DNA of 64,000 bases, taken from NCBI GenBank assembly GCA_964399295.1, contig CAYNQD010000002.1, positions 27,859 through 91,858 of the forward strand, written 5' to 3'. A model generated the notes under the pieces. The model was not told the origin of the DNA. It saw only the letters and a program-made list of their open reading frames with translations, and made no database searches. Every line of letters begins with the position of its first letter. The stretch's first letter is position 1. The DNA is from an uncultured Candidatus Saccharibacteria bacterium (GTDB taxonomy: Bacteria; Patescibacteriota; Minisyncoccia; Phycocordibacterales; UBA918). Shown piece by piece: positions 1-64,000 of the stretch. The position numbers were made by a program, and so were the translations under genes.

Positions 1-80
1 TTTTAGAGAAAAAAATAATAGTTATGCTTTAAAGTATAGAATATTTGAAAAAGAGATGCAGAGCTTTATCCCTAGAAAGT

Positions 81-122
81 AAAAAGGAGGGGCCGCGCCT
101 TCGGCGCGGCCCCTCCTTTTTA
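81..122. terminator. GC-rich perfect hairpin (stem aaaaaggaggggccgcgcc / ggcgcggcccctccttttt, loop ttcg) flanked by A-run and T-run; bidirectional intrinsic terminator just after the minus-strand recombinase stop
   Basis: Read directly from the sequence at 81-122. Confidence 0.7.
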
Positions 123-1037
123 CTTTCGTTTCGAATGAAACTTTTTATGCACCGCACGCAAATGAGCGTCAGTGACATGAGTATAAATTTGCGTGGTACC
201 AATATTGGCGTGTCCCAAGAGAGATTGCACGGAACGCAAGTCCGCGCCGTTACTTAAAAGATCAGTGGCAAAGCTGTGCCGAATGACGTGCGGAGTAACC
301 TTGCGCGTGATGCCGGCCTTGGCAGCATAATATTTAAAAAGTCTCTGCACCGTGCGCGGAGAAATTCTCGCCTCCTCACCCAGATGCGCTTTTTTTCCAT
401 AGCGAATGAAGAGAGCGCTTTCCATGTCCTTGCGCGCGTCTAAATAATTTTTTATAGCCGCGCGCGCTTCATCAGAAATAAACACCACTCGAATTTTGTC
501 GCCTTTTCCCCTAATAGAAAATTCATCACTCGACAAATCAATATCATCAATGTCCAGAGAACATAGTTCGGAAACGCGCAGTCCGGTTGAAAATAGCAAT
601 TCCAAAATCGCCAGGTCTCGCTTGCCTTTAAGGTTATTCGTTTCCGGAGCATCGAGTAACCTCGTCAATTCGGCCTGCGAAATCAAGTCCAATGACCGTT
701 CTGAGACTTTGGCTAACTCAATTCGCTCAGGAGACATTGATTCTACGTCGCGTTTACGCAAAAATTTGAGAAACGCCCGCAAAGCGACCAGGTAATAATT
801 CTGAGTGCGGCGTTTCATGGTTTCTGTTTTACTACCGATTTTGGCGCCGACTTGTCGATTTAGGTGCAGACGAAATTCCCTCACCAGTGTCTCGGTAATT
901 TGCCCTGGGTTCTCAAGGTGTCCAAAGTCAAAAAATCGGGAAAGGTAGCGGTCGTAGTTTTCCAAGGTCTTGGTGCTCCGCCCTTTCTCAATTTCTAGGT
1001 GCTCCAAAAATTGTCGTTTCAGTTCCTGTAAGTTCAT
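120..1037 (-). CDS. tyrosine site-specific recombinase, XerC/XerD family
   Basis: 305 aa. N-terminal core-binding region (LEHLEIEKGRSTKTLENY). C-terminal catalytic signature HVIRHSFATDLLSNGADLRSVQSLLGHANIGTTQIYTHV with the R..H..R..Y motif. Confidence 0.85.
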   Translation of the reverse strand: MNLQELKRQFLEHLEIEKGRSTKTLENYDRYLSRFFDFGHLENPGQITETLVREFRLHLNRQVGAKIGSKTETMKRRTQNYYLVALRAFLKFLRKRDVESMSPERIELAKVSERSLDLISQAELTRLLDAPETNNLKGKRDLAILELLFSTGLRVSELCSLDIDDIDLSSDEFSIRGKGDKIRVVFISDEARAAIKNYLDARKDMESALFIRYGKKAHLGEEARISPRTVQRLFKYYAAKAGITRKVTPHVIRHSFATDLLSNGADLRSVQSLLGHANIGTTQIYTHVTDAHLRAVHKKFHSKRK

Positions 1038-1214
1038 TACGGTAATTATACAACGCCAAGGACGACTTTTGACAAGCGGCGTAACTTACGGTGAAACTTG
1101 CATTTATCATTTTTTTATGCTATAATCAAAAGAACCTTCGCGGTTATAACCGTGTACTGCTTATAGGCACATTTGTGCGTATCTAATATAAGTAATGCAC
1201 TTCACGCATAAAAT

Positions 1215-1481
1215 ATGTTAACAAAAAGAGTAAAAGAAAATGTTTTAAAAAACAACCGTCGACACGACGCTGATACCGGTTCGCCGGAAGCTCAGGTGTC
1301 GTTACTTACCAGACAGATTGAAGAACTTTCCAATCACTTACGAAAACACAAAAAAGATTTTCATTCTCGCCGCGGCCTTTTGCAAATGGTAGCGGACAGA
1401 CGAAAGCACCTCAAGTATCTTGAGCGTAAAAATGAAAAGTCGTATCAGGCTTTGATTAAAAATCTCGGACTGAAGCGTTAA
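1215..1481 (+). CDS. rpsO: 30S ribosomal protein S15
   Basis: 88 aa with [13 protein letters not shown]...[18 protein letters not shown], characteristic of S15. Located upstream of pnp as in the conserved rpsO-pnp arrangement. Confidence 0.9.
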
Positions 1482-1483
1482 AA

Positions 1484-1520
1484 TAAAAAAAGCTCCACCC
1501 TCTGGAGCTTTTTTATTTTT
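1484..1520 (+). terminator. intrinsic terminator after rpsO (agctcca-ccctc-tggagct followed by ttttttatttt)
   Basis: Hairpin plus T-run immediately after the rpsO stop. Confidence 0.7.
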
Positions 1521-1582
1521 CAAGCTATAGTGTGAAAGGAAGACTTTTCAAAAAATTTTTAATAAATAATCCTTTAAATAAA

Positions 1583-2164
1583 ATGAGAATAATCAGACAT
1601 CCCGATCAGCGGGTCGCGGTTTTAATAGACACGCAGAATCTTTACCACAGCGCGAAGAATTTATACAAGTCAAAAGTCAATTTTGGAGCAGTGGTCAAAG
1701 CCGCGCTCGGCGATCGCAAATTGATCAGAGCTTTGTCTTACGTGGTAAACACAGAAGGCGGAGAAGAGAGTGCTTTTTTTGAAGCGCTCGAAAAAGTTGG
1801 TATTGAAATAAAAACCAAAGACTTACAAATTTTTTATGGTGGAGCCAAAAAGGCGGACTGGGATGTTGGCCTAGCCGTTGACGCCATCAAGTTGGCCAGC
1901 AAAGTTGATGCGATTGTTTTGGCTACCGGCGACGGAGATTTTATACCCTTAGTCGAATACGTAAAAAGTCTGGGTTGCCAAGTGGAGGTTATCACCTTTG
2001 GAAGATCTGCTTCATCGCGCTTGCGGGAAGTAGTGGATGATTTTATCGACATGGACGAATCTCCGCACGAATTTTTAATTGGCTACAAACCTGCAAAAAG
2101 AAAATACAGTGCCACGCGCAAAAAAATTAAAAAAGTAGTCGGTACTGATACCGATAATCTTTAA
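1583..2164 (+). CDS. NYN-domain (LabA-like) protein
   Basis: RVAVLIDTQNLYHSAKN...ATGDGDFIPLVEYVKSLGCQVEVITFG is typical of the NYN/LabA PIN-like fold. The first ATG at 1583 (MRIIRH) is preferred over the GTG at 1532. Confidence 0.7.
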   Translation: MRIIRHPDQRVAVLIDTQNLYHSAKNLYKSKVNFGAVVKAALGDRKLIRALSYVVNTEGGEESAFFEALEKVGIEIKTKDLQIFYGGAKKADWDVGLAVDAIKLASKVDAIVLATGDGDFIPLVEYVKSLGCQVEVITFGRSASSRLREVVDDFIDMDESPHEFLIGYKPAKRKYSATRKKIKKVVGTDTDNL

Positions 2165-2172
2165 GCAATAAC

Positions 2173-4290
2173 ATGCAAAGAAAAATATTTACCACTGAAC
2201 TGGGCGGAAAAACTTTAACGGCTGAATTTAATGATTTGACCACTCACGCCAACGGCTCCGTGATGATTAGTTATGGAGAAACCGTAATTCTAGTGACGGC
2301 CGTTATGGGAAAAAACAACAATCAAAATTTGCCATACTTTCCTTTGTCGGTTGAGTTTGAAGAAAAATTTTACGCGGCCGGACAGATCCTCGGCAGTCGT
2401 TTTATTCGGCGCGAAAGTCGTCCGAGTGATGAAGCGATTCTTTCCGCACGCATTGTTGACCGTACCATTCGTCCACTCTTTCCTTCACACCTGCGCGTTG
2501 ATGTGCAGATTGTCGTGACCGTATTGGCAATCGGGGAAGATGATCCTGACATACTGGGAGTACTTGGAGCCTCGCTCGCGCTTGGTGTCTCAGACATTCC
2601 TTGGCATGGGCCGGTGGCGGCCGTGCGCTTAGCCAGACAAAAAAACACCGGAGCGATTGTCATAAATCCCACTTACCAAGAAAGAAGTAGCGGCGACTTG
2701 GAGCTTGAAGTTTTGGCTTGTGGAAAAGAAGGGAAGATAAACATGATCGAAACCGCCGCCTTTGAAGTGAGCGAAGCGGACATAGTGAGCGCACTTGAAA
2801 GAACAACTCTTATTCATAAAGAGCTGGAAAATTTTCAACTAGACATCATCAGTCAACTGGGAAAGACCAAACGCCAAATCAAAAAAACAGAAACTCCCAG
2901 CGCGCTGATAAATCTTTTCCAAACATCCTTCGCCCAAAACTTACACGATACTATTTTCAGCAGTCGTGCCGGCAAAGATCATATATATGAATTGAAAGAA
3001 AATTTTCTGGCCGCGGTGGCTGAGATGGAAGAAGCGGTGGAAGTCAAAATCGCCGATCACTTTTTTGAAGAGATGATTGACTTGACGCTGCATAAAGGAG
3101 CGGTGGAAGGCGGGAAACGAGCAGACGGCAGGAACATGGACGAAGTGCGAGCACTCTACGCGCAAGCCGGCGGAGTCTCACCGGTACTTCATGGTTCCGG
3201 AATATTTTATCGTGGCGGCACGCGCATCTTTTCTGCTCTGACCCTGGGCGGTCCGGAAGCGGCGCAGATGATAGATACCATGGAAGATAGAGCTATCAAA
3301 AAACACTTCATGCACCACTACAACTTTCCTCCTTTTTCTGTCGGCGAGACAGGACGAGTCGGCGGTTTCAACAGACGCATGATCGGGCACGGCGCTCTGG
3401 CCGAAAAAGCTCTGTTGCCCGTCATACCCCTGAAAGAAAATTTTCCTTACACCATTCGCTTAGTATCAGAAACAATGTCCAGCAATGGCTCCAGCTCTAT
3501 GGGTTCGGTCTGCGCTTCTACCTTAGCCCTGATGGACGGAGGAGTACCGATTACTAGACCAGTGGCCGGCATCGCTTCGGGAGTAATGCTACACGAAGGG
3601 AAGTACGCGCTTTTGACCGACATTCAAGGGCCAGAAGATGAATTTGGCGATATGGATTTAAAAGTGGCTGGTACTGAAGCTGGAGTGACGGCTATGCAGA
3701 TGGATGTAAAGGTTGACGGAATCGCAATTTCTATATTGGGTGAGGCTTTGGAAAAAGCTCGCGCGGCGCGCATACATATATTGGATACAATGACAAAAGC
3801 CATCGCTACCCCGCGAGCCAATATTTCACCACGAGCACCGGAAATAATTTCCCTAAAAATCCTACCGGAACAAATCGGCCTAGTGATTGGCAGCGGTGGC
3901 AAGACCATCAACGGCATAAAAGCAGAAACCGGAGTGGAAGAAATTACCCTTGAAGAAGATGGTACGGTTTTTATTTCCGGTAAAAACGGTACTGCTGTCA
4001 AAGCTAGAGAAAAAATCCTCGCTCTCACCAAACGCTATGAAATCGGCGAGCGACTGAACGCTGCCATTACCAAAATCGCTACTTTTGGCGCCTTTGCCAG
4101 AATTGACGATCACAATGAAGGTTTGATTCATATTTCAGAAATTGCCTCTTTTCGAGTGGAGAATATTGATGACATCCTAAAAGTTGGTGATATTGTTCCT
4201 GTGATTGTTAGTAAAATTGAAGATGGTAAGATTGGATTATCAATCAAACAAGCCGACGCTGATTTTGCCACCAGAAGAAAGGATTCATAA
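2173..4290 (+). CDS. pnp: polyribonucleotide nucleotidyltransferase (PNPase)
   Basis: 705 aa. Two RNase PH-like domains followed by KH (IGLVIGSGGKTINGI) and S1 (GERLNAAITKIATFGAFARI) domains. Follows rpsO. Confidence 0.92.
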   Translation: MQRKIFTTELGGKTLTAEFNDLTTHANGSVMISYGETVILVTAVMGKNNNQNLPYFPLSVEFEEKFYAAGQILGSRFIRRESRPSDEAILSARIVDRTIRPLFPSHLRVDVQIVVTVLAIGEDDPDILGVLGASLALGVSDIPWHGPVAAVRLARQKNTGAIVINPTYQERSSGDLELEVLACGKEGKINMIETAAFEVSEADIVSALERTTLIHKELENFQLDIISQLGKTKRQIKKTETPSALINLFQTSFAQNLHDTIFSSRAGKDHIYELKENFLAAVAEMEEAVEVKIADHFFEEMIDLTLHKGAVEGGKRADGRNMDEVRALYAQAGGVSPVLHGSGIFYRGGTRIFSALTLGGPEAAQMIDTMEDRAIKKHFMHHYNFPPFSVGETGRVGGFNRRMIGHGALAEKALLPVIPLKENFPYTIRLVSETMSSNGSSSMGSVCASTLALMDGGVPITRPVAGIASGVMLHEGKYALLTDIQGPEDEFGDMDLKVAGTEAGVTAMQMDVKVDGIAISILGEALEKARAARIHILDTMTKAIATPRANISPRAPEIISLKILPEQIGLVIGSGGKTINGIKAETGVEEITLEEDGTVFISGKNGTAVKAREKILALTKRYEIGERLNAAITKIATFGAFARIDDHNEGLIHISEIASFRVENIDDILKVGDIVPVIVSKIEDGKIGLSIKQADADFATRRKDS

Positions 4291-4352
4291 AAAGAGCAGA
4301 AAAACACAGGTGTCTGGTCACAAACCACGCAATTCATGAGATACTAGTAGCA

Positions 4353-6149
4353 ATGAATAACCAAAAACCGCAAATAAAGAAATTATCCGGTCTCAGGACT
4401 TTTTCCTCCGACCAGACCAGAGAAAACAACCCAACCTCAGACGAAGATTCTCTGCAATCATCAATCAATAACGATTCAGAAATTCAGGGGGCCTTAGCGG
4501 TAAAAAAAGCGCCTGAGCCTGTGCCTCACTACAAAGCGCCGAAGAAAAATGTCATTAAAGAAAATATTGTAGTGGCGGAAAAATCAAAACCATTGCCGCC
4601 TCCGCCCGCGATGAACTCAAGCCGAGTTGATATTGCCAGTGAAAATGAAGATGCCGCTTCAGCTACCATCATTACCGATACTAAAAAAGACCGCTTTAGA
4701 CTTTTTCCGGCAATTGCTGATTCCATTAAAAAATGGATTGCTGACTACAAGAAAGCTCAGCAAATCAAAAAAATGCCTAAGTACACTGTCCCTGAAACCA
4801 CCAGAAGAAAAGGAGTAATTCAAAAGGCAACTTCCCAAACCGGCAAAACCACTACCGCCGATCACGAAACCATTCAAGACCGCATTCGGGAACGCCAAGA
4901 GCGAGCGGAGGAGAGTGAAAAAAATAAGAAAACCACCACCTGGACACCAAACACCGAGCCAGGATTCCCCTTGCTAGAAGATTCCAACGAACCTGATATC
5001 AGCATCAAGCCTCACACCGGTTTTGTTTCCAGTCAAAAGGAGATTGTCATTGATGATCTAAAATCCATAAAAACCGCTTCTATTGAAAAGACGGTTGTGC
5101 CGGTACCGGCGGTTGATTTGGAAGTGCGAACTAAAGGCCCGGTTTGGGAGACAGCTCTTGAGGATGTTCACTCTGTCAAAACAGTAAAAAACACCCCTTC
5201 AATACCGGACACCAAAAAGCCAGAAGACACAGCCAATAAAGTCGCGCCAAAACCAGAGGCCAAACAAGAAATAAAAACTGTAGCTACAGCCAAAACCGAA
5301 GCATCCACACCAAAGCCCGAGCCAATTCCCGCCCCACCCAAGATTGTGGCCATGATCCAGAGTCCAAAAGTTCCGCAGGTTGAGGTGGTGGCGGAACCTC
5401 CTGTTAATAATACTCCGTCGTCGAACATAGGCATTCAGATCAAGGAAATCCAGCAACAGAATAAACCGCCGTCCAAAAACTTATTATTTTCATCCAACAC
5501 CAATACTCTGGCTTTTGGTATTGCCAGTATCATTTTAATCTTGGGAATAGGCGCGTTCTTGGGCAATTTATGGCTCAAAAATTCACTAGAAACAAATATC
5601 ATTTCCGATGACAACACTCAAATCATAAATACTAAAGTTGATCTGGTCTTCCAGCCAGTAACCAGTCGCGCGGATTTTGTCGCCAAAATCCTCTCCGAAT
5701 ACAAAAGCAACCAAGGTCACGTAAAACAATTTGCTTTTACCACTACTGATGAAAATAAAAACCTCATTAAGCCCAGCTCTCTGCTCTTGTATCTAAACAT
5801 AAATCTTAACGTCAATTTTAGCCAATCCATTACTCATCTTTATTTTGGATCAATTAGAAATACCGAACCTTTTATTGCCATAAAAACCACTGATAGTGTT
5901 GCCAGTATTGGTGGAATGTTGCTGTGGGAAGAGACTATGCGCGATGACCTGGCTGAGATTTTTGAATTGTCCAACTCAGAAAATTCTGATTACAGATTTA
6001 GAGATGGCACTCTTAGTGGCATTGATGTTCGCGTACTAAAGAATAACAACGGTGAAGAAGAAATTATTTACGGTTTTACCGACAGCAACACCGTAATAAT
6101 CACTACCGATAGCAGCGCTCTGGGGGATTTAATTACTCTAACTAAATAA
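4353..6149 (+). CDS. hypothetical membrane-anchored protein. Low-complexity Pro/Lys/Thr-rich N-terminal half, single TM (FGIASIILILGIGAFLGNLWL), C-terminal domain of unknown function
   Basis: 598-aa ORF. Composition and the hydrophobic segment were read directly. No recognisable catalytic motif. Confidence 0.5.
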   Translation: MNNQKPQIKKLSGLRTFSSDQTRENNPTSDEDSLQSSINNDSEIQGALAVKKAPEPVPHYKAPKKNVIKENIVVAEKSKPLPPPPAMNSSRVDIASENEDAASATIITDTKKDRFRLFPAIADSIKKWIADYKKAQQIKKMPKYTVPETTRRKGVIQKATSQTGKTTTADHETIQDRIRERQERAEESEKNKKTTTWTPNTEPGFPLLEDSNEPDISIKPHTGFVSSQKEIVIDDLKSIKTASIEKTVVPVPAVDLEVRTKGPVWETALEDVHSVKTVKNTPSIPDTKKPEDTANKVAPKPEAKQEIKTVATAKTEASTPKPEPIPAPPKIVAMIQSPKVPQVEVVAEPPVNNTPSSNIGIQIKEIQQQNKPPSKNLLFSSNTNTLAFGIASIILILGIGAFLGNLWLKNSLETNIISDDNTQIINTKVDLVFQPVTSRADFVAKILSEYKSNQGHVKQFAFTTTDENKNLIKPSSLLLYLNINLNVNFSQSITHLYFGSIRNTEPFIAIKTTDSVASIGGMLLWEETMRDDLAEIFELSNSENSDYRFRDGTLSGIDVRVLKNNNGEEEIIYGFTDSNTVIITTDSSALGDLITLTK

Positions 6150-6153
6150 AATT

Positions 6154-6525
6154 ATGATCGACACCAACTACTACAAAAATGAACTGGAAACCAAACTCAT
6201 TAGAATTACTGACGAACTAAAAAGTATCGGTACTCACAATCCTCAGACTGACGACTGGACGGAAACTCCAAGCGAAGGTAGCGGTGAAGCAGACATTAAC
6301 GTGGAAGCTGATTTGAGTGAGGAATTGGAAGAAAGACGATCAACTCTAGCTCAATTGGAAATTGAGTATAGAAATATTAAAAGAGCTTTGGATAAAATTG
6401 CCCAAGGCACGTATGGACTATGTGAAATCTCCGGACTGGAAATTGAAGAGGCGCGGTTGAAGTTTAATCCGGCGGCTCGTACTTGCATGGCACACATGAA
6501 TGAAGAAGCTGAACTGACACTTTAA
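6154..6525 (+). CDS. DksA/TraR-family protein (coiled coil plus degenerate C-terminal zinc-finger region)
   Basis: 123 aa. Acidic coiled-coil region then GTYGLCEISGLEIEEARLKFNPAARTCMAH, resembling the DksA/TraR C-terminus with only 2 Cys retained. Confidence 0.5.
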   Translation: MIDTNYYKNELETKLIRITDELKSIGTHNPQTDDWTETPSEGSGEADINVEADLSEELEERRSTLAQLEIEYRNIKRALDKIAQGTYGLCEISGLEIEEARLKFNPAARTCMAHMNEEAELTL

Positions 6526-6533
6526 TATAAAAT

Positions 6534-8048
6534 ATGAGTGTTGCGTTAGTTTATACTGTTCAACCACACGTTCTTTCCGGTACCATTGTGCGCATTGAAG
6601 CAGACCTCACTCGCGGTCTGCATTCGTTTTCTATTGTTGGTTTGGCTGGAAAAGCTATCGAAGAATCAAAGGACCGCGTTAGTAGTGCCATCAAGCATTC
6701 CGGCTACGATTCACCAAAAAGTAAGAACCAAAAAATTATCATTTCGCTTTCACCGGCCGATTTAAAGAAAGAAGGGCCGCTGTTTGATCTGCCAATCGCT
6801 ATCGCTTATCTTGCCGCTGCCGGTGAAATTGAAAATGATCCGGATACTTTATACGTGGGCGAGCTGGGACTGGATGGAAACTTGCAACCAATTCGCGGCG
6901 TGCTCAATATAACCATGGCTGCCAAAAATAACGGCTACAAGAAAATTGTCGTCCCTTGGAACAACGCGGCTGAAGCAGCTTTGATTGCCGGCATTGATAT
7001 TTATCCAGCCAAGACCTTGAGCGAAGTGGTAAGACATTGTCACAAAGACCACCCCGAACACAAAATTATTCCTCCTCAGCCGATAACAAGGATTGACAAT
7101 AGTCACTGGAAGCAGGGCAAAGTGACTTTAGAGGATATCAAAGGACAGGAGAGTGCTAAGCGTGCGCTCATCATCGCCGCTTCCGGCAGACACAATGTGA
7201 TTTTGGTTGGCCCGCCTGGAACCGGAAAAACCATGCTCGCGCGTGCTTTTCAAGGTTTGTTGCCACCTTTGTCGCGAGAAGAAATTCTGGCTGTTACCGC
7301 TATTCATTCTCTAAGCGGCAGTGAAAAAGAAATTGTAGCCGCTCCGCCCTTTCGTGCGCCGCATCACACTGCTTCTCATACGGCTTTGGTTGGTGGTGGC
7401 ACCAATCCAAAACCCGGGGAAGTGACCTTGGCGCACAAGGGGGTACTTTTTATGGATGAGTTTCCTGAGTTTGAAAGACGCAGCTTGGACGCACTACGCC
7501 AACCACTGGAAGACCGTGTGGTTAGCATTTCCAGAATTCAAGGCAATGCTGTTTTTCCGGCTGATTTCATTTTGGTCGCAGCGATGAATCCTTATCGTGG
7601 CAGTGAAGACGGAACAACTGATCTGGCTAAAGCCATGCAGGAAACTTACAAAGGCAAAATCTCAGGACCAATTCTGGATCGTATTGATTTGTGGATTGAG
7701 GTACCGCATGTTGATTACGATACCTTAACCAACCTAAAGCGTACTCAAGGTGAAACCAAAGAAGCTCAAAACCAGATTCTGGCGGCGCGGCTTCATCAAG
7801 CCAACCGGCTTCAAGACCGCGGCATCACCACCAACGCCGAGATGACCAGTCGTGATATTGATTTTTGTATTACTTTAAATACTGACGTAGCTGATTTATT
7901 AAAACTTTCCTCAGAAAAACTCAATCTCTCCCCCCGAGGCTATCATCGCTTACTTAAGGTAGCCCGCACCATTGCTGACCTCGACAACCAAGAAGAGATT
8001 GAAACCAAACATGTATTTGAAGCTTTGCAGTATCGAGTGCCGGTGTAG
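6534..8048 (+). CDS. YifB/ComM-family Mg-chelatase-like AAA+ ATPase
   Basis: 504 aa. N-terminal Lon-protease-like domain (SFSIVGLAGKAIEESKDRV), Walker A VILVGPPGTGKTM, Walker B VLFMDEFPEF, C-terminal ChlI-like region. Confidence 0.88.
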   Translation: MSVALVYTVQPHVLSGTIVRIEADLTRGLHSFSIVGLAGKAIEESKDRVSSAIKHSGYDSPKSKNQKIIISLSPADLKKEGPLFDLPIAIAYLAAAGEIENDPDTLYVGELGLDGNLQPIRGVLNITMAAKNNGYKKIVVPWNNAAEAALIAGIDIYPAKTLSEVVRHCHKDHPEHKIIPPQPITRIDNSHWKQGKVTLEDIKGQESAKRALIIAASGRHNVILVGPPGTGKTMLARAFQGLLPPLSREEILAVTAIHSLSGSEKEIVAAPPFRAPHHTASHTALVGGGTNPKPGEVTLAHKGVLFMDEFPEFERRSLDALRQPLEDRVVSISRIQGNAVFPADFILVAAMNPYRGSEDGTTDLAKAMQETYKGKISGPILDRIDLWIEVPHVDYDTLTNLKRTQGETKEAQNQILAARLHQANRLQDRGITTNAEMTSRDIDFCITLNTDVADLLKLSSEKLNLSPRGYHRLLKVARTIADLDNQEEIETKHVFEALQYRVPV

Positions 8049-8050
8049 TA

Positions 8051-9037
8051 CTAAAAAGGATTTTTAGCGCCACGAACCTCGAAGTGAAGGTGCGGGCCGG
8101 TGGAGCGGCCGGTGTTTCCCATGGCGCCAATCACCTGACCTTGACCGACGTATTCACCCACTCCCACGCTATTGCTGGAGAGGTGAGCGTACAGAGTTTG
8201 TGCGCCGTTGTTGTGTTTTATAACAATATATTGCCCATAACCGCCATTCCAACCGGAACTCTTAGAAACAATAACTTCACCGGCACCAGCCGCCCTAACA
8301 GAAGAACCATGCGAACCAGCCAAATCAACCGCGTTATAACCATGCAAGCCTTGAGATTTTATAGCACCAGGAGCGGGATGTGTCCAAGCGCCGCCACCAG
8401 CTGAGGTGGAACCTGAGGTCTTGGTGGGAGAGGCCGCGGCTACCGCCGGCGCTGAGTGAATAGCTCCCCCCGGAATAACAACCATTGAGCCTACTTCCAA
8501 ATCATCAGCCGTCGCCAACTGGTTGTAGGCAAGGATTTCTTCAATATCACCTTCATATTTCTTAGCAATTGAACCTACAGTATCACCTTTTTTAACCACA
8601 TGCCGAACTCCCGCGATTGGCAAAATGACCAATGTCTGTCCGGCCCTGATACTGGTGGCTTTAGTGATGTCATTAGCCCACAAAATGGTATTGGCCGTCA
8701 CTCCGTACATGTCGGCAATATGAGACAGTGTGTCTCCTTCCCGAACGGTATAAATACTAATCTCGCCGGATGAGGTGCGATTGGAAGCAATGACATCTTC
8801 ACCCACCGGCCCCGAAGATACCAAAGCGCCGTCATAAGCAAAGACGCTAGCCCCACCCTGATGACCACTAACCAACAGGTCTGGGTTATTGGCAGCTGAT
8901 AGTAAGGAAACATCCGTCGGTAGGGCACTCACCAACGCTTCTGAAGATGGCGAAAATCCATTAGCGGTGGTTGTTGAACTTTCAAAAATACCCGCCTTAA
9001 CCGACAAGGGAATGACGATAACCAAAAAAACAAACAC
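8051..9037 (-). CDS. secreted LysM-domain M23-family metallopeptidase
   Basis: Signal peptide (MFVFLVIVIPLSVKAG). Two LysM repeats (YTVREGDTLSHIADMYGV; HVVKKGDTVGSIAKKYEG). C-terminal M23 signature HLHFEV plus GNTGRSTGPHLH. Confidence 0.85.
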   Translation of the reverse strand: MFVFLVIVIPLSVKAGIFESSTTTANGFSPSSEALVSALPTDVSLLSAANNPDLLVSGHQGGASVFAYDGALVSSGPVGEDVIASNRTSSGEISIYTVREGDTLSHIADMYGVTANTILWANDITKATSIRAGQTLVILPIAGVRHVVKKGDTVGSIAKKYEGDIEEILAYNQLATADDLEVGSMVVIPGGAIHSAPAVAAASPTKTSGSTSAGGGAWTHPAPGAIKSQGLHGYNAVDLAGSHGSSVRAAGAGEVIVSKSSGWNGGYGQYIVIKHNNGAQTLYAHLSSNSVGVGEYVGQGQVIGAMGNTGRSTGPHLHFEVRGAKNPF

Positions 9038-9199
9038 GTACTCAGCCAGTACTCGGTAATTTGAGTTATTGCTTACTTTATATGTCTTCTGATCCTTTTC
9101 AGTATTTATTTTTTCGGAATCAGATTCTTTTATTTTAGGTTTAATACAAAATCTATTAAGGACTCACCGCCACGCTGACACTACAGTATAAGGGAAACA

Positions 9200-9228
9200 A
9201 AAAGAGCTGAAGGCTCTTTTAAAAAACT
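9200..9228. terminator. hairpin aaagagc-tgaag-gctcttt flanked by A-run and T-run, in the middle of a divergent intergenic region
   Basis: Read from the sequence. Both flanking genes start (diverge) here, so the terminator implies an extra small transcript. Confidence 0.4.
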
Positions 9229-9471
9229 TAACCCGACTAATTCAAGGTACGTCTCTAATTTTACTAAACGCAATCATAATGGCAATTGACGAATTCACAT
9301 TTTTCTTAGAATTTTTTTTGGCCGGATTATGACCATGTTTTAAGCCAGATATTTAGCATTGACATATTATCCAAAAATCATCGTAATAAAAAGCGGTTAA
9401 AAAATATCCTACCAACGCGACTTTCAGGACTTCACCGACTGTCGTGTTATAGTAATGTTCTAAATATTTTT

Positions 9472-11424
9472 ATGAATGACAAACCTTATCTGGCCGGACT
9501 AAATCCCGCTCAACACCAAGCAGTTGTTACAACCGACGGCCCGCTTTTGGTTTTGGCTGGAGCTGGTTCCGGTAAAACCAAGGTCATAACGCACCGGATT
9601 GTTCACCTCATACATCAGGGAATAGCCCCTCATAATATTCTAGCAGTCACTTTTACCAACAAAGCCGCCAAAGAAATGCGTGAGCGGGTGGAAGCCTTAA
9701 TAAAAAAATATCCGCCGTCCGAAAGAGCGGCTTTTGACTCACTGCCTACCGTCACTACTTTTCACGCTTTGGGCGTGAGGATTCTTCGCGAGTACCACGA
9801 AATCCTTAATTTACCGCGTCATTTTACCATCTACGACCGCGCCGACAGTCTCAAAACCATAAAATCCGCTCTGGAAAAAGGTGATTATAATCCCAAAGAA
9901 TTTGAACCCCGAAAAATTCTCAGCAAAATTTCTAGGGCAAAAGGCGACGCAGAGACGGTAAGCGAATATAGAGAAGCCGCTAAAAATTTTACCGATCAGG
10001 TAACGGCTACTGTCTGGGGTTTTTATGAAGAAATTTTAAAAAAAGAGCACGCGTTGGATTTTGATGATCTTTTGACCAAGACATTATTTTTATTAAAAAA
10101 TTATCCGCAAGTAAAAAATGAGTTACAAAAAAAATATCAGTACGTTCACGTTGACGAATACCAGGACACCAACGCAGTGCAATTTTCCATTGCCAAAAAT
10201 TTGGTGGGAGAGAAACAAAATATCTGCGTGGTGGGCGACATTGACCAAAATATTTATTCCTGGCGCGGCGCGGACATAAAAAATGTTTTGCAATTTGAAA
10301 GAGAATTTTCCGGGGCCAAGACTATTCTTTTGGAAGAAAATTATCGTTCTACCAAAACCATCATCAACGCTTCCAACGAAATCATAGAAAAAAATAAAAA
10401 CCGCGTGCCCAAAGCCGTCTTTACCAGCAATGAAGAAGGAGAAAAAATAACCTTATATACAGCCATGACAGGGGTGGACGAGGCGGAATATATCGCCATG
10501 ACCGCTGATTCTTTGGTTAAGGGTGGCGTTAATCCCACCGACATCGCCGTACTGTATCGCACCAATTTTCAATCCAGAGCTTTGGAAGAAGCTTTCCTAA
10601 ATTATGGCGTGCCGTACCAACTTCTCGGCACAAAATTTTATGAACGCAAGGAGGTGAAAGATGTTTTATCTTATTTACGTTTGGCGCTAAATCCTGGTAG
10701 CACGGCTGATTTGGTGCGAGTTATAAATGAACCAGCGCGCGGGATTGGCAAAGTGACAATGCTCAAAGTGCTGGAAGGGAGGAGGTCGGAATTGACAGGA
10801 GCCACACTCGAAAAAGTCAGCCGTTTTGACCAGCTGATGTCGGACATTGCCGACGAGGCCCGTACCAAGCCTCTCTCTGAAACTTTAAAATTTATTATCC
10901 AAAGAACCGGTATCGAAACTGAATTAAAAAAGAATGGCACCGAAGACGATCTGTCTCGACTGGAAAACCTGCGGGAACTGGTTACTTTGGGCCAGCGTTA
11001 TGATGATATGGACCCGGAAGCGGCCATTGAGAGCCTACTTGAAACCGCCAGTCTGCAAAGCGATCAGGACGAATTGAAAGACAAAGAGGAATACGACGCC
11101 GTCCGCCTGATGACCATTCACGCCGCCAAAGGTCTGGAATTTGCTTACGTTTTTATTTCCGGTTTGGAGGAAGGTCTGTTTCCACACGAACGTCTGGACG
11201 ACACAGGAATTGACCACGAGGAAGAAAGGCGGCTTTTTTACGTGGCTTTGACCAGAGCCAGCAAAAAACTATTCTTGACTTACGCTCATTTGCGTACTAT
11301 TTATGGCAGTCAGCGGGTTAATGTGCCCTCATCCTTCCTAAACGACATCAGCACGGAACACATAGAAACCGCCAATCCCAAAGGTGGTAGTTCCGGTTAT
11401 GAAACCACCATTTTTCTGGACTAA
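9472..11424 (+). CDS. pcrA: ATP-dependent DNA helicase PcrA/UvrD
   Basis: 650 aa. LNPAQHQAVV..LAGAGSGKTKVITHRI (helicase motif I), DEYQDTN (motif II), and C-terminal motifs V/VI (TIHAAKGLEF, YVALTRA). Confidence 0.9.
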   Translation: MNDKPYLAGLNPAQHQAVVTTDGPLLVLAGAGSGKTKVITHRIVHLIHQGIAPHNILAVTFTNKAAKEMRERVEALIKKYPPSERAAFDSLPTVTTFHALGVRILREYHEILNLPRHFTIYDRADSLKTIKSALEKGDYNPKEFEPRKILSKISRAKGDAETVSEYREAAKNFTDQVTATVWGFYEEILKKEHALDFDDLLTKTLFLLKNYPQVKNELQKKYQYVHVDEYQDTNAVQFSIAKNLVGEKQNICVVGDIDQNIYSWRGADIKNVLQFEREFSGAKTILLEENYRSTKTIINASNEIIEKNKNRVPKAVFTSNEEGEKITLYTAMTGVDEAEYIAMTADSLVKGGVNPTDIAVLYRTNFQSRALEEAFLNYGVPYQLLGTKFYERKEVKDVLSYLRLALNPGSTADLVRVINEPARGIGKVTMLKVLEGRRSELTGATLEKVSRFDQLMSDIADEARTKPLSETLKFIIQRTGIETELKKNGTEDDLSRLENLRELVTLGQRYDDMDPEAAIESLLETASLQSDQDELKDKEEYDAVRLMTIHAAKGLEFAYVFISGLEEGLFPHERLDDTGIDHEEERRLFYVALTRASKKLFLTYAHLRTIYGSQRVNVPSSFLNDISTEHIETANPKGGSSGYETTIFLD

Positions 11425-11426
11425 TA

Positions 11427-12266
11427 ATGTATGTTCAAAATATGAGAAAAAGTCGGAGTGAAATTGATGATAAAGAAAAGTTTGTTCACAAGAAATCCTT
11501 GGGGCAAAACTTTTTGACCAGTGATGTGGTACCAAACTGGATGTGTGAGGCCGGGGAGGTGAGGGCTGGGGATACCGTTTTAGAAATTGGCCCCGGCACC
11601 GGCATGTTGACCAAGGCTATTTTGGCCAGAGGAGCCAGAGTAATCGCCATCGAAGCGGACGAAAGAGCTGTCGAGAGCCTTAATAACACCTTTTCCGACT
11701 TTATTAAAACCAAGCAACTAGTCATTCATCACGGCGACGCCAGAAAAATCACCCCTGAAAATTTAGGCCTAAAAAATCACAGCTTTAAGATTGTCGCTAA
11801 TATTCCTTATTATTTATCAGGTTTTTTACTGCGTTTATCCCTGGAAAACAAAATTCAGCCGCAAAATTTAACCTTCTTAATACAAAAAGAATTGGCCCAC
11901 CGCATTGCCAGAGATAAAAAAGAATCATTGTTGTCATTGTCAGTAAAGGTTTTTGGGCAACCGACCTACGTAAAAACAGTTACCAAAGGGCACTTCAACC
12001 CACAGCCAAAAGTCGATTCAGCGATTTTGCATATAAGTAACATCAACAATAATAATTTTGAAAATCTATCGAAAGAAACTTTCTTTAAAATTATCCATCT
12101 GGGCTTGGGAAATAAGCGCAAACAACTCCTTAGTAACTTAAGTCGTGATTATGACCGCGAAAATTTAACAAAAATTTTCCAACAATTAAACTTGCCGCTC
12201 GACCGCAGAGGAGAAGATTTGTCGCTTCAAGACTGGATACGATTGGTAAAAAACCTGGAAAACTAA
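11427..12266 (+). CDS. rsmA: 16S rRNA (adenine1518/1519-N6)-dimethyltransferase RsmA/KsgA
   Basis: KKSLGQNFL...VLEIGPGTGMLTKAIL...IVANIPYYLS are classic KsgA motifs. Confidence 0.9.
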   Translation: MYVQNMRKSRSEIDDKEKFVHKKSLGQNFLTSDVVPNWMCEAGEVRAGDTVLEIGPGTGMLTKAILARGARVIAIEADERAVESLNNTFSDFIKTKQLVIHHGDARKITPENLGLKNHSFKIVANIPYYLSGFLLRLSLENKIQPQNLTFLIQKELAHRIARDKKESLLSLSVKVFGQPTYVKTVTKGHFNPQPKVDSAILHISNINNNNFENLSKETFFKIIHLGLGNKRKQLLSNLSRDYDRENLTKIFQQLNLPLDRRGEDLSLQDWIRLVKNLEN

Positions 12267-12361
12267 TCTCTGTCTGGTTTCATCTAAAATTGTCTACATA
12301 ATATACACAGGTAGCTGTAAAGTTATACACTGATGTTATCTACACCTGATATAATGTTTCT

Positions 12362-13267
12362 ATGACGCAGAAATTTGATTCTAAAATTCTCGGGGCTTTT
12401 CTGATTGGTTTTGCTTTGGTTGCAGGCACGATTGTCATCAACAACCTGAATCGAACAGTTGTAGAATCTACAGACACAGACAGCACCGCTCTGGTGGCTA
12501 TCAATCAGGCTCCGCCACGAGTCTTGATTCCGGTAAAAGATTCAAACAACGACGGCCTTGAGGATTGGCAGGAGGAGTTTGTTAGCGCCAGCAAGATAGT
12601 ATTGTCTACCAGTTCGGAAGAATACACGCCTCCCGATACCGTTACCGGCCAATTGGGTACGGCCCTGATGCACAAGCTCCTATCTTCAAAGGTATATGCT
12701 CCGTTTGGTTCCAGTCCGGATCAAATCGTTGATGATTTGGTAAAAAACCTAAGCGCGCACGGCTCTGATAAAATCTATAACACCAGAGATATCACCATCA
12801 CTGATGACACTTCAAAAGAGGCGATACGTGTTTATGGCAATGCCTTAGCCTTAGCTATTTTAAACAACGGAATTGAGGGTACGGATAGCGAGCTATTCAT
12901 TTTGCAAAGAATCATTCACAATAATGATGCGGAGGGTATAGAAAGACTGGTGTTATTGGCAAAAATGTATCAAGACACCCGTGACGACACTATAAAAATA
13001 CCGGTACCAAGAACTTTCACCAAACAACACCTTGACCTAATCAACGTCTACAACGCTCTTTACGTAGACGTTGATTATATGTCAAAACTAACCGAAGATC
13101 CGGCTTTGTCCTTAATCAGAATTAAACGCTATGAAGACGACGCCAAAGGCTTATCTTTAGCCTTGCAAAATATATACCGTTCATTAGAACCACACACCGA
13201 TGCTTTTTCAATCGACGATCCGGCTGTTTTTTTTGTTAATTTTAGCCCTGATTTTAATAATCAATAA
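12362..13267 (+). CDS. hypothetical N-terminally membrane-anchored/secreted protein (first gene of the T4SS-like cluster)
   Basis: 301 aa. N-terminal TM/signal (ILGAFLIGFALVAGTIVI). A candidate -10 (tataat) lies just upstream at about 12345. Confidence 0.5.
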   Translation: MTQKFDSKILGAFLIGFALVAGTIVINNLNRTVVESTDTDSTALVAINQAPPRVLIPVKDSNNDGLEDWQEEFVSASKIVLSTSSEEYTPPDTVTGQLGTALMHKLLSSKVYAPFGSSPDQIVDDLVKNLSAHGSDKIYNTRDITITDDTSKEAIRVYGNALALAILNNGIEGTDSELFILQRIIHNNDAEGIERLVLLAKMYQDTRDDTIKIPVPRTFTKQHLDLINVYNALYVDVDYMSKLTEDPALSLIRIKRYEDDAKGLSLALQNIYRSLEPHTDAFSIDDPAVFFVNFSPDFNNQ

Positions 13268-13271
13268 AAAT

Positions 13272-14807
13272 ATGAGCACTTTCCATACATTTTTACAAAA
13301 AGGTTTAGTCTTTCTTTTTAGTTTGTGTTTGATGTTTGTTAGCGTTTATGTTCCGCAGCAACACCTTAATAACGTCCCCTCAGCTGAAGCTGGACTTGAC
13401 GCTACAGAACCAACCCAGATTAGAAATGAAATTCAACTTTTAGCCGTAAACGCTTGGACCTACGCGACTTCCATAGCCGCCATTGCTTTGGAATTAAAAG
13501 AATCTTGGCTTGACGGCATTGCCTGGGCGTTTGCTAAGGGCGTTATTGCCACCATGACGCGTAGCATTGTCAGATGGATAAATTCCGGCTTTCAAGGATC
13601 GCCGGCTTTTGTCCAGGATTTGCAAGCGCATTTACTGCGCGTGGGAGATATGATTTTTAATGAATTCGTGCATGAGATTGGCGCGGCCCCTTATGTTTGT
13701 GGACCTTTCCGCTTAAATTTACAAATAGCTTTGAGTACCAGCTACCAACACTACAACCGAGCCGGCTATCCCAGGGGCACTCCGAGGTGTACGATAAGCG
13801 GAGTAATGGCGAACTTGGAAAACTTTGTCAATGGTGCCTTTACTTCAGATGGCTGGGATCAATGGTTTAGAGTCACTACTCAGCCCAATGTCTACACTCC
13901 TTATGGTAGTTTTTTGACACTCCGGGGCGAGGCCGCTCTTAGGATAGGCAGTACCCAGCACAACGCCGGAGCGATTTTGAATTATGGTGATGGCTTTATG
14001 TCAAATGTTGTTTGTAGCACCATATCTGCTGTTGGATTTGATAAAGAACGATGTCTGGTCTCGACTCCTGGACACGTTATTAGTGAAACTTTAACCCACC
14101 ATTTGGGAGCTGGTTTGGAAAGTTGGATCGCGGCTGACGAAATCAATGAGATTATCGGGTCTTTGCTAGGACAATTGGCAAATAGGGCTTTGAGCGGAGC
14201 AGCCGGACTGTTGGGCTTGTCTGGGGGAACTGGTTATACCGATACGAGCTATGCTGGTTTTGATCCTCTTAATCAACGCCCATTCGTGGAACAATTGGTG
14301 TTTGAGCAAGAAGGTACTTCTAGCAGCACTCTTATCGCTGAAGCCACAAGAATGGTGCAGGCCGCTACCGCCATGGAGCAAGAATATCTTGACGTAGCAA
14401 ATGATTATAAAGCAGTGTTAATGTTTAGGAATACACCTGCTTCCATAGCAGCAGCGGCTCATATAACTAATTCCATAGAAAACCCGAATTTCCCTGGATC
14501 ACCAGCTTACAACTTGGCTAGAATAAATGCTCTTGTTGATGGAGTTAATAACGAAACTATCAGTTATGAACATGCTATCCAGGAGTTCAACACTCTTAAT
14601 CTCCATACTTCAAATGACCTCTCCTTAAAGGAAGGTGAGTGGAATCTGCTGCTTAGAGATTTGATATCAGACCAAATAGCCAGAGAAGGAGGTGTCGGTG
14701 CTACATCAAATATAGCGGACCTTAATCAGGTACAGCTGCTTGTCAATAGCGGCAGAAACAGAGAGGCGGTTAAGTTATTTAGCACCTTAATACCTTTCCT
14801 AAACTAA
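13272..14807 (+). CDS. hypothetical large secreted/membrane protein (T4SS-like cluster)
   Basis: 512 aa from the ATG at 13272, in frame with the track ORF. N-terminal hydrophobic signal (LVFLFSLCLMFVSVYV), a second hydrophobic helix, and several Cys. Confidence 0.5.
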   Translation: MSTFHTFLQKGLVFLFSLCLMFVSVYVPQQHLNNVPSAEAGLDATEPTQIRNEIQLLAVNAWTYATSIAAIALELKESWLDGIAWAFAKGVIATMTRSIVRWINSGFQGSPAFVQDLQAHLLRVGDMIFNEFVHEIGAAPYVCGPFRLNLQIALSTSYQHYNRAGYPRGTPRCTISGVMANLENFVNGAFTSDGWDQWFRVTTQPNVYTPYGSFLTLRGEAALRIGSTQHNAGAILNYGDGFMSNVVCSTISAVGFDKERCLVSTPGHVISETLTHHLGAGLESWIAADEINEIIGSLLGQLANRALSGAAGLLGLSGGTGYTDTSYAGFDPLNQRPFVEQLVFEQEGTSSSTLIAEATRMVQAATAMEQEYLDVANDYKAVLMFRNTPASIAAAAHITNSIENPNFPGSPAYNLARINALVDGVNNETISYEHAIQEFNTLNLHTSNDLSLKEGEWNLLLRDLISDQIAREGGVGATSNIADLNQVQLLVNSGRNREAVKLFSTLIPFLN

Positions 14808-14830
14808 CGCAAAATAAAGACTTACCAAAT

Positions 14831-17056
14831 ATGCTTAAAATAATACTAAGAAACAAAACTACATATTCACTACTACTGTCGGTAGCCTGTCTCTTGGTGT
14901 TGTTTATACCCATGCTGGCTTTAGGACAAGCAGACGGTGGTGCTGGAAAAAAAACCGAGGACGATTCCCTGATTCAGAATCTGCTTTGGGGACTTGTGAA
15001 TGGGGTTTTTGGTTTTCTCGTTTGGTTGTCCGGCAAGCTACTGGATACCGCCGTGACAACTTTTGTAATCGGCTTTGGAGAATTGTACAACACCAGTGGC
15101 TTAGGTTTTGCGGTAGACAATCTCTGGCGAGTGGTGCGTGACATCTTTAACCTTACCTTTATATTTGGCCTTGTTTACATCGGATTCAAGATGATTCTAA
15201 ACAGCGGAGACACCAACGCCAAAAGGTTGTTAATTAACATTATTATGGCTGCCCTTTTGGTAAACTTCAGTCTGTTCTTTACCAAGTTTATAATTGAATT
15301 CTCAAACGTGGCCGCCACTCAAGTGGCCAGTGCCTTTGATGCTGGCGGTGGGGATTATCAGGTATCTGGTAAGTTTATGAACGCAATGGGTTTATCCAGT
15401 ATATTTGCCGATGACGGCAGTATGACTAACGCTTTTGGCACCAACACCGGAAATGGCTATACTTATATTTTCGGAACTTTATTCTTATTTATTGTGACGG
15501 CCTTTGCCTTTTTTGCCGGCGGTATACTTCTGATGATTAGATTTGCCGTTCTAAATCTATACATGATTTTGTCTCCGATTATGTTTTTAGGTTGGGTATT
15601 TCCTTCTCTGGCCAGCTATTCGGCTACGTATTGGCGCAGTTTCCTAGGCCGTGCTTTCTATGCGCCCGCTTATCTACTGATGCTGTATTTCTGTTTCGTT
15701 GTTTTCAATGAATTTGCTGCTGTAACTAGGTCTGGCAGTCTTTCCAAAGTCCTAACCGATGCCAATAGCGCGCAGTCAGATTTTGCCTCTACCATTCCTT
15801 ATTTTGCTATCATGATTATATTCCTTCTGGCTTCAATTGTGATTGGCCAGAAAATGGGTGCTGAAGGTGGAGCTTACATGGTATCAATGGGTAAAGGCGC
15901 GGCCAGCCGTGGCGGAAGAATGTTAAAGCGAACTGCCGGTGCAGCTACTTTTGGCCTAACAGCCAAAGCTGGACGACAAGTGATTGGAGGCACAGCCAAT
16001 AAGATAGCTGAAAGTAAAGGTCTTCGAGAATGGGCTGCAAAAAGTAAAGCTGGAGAGACACTTCTTAAAGGTACTCGTAGGGTAGCAGATTCTTCTTTTG
16101 ACGCTAGAAAGATTGGTGGCATGGGAACCGCTCTTGGAATTGGTGAGGGAGCCAAGAGTGGTTACGCTACTCAAATTAAAGAGCAGAATAAGGCCGATGA
16201 AGAATTCTCCAATTCACTAACCAGAAAAACTAGGGGCTACGATGGCAAACTTACCGAAGACGCAGCCAAAGCGGTAGATAAAGCCTTAACTGAAGATAAA
16301 GAATTGCAAGGACTAAGAGATTTGCAGGGAACTGCCGATAAGAATATAGAAAACCTCACCACCAAGAAAACAGACACGGAGAAAGAAAAGGCGGAAAAAG
16401 AGACTGCGATAGCAGAAGCTAAGGAAGCTGGGAATACAGAAGCGCAAGAAAATCTTGAAAAAGAACTGTCTCATCTTGATAAAACCCTAACCAATCTAGA
16501 CAAAGACATAGCTAACGCTAATCAAATAAAAGACACTACCGCGAAAAATATTGAAAATCAAGAAAAGAAAATCAGTACCAAAGCCGAGGCGGACTACAAA
16601 TACGCCGATCGAATCGCTTTCCGAGAGCATCGTCGTGAGATAGCTGAATCCTGGAGAAATAGAGGAACGCTTGGAGCCGGCATTGCTGGAGGAGCAGCTG
16701 GAGTAGGAGCAGCCGGTTTGATTGCCAGCACCGCCGGATTAGCCGCTTTACCACTGGCTTTGACAATACTTTCCGGCGCAGCCGTTGGAGGAGCAGCTGG
16801 AGTAGGAGCAGCCAGGGGCTACGCCGAAAGAAACGACCGAAGCGCCATGAACCTCATGCAAAGATACGGACGACAAGGAGAAGATATCGCCAAAGTAGAC
16901 AAGGCCAACAATGACTTAAAAGTCATCCATGACAGGCTAAAAGCTATAGGAGGAGAAGGGGACAAAAAACAAACTTCATCTGACTCCGACAAGCAAACTC
17001 CACCCCCGCCACCACCAAATCCAGGTACAGGTACGGCCTCTACACCAAACCCATAA
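14831..17056 (+). CDS. VirB6/TrbL-like polytopic membrane protein with extended C-terminus
   Basis: 741 aa. About 8 predicted TM helices in the first 340 aa. Then a coiled-coil region (aa 440-570), a Gly/Ala-rich hydrophobic stretch (GIAGGAAGVGAAGLIASTAGLAALPLALTILSGAAVGGAAGVGAA) and a C-terminal PPPPPPNPGTGT tail. Sits three genes upstream of the VirB4-like gene. Confidence 0.45.
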   Translation: MLKIILRNKTTYSLLLSVACLLVLFIPMLALGQADGGAGKKTEDDSLIQNLLWGLVNGVFGFLVWLSGKLLDTAVTTFVIGFGELYNTSGLGFAVDNLWRVVRDIFNLTFIFGLVYIGFKMILNSGDTNAKRLLINIIMAALLVNFSLFFTKFIIEFSNVAATQVASAFDAGGGDYQVSGKFMNAMGLSSIFADDGSMTNAFGTNTGNGYTYIFGTLFLFIVTAFAFFAGGILLMIRFAVLNLYMILSPIMFLGWVFPSLASYSATYWRSFLGRAFYAPAYLLMLYFCFVVFNEFAAVTRSGSLSKVLTDANSAQSDFASTIPYFAIMIIFLLASIVIGQKMGAEGGAYMVSMGKGAASRGGRMLKRTAGAATFGLTAKAGRQVIGGTANKIAESKGLREWAAKSKAGETLLKGTRRVADSSFDARKIGGMGTALGIGEGAKSGYATQIKEQNKADEEFSNSLTRKTRGYDGKLTEDAAKAVDKALTEDKELQGLRDLQGTADKNIENLTTKKTDTEKEKAEKETAIAEAKEAGNTEAQENLEKELSHLDKTLTNLDKDIANANQIKDTTAKNIENQEKKISTKAEADYKYADRIAFREHRREIAESWRNRGTLGAGIAGGAAGVGAAGLIASTAGLAALPLALTILSGAAVGGAAGVGAARGYAERNDRSAMNLMQRYGRQGEDIAKVDKANNDLKVIHDRLKAIGGEGDKKQTSSDSDKQTPPPPPPNPGTGTASTPNP

Positions 17057-17065
17057 TAGATAAAT

Positions 17066-17575
17066 ATGCCAAATCAACAATTACAAGAAAGAATACAAGA
17101 ACTTGAACCTCTCTATCGAGAATACATCTTGAGTGATGATATCGCGGAAATTGCCAAGGAATTTTCGGAGGTGCACGGGTTTGATGAGACAAACGCCAAC
17201 CTGCTTGAGAATGGAATATTCTTATTTATGCTGTTTTTCATAAATAAGAAAACTTTAGTGGACTTTATTGTCAAGAATTGTAGATTAGAACAACACGAAG
17301 CGGCGGTTTTGGTGGAGGCTATCATCATGTCTGTACCAGACAATATTCGCGCCATGCAAACAAAGACCAGTCTGGTGATTTTCTCAGAAACTGATCCCAA
17401 AGATACTACCGAAAAGGAGATACTAGAGACCGAAACCTCAATCGAGTACTTAAATTCCATACGCACCATGCCGGCAGATAAACAGCAAAATAATGAAACT
17501 ACTCACACCAGCACTCAATCCGCCATCTTGAATGACAGACCACCATTCTCAAACACATCACAGCCAAAACAGTAA
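17066..17575 (+). CDS. hypothetical small acidic protein (T4SS-like cluster)
   Basis: 169 aa, no TM, acidic. Confidence 0.4.
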   Translation: MPNQQLQERIQELEPLYREYILSDDIAEIAKEFSEVHGFDETNANLLENGIFLFMLFFINKKTLVDFIVKNCRLEQHEAAVLVEAIIMSVPDNIRAMQTKTSLVIFSETDPKDTTEKEILETETSIEYLNSIRTMPADKQQNNETTHTSTQSAILNDRPPFSNTSQPKQ

Positions 17576-17621
17576 TCTTATTGTTTGCAACAAATAGTTG
17601 CCTATACACAAAATAATAATC

Positions 17622-17650
17622 ACTTTTCGTGCTAAAAGTGTATAATGTAT
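17622..17650 (+). promoter_or_regulatory. candidate extended -10 promoter (tgtataatg) for the VirB3-like/VirB4 genes
   Basis: TGnTATAAT at 17638-17646, about 20 nt upstream of the ATG at 17668. Confidence 0.35.
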
Positions 17651-17667
17651 TTTGTACGCAGACAAAT

Positions 17668-18078
17668 ATGAGATTTGAAGTTCCACAGTTTATTGATATT
17701 GAAGATAAGATTTTTGGGCCTCTTACTTGGCGTCAATTCCTGTACCTAGGAGGCGGAGTAGGTATGGGCGTGGTTTTATTTTTCATAAATAAATTATTGT
17801 TTCTTTTTGTTGGACTGCCGTTGGCTATTTTGGCCGGCGCGCTGGCTTTCTACCCTGTAAACAACCGGCCGTTCTCTTTTTTTCTGGAAGCGATATTCAA
17901 TTACCTAGGCAGCGATAAGCTGTACCTATGGAAACAAAAAGATGAAATTATCCATAAAAACCTTTTTACCCCCAGCACGGTAGGCGGAAATCCTCCAGAA
18001 AGCCCCAGCCGAACAATCAAAAACACCGCCTCGCTCGCTCGTCGCCTGGAATTAGAAGCTATTCAAAAAAAAGAATAA
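17668..18078 (+). CDS. PrgI/VirB3-like small membrane protein
   Basis: 136 aa from the ATG at 17668. Short cytoplasmic N-terminus then two hydrophobic helices (LYLGGGVGMGVVLFFINKLLFLFVGLPLAILAGALAFY). Directly upstream of the VirB4-like gene, as for VirB3-VirB4 pairs. Confidence 0.5.
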   Translation: MRFEVPQFIDIEDKIFGPLTWRQFLYLGGGVGMGVVLFFINKLLFLFVGLPLAILAGALAFYPVNNRPFSFFLEAIFNYLGSDKLYLWKQKDEIIHKNLFTPSTVGGNPPESPSRTIKNTASLARRLELEAIQKKE

Positions 18079-18079
18079 T

Positions 18080-18724
18080 ATGCCAAAATCAACCGCTGCC
18101 ACCCAACAATTTGTCGGTATTCGTGACATTAAAGATGGAATAGTAATTCTGAAATCAGGGCAAATGTGTACCATTCTTTTGGCTTCTTCCGTCAACTTCG
18201 CGCTCAAATCAATTGATGAACAGCAGGCGATTTTGCAGCAATTCCAGACTTTTCTTAACACTCTGGATTTTTCATTGCAGATTTACATTCAATCCCGACG
18301 CTTAAATATCGAGCCCTACATTGAGCTTCTAAAGACCAGAGAGGCCCACCAAGACAATGACCTTATGAGGATTCAGCTTCGCGAATACATTGAATTCATT
18401 CAAACGTTTACCAATGAGGTCGATATCATGAGCAAGAACTTTTTTGTGGTGGTCCCGTATTCTCCGATACCAGTTAATATCACCAAAGGAATAACGTCAC
18501 TGTTTTCCACCGCTCCCAAAACAAACACGCCAACGGAAATGCGTTTTGAAGAGCAGCGCACTCAGCTGGAGCAGAGAGTGGCCGTGGTCGAACAAGGATT
18601 GGGGCGGGTGGGGGTACGCACCACGCCGCTGAAGAACGATGATTTGGTGGAATTATTTTATCATACCTACAACCCGATTGACCCCGCAGGCTCAGCTCCC
18701 ACCTTTAACAAAGCGGACTTCTAA
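18080..18724 (+). CDS. VirB4-like ATPase, N-terminal domain ORF
   Basis: 214 aa. FVGIRDIKDGIVILKSGQMCTILLASSVNFALKSIDEQQAILQQFQTFLNTLDFSLQIYIQS matches the conserved N-terminal domain of Gram-positive-type VirB4/TraC/PrgJ-family ATPases. Ends 10 nt before the next ORF. Confidence 0.65.
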   Translation: MPKSTAATQQFVGIRDIKDGIVILKSGQMCTILLASSVNFALKSIDEQQAILQQFQTFLNTLDFSLQIYIQSRRLNIEPYIELLKTREAHQDNDLMRIQLREYIEFIQTFTNEVDIMSKNFFVVVPYSPIPVNITKGITSLFSTAPKTNTPTEMRFEEQRTQLEQRVAVVEQGLGRVGVRTTPLKNDDLVELFYHTYNPIDPAGSAPTFNKADF

Positions 18725-18734
18725 TACCAAAACC

Positions 18735-20525
18735 ATGAGCATATTTGACCAATTCAAACCGAATAACAACCAAACTCCAAAGATCAGCGATCAGCTCTTG
18801 ACTTTGGTCGACGTGGTGGCTCCTTCCGCCGTCAACATCACTCCACGAGGAATAAATTTAAGCGGGGTTGAGGCTAGAGTACTCTACGCTGTATCTTATC
18901 CTCACTATTTGAATGCCAGCTGGATGGAACCGGTCTTAAACATAGACAAGGAAATTGACGTTTCCATATACATTCACCCCATCGACACTGCTGAGAGCTT
19001 GAAAAAATTTCAAAAAAAAGTAGCTGAGGTGCAAAGCCAGATCAACATAAAAGCTGAGAAAGGCGAGGTTCGTGACCCGCAACTGGAAGCAGCCTACCGC
19101 AACCTGGAAGAACTGCGCGACCGACTACAACAAGCGGAAGAAAAACTTTTTAACGTCGGCTTTTACATTGCCATTTATGGTAATGATGAAAAAACTCTAA
19201 ATAAAGCTGAAAATGATATCAAGGGTATCTTGGACTCCAGACTGATTTACCTTAAGCCGGCTTTGTTTCAACAAGAGCCGGGTATGCAAAGTATTTTCCC
19301 CACGGCTACAGATAAGCTCTTGGTTCACAGCAAATTCAACTCCTCACCGCTATCAAGCTTCTTTCCTTTTACTTCTTTTGACCTCACTTCCGATACCGGT
19401 ATTCTTTATGGTATCAACCGCCACAATTCTTCCTTGGTTTTATTTGATCGTTTTTCTTTGACCAACTACAACTCAGTTACCTTCGCCACTTCCGGTGCTG
19501 GAAAATCTTACGCTCTGAAGCTCGAGATTTTGCGTTCGCTGATGTTTGGTACGGAAGTAATCGTACTTGATCCAGAACGAGAATATGAATATTTGGCCGA
19601 AGCTACCGGTGGACGTTTCTTTAATATTTCTCTGTCTTCAGATCACCACATCAATCCCTTTGACTTGCCACCGCCACAACCAGATGAAGACCCGAGAGAT
19701 GTGCTTCGGACTCATATTATTGAATTGATTGGTTTATTTAGACTGATGCTTGGGGGATTGGCGCCGGAAGAAGAGACTATTCTCGATCTCGCCATTCAGG
19801 AAACTTACGCCTTGCGTGACATCACCGGCGACGCTGATTTTTCAGAACAAGAGCCGCCGCTACTTTCAGACTTTGAGATGGTACTGGCCGGTATGGACGG
19901 CAGCAATTCACTGATTACCCGCCTGCAAAAGTACACTTCCGGTACCTGGTCTGGCTTTATGAACAAGCCCACCAACGTCGATATCAATCAAAAATTCGTG
20001 GTTTTCTCTTTGCGCGACATGGAAGACGAGCTAAAGACCATCGCCATGTACATCATCACCAACTTCATTTGGGGTTCTGTGCGCCGACGCATGACCAAAA
20101 GACTGTTAGTCATTGATGAGGCTTGGTGGATGATGAAATCAGAAGATACGGCTTCATTTTTATTCAGTCTAGCCAAGCGCGGTCGAAAATATTACTTGGG
20201 CATAGCCACCATCACTCAAGACGTGGACGATTTCTTACGCTCTCCCTACGGTGTACCAATGATTACCAACTCCTCAATTCAATTCCTAATGAAACAATCC
20301 GCCACCGCCATTGATAATATTCAAAAAACCTTCAACCTCACCGATGAAGAAAAGTTTTTGCTGCTGGAATCAAACGTAGGGGAGGGGATATTTTTTGCCG
20401 GCCTAAAACACGTAGCCGTAAAAGTAATCGCTTCCTACACTGAAGACCAAATCATCACCTCCGATCCATCACAACTTCTGCAAATCAAGAAAGCCAGAGA
20501 AGAATTGCAACTGTCCCGCTCATAA
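18735..20525 (+). CDS. VirB4/TrbE/CagE-like T4SS ATPase, ATPase domain ORF
   Basis: 596 aa from the ATG at 18735. Walker A FATSGAGKSYALK, Walker B LLVIDEAWWMM, and DPEREYEYL/GIATITQD motifs typical of VirB4-family ATPases. Confidence 0.75.
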   Translation: MSIFDQFKPNNNQTPKISDQLLTLVDVVAPSAVNITPRGINLSGVEARVLYAVSYPHYLNASWMEPVLNIDKEIDVSIYIHPIDTAESLKKFQKKVAEVQSQINIKAEKGEVRDPQLEAAYRNLEELRDRLQQAEEKLFNVGFYIAIYGNDEKTLNKAENDIKGILDSRLIYLKPALFQQEPGMQSIFPTATDKLLVHSKFNSSPLSSFFPFTSFDLTSDTGILYGINRHNSSLVLFDRFSLTNYNSVTFATSGAGKSYALKLEILRSLMFGTEVIVLDPEREYEYLAEATGGRFFNISLSSDHHINPFDLPPPQPDEDPRDVLRTHIIELIGLFRLMLGGLAPEEETILDLAIQETYALRDITGDADFSEQEPPLLSDFEMVLAGMDGSNSLITRLQKYTSGTWSGFMNKPTNVDINQKFVVFSLRDMEDELKTIAMYIITNFIWGSVRRRMTKRLLVIDEAWWMMKSEDTASFLFSLAKRGRKYYLGIATITQDVDDFLRSPYGVPMITNSSIQFLMKQSATAIDNIQKTFNLTDEEKFLLLESNVGEGIFFAGLKHVAVKVIASYTEDQIITSDPSQLLQIKKAREELQLSRS

Positions 20526-20538
20526 ACACCTATAATGT

Positions 20539-21375
20539 ATGGCTACTTATCCAAATTCAAATATACGCAACGTTAAAAAAGTTGACCGCCAAAGAATCAA
20601 TGATGATTGGGAATATTTGGAGGAGCCGGCTTTATCCCACAATCCCAGCACGGATGAACTGTTTAACAAGACCTACAAAAGCAGTGGTTTGCAAGCCACC
20701 ACCTCTTCCAATATCAGAAATCCTAAAAAAATTAACTCGGAGGCAGGAAACGATGCTACAACAAACACCTACAAAGCAAAATCATCTTACGGTCAAACAT
20801 ATAATGATTTTGATAGTTATGACGACGATTATGGACCGAAAGCAAAAGATAAAAAAGTAAAGATACCTGGCGGAAGAACTTCACCAATTCTTAGACTGAA
20901 AGCCAATATAGAAGCTTCCCGGATTATATTTTGGGTGGGTCAAAAATATATAATGCTCCAACTTCCTTTCGCGATTTTATCGATAATCGGTCTGGGAGCA
21001 TCACTTTACCTGTCGGGAGATTTTAGTAATTCCGGCAATTCCACGAGTACTGGTTTGGTTGATAGTGCCGTGAGCGCTGTGGTTGGTGCCACCGACATCG
21101 TCGTTAGGGGAGTAGCCAATTTCTTTGGAGCTGGTTATTTAACTTTTGCGCTATTTGCCATTCCTCACATGTTTGTTCTCTCCCTAGGAATTTTTGTCCT
21201 TATGACTGTTTATATTCAGTTTACAATGAAATCAATAAAACCCCTATCCGGCGACCACGCCAGCGCAAAGATAGGAACTTTCCTCCTAGCGATACTAGGC
21301 TTCGCCATTCCCATATTAAATTTATTTCCCATTATTTTATTCTGGATATTCACAGTTAGGAAATACCCAAAATAG
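20539..21375 (+). CDS. hypothetical membrane protein (disordered N-terminus, four C-terminal TM helices)
   Basis: 278 aa. The hydrophobic C-terminal half was read directly. Confidence 0.45.
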   Translation: MATYPNSNIRNVKKVDRQRINDDWEYLEEPALSHNPSTDELFNKTYKSSGLQATTSSNIRNPKKINSEAGNDATTNTYKAKSSYGQTYNDFDSYDDDYGPKAKDKKVKIPGGRTSPILRLKANIEASRIIFWVGQKYIMLQLPFAILSIIGLGASLYLSGDFSNSGNSTSTGLVDSAVSAVVGATDIVVRGVANFFGAGYLTFALFAIPHMFVLSLGIFVLMTVYIQFTMKSIKPLSGDHASAKIGTFLLAILGFAIPILNLFPIILFWIFTVRKYPK

Positions 21376-21422
21376 GTGGTTAAGGTGGTTTTTTTGGATT
21401 TTAGTTTGTTATTATAATAACC

Positions 21423-22379
21423 ATGAGATACTTTATATTAATTTTAGTCGCATTAATGCCTTTAGATTTTTCTAGTGCCCAGATTAGTTCTGAGCCCGGA
21501 CAAATGGGAGTGAGTATAGTTTTGGAAAACGACAATATTAAACCCTTCTCCGCCAACACCGCTTCTTTGGACAATTACTCTCTATCACTTCAAGTTACCA
21601 ACATCAGCTGGAAAATTGACGGCCGAACAATCCCTGAAGCCCAAAATCAAAGGTCTGTTGAATTCACTTCTAAAGACGTCGGTCAGACTACCACTATTGA
21701 AGTGACAGTTGAAACTTTTGAAAAACTCAACTTCTCAGCCAAAAGGATCGTTACACCCATCTATTTGGACATAATATTTGAACCCCAAACCAAAACCCCA
21801 AGTTTTTACAAAGGTCGAGCATTGCCTAGTATTTTTAGCACCGTAAATTTAACCGCCTTGGTCAACGGCACTCCAGACAATGCTAATAATTACATTTACA
21901 ACTGGTCACTAAATGACACCAATATCACCGGCGGTGCTTTGCGAGGAAAGTATAAAGTATCAACCGAAGTACCGGCCGGCTACCAAAACGTCATTGTCCT
22001 GTCTGTCAGCACTCTTGATGGCATACCAGTCGCCAGTCGCAGCTTGGCTCTTAGTTCCGTGGAGCCAAAATTATTATTTTATGAAACCAACACTCTGCAC
22101 GGAATCAAAAACATCCCCATCAGAGATTCCCTAAACCTAATCGGCAACAGCGTTAGCGTCAAAGCTGAGCCTTATTACATAGATATAAACACCTACAATA
22201 AGCCCGGGCTTTTGGAGTGGAAAGTTGATGGCATCAGAAGCCCGAGCAGCGGAAACAATCCTTACGAAGTAACGTTGTCTAAGCAAGGACTAAACGGAGT
22301 ATCTAATGTTAATTTTCACGTCCGAAATTTAAACAACTTTATACAAGGAACCCAAGGTAGCTTTAAGGTAAATTTTTAA
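21423..22379 (+). CDS. hypothetical secreted protein
   Basis: 318 aa. Signal peptide MRYFILILVALMPLDFSSAQ. Beta-rich, with two internally similar segments. Confidence 0.45.
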   Translation: MRYFILILVALMPLDFSSAQISSEPGQMGVSIVLENDNIKPFSANTASLDNYSLSLQVTNISWKIDGRTIPEAQNQRSVEFTSKDVGQTTTIEVTVETFEKLNFSAKRIVTPIYLDIIFEPQTKTPSFYKGRALPSIFSTVNLTALVNGTPDNANNYIYNWSLNDTNITGGALRGKYKVSTEVPAGYQNVIVLSVSTLDGIPVASRSLALSSVEPKLLFYETNTLHGIKNIPIRDSLNLIGNSVSVKAEPYYIDINTYNKPGLLEWKVDGIRSPSSGNNPYEVTLSKQGLNGVSNVNFHVRNLNNFIQGTQGSFKVNF

Positions 22380-22385
22380 AAATAT

Positions 22386-23564
22386 ATGAATAAGCCAATT
22401 TTTATCATTATCGGAGCAATCATTATTTTTATATTGGTTTTGGTTTGGGCGTATTTAATGTTTTTTGGCACCCCCAAAAACATGCAGGATATTTTTGCTG
22501 ATTTAAATTTTCAAGAAAACTTAGAGGATGTCTCTATTAATGTTGTTACTGAGGATACTGTCGTTAATGTAAACAGGCCAGCCCTACGCCAACTAACCAC
22601 CAGACTGGTAGCGGGCTTTCGTGAAATAGACGCACCACCAACCGCCGATTTACCAACAATATACTACACAGAAATGGGAACCGGACATATTTACGCCATC
22701 AATCTTGAGTCTGGCGAAGAAACGAGAATATCAGGTACCACGGTTGTCGGTGTCAACAGCGCTTCCATTTCACCAAAAGGTGATTACGTGGCTTACGGCA
22801 TTGCCAATAGCAGCAAAAACATTAAGCTACTACTTGGAGAAATTAGCACCAGCAGTGATTTGGTGGCGGAAGAAATCAGCACTACTATTGATAAATTTTG
22901 GATCAATGACAACGGTAATGAATTGCTTTACACCACCAGGGAAGAAATTGGTTTGGTGGCATATTCATACAACCTAGCCAATTCCACCAAGAGAAATGTC
23001 TTTTCATTACCTTATCACGAAGCGTTGATACAGTGGGGAAGCACGGCCACGGCAGCGCATTATGTTTATCCAAAGCCAGCTTATTTATTTGAGGGTTATT
23101 TATCCGAAATAACCGGCAATAAAATTAAGCGTTTGCCGGTTGATGGCTACGGATTTTCCGGTTTGGCCAACAAAGATATCGTGGCGTACAGCACTTTGGA
23201 CAGACAGGATGTTAAGAGCTACATCTACAACAAAACCAACAACACCCACAACCCATTCCCTCTACAAATTAATTTTATGCCAGAAAAGTGTATTATCTCT
23301 AAAAATAACAACAACCTAATCTGCGCCTACGACACCACCGCCAAAATGGCTGAATTCCCCGACAGCTGGTATCAGGGGGTGACTAGTTTTAAAGATTCGT
23401 TGTGGCTGGTTTCTGGAGATGCTCTGTCGGCCCAATTCCTAGTGGACACTTTCACCGCCAGCAATCGCGAGATTGATATTACCGATTTAAGCATTGGCAG
23501 CAGCGAACGAGCGGTTTATTTTATAAACAAAAACGATAACACTCTTTGGATGTATGAATTATAA
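22386..23564 (+). CDS. hypothetical secreted/signal-anchored protein
   Basis: 392 aa. N-terminal TM IFIIIGAIIIFILVLVWAYLMFF. Confidence 0.45.
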   Translation: MNKPIFIIIGAIIIFILVLVWAYLMFFGTPKNMQDIFADLNFQENLEDVSINVVTEDTVVNVNRPALRQLTTRLVAGFREIDAPPTADLPTIYYTEMGTGHIYAINLESGEETRISGTTVVGVNSASISPKGDYVAYGIANSSKNIKLLLGEISTSSDLVAEEISTTIDKFWINDNGNELLYTTREEIGLVAYSYNLANSTKRNVFSLPYHEALIQWGSTATAAHYVYPKPAYLFEGYLSEITGNKIKRLPVDGYGFSGLANKDIVAYSTLDRQDVKSYIYNKTNNTHNPFPLQINFMPEKCIISKNNNNLICAYDTTAKMAEFPDSWYQGVTSFKDSLWLVSGDALSAQFLVDTFTASNREIDITDLSIGSSERAVYFINKNDNTLWMYEL

Positions 23565-24261
23565 AACTTTACTACTATTTATAATTTTAGTCGCTCCGCT
23601 GTCGGCTTTGGCTCAGGGTTATGTGTCACTAGTTTCTATTCCTGGAGTTAGCGATCCGACAGGTGGGGGTTTTAACGACTACATAAACGCCCTCTACGTG
23701 CTGTCTATCAGTATTGCCGCCTTATTGGCTGTTATCAAGATAATCATCGCCGGCGTAAAGTGGATGTTGTCTGATGTCGTGACCAGCAAGCAAGAAGCTA
23801 AAAGTGACATCTGGGGAGCCACCATCGGCTTACTAGTCGTTATCTCGGCGGTTTTGGTACTAAATGTAATCAACCCACAGCTAATAGAGTCAGATATCGT
23901 ATTTACCAAGCCACACGAATTCCAATCACAGTCACCTACATTTAGCAAAACTCGGCCTGCTCTGAGCCCTGGTGATACAGAGACAGTTATGAAACTCGAA
24001 GACCATCAGAAGTGTGTACATGATATACAGGGAGAATGGTACGTAGAAACAGATGGTCTTAATAATTACCAATATTGGTGTATTAAAAAAGCCAATAAAG
24101 CTTTCTTGAACCCTGAGCAGTTTGCTTGCAACGCCACAACTCAGACCTGTGACTCTAACGACAAGTTTGCCTGTGAAAGTAATTTCAACGGTATATGGGA
24201 ATATCCTTATATAACTGATATGGGAACTGCACAATACTATAGGGCTAAGTGTGTTTATTAA
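23554..24261 (+). CDS. VirB2/TrbC-topology pilin-like protein with cysteine-rich C-terminal domain
   Basis: 235 aa. Signal peptide (..PLSALAQG) then two hydrophobic helices separated by a charged loop (..LLAVIKIIIAGVKWMLSDVVTSKQEAKSDIWGATIGLLVVISAVLVLNVINP), which is the classic T4SS pilin topology. C-terminal about 110 aa contains 8 Cys. Confidence 0.45.
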   Translation: MNYKTLLLFIILVAPLSALAQGYVSLVSIPGVSDPTGGGFNDYINALYVLSISIAALLAVIKIIIAGVKWMLSDVVTSKQEAKSDIWGATIGLLVVISAVLVLNVINPQLIESDIVFTKPHEFQSQSPTFSKTRPALSPGDTETVMKLEDHQKCVHDIQGEWYVETDGLNNYQYWCIKKANKAFLNPEQFACNATTQTCDSNDKFACESNFNGIWEYPYITDMGTAQYYRAKCVY

Positions 24262-24278
24262 CCACATCTAGTTTAGGC

Positions 24279-24317
24279 ACCAAAAGCCCCGCGCCTTAGG
24301 CGCGGGGCTTTTGGTGT
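24279..24317. terminator. bidirectional GC-rich hairpin terminator (caccaaaagccccgcgcc-ttag-gcgcggggcttttggtg)
   Basis: Lies between convergent stops of the pilin-like gene and yidC. Confidence 0.7.
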
Positions 24318-24352
24318 AGGGTAAAAGATATCCAAAGTTTACCAAACACCTC

Positions 24353-25087
24353 CTAACGATGATGTTTTTTGATGTGTAGTTCTTGCAAGATGGCCACGAT
24401 ATTACTGACAAAAAAGTAAAGGGCGATGGCGGCGGAAATGAAATAAGAAACAAAGAAAATTATCACCGGCATAACATAACGCATTTGCAATTGCATGTTA
24501 CGCATAAAGTCTTCCTTTAAGTCCGGAGCCTTATTTGGATCTCTGGGCGGTAAAGCCGGCATAGCGAGCTTTACCTGATAATACTGAGTCACTCCAGCCA
24601 ACAGCGCCAAAAAAACACTCTTGCCGGAAATATCAATCAAACCAAGAAAATCCATACTCACCATACCAGGTGCGGCCAAGAATGAGTACAAGAGGGCAGT
24701 GTTGATTTCCGGCAAAGCCACACCGCCGCCACTATAAACCGAAAAGTACAGCGCGATGATGATTGGTATTTGCAACAACATCAAAAATATAGTGGAAAAA
24801 GGCTTGATGCCGGATTCGCGATAAAGCTGCATCATTGCTAAGGCTTGTTGTTCGCGGTTGTCTTTGTGGGTTTCTTTTATTTCTTTTAGCTTTGGCTCGA
24901 TCTCACGCATCACACGCTGCGTGCGTGCGGACTTTATGGAAAGAGGGAGCAATATCAGCTTCAATACCACCACCATGGCAATGATAGCCAGACCAACATC
25001 TCCACCAGGAATAACTTCGATAAAAAATATCAACCCGTTATAAACCGGGTCGAAAAAAAATGTATGCCAAATATAATTCATGTCCAC
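24353..25087 (-). CDS. yidC: membrane protein insertase YidC (short form)
   Basis: 244 aa, 5 TM, conserved YidC/Oxa1 core. Canonical position downstream of rnpA. Confidence 0.8.
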   Translation of the reverse strand: MDMNYIWHTFFFDPVYNGLIFFIEVIPGGDVGLAIIAMVVVLKLILLPLSIKSARTQRVMREIEPKLKEIKETHKDNREQQALAMMQLYRESGIKPFSTIFLMLLQIPIIIALYFSVYSGGGVALPEINTALLYSFLAAPGMVSMDFLGLIDISGKSVFLALLAGVTQYYQVKLAMPALPPRDPNKAPDLKEDFMRNMQLQMRYVMPVIIFFVSYFISAAIALYFFVSNIVAILQELHIKKHHR

Positions 25088-25097
25088 TATTTTACCT

Positions 25098-25421
25098 TTA
25101 TTTTAATATCAGTCCAATTTCTTGTTCAAGAACAGCTAATAATTCTCTTTTGGTTAAATTTTTAATGTTGGGTTTGGCAATAACAATATAAACACCGGTT
25201 GTCTCCCCAGTCTTCAAACGACGCACCACCTCGTAAATACGTCTTTTTAAGCGATTTCTGTCGTACGCCTTTTTATAAACCTTTTTTCCCACCACCACCG
25301 CGCACAAAAACTGATCGTTTGGCGTAAATATCGTTGTGGTATAAGGATTATTTATTCTCTTGCCTTGTTTATAAAACTTGGAAAATAAAGAGGAGTTTAG
25401 ACGCTGCGCTTTTTTAAACAT
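25098..25421 (-). CDS. rnpA: ribonuclease P protein component
   Basis: 107 aa, basic, LNSSLFSKFYKQGKRINNPYTT...VGKKVYKKAYDRNRLKRRIYE is an RnpA-like pattern. Lies between rpmH and yidC. Confidence 0.8.
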   Translation of the reverse strand: MFKKAQRLNSSLFSKFYKQGKRINNPYTTTIFTPNDQFLCAVVVGKKVYKKAYDRNRLKRRIYEVVRRLKTGETTGVYIVIAKPNIKNLTKRELLAVLEQEIGLILK

Positions 25422-25504
25422 AAAAAACGATTATAACGCTGTTTTATCAAGCAAACAACCACCAAGGTCAAGACTTGGTGGTTGTTTGAGCTATACAAAA
25501 ACCC

Positions 25505-25654
25505 TTATTGGGCTTTTTTTACCGTCAATTGCGCTCGTCCTTTGCGTCGTCTGGACAATAGGACCTTGGCTCCGGAAGGAGTAGCTGAGCGCACCAAAAA
25601 ACCGTGGGTAGTCGCTCTTTTTCTCTTGCTTGGTTGATAAGTTCTTTTACTCAT
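25505..25654 (-). CDS. rpmH: 50S ribosomal protein L34
   Basis: Manual translation of the minus strand gives [49 protein letters not shown] (49 aa), a canonical L34. It is below the ORF-track size cutoff. Confidence 0.85.
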
Positions 25655-25730
25655 AAATAATATTAGCTATCTGCAAATTACCGACACACTATACATGATT
25701 GAATAAATAATTCAATAGGGCAGGGTACAA

Positions 25731-25808
25731 CCTTGCCCAATCACAAAGCCATTTGCGGAGGGCGGATATTGGGGTGGCGGGCGAAGCAAATGGCTTTGTG
25801 ATTGGGCA
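25731..25808 (+). repeat. GC-rich palindromic element, copy R1: 21-bp inverted-repeat stem (ttgcccaatcacaaagccatttgc / gcaaatggctttgtgattgggca) around core ggagggcggatattggggtggcgggcgaa
   Basis: Read directly. Related copies occur at 38374-38411 and 43354-43438 (core in inverted orientation). Confidence 0.6.
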
Positions 25809-25835
25809 GCTACGTGGTGATGACTAAACTCCAAA

Positions 25836-25855
25836 TTATGCACAAGTTATGCACA
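25836..25855 (+). promoter_or_regulatory. two direct TTATGCACA DnaA-box-like 9-mers (25836-25844, 25847-25855) upstream of dnaA
   Basis: One mismatch from the TTATCCACA consensus, 11-bp phasing. Followed by a tataat -10 at 25936-25941. Confidence 0.5.
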
Positions 25856-25964
25856 GTTGCGTTTTTTGATTTTTAAAAAAACCATACTTTTGGCAGTTTT
25901 TTAGAAAAAAATTTTACAGCTTCCAGAATGCGGGTATAATTCCTTGTATCTCTCTTTCATTGTT

Positions 25965-27350
25965 ATGAACCAAATTTCACATCCGCAACCAACCAACAGT
26001 ATAGTTCGCACCGAACATATTGATATAAAAAAATTATGGGATGACGCGTTGGTAAAAATTGAGCTTTCTATCACCCCAGCCAATTTCAAAACTTGGTTTC
26101 GTGATACTTATATTTTGACACTAGAAGACGGAACGATAAATTTGGCTGTACCGAGCGTTTTTGTGCGCGATTGGCTGCAAGATAAGTTTCAATCAATGAT
26201 TCTTAAAACTCTTCGCGATTTAACCCCCTACGTTCGCAGTGTTGAATACGAGGTTGTCCAGCGCACCGACAGAAGAACCGAGGGCAGCAAAACCCAGACC
26301 ATCAACGCGGCGTTGCCCTTAGAAGAATACTACATAAATAAAAGCGATAATTTAAATCCAAAATATTCTTTTGAAACTTTTGTGATTGGCCCGTACAACG
26401 CCCTGGCTCATACTGCCGCCAAAACCGTTAGCGAAAGGCCGGGAATTGCTTATAATCCGCTGTTTATTTACGGAAAAACCGGACATGGAAAGACCCACTT
26501 AATCCAAGCGGTTGGCAATCAGGTAAAAAAAACCGGCAAGAAAGTTTTTTACGTTACCAGTGAAAGATTTGCTGTAGACTACTTCAATTCTCTCCAAAGC
26601 GGAACCGCCAATAATTTTAAAGACAAATATCGGCAGTACGATGTTTTAATCATGGACGATGTTCAATTTTTGGCCAGCAAGGAAAAAACTCAAGAGGAAT
26701 TATTCCATCTTTTCAACGCCCTGCACGACACCAACAAACAGATTGTTTTCTCTAGCGATATACATCCAGCACTATTATCCGGACTGGAAGAAAGGCTACT
26801 GTCACGTTTTGCTCAAGGCATGATTGTAGATATTCCAGCACCGGATTTGGAATCCAGAGCGGCCATTTTAAAGGCTAAGGCGGCTCAAAACAGCATTACC
26901 TTATCTGACGATGTAGTTAATCATTTAGCCTACACCATTGAAGGCAATATTCGCGAACTGGAGGGGGCACTAAACACCATCATGTGCCAATCGCAACTCA
27001 TGGGCAAAACTCTGTCTCTGGATGAAGTGAAATCAATTATAAAAAATAGCTCCAAACCGAGAAAAACTTTAGCGGTTTCAGATGTAGTTGATAAGGTGGC
27101 TCGTTATTTTGACATTGACCAAGCCAGCATTTACGAAAAAACCAGACGAAAAGAAATTGTAAGGCCGAGGCAGATTATAATGTATATTTTGCGCGAGGAT
27201 TTTCAAGTTTCGTATCCAGCTATCGGTAAAAAACTAGGTGGCCGCGATCACACTACCGTCATCCATTCGTGTGAAAAAATCAAACTGGAATTAAAATCGA
27301 ATTCTGATCTGGAGGAGGAAATTACGCAAATTAGAATGCTTCTTAAGTAA
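25965..27350 (+). CDS. dnaA: chromosomal replication initiator protein DnaA
   Basis: Walker A GKTGHGKTHL, sensor/box VII, and C-terminal DNA-binding domain (QIIMYILREDF...IGKKLGGRDHTTVIHSCEKI). Start at the ATG at 25965, downstream of the -10 element. Confidence 0.92.
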   Translation: MNQISHPQPTNSIVRTEHIDIKKLWDDALVKIELSITPANFKTWFRDTYILTLEDGTINLAVPSVFVRDWLQDKFQSMILKTLRDLTPYVRSVEYEVVQRTDRRTEGSKTQTINAALPLEEYYINKSDNLNPKYSFETFVIGPYNALAHTAAKTVSERPGIAYNPLFIYGKTGHGKTHLIQAVGNQVKKTGKKVFYVTSERFAVDYFNSLQSGTANNFKDKYRQYDVLIMDDVQFLASKEKTQEELFHLFNALHDTNKQIVFSSDIHPALLSGLEERLLSRFAQGMIVDIPAPDLESRAAILKAKAAQNSITLSDDVVNHLAYTIEGNIRELEGALNTIMCQSQLMGKTLSLDEVKSIIKNSSKPRKTLAVSDVVDKVARYFDIDQASIYEKTRRKEIVRPRQIIMYILREDFQVSYPAIGKKLGGRDHTTVIHSCEKIKLELKSNSDLEEEITQIRMLLK

Positions 27351-27679
27351 TATGCTCACATGAGTTATAAACAAAAAACCAACTCTAAGTTGGTTTTTTG
27401 TTTATAACTCTTAGTAAACTATGAATAAGGGTCTTAAGAAATTGTGGGTAAATGGTAGTATAATGCGTATAAGTATCGGTACAGAAACCCAGTTACCCAC
27501 ATTACTTGATTTAAAAAGCAAAGATTATAAACTATCCACAACCTATACTTTTATTCACACCACTAACCCCAAACCAATTGTTGATTACTTTCCCAAAAAG
27601 ACAGTTCAAAATACAACATATTTTTGAGATATGCACACTTCCACACCCCTAATAATAAAGAGTAAAATGTGATTTAAAT
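27351..27679. promoter_or_regulatory. probable oriC: dnaA-dnaN intergenic region with a 21-bp perfect palindrome (27364-27410), at least four DnaA-box-like 9-mers (27443-27451 rc, 27493-27501, 27532-27540, 27551-27559) and AT-rich tracts
   Basis: Motifs read directly. Classic oriC position between dnaA and dnaN. Confidence 0.6.
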
Positions 27680-28777
27680 ATGGAAATAATAATCCCTCAT
27701 CCCCAGCTAATTAAAACTTTGGAATTGATCAGTCGTATCAGCACCAAGCATGTCACCTTGCCGGTTCTTCAATGTGCCCTAATTACTGCCACTGAAAGTG
27801 GTCTACTCATAAAAGCCACTAATTTGGAACTAAGCATTGAAGTAACTGTTCCTGCAAAAATAAATGAAACCGGAACCATTGCCGTGCCAATGACAACTTT
27901 TCTGCAAAGCATCCAGTATATAAATCAACCGGAAATTACCTTGCGCGACGAAGATGGTGTTTTGCTAATTGAATCAAAACAAACCAATACTTCAATCAAA
28001 TCAATTCCGTTTGAGGAATTTCCCAATATCTATCATTTGGAAAGCGAGGGGGTTAAGGTTAATCGGTCTTTGTTTGCTTTGGGTATAAAGACTTCCGCTT
28101 TCGCGGCTTCGCAATCTTCTATTAAGCCTGAGCTCGGCAGTGTTTATGTGCAGCAGAAAAAAGAACACTCTCTAACCTTTGTTTCTACGGACTCTTTTCG
28201 GTTGATGGAAAAGCAGGTGCCACAAAAAGGCGTAGTCTTAGAACATTCGTTTTTGGTGCCGCAAAAGAATGCTATTGAGTTGGCGCGGGTTTGTGATTTG
28301 TTGACTGAAGATCCTATTTTGACCATCACCGACAATCAGTGTGCTTTGAATTTTGTGAATGAAGGGGTTTATGTTACTTCCAGATTGGTGTCCGGTTCTT
28401 TTCCTGACTACGAACAAATAATCCCCAAAGAATACGTCACCCACGCTACGGTCTTAAAAAGTGATTTGTTGAACGCTTTTAAAAAGACTTCAGTTTTCTT
28501 GAATAAGTTTCAACAAGTATCTTTATCTTTAACTGACAATAATATTATTATCGCCTCGCAAAATAATGAAGTCGGACATATTACTGACACTGTGAAGGCA
28601 GTGATTGAGGGTGAAGAGTTGTCTTTGAATTTTAATCAGCAGTACCTGATCGAACCCTTGTCACACATAACCGACGACAGTGTGGTTTTGCATTTTGCCG
28701 GTATCGGTAGACCTTTGGTAATCAATGGGGTTTCTGATAATACTTTGCGTTATTTGGTGATGCCGATGAATCGTTAG
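27680..28777 (+). CDS. dnaN: DNA polymerase III beta sliding clamp
   Basis: 365 aa, three-domain clamp pattern, follows dnaA. Confidence 0.88.
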   Translation: MEIIIPHPQLIKTLELISRISTKHVTLPVLQCALITATESGLLIKATNLELSIEVTVPAKINETGTIAVPMTTFLQSIQYINQPEITLRDEDGVLLIESKQTNTSIKSIPFEEFPNIYHLESEGVKVNRSLFALGIKTSAFAASQSSIKPELGSVYVQQKKEHSLTFVSTDSFRLMEKQVPQKGVVLEHSFLVPQKNAIELARVCDLLTEDPILTITDNQCALNFVNEGVYVTSRLVSGSFPDYEQIIPKEYVTHATVLKSDLLNAFKKTSVFLNKFQQVSLSLTDNNIIIASQNNEVGHITDTVKAVIEGEELSLNFNQQYLIEPLSHITDDSVVLHFAGIGRPLVINGVSDNTLRYLVMPMNR

Positions 28778-28781
28778 TTTT

Positions 28782-29072
28782 ATGGCTAAAAGGCGCGGGG
28801 AAATTGTTGCGGTTAGGGATTTGTTTGAAAAGTATCGTAAAACCCTGCAAGCACCGCAAAAGACAGTAGAAATAGAATCCATAAGAGTAGTTGGGGAGTT
28901 GTTTAATGTTAAATTAACCGAACAGCAGGTAAAATATACGGTAGCAACCAAGACCTTATATATATCGGCTTCAAGTTTGATTAAGCAAGAATTGAAATTT
29001 CAACATGAGGTGATTTTAAAGGAACTTAAAAAGCGATTGGGTTTGAAAAATTCACCGCAGTGTATTTTGTAA
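28782..29072 (+). CDS. DUF721 (DciA-like) protein
   Basis: 96 aa. Its position immediately after dnaN and the pattern VGELFNVKLTEQQVKYTVATKTLYISASSLIKQELKFQHEVILKELKKRLG match DUF721 proteins found next to dnaN. Confidence 0.5.
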   Translation: MAKRRGEIVAVRDLFEKYRKTLQAPQKTVEIESIRVVGELFNVKLTEQQVKYTVATKTLYISASSLIKQELKFQHEVILKELKKRLGLKNSPQCIL

Positions 29073-29129
29073 CCCACGCGACATAAAAGCGGCGCGCCCG
29101 AAAGGCGCGCCGCTTTTATGTCGCGTGGG
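29073..29129. terminator. 27-bp-stem perfect palindrome (acccacgcgacataaaagcggcgcgcc-cgaaag-ggcgcgccgcttttatgtcgcgtgggt) between convergent stops
   Basis: Read directly. Shares an identical 32-nt core with the hairpin at 32692-32746. Confidence 0.75.
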
Positions 29130-31376
29130 TTACTCACCACTCACCTCCTCTGTACCTGTGCTGTTATTTGGCTCGTTAAGGCTGTAGGTTTCGTTTTTCC
29201 AGAGCTGGACGGCATATTCCCAATTCTCGTACTGATCGTCGGCGTAGGGGTTGCTGGGGGCAGGGCCAAGTGGGTCATTTTTGTTTACAAAATGAAGAAT
29301 GGTGTGGATGTTGTTGTAGATAGAACTAAAGTCAAGTTCTTGATTATTTTGCATCATTTCAAACAGGTGGGTGGTGTCTATGTATTCACCGCGAATAATT
29401 GGCTTTACACCCACTCGGTTTATGGTGGGTTTGGCGAAGTCTTCTTTGGGTAATTTCTCCAAAGCCAAATCCATATAATCACGCCACATCGGAGTAACAA
29501 TCAAGCCGGAAAGGCCGTTCATGGATGAGGGGGTATTATTTCCCACCCAGACACCAACCGCCAGATTGGGAGCGTATCCCATCAGCCAAGCGTCGTAGAA
29601 ATTGTTGGTACTACCAGTCTTGGAAGCCACGGAGCGGTTGGGAAAATTCACCAATGAATTCGCTCCCCAAAGCGGAGTACGAGCGACATTGTCCGACAAA
29701 ACATCACTAATCATCAGAGCGATATTTTTATCAAGAACGCGCTTGGTGGTGATGGAATTTTCTTCAATGACATTACCTCTGGTATCTTCTATTTTTAAAA
29801 TAGAGCGCGGCTCAGCCTTCGTTCCTTCGTTGGCAAAAACGCCGTAGGCATAGGTCATGTCTATCAATCTCACTTCACCACCACCCAACACAAGCGTTAG
29901 TCCGTAGCGTTCCGGATCTTTTAGGTTGGTGAGGCCCATGTCGGAAGCTAGTTTTATGGAATCATTAATACCCGCTAAATACAAAACTTTCACTGCCGGA
30001 ATATTGAGCGATTGAGCCAAAGCGTTTCTGAGATTGATAGGGCCGACGTATTTGTGGTTGTAGTTGCTTGGTGAATAACAGGGTGATTCAGAACTACCGC
30101 TGTTGGCCGGACAAAGCGGTGAAAATTGGGTTTTGACATCAAAAACCACCGTGTCCGGCAAATAACCTTTTTCAAAAGCTTTAGCGTAAATGAACGGCTT
30201 AATGGAAGACCCGGGCTGCCGTAAAGCCAAAGTCACGTTAAAATTACCATCAATATCTTCACTAAAATAATCCCGCGAACCGACCATTGTCAACAAATCT
30301 CCGGTTTTTGGATCAATAGCCACCAGACCGGCGTTGGTGGCGTTAAATCTTTCGATGTTGGTTAGTCCGCGTTCGTAGAGAATTCTTTCCGCTTCTTTTT
30401 GTAAGTCCCAATCAAGAGTGGTAATAACTTTCAAGCCGCGTTCCGACAAAACTTCCTCGCCGTATTTTTTAACCAACTGTTCGCGAATATACATGACAAA
30501 ATGCGGCGCGCGTATATTGCCGATGGCTTGCGGCTGAAAAACAACTTCAGTCGCAATAGCTTCGTCGTATTCTTCTTGGTTGATGAAGCTGTTTTTCAAC
30601 ATTCTTTCCAAGACCAGTCTTTGTCTTTTGTCTAGTTCGTTTCTGTTGTTTCCGTAAGGAGAAAGAAAGGTGGGAGCTTGCGGTAGGGAAGCGATGTAGG
30701 CTGATTCAGCTAAGTTTAGCTCTTTAGCGGATTTGCCAAAAAAAGACTGTGAGGCTTCTTCAACCCCGTAAACCGTTCCGCCGTAAGGAGATTCATTTAA
30801 ATAAATAGCTAGGATTTCATCCTTAGAAAAGTTTTTTTCCAATTTTATGGCCAAAATCCATTCTTTCACCTTACGTGTCAAAGTCTTTTCGTTTTGGAGG
30901 ATGGAGTTTTTTATGACTTGTTGGGTGATGGTGGAGCCTCCTTGTCCGCCTAGTAAATCGCCTTGGGTTAGGTTGACTACTACCGCCCTAATAATGGCTT
31001 TGGGTTCAATTCCAAAGTGGTTATAAAATTGATCGTCTTCAATGGCGATGGTGGCGTTTTTTATATGACGATTGATATTTTCAAATGGGACGATGGTTCT
31101 TTTTACATCTTGGTGGAGATCGTAGAGTAAAATTTCTCCGGTGCGGTCGTAAATTTTTGTGGACTGCAAAACCCGCCGCTCTTCAAAAGCGGATAAGTCA
31201 GGAATTTTTAGCGTTGATACCCAAATTAGAAAAACCGCCAACAAGACGATTGCTAGCGCAAAAATAATAATAAAAAGGTCGATAATGATGTTTTTAAAGC
31301 TGCGCGGCGCGCGTATGAATTTTTTTATTCCCATAATTCTGTTTATTTCCAATATATAGAACCAATAGTAGCACAA
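29130..31376 (-). CDS. bifunctional penicillin-binding protein 1A (glycosyltransferase plus transpeptidase)
   Basis: 748 aa. N-terminal TM, GT51 motifs (IEDDQFYNHFGIEPKAI; GGSTITQQVIKN), transpeptidase SxxK (SSIKPF), SxN and KTG (KTGST). Confidence 0.88.
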   Translation of the reverse strand: MCYYWFYILEINRIMGIKKFIRAPRSFKNIIIDLFIIIFALAIVLLAVFLIWVSTLKIPDLSAFEERRVLQSTKIYDRTGEILLYDLHQDVKRTIVPFENINRHIKNATIAIEDDQFYNHFGIEPKAIIRAVVVNLTQGDLLGGQGGSTITQQVIKNSILQNEKTLTRKVKEWILAIKLEKNFSKDEILAIYLNESPYGGTVYGVEEASQSFFGKSAKELNLAESAYIASLPQAPTFLSPYGNNRNELDKRQRLVLERMLKNSFINQEEYDEAIATEVVFQPQAIGNIRAPHFVMYIREQLVKKYGEEVLSERGLKVITTLDWDLQKEAERILYERGLTNIERFNATNAGLVAIDPKTGDLLTMVGSRDYFSEDIDGNFNVTLALRQPGSSIKPFIYAKAFEKGYLPDTVVFDVKTQFSPLCPANSGSSESPCYSPSNYNHKYVGPINLRNALAQSLNIPAVKVLYLAGINDSIKLASDMGLTNLKDPERYGLTLVLGGGEVRLIDMTYAYGVFANEGTKAEPRSILKIEDTRGNVIEENSITTKRVLDKNIALMISDVLSDNVARTPLWGANSLVNFPNRSVASKTGSTNNFYDAWLMGYAPNLAVGVWVGNNTPSSMNGLSGLIVTPMWRDYMDLALEKLPKEDFAKPTINRVGVKPIIRGEYIDTTHLFEMMQNNQELDFSSIYNNIHTILHFVNKNDPLGPAPSNPYADDQYENWEYAVQLWKNETYSLNEPNNSTGTEEVSGE

Positions 31377-31419
31377 ATTGTCTAGACAATTTAATACGAA
31401 TATATGGTACAGTTATTTC

Positions 31420-32661
31420 ATGAATTTAACAGCAGAACTACAAGCCCGTGGCTTTATAAATCAAGCCTCAAACGAGTCTTTAGAAATAATTTTCGATTCG
31501 GAGAAAAGAGTGGTTTATCATGGAATTGATCCAAGTGCCTCCTCCGCGCACGCCGGTAATTTTGTGCTTTGGATGTTTTTGAAGCATTTGGTCAATGCCG
31601 GACATCAGGTGGTGTTTTTGGTGGGTGGTGGCACGGGAATGATTGGTGATCCCAAGCCGGATTCGGAAAGGATTTTAAAATCGCAAGAAGATGTAAATGC
31701 TAATGTCACAAAAATAAAGCGGCAAGCCGAGCAATTTTTCGGCCGGGAAAAAGTTATTTTTGTCGATAATTATGATTGGCTGGGTTCGCTAAAATTACTG
31801 GATTTTTTGCGTGATATCGGCAAACATTTTACCGTTAATGAATTGGTTAAAAAAGACGCTATTTCCAGGCGATTGACTAGCGAAGTGGGTTTGTCTTACA
31901 CGGAGTTTGCTTACCCTTTGTTGCAAGCTTACGATTATTTAAATCTCTATAAAGAAAAAAACTGCACCTTGCAAATTGGTGGTTCTGATCAGTGGGGGAA
32001 TCTGGTGGCCGGAGTGGATTTGATTAGGCGAGTGGAAAAAGCTGTTGTTTATGCTGTGACAGCACCGCTGATTATTGATAAAGCCACCGGTAAGAAATTT
32101 GGCAAAAGTGAAGGTAATGCCATCTGGCTTGATCCGGAAAAAACCTCACCCTACGCTTTTTATCAGTTTTGGTTGAATGTTCCCGATGAAAGCGTGATTG
32201 AATATTTAAAACTCTTCACTTTTTTGCCGCTAGCAGAAATTTCCGGTTTGGAAGCGGAGGTGAAAAATAATCCGAGCGCTCGCATGGCACAAAAGAAACT
32301 AGCCGCCGCCGTGACAACTCTGGTGCATGGGGAAGATAAATGTGAGCAAGTGATAAAAGTCACCATGTGTCTGTTTGGAGAAACTTTAATCAAAGACTTA
32401 AGTACGGATGAGCTTATGGTACTGAGAGACAGCGCACCGCTTGCCAGCGTGGCTGAAGATTCTTTATTGCTGGACTCTTTGGTCGAGTCTGGTTTGGTAA
32501 GTAGCAAGCGCGAAGCTAGAACCTTTATAGAAACCGGCGCGGTGGCGGTAAATGGAGTAAAGATAACCGACATTGATTATCGAATCAAAAAAGCCATTGA
32601 TGGTGAATTGGTCCACTTGAAGCGCGGTAAGAAGCAGGTGGTGGTGTTGGCGGTGGGGTAG
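31420..32661 (+). CDS. tyrS: tyrosine--tRNA ligase
   Basis: HIGH-class motif (HAGN), KMSKS-like KFGKSEGNAIWLD, C-terminal S4-like domain. The ATG at 31420 is preferred over the TTG at 31378. Confidence 0.88.
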   Translation: MNLTAELQARGFINQASNESLEIIFDSEKRVVYHGIDPSASSAHAGNFVLWMFLKHLVNAGHQVVFLVGGGTGMIGDPKPDSERILKSQEDVNANVTKIKRQAEQFFGREKVIFVDNYDWLGSLKLLDFLRDIGKHFTVNELVKKDAISRRLTSEVGLSYTEFAYPLLQAYDYLNLYKEKNCTLQIGGSDQWGNLVAGVDLIRRVEKAVVYAVTAPLIIDKATGKKFGKSEGNAIWLDPEKTSPYAFYQFWLNVPDESVIEYLKLFTFLPLAEISGLEAEVKNNPSARMAQKKLAAAVTTLVHGEDKCEQVIKVTMCLFGETLIKDLSTDELMVLRDSAPLASVAEDSLLLDSLVESGLVSSKREARTFIETGAVAVNGVKITDIDYRIKKAIDGELVHLKRGKKQVVVLAVG

Positions 32662-32691
32662 GTGGAAAATATATTTATATGGGTACAAAAA

Positions 32692-32746
32692 GGTAAAGTA
32701 AAAGCGGCGCGCCCGAAGGGCGCGCCGCTTTTACTTTACCTTTTCT
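32692..32746. terminator. long palindromic hairpin (ggtaaagtaaaagcggcgcgcc-cgaag-ggcgcgccgcttttactttacc) between tyrS and the acidic ORF
   Basis: Read directly. Its core is identical to the 29073-29129 hairpin. Confidence 0.75.
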
Positions 32747-33016
32747 CTACATTTCATCTACGTCATCAAAGGTATCAAAATCAACATCTTCCGCATCTTC
32801 TTCTAAGGATTCTTCCTCATCCTCCTCATCAGCTTCCTCCTCTTTTTTATCCTCGTCCTCAGTTTCCTCAATTAAACCAAAACCTTCTATCTCATCAGCT
32901 CCTCCAACTACTTCATCGCTCACTTCATCCAATAAATCGTCATCTAAACCGGTTTCCTCGTCTGGATTTTCTAACTCTTCCTCAGTCTCTTCATCATCAT
33001 TGCGTAAAAATATCAT
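32747..33016 (-). CDS. hypothetical highly acidic protein (more than 50% Asp/Glu)
   Basis: 89-aa ORF in an otherwise non-coding 440-bp gap. The stop abuts the palindromic terminator. No clear Shine-Dalgarno. Confidence 0.4.
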   Translation of the reverse strand: MIFLRNDDEETEEELENPDEETGLDDDLLDEVSDEVVGGADEIEGFGLIEETEDEDKKEEEADEEDEEESLEEDAEDVDFDTFDDVDEM

Positions 33017-33102
33017 ATTTATATTTTAATCTTATTTTTATTACGATTGGTTGTAACAAAGTTAAGCACATATTTCAATACGTCAGTGCTCATGGGAGGA
33101 TT

Positions 33103-33582
33103 TTACCTGCCAATGCCATTATGTGCAAGACAGGTAATCCCGACCGCGATAGCGTCGTATTCATCATCCAAGGCACTACTCGGTACATTCTTGACCAACC
33201 TTTTAACCATATCAATAACCGCTTTTTTATCACTTTTGCCATAGCCGGTAGTAGCAATCTTGATTTCCTGCGGGCCAAATTCAAAAACGGCGCAACCGTG
33301 TTTCTTGGCCAAATAAATAATCGCACCGCGAGCTTGAGCGACACCGATAGCGGTCTTTATGTTTTTGTTAAAAAACAGAGTTTCAATGGCTACGGTGTCA
33401 GGATCGTGTGTGGCAATAAGTTCTTCAATGGCACAGCCGATGGCTAGGATGCGTTCATTCAAATCATCAGTTTTGTTGGTTTCCAGACATTCCGAATAAC
33501 GCAAGATTTCTCCAGTTTTATCTTTTTCCAAAATAGCGACACCAACCCGATCGTATCCTGGGTCTATGGCTAGTACTTTCAT
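33103..33582 (-). CDS. ruvC: crossover junction endodeoxyribonuclease RuvC
   Basis: MKVLAIDPGYDRVGVAILE... shows RuvC catalytic acidic residues in an RNase H-like fold. Confidence 0.88.
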   Translation of the reverse strand: MKVLAIDPGYDRVGVAILEKDKTGEILRYSECLETNKTDDLNERILAIGCAIEELIATHDPDTVAIETLFFNKNIKTAIGVAQARGAIIYLAKKHGCAVFEFGPQEIKIATTGYGKSDKKAVIDMVKRLVKNVPSSALDDEYDAIAVGITCLAHNGIGR

Positions 33583-33602
33583 AAAATATAATTTGTGTAT
33601 TG

Positions 33603-34142
33603 TTAAGCCGGTTCGTCGGCGGTGGTGAAGATATCTTGAATGTCGTCTTGTTCTTCGATTTGTTCTATCAAATTGGCTAATTTATTGCCGTCTTCATCTG
33701 ATAGTTCAATGGGAGAATTTGGTAGGTAGAGGTTGTTGTTTTTGGTAAAAGCCCAAGCGGCTGAGCCTGGTGCACCAAGTTGATATCCGGATTTGGAAAA
33801 AATATGTTTTATTTCTTGGCTGGTGCGATTGTTGTTGTTGGTAACGGCGGTGATGAGAATAGCTGTGCCGCCGGGGCCGAAAGCTTCAAAAAGGACTTCT
33901 TGCAGATCGGCACTTTCGGCCCCGCTACCCTTGGCCACCGCGCGGTCGATATTTTCTTTTGGCATAGAATCTTTCTTCGCTCTTTCGATGACAGCCGCCA
34001 AGCCGGGGGAATTGATATCACCTTTAGCTTTTACTGATTCCATAGTAATAAGCAAGGAATGTTTGGAAAAAATTTTACTCCTTTGCGCGTCGGTAGCGGC
34101 TTTTTTGTGTTTGATTTTTGACCATTTATTATGTCCGGACAT
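33603..34142 (-). CDS. YebC/PmpR-family DNA-binding regulator (short form)
   Basis: MSGHNKWSKIKHKKAATDAQRSKIFSK...FEAFGPGGTAILI is the conserved YebC N-terminal pattern. 179 aa, shorter than typical. Lies between ruvB and ruvC. Confidence 0.75.
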   Translation of the reverse strand: MSGHNKWSKIKHKKAATDAQRSKIFSKHSLLITMESVKAKGDINSPGLAAVIERAKKDSMPKENIDRAVAKGSGAESADLQEVLFEAFGPGGTAILITAVTNNNNRTSQEIKHIFSKSGYQLGAPGSAAWAFTKNNNLYLPNSPIELSDEDGNKLANLIEQIEEQDDIQDIFTTADEPA

Positions 34143-34205
34143 ATTTCTAAAATTTATTAAATCTTTTAAATATTAAATATACAGCGGGGGTTGTGGGTGA
34201 GGGGT

Positions 34206-35207
34206 TTAATTAGCATAAGGGTTTTCCTGTAAGTGAGCCATGGCTTTTCCGGTGGTCACTCGACCGCGGGGAGTTCTTTCCAGTAGGCCCTGCCTAATTA
34301 GGTAAGGTTCTACCACATCCTCAATGGTGGATTGTTCTTCACCGGTAGCAGCAGCGATAGTGTTTAGGCCCACTGGCCCGCCGTTGAATTTATTGATAAT
34401 TGCGTCCAGTACCGCTCTATCTGGCGCGCCAAGACCGAGGTTGTCGATCTCAAGCAGATTGAAAGTTTTTTCTATAATATCATTATTAAGCTCTCCGCCT
34501 TCAAGTTGGGCCATGTCGCGGCAGCGTTTTAGCAGATAATTGGCGGTTCGCGGAGTGGCTCGACAGCGGCCGGCGATGCTGAGCATGGTGTCAGAGTCAG
34601 TGGTGACATTGAGGATTTGAGCCGAATGAGAAAGAATAGTGGCAATTTCCTGATGGCTATAAAATTCAAGCCGGAACGTTCCGCCTGAAAAGCGGGAGCG
34701 CAGCGGCGCGGAAAGCATGGAAATACGCGTCGTGGCGGCTACCAAAGTGAAGGGTGGCAAGTCGAGCTGTACGGTGCGAGCTGATGGTCCTTTTCCGATA
34801 ATTATATCCAGTACTCCAGATTCCATGGCTGGATAAAGCACCTCCTCGATACTTTTAGATAGGCGATGGATTTCATCAATAAACAGCACGTCGCCAGGAG
34901 AAAGGTTGGTCAAAATGGCCGCCAAATCACCAACGCGTTCGATGGCCGGGCCGGAAGTGATGCGCATGTTGGTGCCTAGTGTCTTGGCGACCAGGTGAGC
35001 CAGGGTGGTTTTGCCAAGTCCCGGCGGGCCGTAGAGCAAAATATGTTCAGCGGCGTGTCCGCGCTCGCGAGCGGCGGTGAGAAGAATGCGCAGATTTTCT
35101 TTGATTTTTGTCTGGCCGATATAATCTTCCCAGGTTTGAGGACGGAGAGTCTGATCGAGATTGCTGCTCTCATCCTTGGTAATTTGATTTTTAGCAACGT
35201 GTGACAT
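34206..35207 (-). CDS. ruvB: Holliday junction branch migration ATPase RuvB
   Basis: Walker [15 protein letters not shown], Walker [11 protein letters not shown], and C-terminal winged helix. Confidence 0.92.
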
Positions 35208-35537
35208 GACGCTATTCTAGCAGATTTTAGGGTGTTTGGGTTAAGGCCCCTATGCTAATCAAACCAACAAACTCTTCACTGCCAAAAGTGATCGTCCCAG
35301 CTTCCGATTTAAATACTGCGCAAAAGTAAAGGCCAGTACGGCCGACTATAGTCGAGACATGAGTCCCGAATAGCTTTGAGCCAAAGTCTCGTGTATTTTC
35401 ATATGTGCTTTTAGTTGTTCGTTCACTGTTTCAATCAGTGGAGGTTTGTACTACCTATGTTTTAATACATCTTTTTGCTAGGTCAATTTAGGTATATGGG
35501 TCGCGGTCAAAATATGGCCAAATGTAGATTAGAAGAC

Positions 35538-35909
35538 TTACTTCACCAAAAATGTGACCAGATCACCACGGTCACTATAGTAGGAGTGATTAAATTCTAT
35601 TACGTCTGTAAATACCTCTAAAAGATTTAGATCAACTTCTCGTAAGTTAATATTTTCTGCTACACCTTCTACTTCGGCACGCTCCTGTGCTTTACGTAAT
35701 GCTTCAGGCGACCAATCCGTACCCGTAGCAGTCATTCCACGTTTAGCGAGTTTCATCACAGCATCACCAGTACCGCAACCTAGATCAATAGCATTCTTTT
35801 TCTCGTTCTCAACTTTATTTAAAATAAGATCCAGTAAAATTTCATTCATTGGATTGTAGTCTCGACCAGCTTTAAATCCCTCATCCCATTTGGTTTGTTT
35901 TTCATTCAT
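35538..35909 (-). CDS. truncated class I SAM-dependent methyltransferase-like protein
   Basis: Motif I LGCGTGDAVMKLA and post-I acidic residue are present but the product is only about 123 aa. Start set at the ATG at 35909, because the longer track ORF would read through an intrinsic terminator at 35941-35982. Confidence 0.45.
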   Translation of the reverse strand: MNEKQTKWDEGFKAGRDYNPMNEILLDLILNKVENEKKNAIDLGCGTGDAVMKLAKRGMTATGTDWSPEALRKAQERAEVEGVAENINLREVDLNLLEVFTDVIEFNHSYYSDRGDLVTFLVK

Positions 35910-35940
35910 AATAGTAAAGTTATTGTATAGAAGCTTAAGA

Positions 35941-35982
35941 AAAAAAGAAACCCTGGAATACATTCGTAAAACAGGGTTCCAG
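35941..35982 (-). terminator. minus-strand intrinsic terminator (stem aaccctg/cagggtt, then T-run on the minus strand)
   Basis: Hairpin plus T-tract read on the minus strand, immediately after the stop of the GNAT-like remnant ORF. Confidence 0.5.
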
Positions 35983-36159
35983 TTACAACAGAAGGGCCAT
36001 CTGGTACTTGTCGACATGTTCACCATTCACAAGTGCACAACGATATAGAGTACCTTCGTTTTGGAAACCAAACCTCAAAAATTTTGGTACCGAAGCCATA
36101 GCCGGAGGCGTGTTTTTGGTGACGTGGCTCTTTGGCTCTTGGTGGGAGATAAGTTATCT
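35983..36159 (-). pseudogene. GNAT acetyltransferase C-terminal remnant
   Basis: Minus-strand open frame of 58 codons (39 from the ATG) ending ..FGFQNEGTLYRCALVNGEHVDKYQMALLL*, which matches the conserved C-terminal GNAT pattern. No upstream remainder of the domain. Confidence 0.35.
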
Positions 36160-36282
36160 GTATTTGGCCGGGGGACTTATATTAATAGTGATGTCTTTTC
36201 TTTTGTGGTTTGTGGCAAGAAGGAAAATTTAGAGGCAAAGCTATTGACAAAAAAAATATCTATGCTAGGATAGACGTTAATT

Positions 36283-36575
36283 AATTGTTCTCAAGGGCCA
36301 AATCACTTTCTGGGTTGTTTGGAGGCGTATTTTTAAATTCAAGTCAGTTTTTCTAGACGATAACTCTCTAAGCAACCGGGGTACGTTGCGAGGCTTTTTT
36401 GGCTCTCACCTTTTGAGTGAGGGTGCTGAAAATTCTCTTAGCGCGGTATCCACTTTCAATGCGGAAGCTTTGCTTAGAGAGTTATCTTCTCGAAAATAGT
36501 AAAGAACTAAACAACTCCCTGACTATATCATAGCCAAAATAAAAAACAGCTTGACCGTAGCTGTTTTTTATTTTT
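36283..36575 (+). ncRNA. candidate structured non-coding RNA locus of unknown class
   Basis: Sigma70-like promoter (ttgaca 36245-36250, 17 bp, taggat). About 290-nt body with a 17-bp long-range inverted repeat (gataactctctaagcaa at 36363 / ttgcttagagagttatc at 36471) enclosing local hairpins. Strong terminator aacagcttgaccgtagctgtt plus T-run at 36546-36575. No ATG-initiated ORF longer than 24 codons. Confidence 0.35.
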
Positions 36576-36588
36576 GAGATCATGACTT

Positions 36589-38358
36589 TTATAAGTCTGC
36601 GGTGTGTTTAAGAAAAATATCGTCATCTTTTTTATCGGCCGACGATTCTTCCTGGGCTGACACTGTCGGGTGGGGTAATTCGACTACTCGCTCCAGTTCC
36701 TCAAGTGAAGTTATTCCGCGTACTACTTTTTCAATACCATCTTCTATCATGGTGGGGATTCCTTGCGGTTTGGCGGCTTCTAGTATGGTGTGTTCACGGG
36801 GGTCTCTGATGACCGCTTCTTCTACTGCTTCATCCATCAAAATCGCTTCAAATATTCCCACACGGCCGTTGTAGCCGGTCATCCCGCAGTTGGTACAGCC
36901 TTTGGCTCGGTAGAGTTGAAGCGGTTCTTTGATTTCCGGTTTGGCCGGATGGTTTTTTAATATATTTTTTATCAAAAATATTTCATTCTCGCTGGCTTGG
37001 TAGGATTGTCTGCAATTTAAGCAAAGTTTTCGCGTCAATCTTTGTCCCATCATTATGTTGACGGCGCTGCCGATTATTCTTGGGTCAATTCCCAAGTCAA
37101 TCAAACGCGGGAAGCCACCCACGGCGTTGTTTGTGTGAAGGGTAGAGAATACCAAGTGACCGGTTTGCGCGGCGTGGATGGCGGTTTCGGCCACTTCATG
37201 ATCGCGAATCTCACCAATCATGATAATGTCGGGGTCTTGACGCAAGATGGCGCGCAGTCCGGAAGCAAAGGTGTAATCGTCTCCGGTCTGGGTTTGGACG
37301 ATACCGTCAAGTTTGTATTCCACCGGATTTTCAATGGTAATAATTTTCACTCCTTCTTTGTGGGCTTCCTTGAGAAAAGTATAGAGAGCGGTGGTTTTTC
37401 CGGAGCCGGTGGGGCCGGTGGTTATGATTAGTCCGTTTGGTTTTTTTATTTCTTGAACAACTACTCTCTTGAGAATCGGATTGAGGTCGATATTTTCAAG
37501 CGCAAAGGTGGCGATGCTGGGATCAAGCAGACGCATTACCATAGACTCACCGGCAGCGCCTGGTATCACTGAAACACGCACTTCAATCTCGCGATCAATC
37601 ACGACAAAAGTAAATCTACCGTCCTGCGCCTCCAGTCTTTTGTTTAGAGCCATGCCGGCCAATAATTTCAATCTGGACATCAGGCGGTCGTAGATGTAGC
37701 GGTCTATATCGTAAATATCATGCAATACTCCGTCAAGACGATAACGTATTCTAACCACAAATTCTTCCGGCTCAATGTGGATGTCGGAAGCGGAAAGGCT
37801 GATTGCTCCGGCAAACAACATCTCAATGGTTTCGGTGACGCGGCGGGAATTGTTTATGGTCGCGATTTTGTTTAGTTCATTGATGGCGTCTTCTTTATTT
37901 TTTATATTACTCATAAACTTGGCAATATCTTCGGTGTCGATATCAAAAACTCCTTTTTTACGAGCAGAAGATTCTATTAGGTCGGCATATCTGGCCCAGG
38001 CATGTTCCAAGCTGCTGGAAGAACACATATAAACCTGGATATTTTGCCGGTCGTTTTGTATTTCGGATAAGGCGCTTAGGGTAATGGGGTCGTTTGGGTT
38101 TTTGACCGCTATGGAAATGAGATTGTGGGTAAAATCAAATATTACCAATTTCGCCTCCCGGGCTTTGGCCTCAGGATAGAGAGCTACCGCTTCCGGATTG
38201 ATGGTGTAGCCATGAAGATTGATGTAATCAAAACCGTATTGTGGTGCCAGGGTTTGAATCAATTTCTCCTCTTCGCTTTTTCTTAAATCGTCAATCCTAA
38301 CGTTAGAAAATTCATCGTTGAATTTAATCATACTGGAAAAAGTATAGCATGGTCCCAA
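36589..38358 (-). CDS. pilB: type IV pilus assembly ATPase PilB (GspE family)
   Basis: 589 aa. N-terminal GspII_E_N domain, Walker A ITTGPTGSGKTT, Asp box and His box, tetracysteine CLNC...CTNC. Confidence 0.85.
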   Translation of the reverse strand: MGPCYTFSSMIKFNDEFSNVRIDDLRKSEEEKLIQTLAPQYGFDYINLHGYTINPEAVALYPEAKAREAKLVIFDFTHNLISIAVKNPNDPITLSALSEIQNDRQNIQVYMCSSSSLEHAWARYADLIESSARKKGVFDIDTEDIAKFMSNIKNKEDAINELNKIATINNSRRVTETIEMLFAGAISLSASDIHIEPEEFVVRIRYRLDGVLHDIYDIDRYIYDRLMSRLKLLAGMALNKRLEAQDGRFTFVVIDREIEVRVSVIPGAAGESMVMRLLDPSIATFALENIDLNPILKRVVVQEIKKPNGLIITTGPTGSGKTTALYTFLKEAHKEGVKIITIENPVEYKLDGIVQTQTGDDYTFASGLRAILRQDPDIIMIGEIRDHEVAETAIHAAQTGHLVFSTLHTNNAVGGFPRLIDLGIDPRIIGSAVNIMMGQRLTRKLCLNCRQSYQASENEIFLIKNILKNHPAKPEIKEPLQLYRAKGCTNCGMTGYNGRVGIFEAILMDEAVEEAVIRDPREHTILEAAKPQGIPTMIEDGIEKVVRGITSLEELERVVELPHPTVSAQEESSADKKDDDIFLKHTADL

Positions 38359-38373
38359 TACTAATTAAAAATC

Positions 38374-38411
38374 TTACCCAACTCCACACTGTTTGCGACG
38401 GGCGGAGCAAA
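38374..38411 (+). repeat. GC-rich palindromic element, short copy R3 (cacactgtttgc-gacgggcggag-caaaccgtgtg)
   Basis: Shares the stem-end (CTGTTTGC/GCAAAC) and GGGCGGAG core with R1 and R2. Confidence 0.45.
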
Positions 38412-38519
38412 CCGTGTGTGGGTTTGTGGCCGGAGCTATTGTTTTATTCAAAAACTCAGGTATAGTAAATTACGGTTTCAAGTTAGTTATTTTTCAATAT
38501 TGGTTTGGAGGATGATGTG

Positions 38520-38789
38520 ATGAACAAGATAAAAGTAATTTTGTCTGTCTTCGGTTTAAGTATTGTTTTGGCCGGTTGCGCCGCTCCTATGGTGGCGCAA
38601 ATGGCTCTTAGCGGGGCTTCCATAGTAGGCACTAACGCGCTCTTTGGCAGAAGTTCCAGAGGGTCGATGGAAGATCGCAAGCAGGTTCTCTGTGCTCGTC
38701 TCGAACAAGATTCGCGAGACAAGGGCTGGTCAGAGGAGCAGGTCAGGGATAAATTAGAATCCTATAAATGCCGGAAGGGATTCTACTAA
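38520..38789 (+). CDS. small lipoprotein, hypothetical
   Basis: RBS ggagga 8 nt upstream of the ATG at 38520. Lipobox VLAGC. Confidence 0.55.
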   Translation: MNKIKVILSVFGLSIVLAGCAAPMVAQMALSGASIVGTNALFGRSSRGSMEDRKQVLCARLEQDSRDKGWSEEQVRDKLESYKCRKGFY

Positions 38790-38824
38790 AAATGACTTAT
38801 GGTGTTTAGTACCGCAATTGATTT

Positions 38825-39298
38825 TTGATTGCGGTACGTTTGACTATGAATAAAAAATACACGATTTTTGATTTGACTGAACTGAAAGCTTTGGCGACTC
38901 TGCTGGTGAATGATTTTCTTTCTAAAATCAAAACCTCAGACCAAGCTACTGTGGTGGCTTTGTCGGGAGATTTGGGGGCTGGTAAGACGGCTTTGGTTAA
39001 GCTGGTGGCAAAGGAGCTTGGTATTTTTGAAACCATAACCAGCCCCACTTTCAATATTATAAAGCTGTATCAAATCACCGGTCATGAAAAATTTAAACAA
39101 CTGGTACACATTGACGCGTACAGAATCGACGATATTTCTGAATTGCGACCTTTGCGTTTTGCTGAATTTTTAAACGACAAGAATAATTTGGTTTGCATTG
39201 AGTGGCCCGAAAAAATAAAAGCAGTTTTGCCGGCGGATACTATAAATATTTCCATAAAAATTTTGCCGGCGGAAGAAAGAGAAATTACTTTCAACTGA
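38825..39298 (+). CDS. tsaE: tRNA threonylcarbamoyladenosine biosynthesis protein TsaE
   Basis: P-loop ALSGDLGAGKTALVK and the TsaE signature ITSPTFNIIKLY. Confidence 0.8.
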   Translation: MIAVRLTMNKKYTIFDLTELKALATLLVNDFLSKIKTSDQATVVALSGDLGAGKTALVKLVAKELGIFETITSPTFNIIKLYQITGHEKFKQLVHIDAYRIDDISELRPLRFAEFLNDKNNLVCIEWPEKIKAVLPADTINISIKILPAEEREITFN

Positions 39299-39308
39299 AT
39301 ACTGATTT

Positions 39309-41744
39309 TTGTCTAGTGCGAGATGGTCAAAAAATCAGTATACTGATGTTATGTCCGTTTCTAAAAAAAATAAAGACCGTTTAGTGATATTGGATGCTCA
39401 CGCTATCTTGCACCGAGCGTATCATGCTCTACCGGATTTTACCTCTCCTAGCGGCGAGCCAACCGGAGCTTTGTATGGGGTGGTAGCTATGCTTCTAAAA
39501 ATAGTTGAAGACTTTGACCCGAAATATATCGTGGCTTGTTTTGATTTGCCAGAACCAACCTACCGCCACGATGCTTTTGCCGACTACAAAGGAAAACGAG
39601 AAAAAACCGACGAATCTTTAGTGGCTCAGATTATTCGCTCACGGGATATTTTTACGGCTTTTGGTATTCCTTTATACGAACAAGTTGGTTTTGAAGCGGA
39701 TGATTTGCTCGGTACTATCGCCAAGCAAACCGAAAGCCTACCAAATCTGGAAGTAATTATTGCTTCCGGCGACATGGACACCATGCAGTGCGTGGACGGC
39801 AAGAGAGTGCGAGTATACACTTTAAAAAAGGGAATTAAAGACACTATTATCTATGACGAAAAAGCGGTGAAAGAACGTTTTGGTTTCCTGCCCAGATTGA
39901 TTCCTGATTACAAAGGTTTGCGTGGGGACGCTTCAGACAATATCCCAGGCATTGTCGGTATAGGTGAGAAGACAGCCACTGAGCTAATCACCAAATTTGG
40001 CAGCGTTGACGCTATTTATAAAAAATTAAAAAAAGACGAAGCGGCTTTCGTGGCAGCCGGCATCAAGCCGAGAATTATTGGTTTACTAAAAGCCGGCGAA
40101 GAAGAGGCACAGTTTTCAAAAATGCTGGCCACGATACGGGTGGACGTACCGATAACTTTTTCGCTGCCAGACAAGTCTTGGCGAGAGGGGATTGAGATAG
40201 AAAAAATCGCCGTCCTATTTAGCGAGCTCGGATTCAAAACGCTGATGTTGAGAATGAAAACCATCTTAAAAATTGATTCAGATATTTCTCTGGCGGAACA
40301 GATTCAAAATATAGATAAGAACGAGGTTGAGCAAGCTGGTATTTTGCTGTGGTTGCTTGAAAGCGAAAGAACCAACTCTGGTTTGAATGACATCATTGAT
40401 TATGGACGCTCCAGATTTGATAGTGGCGATTTTACGGAAATAAAAAAACAGCTTTTGGATCAGGTGGAAAAACATCAAAAATTAAAAGCAGTTTATGAAA
40501 ATATAGAACTGCCGCTTAGGGCGGTGGTGGCAAAAATGAGTGAATTCGGTATTAAATTAAATGTTGATTATTTGCGAGTTTTATCCAAGAAAATGCATGA
40601 AGAACTGGCAATTTTGCAGGCTGATATCTACAAAGCTGCGGATATGGAATTTAATATCAATTCACCAAAACAGCTGGGAGAGGTTTTGTTTGACAAGCTT
40701 GGCTTGAAACCAAAAAACCAGAAAAAGACCGCCGGCGGACAGCGTTCGACCAAAGAATCCGAATTGGAAAAACTAAAAACCGCCCATGAAATTATTCCCA
40801 AATTATTACGCTATCGTGAATTGCAAAAATTAGTTTCTACCTATGTCGATACTTTGCCTGAGGAGGTCGGTGCGGACGGCCGCGTTCACACTACTTTTTT
40901 GCAGACTGGTACGACCACAGGACGGGTTTCTTCCAAAGACCCAAATTTGCAAAATATTCCCATTCGCACCGAAGAAAGTCGGTCGATCAGGCGAGCATTT
41001 GTGGCTAGTGAAGGATTTCAAATGGTGGGAATTGATTATTCACAAATTGAACTCCGAATTGCCGCTATTATGTCTAAAGACATGAAGATGATAGATATTT
41101 TCAGACGTGGCGAGGACGTGCATACTGGAGTGGCGGTGCGAGTTTTTGGAGTGAATGCTGATGAGGTAACCAGTGAAATGCGCCGCAAAGCCAAGATAAT
41201 AAATTTTGGTATTCTTTACGGCATGGGTGTAAATGCTTTGCGGGCTAATTTGGGAGAGGATACCAGCCGCGAGGAAGCGCAGACATTTTTCAACGCTTAT
41301 TTTCATACTTTCACCCGCTTGGCTGAATATTTGGAAGAGACAAAAGAATTTGCTAGAAATCATGGCTACACCGAAACTTTATTCGGGCGGCAACGCCATT
41401 TTCCGGGAATAAAATCTTCCGCTCCTTTTATAAAAGCGCAAGCTGAAAGAATGGCCATCAATGCGCCGATTCAAGGTACGGCCGCCGACGTGATGCGGAT
41501 AGCCATGAATAATGTTTATAGTTATCTGGATTTGGAAAACAAACTTGATGATGTCAGAATGTTGCTACAGGTGCATGATGAATTGGTTTTTGAAATCAAG
41601 ACTGAGTTGGTGGATGAAGTGGTACCAAAATTGGTGGCTATTATGGAAGGGGTTCTGGCTGATAAAGAAAATCATGGAGTGCCGATAAAAGTGGATGTGG
41701 CGATTGGTTTGAATTGGGCGGATTTGGAGGATAAGAAATTTTAG
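39309..41744 (+). CDS. polA: DNA polymerase I
   Basis: 811 aa. 5'-3' exonuclease domain (LILDAHAILHRAYHA), polymerase motifs A (MVGIDYSQIELRI), B (RRKAKIINFGILYGMG) and C (VHDELVFE). Confidence 0.9.
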   Translation: MSSARWSKNQYTDVMSVSKKNKDRLVILDAHAILHRAYHALPDFTSPSGEPTGALYGVVAMLLKIVEDFDPKYIVACFDLPEPTYRHDAFADYKGKREKTDESLVAQIIRSRDIFTAFGIPLYEQVGFEADDLLGTIAKQTESLPNLEVIIASGDMDTMQCVDGKRVRVYTLKKGIKDTIIYDEKAVKERFGFLPRLIPDYKGLRGDASDNIPGIVGIGEKTATELITKFGSVDAIYKKLKKDEAAFVAAGIKPRIIGLLKAGEEEAQFSKMLATIRVDVPITFSLPDKSWREGIEIEKIAVLFSELGFKTLMLRMKTILKIDSDISLAEQIQNIDKNEVEQAGILLWLLESERTNSGLNDIIDYGRSRFDSGDFTEIKKQLLDQVEKHQKLKAVYENIELPLRAVVAKMSEFGIKLNVDYLRVLSKKMHEELAILQADIYKAADMEFNINSPKQLGEVLFDKLGLKPKNQKKTAGGQRSTKESELEKLKTAHEIIPKLLRYRELQKLVSTYVDTLPEEVGADGRVHTTFLQTGTTTGRVSSKDPNLQNIPIRTEESRSIRRAFVASEGFQMVGIDYSQIELRIAAIMSKDMKMIDIFRRGEDVHTGVAVRVFGVNADEVTSEMRRKAKIINFGILYGMGVNALRANLGEDTSREEAQTFFNAYFHTFTRLAEYLEETKEFARNHGYTETLFGRQRHFPGIKSSAPFIKAQAERMAINAPIQGTAADVMRIAMNNVYSYLDLENKLDDVRMLLQVHDELVFEIKTELVDEVVPKLVAIMEGVLADKENHGVPIKVDVAIGLNWADLEDKKF

Positions 41745-41747
41745 TTT

Positions 41748-42452
41748 ATGTTGGCGGTATTTTACGGTAGTGATCAAATTAAAGTTCGAGAAGAAGCTCA
41801 TAATTATATTGATAATTTAATCAAAGATGATCAGCTCTTGGTGCGATTGGAACCTGACAATTACGAAGCCGGACAACTTTTAAATTTGAGCGCGGCGGCG
41901 GTTTTGTTTGGTCTACCGCCGATTTATCTGCTTGATACTTTTTCCAATCAGGTTGATTTGTATTCTGAGCTGCTTGAGCATCTGGAGGACTTGGCGTCAT
42001 CAGATTATATTTTTGTGGTGATAGAAAAGGAACTAAACGCCAATAGCAAAAAACTTTTTACTAAACACACCGACAAGCTCATAGAACTAAAAAAGGCGGC
42101 AGGGGATTATAAATTCAATATATTTAGTTTGGCGGAAGCTTTGTCAAATAAAGATAAGCGCCGGCTGTGGGTGCTTTTGCAAGAGGCGAAAAAAAACAAT
42201 CTTTCCTCGGAGGAAATTATTGGCACTTTGTGGTGGCAGTTGAAAACCCTGCGGCTGGCCTTGCTTACTGGCTCATCCACGGAAGCCGGCGTGAAAGATT
42301 TTCCCTACAACAAAGCCAAGCGCGCCTTGAGAAATTTTAAAACCGGCGAGATTGAAGACTTGTCTTTCAAATTATTAAAACTTTACCATGATGGTCATGC
42401 CGGCAAGAGGGATATTGATTTGGCGCTTGAGGAATGGGTGTTGACCCTGTAG
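41748..42452 (+). CDS. putative DNA polymerase III delta subunit (HolA-like)
   Basis: 234 aa. Pattern of an N-terminal Rossmann-like domain plus a C-terminal helical domain (NIFSLAEALSNKDKRRLWVLLQEA..) resembles HolA. Weak. Confidence 0.35.
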   Translation: MLAVFYGSDQIKVREEAHNYIDNLIKDDQLLVRLEPDNYEAGQLLNLSAAAVLFGLPPIYLLDTFSNQVDLYSELLEHLEDLASSDYIFVVIEKELNANSKKLFTKHTDKLIELKKAAGDYKFNIFSLAEALSNKDKRRLWVLLQEAKKNNLSSEEIIGTLWWQLKTLRLALLTGSSTEAGVKDFPYNKAKRALRNFKTGEIEDLSFKLLKLYHDGHAGKRDIDLALEEWVLTL

Positions 42453-42458
42453 AATTCA

Positions 42459-43163
42459 GTGATGTCGAATTTACTGCAAAGAGCTTTTGTTGATAATCGA
42501 GACCGATTATTTTTCTTGGTCAATGACGCTTTGGCAATAATCACTATTATTTCCATAATCACGCTGGTACTGGAAACAGTTCCGTCTTTGGAAAAATATT
42601 CAACCTGGTTTTTGATTATCGAATGGGTGACGGTGGTATTTTTTCTGGCGGAGTATGTCGGCCGCTTGTACGTGGCTACGCCAAAACGCAAGTATGCGCT
42701 TAGTTTTTTGGGAATAATTGATTTGGTGGCTATTTTACCGACTATTCTTGGACTCGGTAATTTCACTTTTTTGAAATCTGCTCGCGCGGTGCGGTTAATC
42801 CGACTTTTGCGAATGTTTAGATTATTAAAAATTACCCGCATGCCAAAGGGTACTGATCCGGAAGAATCACTGGGCGTTTTTGGATTTAATATTTTGATTT
42901 ATTTCGTTGTGCTACTTTTTGGTTTATTGGTTACCGGTACTTTGATTTATTTGGCAGAATCATTGGCGGAAAGTATACCAGCTGGTATGTTGTGGTCTTT
43001 GAAAATATTTATGGGTATTACGGTGACTGAGCCACAGGCCGGAGTGGGAATGGTGATTTTTGTCATCACCAAATTCATCGGTCTTTTACTACTCGGCCTC
43101 TTGGTGGGAGTGGTTGGCAATGTATTTAATTGGCTGCTTTTGGGAGGCAAAAAAGTGGTATAG
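42459..43163 (+). CDS. voltage-gated ion channel family protein (Ion_trans)
   Basis: S4-like arginine repeat ARAVRLIRLLRMFRLLK, multiple TM segments, and a pore-like segment. Confidence 0.55.
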   Translation: MMSNLLQRAFVDNRDRLFFLVNDALAIITIISIITLVLETVPSLEKYSTWFLIIEWVTVVFFLAEYVGRLYVATPKRKYALSFLGIIDLVAILPTILGLGNFTFLKSARAVRLIRLLRMFRLLKITRMPKGTDPEESLGVFGFNILIYFVVLLFGLLVTGTLIYLAESLAESIPAGMLWSLKIFMGITVTEPQAGVGMVIFVITKFIGLLLLGLLVGVVGNVFNWLLLGGKKVV

Positions 43164-43206
43164 ACACTTCCACCCCTCCCCAGCCAAACGTCTTACTAGT
43201 TTTTTG

Positions 43207-43279
43207 TGCGCCCACTAGGGATCGAACCTAGGACCTTCTCCTTAAAAGGGAGCTGCTCTACCGGCTGAGCTATGGGCGC
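43207..43279 (-). tRNA. tRNA-Lys (anticodon TTT)
   Basis: Manual fold: acceptor GCGCCCA/TGGGCGC, D-arm, anticodon loop CTTTTAA, T-loop TTCGATC. No encoded CCA. Confidence 0.85.
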
Positions 43280-43353
43280 ATATATTGGTTTTTGTGGCAA
43301 CACTTTACCATATTACATGAGTAAATCAAATAAAAATAGAGGCTTCAGTGCTA

Positions 43354-43438
43354 ATTGCCCCCACAGCAACTCACTATTTGCTCCGCCCTCCGCCCCAATA
43401 ACCGCCCTACGCAAACAGTGAGTTGCTGTGGGGGCAAT
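43354..43438 (-). repeat. GC-rich palindromic element, copy R2: 27-bp stem (1 mismatch) around core ctccgccctccgccccaataaccgccctacg, the reverse complement of the R1-type core
   Basis: Read directly. On the minus strand it aligns with R1 along its length, with a conserved GGGCGG(A/T)TATTGGGG(T/C)GG(C/A)GGGCG core. Confidence 0.6.
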
Positions 43439-43476
43439 AGATTACCAACAGATTATTTGTTAAGCTAACAAACACC

Positions 43477-43932
43477 ATGAAACAAGTTATTTTGCACGAC
43501 ATCAGGAGTAATTATAATGTTGGTGCGATTTTTAGGACTGCTGACGCGACCGCGGTTTCCAAAATTTATTTGACCGGATATACGCCCGCGCCGCAGGATC
43601 GTTTTGGGCGGGAGGTGGCTGAGATTAGTAAAACCGCTTTGGGTGCGGAAAATTTTGTGTCTTGGGAACAGGTGGAGGACATTTTGTCTTTGCTGGAAAA
43701 ATTAAAAAACGCCGGCTCCAAAATTGTGGCCATTGAACAATCAGAAAATTCAGTTTCACTTTATGATTTTAAAGTACCGGATAATGTCGTTTATATTTTG
43801 GGTTCGGAGACGGCAGGTCTGTCGAAAGAAATTATCAGTGCGGCGGATATGGTTGTGGAAATACCGATGAGCGGCCGAAAAGAATCATTGAATGTCTCGG
43901 TAACGGCGGGGGTGGTGTTGTATCATATATAG
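43477..43932 (+). CDS. TrmH/SpoU-family RNA 2'-O-methyltransferase
   Basis: 151 aa. SpoU motifs NYNVGAIFRTADATAV...ILGSETAGLS...IPMSG..SLNVSVTAG. Confidence 0.8.
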   Translation: MKQVILHDIRSNYNVGAIFRTADATAVSKIYLTGYTPAPQDRFGREVAEISKTALGAENFVSWEQVEDILSLLEKLKNAGSKIVAIEQSENSVSLYDFKVPDNVVYILGSETAGLSKEIISAADMVVEIPMSGRKESLNVSVTAGVVLYHI

Positions 43933-43935
43933 ATT

Positions 43936-45438
43936 ATGTTTGTTTGGCTTTCTTCTACTCCCAAGTTGGCTTTATATTTTTTAAGCGGGATTTTGTTGGG
44001 GGTGGGATTTGTCTGGAGTCAATTATGGATTTTAGTTTTTTTGGGAATATTTTTATACTTACTGATTCTTAGTAGGACAGAATCTTTAAAACCAGTTTTG
44101 TTGGGAAGTTTTATTACCTTTACCGTCAAAACTCTTTTTGCCACTTCGGTCTTCTGGAGCGTTTATCCGATTACCTGGCTGGAGCTTGATTTGGGTTTGT
44201 GGGAACTGCCCATCATTGGTCTGTACTGGATTTCCATATCTGCGTTTATTGGTTTGGGTGGAGTGGTGGGTGGTTTTTTGATTTGGTTTGCGCACCAGAA
44301 AGTTCAGGTGGCTTTTTTTGCAATACTATTACCATTCATTTTTATTGCTAGCGAAATCTTTGGTTCGCTGATGTTTTCTATTTTGACTTATGGTGAAGGC
44401 GGCTCAATAAATACTGCCTATAGTCTTGGGTATATCGGCTATTTACTGGGAGAGCATAATTGGCTGGTGCAAACGGCGGTTTTTGGCGGGGTTTATATTT
44501 TAACAGCGCTGGCGGTGTTGCTTGGATTTTTATTTTGGCTTTTATACGAGCAGACCTCCAGGAAAATATTTTTCTATATCAGTGTTGCTGTGTTGGTGGT
44601 ATTGTACTCAACTGCCAACGTGCCAATCTTAGAAACAGAAGCGGGAAATAACCACAAAACAACAATCGCGATTGTTGATACTGAATTTGTCGGAGATTTT
44701 CATAAAATGGAAAACCACAAAGAATACAAACGCGAGCAAATTCTTGAAGCGGTGGCGTTTGCTCTGAAGCTGGAACCGGATTATGTGCTTTTGCCTGAGA
44801 ACTCAGAGTTCAACAATCTCAATTTAGTCGCCAAAGGCGCTTACGATTTATTTCGTTTTCAGTATGGAAATCCAAGCGTTGTTCTCATTGACAGCGGAGC
44901 CGCTTTTTTGAGTAGCGACAAAACCGCGGTCGTCAGAGCAACTATCTATGATGGGATAAATAAAACCGGCTGGGCGGTGGACAAGCAATACCTGGTGCCG
45001 CAAGGTGAGTTTATGCCCCATGTCTACCTCGGAGCTTTAAACATCTTGGGGCGGGAAAGTACTTTAAAAAATATAGAAGCCAAACTTTATTTTCGTCCGG
45101 GTCCTTTAGCTAGCCAGGTAGAATTGCCAGCGGTTATTCCGGCGGTACTGTTTTGTTTTGAGAGTGTTGACCCTTATGGTGTGCGGCGCTTGCTGAAAGC
45201 CAGGCCGGGTATTCCTTTTGTCGCTCATCCCATCTCTCACGCTTGGTTTCACCAGTCAGAAGCATTGCATCGTCAGCTTGACACTATGTTGAAAATTCAA
45301 GCTATCTGGAATCAAACCACCATCATCAGCGCCGGCAATATGGCCAGTGGCCTGATGTATACAAAAAAAGGGAAGACAGTCGTGCCGGTTGAAGCTGGAG
45401 TTGGAGAAAGGTGGCGAGTTAGTTTGGTGTCTTTGTAG
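43936..45438 (+). CDS. putative apolipoprotein N-acyltransferase (Lnt-like: N-terminal polytopic domain plus C-terminal CN-hydrolase)
   Basis: 500 aa. About 7 N-terminal TM helices. C-terminal nitrilase-like domain with candidate catalytic Glu (LLPENSEF) and Cys (VLFCFESVD). Confidence 0.5.
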   Translation: MFVWLSSTPKLALYFLSGILLGVGFVWSQLWILVFLGIFLYLLILSRTESLKPVLLGSFITFTVKTLFATSVFWSVYPITWLELDLGLWELPIIGLYWISISAFIGLGGVVGGFLIWFAHQKVQVAFFAILLPFIFIASEIFGSLMFSILTYGEGGSINTAYSLGYIGYLLGEHNWLVQTAVFGGVYILTALAVLLGFLFWLLYEQTSRKIFFYISVAVLVVLYSTANVPILETEAGNNHKTTIAIVDTEFVGDFHKMENHKEYKREQILEAVAFALKLEPDYVLLPENSEFNNLNLVAKGAYDLFRFQYGNPSVVLIDSGAAFLSSDKTAVVRATIYDGINKTGWAVDKQYLVPQGEFMPHVYLGALNILGRESTLKNIEAKLYFRPGPLASQVELPAVIPAVLFCFESVDPYGVRRLLKARPGIPFVAHPISHAWFHQSEALHRQLDTMLKIQAIWNQTTIISAGNMASGLMYTKKGKTVVPVEAGVGERWRVSLVSL

Positions 45439-46708
45439 GGAGTTGATTTAATTCTTCTTGTACGACTTCAGCATCACTCCAAACAGTCTTGGTGCCGTTT
45501 GCACCCATAATGTACGGATCAGTGCCTTTGCCGGAAACAATGACATAGCCTCCGTCTGGAGCTTTTTCCAAAGCTACTCTAATCGCTTCCCGTCTATCCA
45601 TTATTATTTCCAGCTTGTCTTTGTCTGTTATTCCCTTGGCCATCTGCTCGACTATCGAGCGCGGGTCTTCGTCGTAGGGATCTTCGTTGGTGAGAATTAT
45701 TTGATCGCAATATTTGTCGGCAATTGCGCCCATTTCCGGCCTTTTCCAGCTATCGCGCCCGCCGCCGGTGTTGCCAAGGACACAAACTTTTGTGATGTCA
45801 GGAAAGGCTTGATAAAGCTTCTCTAGCGAATCGGTAGTGTGAGCATAGTCGACAATCGCGGTAATATTTTTTTCAGCGTTTTTGGGACTGGAAAATTTTT
45901 CCACCCGACCGGCGATTTTTGTGATGTTTCTAAAAGCTTTGTCGATGGTGAAATAAGAAATTCCGAAAGCTCGGGCGAGAGTGATGACGGAGAGGATGTT
46001 GTAGACATTAAATAGGCCAATCAAAGGTACACGGATGGTGGTGTCATTAAAAACCAAACTAACGCTTTCCCGGTGCAATGAATATAGTGACAAATCATTA
46101 AGCGAGTAGGGAATATTGTATTCAACATCAAAATTCAAAAAATCCTGCCCGTGTTCGTCGTCGATGTTGGCCACTATAAAACGCGGGCGTTTGATTGAAT
46201 TTTCCACGGTCTTAGCGATATCGAGCTTGGCTTTTTTGTATTTTTCAAAAGAACCATGGGACTCGATGTGTTCGGGGGTAAGATTGGTAAAGATGAGAGC
46301 GTCCAGTTCTAAAAACTGATGGCGGAATTGTCTGGAGCCTTCGGAAGTGATTTCGACAACGGCGTGCGTGCAGCCAGCCTCAACCGCCCGCCGCAAAAAA
46401 CGTTGCACAAAAAATCGCCCCGGCATAGTCATTTTAAATAAGTTTCGCTCCACGTCTTCGCCAATCTTGAATTGGATGGTTGAAAGCGAGGCGACTTTGT
46501 GGCCTTCGGCTTCCAGAACGCGGGTCATGAGCTCGGTGACTGTTGATTTTCCTTTGGTACCGGTCACGCCAATGATGAAGATTTCCTTGGATGGGTGTTT
46601 GTACCAGCGGTCGGCCAGATAAGCCAGTGCGTAATGATAATGGGGAAGAACTAGATTTAACAAAGGTTTCGGAATCAATTTCTTTAAAAACAGTATAAGC
46701 TGTGACAT
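45419..46708 (-). CDS. Mur ligase family protein (MurE-like UDP-MurNAc-dipeptide ligase)
   Basis: P-loop IIGVTGTKGKSTVT, VVEITSEG, FTNLTPEHIESHG, and C-terminal domain. Confidence 0.6.
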   Translation of the reverse strand: MSQLILFLKKLIPKPLLNLVLPHYHYALAYLADRWYKHPSKEIFIIGVTGTKGKSTVTELMTRVLEAEGHKVASLSTIQFKIGEDVERNLFKMTMPGRFFVQRFLRRAVEAGCTHAVVEITSEGSRQFRHQFLELDALIFTNLTPEHIESHGSFEKYKKAKLDIAKTVENSIKRPRFIVANIDDEHGQDFLNFDVEYNIPYSLNDLSLYSLHRESVSLVFNDTTIRVPLIGLFNVYNILSVITLARAFGISYFTIDKAFRNITKIAGRVEKFSSPKNAEKNITAIVDYAHTTDSLEKLYQAFPDITKVCVLGNTGGGRDSWKRPEMGAIADKYCDQIILTNEDPYDEDPRSIVEQMAKGITDKDKLEIIMDRREAIRVALEKAPDGGYVIVSGKGTDPYIMGANGTKTVWSDAEVVQEELNQLPTKTPN

Positions 46709-46757
46709 GTATATAGTATACGAGTAATCACCCTTTTTGCCAAAAGATAAGGGGTTT

Positions 46758-47345
46758 TTAAGGAATTGGAATCTGCTTCAATACCGCCTGGACTAGGGTT
46801 TTGGTGTCGTCGGTATTATTCATTTTTATGACATAGGAACGAGCTTCTTTGGGATCGTAGCCCAGAGTGATGAGAGCGTCGATGGCATCAATCTGCGTGG
46901 CGGACAATTGCCCACTGGCGAGGGAAGTGTCGGTCTCAAAAGCCGGCAGCGAATCAATTTTTCCCGACAAGTAATTTACAATACTCACCGCTGTTTTTTT
47001 GCCGATGCCGGAGAGTTTGTGGAGCTGGTCTGCGTCTTGCGCTAGGGCTGAGTTGTACAGCAGTCGAGTATCGGCTTGATTTAAAATACCAAGCGCGGAC
47101 TTCGGCCCGATCTTGGGAATGTTTAGCAGCAGCTCAAAATAAATCAATTCGGTTTGTTCGGTGAAGCCATACAAATCAAGAGCGGTTTCGCGGACAGCCA
47201 AATACGTATACAAAAAAACAGTTTCATTGAGAATGAATTGGCGGCGGCTGGTGTTGGTGTAGACTTGGTAGCCGATTTTGTTTACCATGACCACGATACT
47301 GTTGTCGGTGATGGCGGAGACTGTTCCTTCAAGTTGGCGAATCAT
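46758..47345 (-). CDS. ruvA: Holliday junction DNA helicase RuvA
   Basis: 195 aa. OB-fold N-terminus (MIRQLEGTV...VNKIGYQVY), HhH domain, C-terminal RuvB-interaction domain. Confidence 0.85.
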   Translation of the reverse strand: MIRQLEGTVSAITDNSIVVMVNKIGYQVYTNTSRRQFILNETVFLYTYLAVRETALDLYGFTEQTELIYFELLLNIPKIGPKSALGILNQADTRLLYNSALAQDADQLHKLSGIGKKTAVSIVNYLSGKIDSLPAFETDTSLASGQLSATQIDAIDALITLGYDPKEARSYVIKMNNTDDTKTLVQAVLKQIPIP

Positions 47346-47392
47346 AAATGTGTTTGTATTGTATCTAAAAGTGGGGATTTTGTAAGTAGTGT

Positions 47393-48304
47393 TTAATTAA
47401 GTGAGGTCAGGTAATTCTTGTCTGTTCCATCCAAAATTCGTTCGTGTTTTTCTTGTAAAATTTTGGTGATGGCACCGATTTTGCCGTCGCTGATTTGGCG
47501 TGCGTCCACTTCTTTTACATGAGCAATGAAAGAAGATGTTCCGCAGGCAAAAATTTCTTCCGCGGTATATAGCTCGGTCAAATCTATGCTTCGGGCTTGG
47601 TGGGGGATGTTTAGGTCTTTAGCTAGTTCCAGAATTGTTTGCCGATTGATTCCTTCCAGTAGGTCTGAGGCGGTGTCGGGAGTGACGAGCACGCCGCGAC
47701 TAACGATAAAAATATTGGCCGCGCTTAATTCACACACGTGTCCCTGAGTATCAAGAAAAATACAATCATCATAACCACTATCCAAAGCGTCTTGTTTGGC
47801 CAAAACGGAATTCACGTAAGCACCGTTGACCTTGGCTCTGGAAGGGATAACATAATCTGGTATTCGCCTCCACACGCTGGTCTTGAGCCGCATGCCGTTT
47901 TGGGGAACGATGGGCAAGGCTTCGTACACAAAAATACTTAAAGTGGTATTGAGGCCGCGCGAGCGAGTGCCTGGCACCAGCTCATCAACATGGATAGTGG
48001 CGCGCACAAAAACATTCTCGGTCAAATTATTGGCCGCTATCAATTCCGTCACCACTTTTAAAAATTTTTCGTAAGTCCATTTGGGCTCAAAGGTGTCGAT
48101 GCCGATGATGCGGGCGGAATTGATTAGGCGGCGATAGTGGTCGGGTAGGCGAAAAGCAGCCGCGCCGTCACTGGTCATGACGACGGGGAAGACGGTGTAG
48201 ACGCTTAGTCCGTAAAGCACCGCCGCCGAGGCGATGTTTAAATTGGCGGTTTCTGTCGGGATTATTTTGTCTTTGAAGTAAGCTTTGATGTAAAGTTTTG
48301 CCAT
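47393..48304 (-). CDS. class IV aminotransferase (branched-chain amino acid / D-amino acid aminotransferase family)
   Basis: Fold-type IV PLP enzyme pattern. Start set at the internal ATG at 48304 (MAKLYIK) and could extend to 48400. Confidence 0.7.
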   Translation of the reverse strand: MAKLYIKAYFKDKIIPTETANLNIASAAVLYGLSVYTVFPVVMTSDGAAAFRLPDHYRRLINSARIIGIDTFEPKWTYEKFLKVVTELIAANNLTENVFVRATIHVDELVPGTRSRGLNTTLSIFVYEALPIVPQNGMRLKTSVWRRIPDYVIPSRAKVNGAYVNSVLAKQDALDSGYDDCIFLDTQGHVCELSAANIFIVSRGVLVTPDTASDLLEGINRQTILELAKDLNIPHQARSIDLTELYTAEEIFACGTSSFIAHVKEVDARQISDGKIGAITKILQEKHERILDGTDKNYLTSLN

Positions 48305-48413
48305 TGCCTTAAGATTAACATTTTTCTTGGGGAGTGAGAATGGTGTCTTTCCAGCAAAAAAAGTTGCTTTTTTGTCGCTAATACCGTATAGTGCTGTCAC
48401 TTAAATAAAACAT

Positions 48414-48677
48414 ATGCCGATAACAAAAGGAGCCAAAAAAGCCCATATTCAATCAGAAAAAAAGCGCGTGTATAATATTCGTCGCAAGAGTGTGTTGAGT
48501 GATGTGGTCAAAGATGTAAATAAAGCGGTGCTAGCGGGAGATGCTACCAAAGCTAAAGAGTTGTTACCAAAAGCCTACAAAGCGATTGATAAGGCCGCAA
48601 AGCGAGGAGTTATTAAAGACAATACCGCTGCCCGCAAGAAGTCGCGTTTGACCGCTAGAGTAAAGTCAGTTAAGTAG
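48414..48677 (+). CDS. rpsT: 30S ribosomal protein S20
   Basis: 87 aa, basic. AKKAHIQSEKKRVYNIRRKS is a canonical S20 N-terminus. Confidence 0.88.
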   Translation: MPITKGAKKAHIQSEKKRVYNIRRKSVLSDVVKDVNKAVLAGDATKAKELLPKAYKAIDKAAKRGVIKDNTAARKKSRLTARVKSVK

Positions 48678-48686
48678 TATTAAAGT

Positions 48687-48712
48687 AAAACCACCCGCAA
48701 GGGTGGTTTTTT
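48687..48712 (+). terminator. intrinsic terminator after rpsT (ccacccgcaagggtgg plus tttttt)
   Basis: Hairpin plus T-run. Confidence 0.75.
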
Positions 48713-48771
48713 GAAAGAAAGGATAGAGCTGGCTTTATTAAAGTAATTGTGGTACAATTAGGGTATAACTT

Positions 48772-49017
48772 ATGGAATCACAATTATTGGAAATTATTGC
48801 TCAAGAGCTAGGTGTGGAGCCGGCTACGGCTGTTATTGTTTTGGTGGTTTTGGCGATTTGGTCAACGGTTTGGAAAGGTTTGGCGCTGTGGCGTGCTGCT
48901 GAGCTCAGACAAAAATGGTGGTTTGTGGCTCTATTGTTCGTCAATACTTTTGGCCTTTTGGAAATAATCTATCTCTTTTTCATTACCAAAAAAGTCAAAA
49001 GCGAGGAGTTGAAGTAG
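48772..49017 (+). CDS. small two-TM membrane protein, hypothetical
   Basis: 81 aa, two hydrophobic helices. Confidence 0.45.
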   Translation: MESQLLEIIAQELGVEPATAVIVLVVLAIWSTVWKGLALWRAAELRQKWWFVALLFVNTFGLLEIIYLFFITKKVKSEELK

Positions 49018-49049
49018 GGGTATTATTTCCCTTAGTTTTTGGTGGAAAG

Positions 49050-49092
49050 AAAAGAGGCACGGCGCCTTTGGTGCCGTGCCTCTTTTCTTTAA
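49050..49092. terminator. bidirectional hairpin terminator (aagaggcacggcgcc-tttg-gtgccgtgcctctt) between convergent genes
   Basis: Read directly. Confidence 0.65.
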
Positions 49093-49103
49093 TTGGTTAA
49101 TAA

Positions 49104-49820
49104 TTATTTCTTAGTAAAGACAACCAGGCCGGAATCATCACGCAAAAGTAGTACCAAATCACCGTCTTCGGTAAATACAAAGTGTGAAGTGTTGGCAATC
49201 ATGCCTGAAAACTCTGCTTCCTGTGAACCTTCGCAGTACATCATGGTCGAGGCTAGTGGCCCGAAAGTGATGGTTTTTTCAGCTTCTACGGTGTAGCCGC
49301 CGCTAAAACCATTACAATCTGTTTTTCCATAAACTCGCCCTGCTGCGGGATCAAAGGTCAAAGTAAACGCACCAGCCTCATTGGGGGTGATCACTTCATC
49401 GTCATTCATTTGAGTCTCTTGCCAAACCCACTCATGGTCGGACAAGCCGGTTTCATCCAAAGTGACAGACGCTTCTACTTCTGTACTACCAACAAACAAT
49501 CGCTCCTCGCCCATAGAGAGACTTATCTCATCGCCTTTATTCCACAGTTCCAAGCCAGTTTCTTCGTTGACATAGCGTGCTCCAGAAGCAGAAATTGCCT
49601 GTGTAAAGACTAGGTCAACGTAATCAAGTCCGTTTAGGGTCGCGGTCTCGTCTTCGTTATTAAAAGTGACGGTGATGGCTTCACCATTATCTGCGTTGGT
49701 AAAGGTAAACGCCGCTGGGGTTGTTTCGGGTGCTATTTGTTTATCTTCCGCGCGGTCTCTGGTTATCCAAACAACCGCTACTAAAACCACTAGGGCTAAA
49801 ATTATAATTTTTATTTTCAT
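49104..49820 (-). CDS. secreted META-domain (HslJ-like) protein
   Basis: Signal/TM N-terminus. C-terminal GKTDCNGFSGGYTVEAEKTITFGPLASTMMYCEG pattern is typical of META/HslJ domains. Confidence 0.55.
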   Translation of the reverse strand: MKIKIIILALVVLVAVVWITRDRAEDKQIAPETTPAAFTFTNADNGEAITVTFNNEDETATLNGLDYVDLVFTQAISASGARYVNEETGLELWNKGDEISLSMGEERLFVGSTEVEASVTLDETGLSDHEWVWQETQMNDDEVITPNEAGAFTLTFDPAAGRVYGKTDCNGFSGGYTVEAEKTITFGPLASTMMYCEGSQEAEFSGMIANTSHFVFTEDGDLVLLLRDDSGLVVFTKK

Positions 49821-49902
49821 AGACTTTCATTGTACCAATTTTAACGGCGGCCTATTCCATAATTATAAACATCTTCTTTATGTGCTAAAATGTGGGTTAC
49901 GC

Positions 49903-50571
49903 ATGGACGATAAACAATCCTATCTTTCTAACTTCAAAAAGCTGCCGGCTGTAGATAAAACGCAGTTGGTCTTGAGTGCCTTTATAAAACTCTCGCTCGT
50001 GTTGGCGCTTATTTTTGCAGTTGTGGAAAAAGAGTGGACGACGGTCTTCGTGTGTGTCATTGCTCTTTTGGTAACGCTATTTCCTTTGTATCTGGAGCGC
50101 AACCACCGTTTTTATATTCCCATAGGTTTTGAGTTTATCATTGTTCTTTTTGTTTGCATGACGCTTTTTCTGGGAGAGGTGCATGGCTTCTACACGCATT
50201 TTTGGTGGTGGGACATCGTCTTGCATACCGGCTCTGGTTTGACTTTCGGTTTTCTTGGCTTTCTCGTTTTGTATTCACTACACTTAAATGGCAAGTTTCA
50301 GGTATCTCCGGCACTCATTGCTTTTTTGGCTTTCTCGGTGTCTTTGGCGACAGGTGTGGTGTGGGAAATATTTGAATTTTCCATGGATTCTCTTTTTGGT
50401 TTTAATATGCAAAAGAGCGGTCATCTTGATACGATGTGGGACTTGATCGTAAATACGTTTGGGGCTTTCGTCGCTTCATCTTATGGCTACATCTTCATGC
50501 GTCACCGCAAGCGCGGCCTGGGTATCTTTCATTATTATCTTGATAGCTACCTTTCAAGGAAGAAAGGTTAG
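49903..50571 (+). CDS. hypothetical polytopic membrane protein
   Basis: 222 aa from the ATG at 49903. About 6 TM helices. The upstream part of the track ORF overlaps the convergent gene and is rejected. Confidence 0.5.
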   Translation: MDDKQSYLSNFKKLPAVDKTQLVLSAFIKLSLVLALIFAVVEKEWTTVFVCVIALLVTLFPLYLERNHRFYIPIGFEFIIVLFVCMTLFLGEVHGFYTHFWWWDIVLHTGSGLTFGFLGFLVLYSLHLNGKFQVSPALIAFLAFSVSLATGVVWEIFEFSMDSLFGFNMQKSGHLDTMWDLIVNTFGAFVASSYGYIFMRHRKRGLGIFHYYLDSYLSRKKG

Positions 50572-50671
50572 TGTCGGAACTCAATCAATGGACAAATCGT
50601 TTTAAGATTTATCTACTAAATAAAGTGGAGAAGTAAACTTCTCCGAATCTTAATCAAGTTGGAGGGAGGAG

Positions 50672-50797
50672 TTAGGACTCCTCCTCTTCATCCTCCTCCT
50701 CTTCTACCCAAAATCCATCCCCTTCTCCGCAGAAGGGGCACTCTTGTTCACCGGCGTGGATCCATTGCCCACAACCACTGCACTGTTGTGTGTTCAT
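50672..50797 (-). CDS. small zinc-ribbon protein with acidic tail (41 aa)
   Basis: Manual minus-strand translation gives MNTQQCSGCGQWIHAGEQECPFCGEGDGFWVEEEEDEEEES. Two CxxC pairs. RBS gggagag 5 nt upstream. Absent from the ORF track (below 60 aa). Confidence 0.5.
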   Translation of the reverse strand: MNTQQCSGCGQWIHAGEQECPFCGEGDGFWVEEEEDEEEES

Positions 50798-51007
50798 ACT
50801 ACTCTCCCTACACCAACGCTCGTCTTCACCATGAAGACCGTCAACGGGTGCCTAAATTTAGGATTAAAAATACAATCTATCTTTTAGATAATTATAATCT
50901 TAATCCTAAATCCAGGTTGGAGTTGTGAAATAACTAATCTCTACAGAGTTTCAAACTTTCGCTTAAAACCCTGATAAAGTGTATTAAAATAGTACATTTT
51001 TATATTT

Positions 51008-51745
51008 ATGGAAATAAATGAAACTTTAGAAAGCATTGGTTTGCAAAAACAAGAGATAAAATTATATCTAGACCTGTTAGAACACGGCCATTCTACCGTT
51101 GCTGAATTGGCAAGGAGGACAAACTTGCATCGACCTTACGTGTATAAAGCTTTGCCTCATCTAATCAAAAAGAAGCTTGTAACCAAAGGCCCGTTTGGTA
51201 AACGTACTTTGTACATGGCGGAATCACCCGAAAAATTGGAAGTGGCTTTGGAAGAAGCAAAGCATAAAATACAAAAAATCATTCCTGAACTCCAAAGCAT
51301 GTATGTCACTGTAGGTAAAAGACCGATAGTAAAATACTTAACGGGAATTGAAGGTATTGAAACGGTATTTGCCGATATCATGACAGTGCTGAAAAAAGAA
51401 GATGTTTATTATCGTTACAGCAGTGTTTCAAAGTCTGTGTGGAATACTTATTTTAAAAAGAATTACTTACCCAAAGGCTACAAACAAAAAATTACCGAAA
51501 AAAATATCGGCAGATTGGTAATCTGCGGTGAGGCACAAGCTGGTATTTTGCAAAAAGAGATTGATGTTAGTGTCAAAATTATACCGGAAAAATTTGATCA
51601 GTTTGAGGATAATATCGTCCATATCGTCTACGCCAACAAAGTCGCTTTTATTGATTACGAAACAGAAACAGCCATTATTATCGAAAGTAAACGCTTCGCT
51701 AATTTTCAAAAGAAGATATTTTTGTTGTTATACCGAAAATTATAA
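51008..51745 (+). CDS. TrmB-family transcriptional regulator
   Basis: N-terminal wHTH (LQKQEIKLYLDLLEHGHSTVAELARRTNLHRPYVYKALPHLIKKKLV) with C-terminal extension. Confidence 0.65.
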   Translation: MEINETLESIGLQKQEIKLYLDLLEHGHSTVAELARRTNLHRPYVYKALPHLIKKKLVTKGPFGKRTLYMAESPEKLEVALEEAKHKIQKIIPELQSMYVTVGKRPIVKYLTGIEGIETVFADIMTVLKKEDVYYRYSSVSKSVWNTYFKKNYLPKGYKQKITEKNIGRLVICGEAQAGILQKEIDVSVKIIPEKFDQFEDNIVHIVYANKVAFIDYETETAIIIESKRFANFQKKIFLLLYRKL

Positions 51746-51778
51746 TAGAAACAGATAAATCTATTCTATATTAGAGTT

Positions 51779-52426
51779 TCATTTTCCCTTCAAAATAATC
51801 TCACTTACTTCCATATTTTTGGGTAGATCCAAAATTTGTTTTATCAGTTTTGCCACGGCTGCCGGGTCCATATAGTGTTCATCTTTGACATCAAAGATGA
51901 ACACTTTTTTAAAAAAGTTGGTTTTTATGCCATCAGGACAAAAACTAATGACTCGACACGGAGTATCTTTTAATTCTTCCTGTAGACTTTTTGTATAACC
52001 TCTCGCTGCCCATTTTGAAGCCGAATACACAGGCTCGTTATTTTTTACGGTCTCGGTATCGCAAATCACATTTAAAATATCCGTTTGATCATTTTTGATG
52101 CGCTCAAATAGGTTTGATACTAGGAGTAGGGGAGCCTTGAGATTTGTGGACATTAGTCTTTTTATCTCGTCTTCAGTGATACTGTCGAAACTTTCGCGAC
52201 TATAAATACCAATGCAATTTATGATGTGTTCTAGCGGCTCGTTCATTTTTAGAATTTCCTGAGCAGCCTTTTCAATCTCCGTTCCCTCGCGCAAAGATAA
52301 AGAGATATTTGCATCGGCATATTCAGATTTATTTCGAGAGATATTTACAACGGTCTTACCGGCTTCTTTATATAGTTTTGCCACCTGAAGTCCGAGTCCG
52401 TCGCTAGCGCCTGTTATTACAATCAT
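51779..52426 (-). CDS. SDR-family oxidoreductase
   Basis: TGASDGLG Rossmann motif and YSASK (YxxxK) catalytic motif. Confidence 0.8.
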   Translation of the reverse strand: MIVITGASDGLGLQVAKLYKEAGKTVVNISRNKSEYADANISLSLREGTEIEKAAQEILKMNEPLEHIINCIGIYSRESFDSITEDEIKRLMSTNLKAPLLLVSNLFERIKNDQTDILNVICDTETVKNNEPVYSASKWAARGYTKSLQEELKDTPCRVISFCPDGIKTNFFKKVFIFDVKDEHYMDPAAVAKLIKQILDLPKNMEVSEIILKGK

Positions 52427-52465
52427 AAGTTGAATTATATCAATATTAAAAGAGTGTTTTCTTAT

Positions 52466-52810
52466 TTACTCCACATTTCCTTCCGGTCCGATACCCCAAA
52501 AACTGTCCACTGGAGAGTTTTCGATAATTTTACTACCACCAGTCTTTTTCAGGATATCACATACGTCTTGATGTTGTGTTGCTTTCGCGCACAGTATTTC
52601 TTCCATCACGGCGACTCTTTCTTCACGCCATGTCGGTGGTAGTTTGTCTTTATTCGCGTCCGATATTTCCTTAACCAAATAGGGACTTTTTGCCAACAAG
52701 ACAATGTTTGCTACGCTTCTATGACTCGCAGAGAATTTTTTCCATTGAAACGCGTGTTCTGCGTTTGGAAAGCCTTTTCTTAACAAATAACAATAAATAC
52801 ATATTGACAA
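52466..52810 (-). pseudogene. NADAR-domain (YbiA-like) protein, N-terminally truncated
   Basis: ..NAEHAFQWKKF.. and SFWGIG motifs are present. About 25 N-terminal residues of the domain are missing and are not recoverable in other frames. Confidence 0.4.
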
Positions 52811-52863
52811 ACGATAAATAGTAAATTAAGCTGTATTTATTAACAATACATAAAGAATCATTT

Positions 52864-53349
52864 ATGAAAAGAAGCTTAATTATATTTCTTCAGGTTGTCA
52901 TTTTTTTCGTTGGTATCGGCGTACTTGCTCTTATGCTCGTAGGGCCACACTTTGAGGGTAGAAATGCCGATGCCACGCTCTTTGAGATTTATTTCAAAGA
53001 CCCATTTCTGGCGTATGTGTATGTAGCGTCCATTGCGTTTTTTGTGGCGTTGTATCAGGCGTTTAAATTGCTCGGATATATCTGGCAAAATAAGGTATTC
53101 TCGGGAGCGGCCGTAAATACTTTGCGGACTATCAAATATTGCGCGCTGTCTCTAATCGGGTTTATCGTTGGAGCGGAAGGTTATCTTTTTGTCGTACAGC
53201 GCAAGGTGGAGGAGGATATTGCGGGTGGGGTAATGATGGGTCTGGTGCTGATTTTTATTTCTTCCGTGGTGGCCACTGCTGCGGCTGTGTTTGAAAAAAC
53301 TTTGCAGAACGCCGCCGATATAAAATCAGAAAACGATTTAACTGTATAA
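52864..53349 (+). CDS. DUF2975-like membrane protein
   Basis: 161 aa, 4 TM. Immediately followed by an XRE-family regulator, the typical DUF2975 partner arrangement. Confidence 0.5.
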   Translation: MKRSLIIFLQVVIFFVGIGVLALMLVGPHFEGRNADATLFEIYFKDPFLAYVYVASIAFFVALYQAFKLLGYIWQNKVFSGAAVNTLRTIKYCALSLIGFIVGAEGYLFVVQRKVEEDIAGGVMMGLVLIFISSVVATAAAVFEKTLQNAADIKSENDLTV

Positions 53350-53353
53350 CCGT

Positions 53354-53557
53354 ATGGCAATTATAATCAACATAGACGTGATGTTGGCAAAAAGAAAAAT
53401 GAGTGTCACTGAGCTGGCGGAAAAGGTAGGTATCACCATGGCCAATATTTCCGTACTGAAAAACGGCAAGGCTAAAGCCGTTCGACTATCGACCTTGGAA
53501 GCAATTTGCAAAGCGCTAGACTGCCAACCGGGGGATATTTTGGAGTATAAAAGGTAG
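53354..53557 (+). CDS. XRE-family helix-turn-helix transcriptional regulator
   Basis: 67 aa. MSVTELAEKVGITMANISVLKNGKAKAVRLSTLEAICKAL is a Cro/C1-type HTH. Confidence 0.8.
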   Translation: MAIIINIDVMLAKRKMSVTELAEKVGITMANISVLKNGKAKAVRLSTLEAICKALDCQPGDILEYKR

Positions 53558-53601
53558 TTCAAAGTAATCTGTGGGCATGTCATAATGCTACACTATATAT
53601 T

Positions 53602-55086
53602 ATGTACCGGACTTTAAAACAATATTTTGGCTACGATGAATTTAGGCCTTTGCAGAAAGAAATTATTGAGCGTGTGCTGGAGAAAAAGGATTGCTTGGTT
53701 TTGATGCCGACTGGCGGTGGGAAGTCACTTTGTTTTCAGTTGCCGGCATTGTTGCAAGCAGGAATTACCGTTGTGGTTTCGCCGCTGATTTCGCTGATGA
53801 AAGATCAGGTTGACGCGCTCTTGGGAAACGGCATCAACGCCGCACTCATCAACAGCTCCCTCACTTCAGACGAAATTGACAATGTAATTCAAAAAGCCCG
53901 CAGTGGTGAAATTAAAATTTTGTATATTACCCCGGAACGACTGGCGCTCGCTTCGTTTGAAGCAATTTTGCGTACGTTGCCGGTGGGGCTATTTGCGATT
54001 GATGAGGCGCATTGCATCTCTGAGTGGGGCCACGACTTCAGGCCAGATTACCGCAACCTCAAATCACTACGGCAAAAATTTCCAAACGTACCGATTATCG
54101 CGCTGACAGCGACAGCAACCGAAAAAGTGCGGGCGGATATCGTGCGGCAGCTGGCTTTGCCTAGTCCTAATATTTTTACCTCCAGTTTCAATCGGCAAAA
54201 TCTTAGCTATGAAGTCTTGCCCAAAAAAGATTCGTTTAGAACTATTTTGTCGTTAGTGTCTTTATATAAAGATGAAAGCATTATTGTTTATTGTTTTTCG
54301 CGCAAAGACACCGAAACAATTGCGGAGAAGCTCAATAAGCAAGGATACAAAGCCGGCACCTATCACGCCGGACTAAGTGCCGATGCTCGCCGAGATAATC
54401 AAGAAAAATTTATTCGCGACGAAATCCAGATAATGGTGGCCACAATTGCTTTTGGAATGGGAATTGATAAGCCGGACGTGCGTTTGGTTATTCATCATAG
54501 TCTGCCGAAATCAATTGAGGGTTATTATCAAGAGACAGGCAGGGCTGGGCGAGACGGATTGTCAGCCCGCTGCGTGCTTTTGTTTTCCATGGCGGATAAA
54601 TTTAAACACGACTACTTCATCGACCAGCTGGCTGATGGAGAAGAAAAGGCGCAAGTCCAAGACAATCTAAATCAGTCGGTGCGGTATGGTTATCTCGGCA
54701 GCTGCCGCCGAAAATTTCTACTCAGTTATTTTAACGAAAACTACACGGAAGCAAATTGCGGGAATTGTGATCAGTGCGTCGTGCCGACACCGCTCGTATT
54801 GCAAAAAATGAGCAGCGAAAAAAGCCCAACCAAAACACCGGCAGTCTTCTCTGCCGAAAATAGCAACTACGACGGAGCGCTCTTTGAAAAATTGCGGCAG
54901 GTGCGGACAGCTGAAGCCGGTCGTCAGCGGGTAGCACCCTACATGATTTTTGGCGACAAAACTCTCAGAGAAATGGCGATACACAAACCACAGACCAAAG
55001 AAGCTTTTCTAAACATCAGCGGCGTCGGCGAAAAGAAATTGGCGCAATTTGGCGAGTTGTTTATGGCGGCGATTAGGGAGCACTAA
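53602..55086 (+). CDS. recQ: ATP-dependent DNA helicase RecQ
   Basis: Motif I LMPTGGGKSLCFQLPA, DEAH (AIDEAHCISEWGHDFRPDY), Zn-binding Cys cluster (CGNCDQC), and C-terminal HRDC. Confidence 0.88.
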   Translation: MYRTLKQYFGYDEFRPLQKEIIERVLEKKDCLVLMPTGGGKSLCFQLPALLQAGITVVVSPLISLMKDQVDALLGNGINAALINSSLTSDEIDNVIQKARSGEIKILYITPERLALASFEAILRTLPVGLFAIDEAHCISEWGHDFRPDYRNLKSLRQKFPNVPIIALTATATEKVRADIVRQLALPSPNIFTSSFNRQNLSYEVLPKKDSFRTILSLVSLYKDESIIVYCFSRKDTETIAEKLNKQGYKAGTYHAGLSADARRDNQEKFIRDEIQIMVATIAFGMGIDKPDVRLVIHHSLPKSIEGYYQETGRAGRDGLSARCVLLFSMADKFKHDYFIDQLADGEEKAQVQDNLNQSVRYGYLGSCRRKFLLSYFNENYTEANCGNCDQCVVPTPLVLQKMSSEKSPTKTPAVFSAENSNYDGALFEKLRQVRTAEAGRQRVAPYMIFGDKTLREMAIHKPQTKEAFLNISGVGEKKLAQFGELFMAAIREH

Positions 55087-55243
55087 GGTATACTTATTTA
55101 TTATTAAGTTATCCAATACAAAATATTTTTACTGAATATTCTCTTTCATCAAATATATCTGACCATTCCTCACTATTTTTTAATCCAAAAAATTCCGCGC
55201 ATGCTTGCACTGGGGTAGTTCATTTGATAAAGTTGAATTTATG

Positions 55244-55414
55244 AAACTTCTAGTATTTAAAATCGTACTCGCCATAAATACGGCCGCGCTAGCTATACTT
55301 TTTGCAGTATGGTGGAACAACGGTCGCGAGGACACGTGGTTTTTTATAACAATGGGGATAATTGTTTTGTCATCATTTTTGTATGTATCACCTCGTAAGA
55401 AAGATGGGGAATAA
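55244..55414 (+). CDS. hypothetical small two-TM membrane protein
   Basis: Short ORF with two hydrophobic segments. Weak. Confidence 0.25.
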   Translation, partial: KLLVFKIVLAINTAALAILFAVWWNNGREDTWFFITMGIIVLSSFLYVSPRKKDGE

Positions 55415-55462
55415 TAGGATTCGCTTGAGGTATTCTAACACAAAACTACCAAATTGTCAATG

Positions 55463-55549
55463 CGGAGAGAGAGGGATTCGAACCCTCGAGGAGCTTTCAC
55501 CCCTAACGGTTTTCAAGACCGCCGCCTTCAACCACTCAGCCATCTCTCC
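55463..55549 (-). tRNA. tRNA-Ser (anticodon TGA), long variable arm
   Basis: Manual fold: GGAGAGA acceptor, anticodon loop CTTGAAA, long variable arm, T-loop TTCGAAT. Confidence 0.8.
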
Positions 55550-55648
55550 GTGATTATTTAATTTTCTGCAATTCTCTTAATATTAGTAGAGCTTTGGCGT
55601 ATTATCCATTAATTCAGAATAGTCGCTATCGCTCCTTTCTTCATTGAA

Positions 55649-55690
55649 CACTCAGCCATCTCTCCATTATTATTTAGTTTTTTAATTCTC
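55649..55690. repeat. partial direct duplication of the tRNA-Ser 5' end plus adjacent flank (cactcagccatctctcc + attattatttagtttttt)
   Basis: The 17-mer is identical to tRNA positions 55533-55549, and the following flank is similar to the sequence after the real tRNA (55550-55575). Confidence 0.5.
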
Positions 55691-55750
55691 CAACGATCTC
55701 TATATTAACGGCATCCCGTTAGCAACAGATACTACCAAATTAGTTGAAAA

Positions 55751-56254
55751 ATGTACAATGTCCTATGCTATAATTCTTGCAACATGGAACCATCAGCACG
55801 AGCCATCACCTGGGAAGCCCCGGATCATCATCATACGGAAAAGGGAAGTGATTGGTATTTTTCGTTTATTATTGTAGTGATAGCGGCCGTTATCGCGGCT
55901 TTGCTGTTTAATAACACCCTATTTGCTTTGTTGTTGGGCGTGTCGGGATTGGCTTTGCTTATTGTGGCCAATAAAAAGCCTTTGGTCATACCTTTTGGTG
56001 TGACCGTACGCGGCATAAGGGTTGACGACCACCTTTATCCCTACCCAACCTTAAAATCGTACCATATTGATGAGGACGACGTAAATGGCCCTCAGTTGTT
56101 GGTGTTGACCAAGCACCACTTCATGCCTCTGCTGGTTTTGCCCATTCCGCCTGAATATGTGGACGACATCGAAAGCATTTTGAAAGGCCGATTGAAAGAG
56201 GAATTTCTGGAAGAATCTTTCTTTGTTAAGGTACTGGAAAGATTTGGATTTTAG
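55751..56254 (+). CDS. hypothetical membrane protein (two TM plus C-terminal PH-like region, YdbS/bPH_2-like)
   Basis: TM pair FSFIIVVIAAVIAALLF / LFALLLGVSGLALLIV followed by a soluble domain. The start may be the internal ATG at 55784. Confidence 0.4.
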   Translation: MYNVLCYNSCNMEPSARAITWEAPDHHHTEKGSDWYFSFIIVVIAAVIAALLFNNTLFALLLGVSGLALLIVANKKPLVIPFGVTVRGIRVDDHLYPYPTLKSYHIDEDDVNGPQLLVLTKHHFMPLLVLPIPPEYVDDIESILKGRLKEEFLEESFFVKVLERFGF

Positions 56255-56398
56255 GGTATACTGCTCTGCGAAGAAAGTCACTTCTGATTTTCTTTCAAAT
56301 AAGTATATTCGCTCTACTGTCTCCTCGGCTAAGGCCTTGGAGGCGAGAGCTGCACTCGAAGCTTAAATAAAAATAAACTTTTATTTAGTCTCTCGTTT

Positions 56399-56470
56399 GC
56401 TCTCGTAGTTTAATGGATAAAATGCTGGTTTGCGGTACCAGCGCTCCAGGTTCGATTCCTGGCGAGAGCA
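56399..56470 (+). tRNA. tRNA with anticodon GCG (tRNA-Arg by anticodon, unusual)
   Basis: Manual fold: acceptor GCTCTCG/CGAGAGC, D-arm, anticodon stem CTGGT/ACCAG with loop TTGCGGT, T-arm CCAGG-TTCGATT-CCTGG. Confidence 0.5.
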
Positions 56471-56819
56471 CAACCAAGGCCGATGCCGGGAACCCCCATA
56501 TTCTGAGCCATATCTTAGGATTGCGAGTTTCCAAAATCGGTTCGATTCCTGGAGATATTTCAATAGATTTTTTTGGTGCGAAATTTTGTCTTGATCCAGA
56601 TTATAAGAAAATTTAGGTTGGTCAATTTTTCCCTCCAGAAACTCGCTCTTTTCTGTCTGGTAGTTTGATTTGTCCGGCCGGAGAAAATTTATTTCACTAA
56701 AAATAGCAATTTCTGAATACTAAGAGAACCATTTGTCATCTAGGTGTTTTGTGTGGTTATTTGTTTCCACTGTAAATTTTAAAGTAACTTAACTCCTAAT
56801 TAAATGCTATCATACACCC

Positions 56820-57155
56820 ATGACTCATTTAACAAAAAAATCCTGTGTGCCTTGCGAGGGCGGGGCGGTGGCTTTAGATAGGGTGGAAGTAGAAGGTTTT
56901 TTACCCATAGTGCCAAAGTGGCAGGTGGATGAAAAGTACCAAAAAATTTCTAGGACTTTAGCATTTGAAAATTGGAAGGCGGTGATGGCGGCGGTGAATC
57001 AAATTTCTGATTTGGCGGAAACTGAAAATCATCATCCCGATCTGCAAGTCTCTTATTCCAAATTGAAAATCGAGCTACAAACCCACGCCCTTGGCGGTTT
57101 GTCAGAAAATGATTTTATTTTGGCAGCGAAGATTGATGAGTTGGCAGCGAGGTAG
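56820..57155 (+). CDS. pterin-4a-carbinolamine dehydratase (PCD/DCoH)
   Basis: ETENHHPDL signature ([EDKH]-x(3)-H-[HN]-P motif). Confidence 0.8.
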   Translation: MTHLTKKSCVPCEGGAVALDRVEVEGFLPIVPKWQVDEKYQKISRTLAFENWKAVMAAVNQISDLAETENHHPDLQVSYSKLKIELQTHALGGLSENDFILAAKIDELAAR

Positions 57156-57195
57156 TATTTTTAGATGGTAAATAAATTTATAATAGCGAGTTTTT

Positions 57196-58491
57196 ATGAA
57201 AATAAATTTTCAAGATTCAGGTACTAAGATGCGGAAAGCGGCAAGTTCACTTCAGGCTTATCTTGAAAGGCTGAATGAGGTGCATGAGTTGAATAATTAT
57301 GAAGCCGCGGAGTCTTCCATCAATCTGCCATTTGATGAGATGTTGCTTAAAGAGGTGGAAAATTTGGCGGCAAAAAAAGTGACTTCCAAGCTGCGCTATA
57401 TTTTTGTGGTGGGGATTGGCGGGTCAAACCTTGGCACCAAAGCCGTTTACGACGCGTTGTATGGATACCGAGATTTGCTCCAGGAAAATCGTCCACAAAT
57501 GATTTTTGTTGATACCAACAACACCACTTTGCTAAATTTCTATAGCGAAAATCTGATTCCGTCGCTAGCTAGCGAGGAAGAATATTTGCTAATAACAATC
57601 AGCAAATCGGGCGGAACTACTGAAACCATAGTCAACACCGAGATTTTGCTTGATGCTCTCAGAGAGCGTTTTGGTGCGATTGAGGAAAGAACGGTGGTGA
57701 TTACGGATGAGGGTTCGGCATTTTGGCTAGGAGCGGAAAAAGCCCAAATCGCGCGTTTGTCTATACCAAAAATGGTTGGTGGTCGGTATTCGGTTTTTTC
57801 CGCAGTCGGGCTTTTTCCGCTCCTAGTTCTTGGATTTGACATCAAAGCTTTTCGTCAAGGAGCGGAAGATATGCTCAGGCATTGTATAAGCGCGGATTAT
57901 TCTGAAAATCAGGCTTTACTCAGTGCTTCGTTTTTGTATCTGGCTTATCTGGAAGGCAAAACCATCAACGATAATTTTATTTTCAACAGTGAACTGGAAT
58001 CGTTGGGTAAGTGGTATCGGCAGTTGTTGGGGGAGAGTATCGGCAAAGAGTATAATCTGGTTGGTGAGAAAGTGGCGGCAGGCATTACACCCACAGTATC
58101 AATTGGTTCTACTGATCTGCATTCGGTCGCGCAGCTGTACTTGGGCGGGCCAAAAGATAAAGTCACCACTTTTATTTATAGTCGTCCCGACAAAGATATT
58201 GACATACCTAACAATCGTGTGTTTGACAAAATTGCAGATATGATAGATGGTAAAACTACAAACAATATCATGGAGGCCATTTTGGGTGGTACAAAAATCG
58301 CCTACAAAAATAACCACCTACCTTTCATGGAAGTGGAACTGGAAGGAGTCACTCCTTATGAGCTGGGAGCTTTTATGCAGTTTAAAATGATTGAGGTCAT
58401 GTACTTGGGTAAATTGTTGGAACTGAATCCTTTTGACCAACCCAATGTTGAATCATATAAAGTTGAAACTAAGCGCTTGCTACAAGAATAA
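57196..58491 (+). CDS. pgi: glucose-6-phosphate isomerase
   Basis: SIS-domain motifs VVGIGGSNLGTKAV and ISKSGGTTETI, and C-terminal PGI region. Confidence 0.85.
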   Translation: MKINFQDSGTKMRKAASSLQAYLERLNEVHELNNYEAAESSINLPFDEMLLKEVENLAAKKVTSKLRYIFVVGIGGSNLGTKAVYDALYGYRDLLQENRPQMIFVDTNNTTLLNFYSENLIPSLASEEEYLLITISKSGGTTETIVNTEILLDALRERFGAIEERTVVITDEGSAFWLGAEKAQIARLSIPKMVGGRYSVFSAVGLFPLLVLGFDIKAFRQGAEDMLRHCISADYSENQALLSASFLYLAYLEGKTINDNFIFNSELESLGKWYRQLLGESIGKEYNLVGEKVAAGITPTVSIGSTDLHSVAQLYLGGPKDKVTTFIYSRPDKDIDIPNNRVFDKIADMIDGKTTNNIMEAILGGTKIAYKNNHLPFMEVELEGVTPYELGAFMQFKMIEVMYLGKLLELNPFDQPNVESYKVETKRLLQE

Positions 58492-58517
58492 TTGAAGCAT
58501 GATATCATACAGGGGAA

Positions 58518-58901
58518 ATGCGATTATTGGGAATTGATTACGGAAAGAAAAGAGTAGGCATATCTGTTACCGACGAACAGGGTATGATGGCTTTTCCGCA
58601 TGGTGTTATAAAAAACGACAGCCAACTTTTGCAGGAAATTGTCTCAATAATAAATGAAAAAAAAGTTACCAAGATAATTATTGGTTATTCTTTAGATAGA
58701 GAAGGCAAGCCAAATGAGATACACAGTGCCGCCGAAGAATTGATAACCGACCTAACCCTGGAAACCGGATTACCAATACACATGGAGCCAGAACAATACA
58801 CCACTCAAGCGGCGCTTAGAATTCAGGGTCGAAATGACATGACTGATGCTTCCGCTGCCACGATTATTTTAGAAAACTTTATCGCGCGTAGTAAAAATTA
58901 A
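58518..58901 (+). CDS. ruvX: Holliday junction resolvase-like RuvX/YqgF
   Basis: MRLLGIDYGKKRVGISVTD is the YqgF N-terminal motif. 127 aa. Confidence 0.85.
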   Translation: MRLLGIDYGKKRVGISVTDEQGMMAFPHGVIKNDSQLLQEIVSIINEKKVTKIIIGYSLDREGKPNEIHSAAEELITDLTLETGLPIHMEPEQYTTQAALRIQGRNDMTDASAATIILENFIARSKN

Positions 58902-58904
58902 AAT

Positions 58905-59237
58905 ATGGAATACATTACCTATAACGATTTTGCAAAATTAGAAATTAAAATTGGTACGATTGAAACGGTAGATATCGTGCCTGAGACCGACCGCTTGCTT
59001 AGGCTCATGGTTGATTTTGGTGAGGAAGACACTCGGCAAATTGTGTCCGGCATAAGAACTCATTTTGAAAATATTGAAGATTTGGTTGGTTTGCAGTGTG
59101 TGTTTGTTACCAATCTTGAACCGCGAGAAATTAAAGGTTTGATTAGTCACGGCATGATTTTGGCGGTTAGCACGGACGAAGCCTTTAGTCTGCTGGTTCC
59201 TCAAGTACCGATAGCTGTCGGAGCGAGAATCAAATAA
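58905..59237 (+). CDS. tRNA-binding protein (Trbp111/CsaA-like OB-fold)
   Basis: FAKLEIKIGTIETVDIVPETDRLLRLMVDFGEE..RQIVSGI is the Myf/EMAP-II-like tRNA-binding domain pattern. Confidence 0.75.
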   Translation: MEYITYNDFAKLEIKIGTIETVDIVPETDRLLRLMVDFGEEDTRQIVSGIRTHFENIEDLVGLQCVFVTNLEPREIKGLISHGMILAVSTDEAFSLLVPQVPIAVGARIK

Positions 59238-59241
59238 CTCC

Positions 59242-59847
59242 ATGTCAAACCTAGTACCGAGTGAGAAAATAAATGCCGAAATGAAGGAAGTAACCAAAGA
59301 GTCGACCGGCCTGCTTCGTTCTCGTTATGGATTGTGGTTTTTGGGACTGGTGTCTTTCGTGGAGTCCATGCTGCCAGTGCCGATTGTGACCGATCCCTTT
59401 ATGATGGCTTACATTATGTTGCATAGAAAACGAGTGGTGTTGGCAGTGGCGGTAACAATCATCACTTCTTTGTTGGGAGGTTTGGCTGCCTACATAATCG
59501 CGGCTTTTTTCATTGACGCGATTTTGAATTTTCTTTCAGCGGATGCCGTCGGAGAATTTAACAACATCAGAGATCAGTTTCAGGGCAGTTCTTTCATATT
59601 GGGTTTTCTGGGAGCAATTACTCCGATACCGTTCACGCTGGCGGCTATGGTGGCTGGTGCCATGAAGAGTAATATTTTGTTGTTTTCACTGGGCGTGATA
59701 ATCGGGCGGGGCATTCGCTACGGAATTGCCGCTTACCTAACCTACCATTACGGCGATGAAGCCATAAAAATTATTCATAAAAATATAAAACCAATCACGA
59801 TTACCGCTTTTGTGTTGGCGGCGGTTTATCTGTGGCTCATTATGTGA
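59242..59847 (+). CDS. YqaA/DedA-like (VTT-domain) membrane protein
   Basis: LGLVSFVESMLPVPIVTDPFMMAYIML and the TM pattern. Confidence 0.6.
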   Translation: MSNLVPSEKINAEMKEVTKESTGLLRSRYGLWFLGLVSFVESMLPVPIVTDPFMMAYIMLHRKRVVLAVAVTIITSLLGGLAAYIIAAFFIDAILNFLSADAVGEFNNIRDQFQGSSFILGFLGAITPIPFTLAAMVAGAMKSNILLFSLGVIIGRGIRYGIAAYLTYHYGDEAIKIIHKNIKPITITAFVLAAVYLWLIM

Positions 59848-59943
59848 GTTGTTGGGTTTTTTGTGTTCAAGGCAGCGTATAATAGGTGTATGAATGTTTT
59901 TTCCGTGTTAACTAAAATCTTTCCGCCGCCAAGTTTTTTGTCG

Positions 59944-60984
59944 ATGCCAAGCGTGGGGGTGGACATATCTGATACGTCAATGAAGTACGTTTCTTTTCAT
60001 CCTTCGCTGCGGCAAAATCGCTTTAAAGTCTTGGATAAATGGGGAAATATCGACATTCCAAAAGATGTTTTAGAAAGGGGAGAAATTATTGAACCCAAGG
60101 CCATGGTTGAAGCTTTGAAGAAATTTAAAGACAAAACCGGCGCAGAATATATCCGTGTCTCCTTGCCGGAGGAAAGGGCTTATATATTTGAAACTGAAAT
60201 CAAGCGAAACATTCCCGCCAAAGAAATACGTAGTTTGCTTGAATTTCGGCTGGAAGAAAATGTTCCTATCTCGGCGCGGGATGCTATTTTTGATTATGAA
60301 ATTTTGCCCAGTAGCAAAAGTGACAATCAAGCCCAGGTAGTGGTGTCGGCGTATCAAAGAGAGACCGTTCTAAAATACCACGACGTTTGTCGGGAGGCTG
60401 GCCTAACTCCGCTCTCTTTTGAAGTGGAAGGGCAGGCTATGGCGCGGGCGCTGGTACCCAATTCTTTTGACGGTGTGGTGATGTTGCTTGATTTTGGAAA
60501 AACCAGAACCGGAGTAGGGATTGTCAATCAAGGGCAACTTTTGTACACGTCAACGATTGATATTGGCGGTAAGCAACTGTCGCAAGTCTTGCGAAAGGCG
60601 TTGGGTGATTTGTCGGAAAATGAACTAATGGATTTAAAAAATACTTACGGACTAATTGGCGATTTGGACGACGCGAGAATTTACGAAGCACTTATTTCCA
60701 CGGTTTCGGTAATAAAAGATGAAATTGCTGTCAGGATGCAGTACTGGCATCAAAGAGACAAAAACCGCTCAGCCAGAAGAATAAAGAAAATTATCGTTTG
60801 TGGCGGTAGCGCAAATTTGCGCGGTCTGCCGGAGTACTTAACGGAAGCGTTGGGGGTCGGTTGTGTCAGAGGCAATGTCTGGGAGAATGCTTTTAACACC
60901 AAAATGCTAATTCCACCAATTGAAAAACGCTATTCATTCGGATACGCTACTGCCATTGGCTTGGCCCTAAAAAATACCATTTAG
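59944..60984 (+). CDS. pilM: type IV pilus assembly protein PilM (actin-like ATPase)
   Basis: VGVDISDTSMKYVSF N-terminal motif plus actin-like fold motifs (LLDFGKTRTGVGIV; IIVCGGSANLRGLPEYL). Start uncertain. ATG at 59944 chosen; a tataat sits at 59877. Confidence 0.65.
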   Translation: MPSVGVDISDTSMKYVSFHPSLRQNRFKVLDKWGNIDIPKDVLERGEIIEPKAMVEALKKFKDKTGAEYIRVSLPEERAYIFETEIKRNIPAKEIRSLLEFRLEENVPISARDAIFDYEILPSSKSDNQAQVVVSAYQRETVLKYHDVCREAGLTPLSFEVEGQAMARALVPNSFDGVVMLLDFGKTRTGVGIVNQGQLLYTSTIDIGGKQLSQVLRKALGDLSENELMDLKNTYGLIGDLDDARIYEALISTVSVIKDEIAVRMQYWHQRDKNRSARRIKKIIVCGGSANLRGLPEYLTEALGVGCVRGNVWENAFNTKMLIPPIEKRYSFGYATAIGLALKNTI

Positions 60985-60986
60985 TT

Positions 60987-61535
60987 ATGATAAATCTAAT
61001 TCCCGCCGCCGCCAAAAAGAAGATAGTTGCTGAGTATTGGGTCAGGGTGGTTTCGGTGTGGCTGTTTATTATCAGCATTATTCTTTTGGTAATTTCGTTG
61101 TTGTTATTGCCGGTTTATGTTTTGGTAAATTCTCACGTCGAGGCCTATGCGTCTGAAGCTAATGAAGCCATCGCCAAAGTAGCGGAATATGATTTATCGG
61201 CTTCGGTTTTGACTCTGGCCAATACTCAGGCGCAAATGTTGGTGGGGGCAGGGCAGATCAAGCAATTTTCCGAATTGGTCAAAACTTTAAATTCCCTGCA
61301 AGGCGAGGATATTATTATTACCGAACTTGATTTCAAAAGGTCAGGGTTAAAATTAGATACGGTTAATATAAAAGGAAACGCCGCAACCAGACAATCGCTT
61401 TCTGATTTTCGGGATGTGTTATTGCTGTTGCCTGAAGTATCGGAGGTGGATTTGCCTTTATCAAATTTGGCCAAAGATAAAGATATCTTATTTTCCCTAA
61501 TCGTGATTTTAAGTGACGGTGAAATTATTATATGA
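60987..61535 (+). CDS. pilN: type IV pilus assembly protein PilN
   Basis: MINLIP N-terminus, single TM, periplasmic coiled region. Follows pilM. Confidence 0.65.
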   Translation: MINLIPAAAKKKIVAEYWVRVVSVWLFIISIILLVISLLLLPVYVLVNSHVEAYASEANEAIAKVAEYDLSASVLTLANTQAQMLVGAGQIKQFSELVKTLNSLQGEDIIITELDFKRSGLKLDTVNIKGNAATRQSLSDFRDVLLLLPEVSEVDLPLSNLAKDKDILFSLIVILSDGEIII

Positions 61536-62047
61536 GTACAAAAACCAAAAACGTTTTCGTTATCGCTATCATTCTGATATTTTTTTCAGTGGGAATTTGT
61601 TCTTTTCTCTTGTATGAAATAAAAAAGCAGGGCTTGTTGCTTGAGGAGCAGGTGGCGATACTAAATGAAAACAACAACAAAGAAGCGGCTTTTCTAAACA
61701 TAAAGCGCACCGTACAGGAGACAGAGGCTGAGCGCCAAGAAATTGCCGGTAAGTTTTTTGTCACCGAAAATCACACCATCACTTTTCTAAATGAAATTGA
61801 CAAATTGGCTCTGGCTGGCGGATTTTCTATCGAGACAAAATCTCTGGATGAGGTTTTTAATTCGGAGAAGAAATTGGAATTTGTGAAGGTAAGTTTCGCC
61901 TATAGTGGTTTGAAGGAGAAGGTTTTAGATTTTACCGAATTGATGGAAAATATTCCTTATTATTCCTATGTTGAGTCGGTGTCATTTAAAAAAATATCCG
62001 ACAATAACTGGGAAGGTAAAATTACTATTTTAATAAGTGTTCAATAA
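61532..62047 (+). CDS. pilO: type IV pilus assembly protein PilO-like
   Basis: N-terminal TM, coiled coil, C-terminal domain. Overlaps the pilN stop (operon). Confidence 0.55.
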   Translation: MSTKTKNVFVIAIILIFFSVGICSFLLYEIKKQGLLLEEQVAILNENNNKEAAFLNIKRTVQETEAERQEIAGKFFVTENHTITFLNEIDKLALAGGFSIETKSLDEVFNSEKKLEFVKVSFAYSGLKEKVLDFTELMENIPYYSYVESVSFKKISDNNWEGKITILISVQ

Positions 62048-62049
62048 TT

Positions 62050-62517
62050 ATGATAGAAGAAAGTACAATTAAAAAAATGGTAAATATCATCAAGCGTCCG
62101 CACGGCAATAGTGTTTTTGATAATCAAATTATGCACATAGAAAGGGAGTGGTCGGCGGGAGTGATTTTCGGACTGTCACTTTTTTTGACGGGTATTTGGT
62201 GGAGCGTGGTTTCTTTTATGCAATACAGTTCGGTGGAAGTGGGGGGTAATGAAAATGCTGATGTTGACCGGGTGGTGTATCGGGCAAGCCTAGTGGAAAA
62301 GGCTTTAAGCGATTTTGAAAAAAAGGAGGAGATATATAAAAATCTGCATGGTAAGTTGACTTCTCAAAATTTTGTTCCAGCTGCCGCTACTGTCTCGCCA
62401 TTGATTGATTCACCAAACGAAAATCCGGAAACAGAAACAACCACCCTGTCCGCCCCCGAGCCAGCGGAACAGATCGAACTCGATGAAAGCGAAGCAATGC
62501 CGGAGCTGGCTGGGTAG
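62050..62517 (+). CDS. hypothetical membrane protein in the pilMNO operon (possible PilP-like accessory)
   Basis: Single TM, acidic C-terminal tail. Confidence 0.4.
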   Translation: MIEESTIKKMVNIIKRPHGNSVFDNQIMHIEREWSAGVIFGLSLFLTGIWWSVVSFMQYSSVEVGGNENADVDRVVYRASLVEKALSDFEKKEEIYKNLHGKLTSQNFVPAAATVSPLIDSPNENPETETTTLSAPEPAEQIELDESEAMPELAG

Positions 62518-62673
62518 GAGATAAAATAAAAAAATCAGCCAGGCTTTGATTTATCAAAGCCTATCTGGGAGTCAGTTATTTTGTGCGGGTTAAGGTGTCT
62601 CTTGGATTCACCTAAGGTCAATGAAGACAAACTCCAATCCATCAATTAAGGGAAAAATGGCAAGAAATTAGTA

Positions 62674-62748
62674 TGGTGTCCCCAGGAGGAATCGAACCCC
62701 CACCAAGAGCTTAGAAGTCTCCGGTTCTATCCATTAAACTATGGGGAC
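62674..62748 (-). tRNA. tRNA-Arg (anticodon TCT), CCA encoded
   Basis: Manual fold: acceptor GTCCCCA/TGGGGAC, anticodon loop CTTCTAA, T-loop TTCGATT. Confidence 0.75.
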
Positions 62749-62814
62749 ATAATTTGGACTTGGTTAGAATAGCAAAAAAAAGAGAAAGAGGGAATAGTGT
62801 GTTAAAATTATCCC

Positions 62815-63237
62815 ATGCAAAATTTAAATTTTTCAAAAATCATAACCGCGCCAAAAGAAAAAGTTTGGGCGACTATGCTTGAGGATGCGACTTATCGCGA
62901 ATGGACAGCTATTTTTAATCCGGGTTCATATTATGAAGGTGATTGGGAGCAGGGCAAGGCCATGAAATTCTTAGGTCCCGAGGGCGGCGGTATGTTTGCC
63001 GAAATTGTGGAAAACAGGCGGCATGAGGTTGTCTCCATTAAGCATTTGGGAATGATTGAAAATGGTGTCGAAAATCCATGGGAAGCCGAAGTGTATGAAA
63101 ACTACACCTTTACGGACAAAGATGGTGGTACGGAAGTAGTGGTTGATTTAATCAATATTCCAGACGAATACAAATCATATTTTGAAGAAACCTGGCCGCA
63201 GGCGCTTGATAAACTGAAGGAGATAGTGGAGCGGTAG
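62815..63237 (+). CDS. SRPBCC-superfamily protein (AHSA1/START-like)
   Basis: IITAPKEKVWATMLEDATYREWTAIFNPGSYYEGDWEQG is the Aha1-C/polyketide-cyclase-like pattern. Confidence 0.6.
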   Translation: MQNLNFSKIITAPKEKVWATMLEDATYREWTAIFNPGSYYEGDWEQGKAMKFLGPEGGGMFAEIVENRRHEVVSIKHLGMIENGVENPWEAEVYENYTFTDKDGGTEVVVDLINIPDEYKSYFEETWPQALDKLKEIVER

Positions 63238-63383
63238 AAGATTATATTAGGATATCTTTCAACTAAACACACCCATTTAAAATTGGGTGTGTTTTGTTAG
63301 AAAACGGAAAAACGCACCAGCTTTGGCGTTTCCTTTTGTACCAGTTAGTCTGCTATACCAATACAAAAATTTATCTGATTTTA

Positions 63384-63833
63384 TTATGCAATTTTCAAAA
63401 TATCTCCATTCAAAATGATTGGTTGCATGCCGAGCATTTCTTCTTTGTAAGCTGAGGTTGTTGGCATTTCATTTAGAATAAAAACTTTCTTCCCTGTTCC
63501 ATACGCATATCCCATTTCAAGAAAAGTATTACCACCAATATAATTTGGTATACCTTTCTTTTCATAATTTGTAATTAAAATACATTCGCTGTCGTCGATT
63601 TTTCTAAAGTGGGCATTGATAGCTTTTCCTTTCTTTCTCCAAACTTCATGATCTGGTGGAAAAGCGTCAACTCCACCATTTCTATCAAAGAAAGCTCCGA
63701 CTGAAGTGTCATCTCCTTTCGTTTCAAATTCTAATTCGGGAGCAATAACAGAATGACCCGCATTCTCTAGTTCTTTTTTAAGCGCGGTAAATTTTTCATA
63801 AAAAGCCATTGATGAACAGATGCATATTTTCAT
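63384..63833 (-). CDS. nucleoside 2-deoxyribosyltransferase-like (Rossmann/flavodoxin-like) protein
   Basis: ICICSSMAFYEK...ILITNYEKKG..NYIGGNTFLEMGYAYGTGKKVFILNE resembles nucleoside deoxyribosyltransferase / DNPH1-like superfamily members. Weak. Confidence 0.35.
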   Translation of the reverse strand: MKICICSSMAFYEKFTALKKELENAGHSVIAPELEFETKGDDTSVGAFFDRNGGVDAFPPDHEVWRKKGKAINAHFRKIDDSECILITNYEKKGIPNYIGGNTFLEMGYAYGTGKKVFILNEMPTTSAYKEEMLGMQPIILNGDILKIA

Positions 63834-63837
63834 AAAT

Positions 63838-64000
63838 TTATTTCAAAGATTTTATACTCATATTAAAAGATTGCTCGTTTGCTACTTCAAAAGTAATTTC
63901 TTTTTGCCATTTACTTTTGTTAAATTCAATCTTGACTCTCTCTGTGGCTATTGGCACTCGCTCATCATCTTTTGCAAAACAAACCAACAAGATTTTTGCT
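63838..64000 (-). CDS. partial CDS (C-terminal 53 codons) of an unknown protein continuing beyond the window end
   Basis: Open minus-strand frame ending ...NMSIKSLK* with the stop at 63838-63840, 4 nt upstream of the next gene start. Confidence 0.35.
   Translation of the reverse strand, partial: AKILLVCFAKDDERVPIATERVKIEFNKSKWQKEITFEVANEQSFNMSIKSLK

Follow-up and report, generated by a model that had tools for sequence, protein, structure and literature searches.

Rare extragenic palindromes with a conserved G-rich loop around dnaA in a patescibacterial genome, tentatively read as REP-like DNA elements

The window, that is the whole analysed stretch of 64,000 nt, contains the genes yidC-rnpA-rpmH and, divergent from these, dnaA-dnaN, followed by a PBP gene, tyrS, ruvC, yebC, ruvB, pilB, tsaE, polA, tRNA-Lys and a SpoU methylase gene. 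The best matches to its DnaA protein are labelled Candidatus Nomurabacteria, Kaiserbacteria or Paceibacterota, which places the source among the Patescibacteria (CPR). An earlier note on this DNA had described three related GC-rich units in a genome of about 42% GC, and all three loci, referred to as R1, R2 and R3, are present where they had been placed, in a window with a measured GC content of 42.7%. Each is located in a spacer between divergent genes: R1 between rpmH and dnaA, R3 between pilB and a small ORF, and R2 between tRNA-Lys and the SpoU gene. They are solitary, 5-13 kb apart, and none is more than 18 kb from dnaA. The common stem, the TTTGC/GCAAA inner ends and the conserved GC-rich core attributed to them were recovered in R1, in R2 and, with a compensated change of the clamp in one of them, in the copies outside the window described below. 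The shared plan is a near-perfect stem of 20-28 bp, closed by a TTTGC/GCAAA clamp around an unpaired loop of 29 nt. The window copies and the signals around R1 are as follows.

25733-25809, plus strand: R1, full copy, defined by its sequence and inverted repeat
25734-25756 and 25786-25808: R1 arms, 23 nt, 100% complementary
25752-25756 and 25786-25790: R1 clamps, TTTGC and GCAAA
25757-25785: R1 loop, 29 nt, GGAGGGCGGATATTGGGGTGGCGGGCGAA
25733 and 25809: R1 terminal T.G pair
43354-43438, minus strand (the G-rich strand): R2, full copy
43354-43381 and 43411-43438: R2 arms, 28 nt, one mismatch, 96% complementary
43382-43410: R2 loop, 29 nt, reading GTAGGGCGGTTATTGGGGCGGAGGGCGGA on the minus strand
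38374-38432, plus strand: R3, short, apparently decaying copy with imperfect arms in the window
38392-38411: R3 core, TTTGC-GACGGGCGGA-GCAAA, with both clamps retained
38397-38406: R3 reduced loop, GACGGGCGGA
25688-25715, minus strand: rpmH promoter-like site, TTGAAT-16-TATAGT, 18 nt from the left arm of R1, context only
25836-25844 and 25847-25855, plus strand: two DnaA-box-like 9-mers, TTATGCACA, context only
25913-25940: dnaA promoter-like site

Read on the G-rich strand, R1 and R2 consist of arm, TTTGC, G(G/T)A GGGCGG (A/T)TATT GGGG Y GG N GGGCG RA, GCAAA and arm'. The loop can thus be written GGAGGGCGG-N5-GGGGYGGNGGGCGNA, with two direct GGNGGGCG repeats flanking a variable centre of 5 nt that occurs as ATATT, TTATT, TACTA or GTATT. 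R1, which is identical in the Logan contig L073, has a predicted folding energy of -45.4 kcal/mol (z -6.2), and the corresponding z values for R2 are -9.1 to -9.4. The lone mismatch in the R2 stem, an A at 43376 and a C at 43416 on the plus strand, is a G.U wobble on the G-rich strand. It had been suggested that the core of R2 is inverted relative to its stems. What differs is only the strand, R2 being placed on the minus strand, and an inversion of this kind has no meaning because the arms of a palindrome read alike on either strand. We discarded the base composition of the arms as a marker of orientation, since the 5' arm of a palindrome is identical on both strands. The sole asymmetric marker in the stem is the G.U wobble at stem position 6, which is located on the G-rich strand both in R2 and in a copy recovered independently (L081).

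R3 was correctly located in the earlier note but its end at 38411 cut off the 3' arm, which reaches to about 38421-38432. It reads as a deletion derivative: a deletion between the GGGCG(G) direct repeats, of which the full loop has two, would produce just such a loop. The arms of R3 resemble those of R2 and of an outside copy, L011 (CACACYGTTTGC), and the predicted fold is modestly better than that of shuffled sequences (z -2 to -3).

We used a covariance model to quantify the similarity among the copies. R1 and R2 scored 81.4 and 77.1 bits in the window and R3 scored 22.9 bits (38383-38420, E 0.004), and no fourth copy was found in the window with the filters turned off. Only two exact matches to the 15-mer core are present in the window, while the remaining matches have 3 mismatches and lack the hairpin. 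Altogether, the source strain has 3 copies across about 70 kb. A scan for the loop core in one genome per species, 185,579 species genomes in total, gave 22 matches, of which 4 displayed the full architecture with unrelated arms and 18 were chance, GC-rich or glycine-codon sequences without a hairpin; exact-core copies numbered only 1 or 2 per whole assembly. The full architecture is seen in two copies from Candidatus Elulimicrobium sp. (L006 and L018). A copy in a Kaiserbacteria assembly (L012) has the clamp TTTCC/GGAAA, a compensated change, and in "bacterium GFS_3428" the loop is expanded by about 100 nt (L011). A pattern scan of metagenome DNA with the loop centre left free provided 7 matches, of which one was a true copy (L064, loop centre TACTA). 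The ninth copy (L081, loop GGAGGGCGGGTATTGGGATGGTGGGCGAA) was recovered via a spurious ORF of 46 amino acids by searching with the translation of the loop, a route that is independent of the DNA patterns. The large metagenome and protein collections contributed only one or two of these copies, and no true copy was found among the viral contigs, phage and plasmid records searched. Nine copies are thus available from six assemblies: R1-R3 plus six copies from five other Patescibacteria assemblies. A coding reading of the loop (FAEGGYWGGGRSK) was rejected: a start codon is lacking, the frame is interrupted by a stop in R2 and L064 would change YW to TR, and although the variable loop positions are third codon positions, the GGN periodicity is inherent to G-tracts.

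The earlier note had asked whether a covariance model would find further copies, and named the lack of any, together with an alignment no better than that of shuffled GC-matched palindromes, as evidence against a family. Copies do exist elsewhere, and a model built solely from four non-window copies identified R1 with 77.5 bits (E 3e-17) and R2 with 66.7 bits (E 2e-14), while R3 was borderline at 18.9 bits (E 0.03). These results show that the element family exists and is more than a chance resemblance. Rfam membership, which had also been raised, found no support: scans of the window and four related loci at the gathering thresholds retrieved only tRNAs, and a permissive scan of R1 (E up to 10) returned only generic miRNA-hairpin models far below their thresholds. 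The family is without an entry in Rfam and without a description in the literature searched, and its design is unusual in that the loop is conserved and the stem is free. It is small, rare and confined to a few Patescibacteria.

In pairwise comparisons the loop was 87% identical on average and the 5-bp clamp 93%, as against 29%, or about random, in the outer 15 nt of the arms. Because the search patterns that retrieved most of the outside copies had been taken from R1 and R2, the conservation at fixed positions is partly built in; this does not apply to the clamp, to the hairpin or to the copy L081, which are independent of these patterns. Variation in the loop is almost wholly restricted to non-G positions, namely the 5-nt centre and positions 19, 22 and 28. 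Despite the divergence of the arms, 92.9% of the stem cells are paired and 10 of 14 pairs have changed on both sides; none of 500 shuffles matched this level of pairing and covariation, which collapsed in slid registers. The non-Watson-Crick pairs in the stem comprise five G.U or U.G pairs and no A.C pair on the G-rich strand, and one wobble position is common to R2 and L081. This suggests that the folded, single G-rich strand is the relevant form. Such a strand could be RNA, or else DNA that is part of a lagging-strand template or of a cruciform or that serves as substrate for an enzyme acting on single strands. The loop is predicted to be G4-prone, with G4Hunter scores of 1.48-1.66 and a two-layer G4 in only 2 of 7 copies according to ViennaRNA, and with only three runs of at least three G it would form a two-tier or bulged G4 at best.

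All nine copies are intergenic, with one arm of L006 overlapping a stop codon. The spacers are divergent in four cases, tandem in four and convergent in one. In three of the four tandem spacers the G-rich strand is sense, upstream of fusA, rplK and rpsA, while L012 is antisense to both of its neighbours and L081 is located between convergent 3' ends. R1 is situated upstream of both flanking promoter-like sites, those of rpmH and dnaA, with the DnaA-box-like 9-mers placed between R1 and the dnaA site. The only promoter-like match on the sense strand upstream of R1 (25634-25663) covers the start of rpmH, and its -10 element is not conserved in L023. The promoter scans gave no sense-strand site upstream of R2 and no promoter-like site at all for R3, and the terminator scan was empty at all three loci, where no T-tract follows the stems. 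By eye, R2 lies about 24 nt from a weak candidate promoter of tRNA-Lys that was not reported by the scan.

We also compared the window with eight syntenic dnaA loci from relatives (85-96% DnaA identity, 160 kb). Both promoters, those of rpmH and dnaA, and the DnaA boxes can be aligned across all eight, so that the rpmH promoter-like site and both 9-mers are conserved in relatives that have no R1. The R1 segment itself is replaced in the relatives by unrelated sequence or an inserted ORF, or is nearly missing. R3 is likewise missing at the orthologous site, and the covariance model identified no copy in the 160 kb. The empty sites for R1 and R3 are too diverged to define insertion boundaries, and at R2 the next relative is too distant to define an empty site, the identity of the SpoU protein being only 72%. 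These alignments show that copies have been gained or lost between related species. Since the spacers are of every kind and the copies are missing at orthologous sites, the element is not a fixed part of the control region of any one gene.

Variation among closely related strains could be followed at R2 and R3. Logan assemblies of the runs SRR167979xx and SRR167980xx contain copies of the SpoU protein beside R2 that are 100% identical, and SRR16797981 contains a 99% variant, from a strain whose identity to the window is 99.1-99.5% across about 29 kb. Of the short-read contigs, 9 from at least 8 sequencing runs extend to R2, and every one of these stops within the element; R1 and R3 are crossed by contigs unbroken. 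The left contig of SRR16797981 ends with ...CACTATTTGCTC and the right contig begins with GAGCAAATAGTGAG..., which are exact reverse complements of each other. The right side of R2 in this strain reads GA-GCAAAT as compared to AC-GCAAAC in the window. These are three changes within 8 nt, all of which add complementarity to the left arm and together yield a perfect inverted repeat of 30 nt, whereas the two strains otherwise differ by about one SNP per 110-150 nt. In simulations of k=31 graphs, the window allele alone gave no branch, the GA-GCAAAT allele predicted both contig ends to the base, and a mixture of two alleles or orientations predicted the start of another contig, L068. Break points at 43395/43396 and 43419/43420 in contigs of 100% identity fitted no model tried and may reflect a loss of coverage at the hairpin or further heterogeneity. 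An inversion of R2 in the sister strain (contig L072) was considered and rejected, since the single allele with the perfect 30-nt repeat explains both contig ends. The sister-strain allele of R3 (L074, 6636-6673) has an additional AC in the 5' arm and a C>A change in the 3' arm, resulting in a perfect stem of 14 bp with a score of 34.8 bits; the strains differ at R3 only in the stem.

As judged from these alleles, arm changes at the strain level restore or extend complementarity. Template switching has been documented to make inverted repeats more uniform and longer and to cause changes that look like compensatory substitutions (PMC8794818, PMC8604942). The clustered changes in R2, which both perfect and lengthen the repeat as in the Ripley model of quasipalindrome mutagenesis (PMC8794818, PMC8604942), carry the signature of such switching during replication. 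Covariation in the stem need not signal selection on an RNA, because R2 displays a change of template-switch type at the DNA level. As a mutational process, quasipalindrome template switching accounts for the arms but not for the conserved loop.

We tentatively interpret R1-R3 as low-copy, lineage-restricted, REP-like extragenic DNA palindromes in which the G4-prone loop serves as a putative recognition module, and assign this interpretation a probability of roughly 0.4. The earlier note had listed a structured RNA, REP/MITE-like units and a protein binding site as alternatives; this list is partly supported, with the DNA repeat now ahead of the RNA. A repeat is favoured because the copies are non-syntenic and taxonomically patchy, because their arms show indels and a template-switch change, and because they occur in every intergenic context. 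The structural variants, that is the deletion in the R3 loop and the expansion in the L011 loop, lend further support. The constrained and heritable unit would be a module of about 39 nt, in which the TTTGC/GCAAA clamp closes the 29-nt G-rich loop, placed at the tip of an inverted repeat of 20-28 bp with arms that drift freely in sequence. Intramolecular template switching at replication, and not selection on an RNA helix, would preserve the complementarity of the arms and at times lengthen them. The loop may represent the recognition site of a trans-acting factor that reads the G-rich strand of the extruded hairpin, which could form where the DNA is single-stranded at the fork or, under negative supercoiling, as a cruciform. 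Any one copy would be locally dispensable.

Like the REP, BIME and REPIN elements, which have been associated with mRNA ends, with supercoiling and with the binding of proteins, the copies are short extragenic hairpin palindromes that occur in either orientation at non-syntenic positions and have compensatory changes in their stems. REP and REPIN sequences combine a conserved stem and a GTAG/CGTC tag with a small or variable loop, whereas here the loop and the clamp are conserved and the stem is free; there is no conserved tag, GTAG being present only in R2, at the start of the loop. They are also mobilised by RAYT transposases (Y1 HUH), whose genes are flanked by REPs, and the 40 ORFs scanned in the window include no RAYT gene. 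They number tens to hundreds of copies as compared to 1-3 per genome region here. Typical REP or MITE families have far more copies than this one. The resemblance to MITEs, such as the Correia elements of Neisseria, concerns a size of about 80-150 bp, inverted repeats at the ends, intergenic positions near promoters and the existence of length variants. MITEs have conserved terminal repeats and target-site duplications, whereas the outer arms here are about 29% identical and no duplication, for which the earlier note had proposed a check, can be seen where the hairpins of R1, R2 and L018 end. The strict definitions of REP and MITE elements are thus not applicable. A purely selfish repeat of such low copy number would not be expected to retain 87% loop identity across distinct lineages unless the loop were selected for, which argues for a function for the host or a partner and points to a trans-acting reader of the loop.

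The strongest alternative, although we think it distinctly less probable, is that the G-rich strand is transcribed into a structured non-coding RNA or a cis-acting RNA hairpin, which presents its loop to a protein or the ribosome, possibly as an RNA G-quadruplex or as a GGAGG decoy resembling a Shine-Dalgarno sequence, in leaders, 3' ends or a small RNA. A stem with strong covariation around an invariant loop is what would be expected of such a molecule, as is the restriction of non-Watson-Crick pairs to G.U on the G-rich strand (5 versus 0). The sense orientation of three of the four tandem copies, upstream of fusA, rplK and rpsA, points in the same direction, and structured GC-rich units that stand out from an AT-rich genome are the feature by which new RNAs have classically been found. 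Transcription is harder to accommodate. R1 is upstream of both the rpmH and dnaA promoter-like sites and its sense match at 25634-25663 is not conserved in the -10 part, R2 has no sense promoter-like site upstream, R3 has none of any kind, and a terminator with a U-tract is missing after every copy. Moreover, L012 is antisense to its neighbours, L081 is located between convergent 3' ends, the orthologous sites of relatives have no copies and no Rfam model matches. Perfect stems of 23-28 bp are unusual in functional RNAs, and the covariation can be explained by the type of template-switch change observed in R2.

Another alternative, which we consider improbable, is that the element is a duplex DNA site for a regulator, a nucleoid protein or an RNA-guided repressor. 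The two GGNGGGCG half-sites, 19 nt apart, would then be the target, the palindrome would merely help to open or expose the site, and the binding factor would be patchily distributed. Consistent with this, two conserved blocks surround the variable 5-nt centre of the loop, R3 has retained exactly one block, the window copies are all within 18 kb of dnaA and 4 of the 9 copies are located between divergent genes, R1 being 18 nt from the -35 hexamer of rpmH and R2 about 24 nt from the weak candidate promoter of tRNA-Lys. There is also a precedent in CPR bacteria, where catalytically dead TIGR-Tas systems with two short spacers have been reported to act as RNA-guided repressors (bioRxiv 10.64898/2026.09.09.750476). 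However, a duplex site does not need the flanking inverted repeat that is present in every copy, and the strand-specific G.U pattern would be unexpected. L081 and L012 are not near promoters, the orthologous promoters have no conserved sites, and the scan of 40 window ORFs brought up neither a guide RNA nor a protein that would be a candidate for the binding factor. An association with promoters is made less convincing by L081, which is placed between convergent genes, and by the sparse results of the promoter scans.

As for a partner of the proposed DNA repeat, a Pfam scan of 40 ORFs in the window identified no transposase, HUH or RAYT protein, recombinase partner, Tas or Nop protein or invertase. 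The only recombinase among the scanned ORFs is a Xer-like integrase at 120-1037. The scan covered the ORFs outside a secretion-like cluster at about 13.2-24.3 kb, which is known from the Pfam labels of its syntenic counterparts. It is conceivable, if speculative, that the loop is the site of an undescribed, patchily distributed trans-acting system of Patescibacteria, either an enzyme acting on hairpins or single strands or a repressor of the TIGR-Tas kind, with the self-perfecting palindrome serving to extrude the G4-capable loop in single-stranded form. In the variant with a repressor of this kind, two short guides would match the two conserved half-sites. If so, the hairpin would present a regulatory or mobility site of a new kind, close to housekeeping genes that cluster around dnaA. 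Patescibacteria have tiny, dense genomes with very few repeats and few known regulators, and the maintenance of a 39-nt module in scattered lineages of such repeat-poor genomes means that the module probably has a partner worth finding.

The hairpins recognised by HUH enzymes, such as rolling-circle Rep proteins, TnpA of IS200/IS605 and the protein acting on the geminivirus nonanucleotide, likewise combine an invariant loop with a varying but compensated stem and are read on one strand. In those hairpins a short, A/T-rich loop with a defined nick site is found beside the gene for the enzyme, whereas the loop described here is G-rich and 29 nt long, with no HUH gene among the 40 scanned ORFs. 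The G4 element at pilE in Neisseria gonorrhoeae is comparable in being a strand-specific, G-rich intergenic tract with conserved G runs in an AT-rich genome. Unlike bacterial G4 elements, the loop has three G runs only and is embedded in a long palindrome. Similarity to the stem-loop tigRNAs of CPR bacteria is limited to the size of the unit and to a stem that is conserved only beside the loop (bioRxiv 10.64898/2026.09.09.750476). The tigRNAs have box C/D motifs and two variable spacers in the loop and occur in arrays adjoining a tas gene (bioRxiv 10.64898/2026.09.09.750476). R1-R3 are not members of this class since they have neither RUGAUGA nor CUGA on either strand and a loop that is conserved rather than variable; the copies are, in addition, solitary among housekeeping genes, with no match to the Nop domain in the 40 scanned ORFs. 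Integron attC sites were rejected because the stems end in TTTGC/GCAAA and not in RYYYAAC / GTTRRRY and are perfect, without bulges, and no integron integrase or cassette array was seen in the window (40 ORFs scanned). Intrinsic terminators were rejected on the basis of the 29-nt loop, the lack of a T-tract and the negative scan at R1-R3.

We regard it as very improbable that the element is an inverton, in which the arms are recombination sites and the loop flips its orientation in the population. This would be compatible with the ends of all nine R2-reaching contigs inside R2, where the window allele gives no k=31 branch, with the start of L068 exactly at the branch point predicted if two orientations, or two alleles, were mixed, and with the report that template switching can invert the spacers between inverted repeats (PMC8604942). 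Yet the lone variant allele has kept the left junction in the window orientation, and a single haplotype with the 30-nt repeat reproduces the pattern. Neither model accounts for the break points at 43395/43396 and 43419/43420, the 29-nt loop has no promoter-like element, there is no adjacent invertase gene and R1 and R3 are crossed by unbroken contigs. A chance resemblance of unrelated GC-rich hairpins, or of ordinary terminators, has a negligible probability despite the abundance of other long perfect palindromes in the genome and the borderline score of R3 alone (E 0.03), given the leave-out E-values of 3e-17 and 2e-14, the six outside copies with the same loop, clamp and hairpin, one of which (L081) was obtained by an independent route, and, in the case of terminators, the lack of a T-tract, the empty terminator scan at the three loci and the different build of the terminator-like palindromes of the genome.

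The latter have 1-5 nt between the arms and a GCGGCGCGCC tip, and the genome also holds many other long perfect palindromes. If our interpretation of R1-R3 as DNA repeats is correct, the family provides a clean natural case in which "covariation" of a stem arises from template switching, which calls for caution in the discovery of RNAs from covariation. Elements of this type also fragment metagenome assemblies, since R2 ended each of the short-read contigs that reached it.

All nine of the Logan short-read contigs that reach R2, the full-length palindrome copy at window 43354-43438, terminate within it (L067-L072, L074, L075 and L077). The contigs identical to the window end at 43395/43396 and 43419/43420, the same positions recurring across runs. 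Simulating short-read contig ends from the window allele with a k=31 graph does not yield these positions.

Outside the window, the copy with an expanded loop in the assembly "bacterium GFS_3428" has arms of 28 nt and about 100 additional nt in the loop, downstream of the G-rich core. Within these additional nt the 3' arm occurs a second time in degenerate form (ACAAACGGTGTAT).

L011 6733-6908, minus strand: expanded family copy, nusG-rplK spacer

The spacer that separates the DnaA boxes from the rpmH promoter (window 25716-25835) is a hot spot of change among relatives with a syntenic dnaA region. In the window it holds R1, the other full-length copy. In L023 it consists of unrelated sequence, about 60 nt long, and in L027 it is nearly empty, while in L024-L026 an ORF of 160-201 amino acids is inserted, for which a Pfam search gave no match.

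L024 9132-9737: spacer with inserted ORF
L026 6228-6710: spacer with inserted ORF

A gene cluster similar to those of type IV secretion or conjugation systems, with TrbL-like, PrgI, TraC-like and VirB4/TraG-type ATPase genes, occupies window positions of about 13200-24261 and lies upstream of yidC in the relatives (L023-L029). The gene labels are Pfam matches of the syntenic genes in the relatives, transferred to the window ORFs by synteny. The cluster is conserved and directly adjoins yidC-rnpA-rpmH in the window and in every relative examined.

The window also differs from the 99% identical sister strain by larger indels. The segment at 50586-52779 (about 2.2 kb) carries the genes for the TrmB-family regulator and a short-chain dehydrogenase together with part of the NADAR-domain gene, and about 90 nt take its place in that strain (L072 7178-7268). 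Conversely, the sister strain has about 225 additional nt (L074 3644-3869) at window position 35618, and the methyltransferase gene at this site is called as 216 amino acids there versus a 162-amino-acid ORF in the window.

An inverted-repeat search of the window also yielded a second palindrome family at five loci, with perfect arms of 19-30 nt spaced 1-5 nt apart, GC-rich tips (..AAAAGCGGCGCGCC / GGCGCGCCGCTTTT) and runs of A and T flanking them on the outside. These look like bidirectional intrinsic terminators at the ends of genes, and the family is distinct from, and without relation to, R1-R3.

75-127: second family
24278-24316: second family
29069-29133: second family
32688-32744: second family
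49046-49090: second family

Other inverted repeats were also present.

36349-36375 / 36470-36496: 27 nt, 93% complementary, spacer of 94 nt
36527-36583: terminator-like hairpin following this repeat
57727-57745 / 57808-57826: 19 nt, perfect, spacer of 62 nt

The 27-nt repeat lies within a 560-nt non-coding stretch from the methyltransferase gene to the 3' end of pilB and could be an unannotated RNA; Rfam gave no match. The perfect 19-nt repeat falls within the phosphoglucose isomerase ORF.
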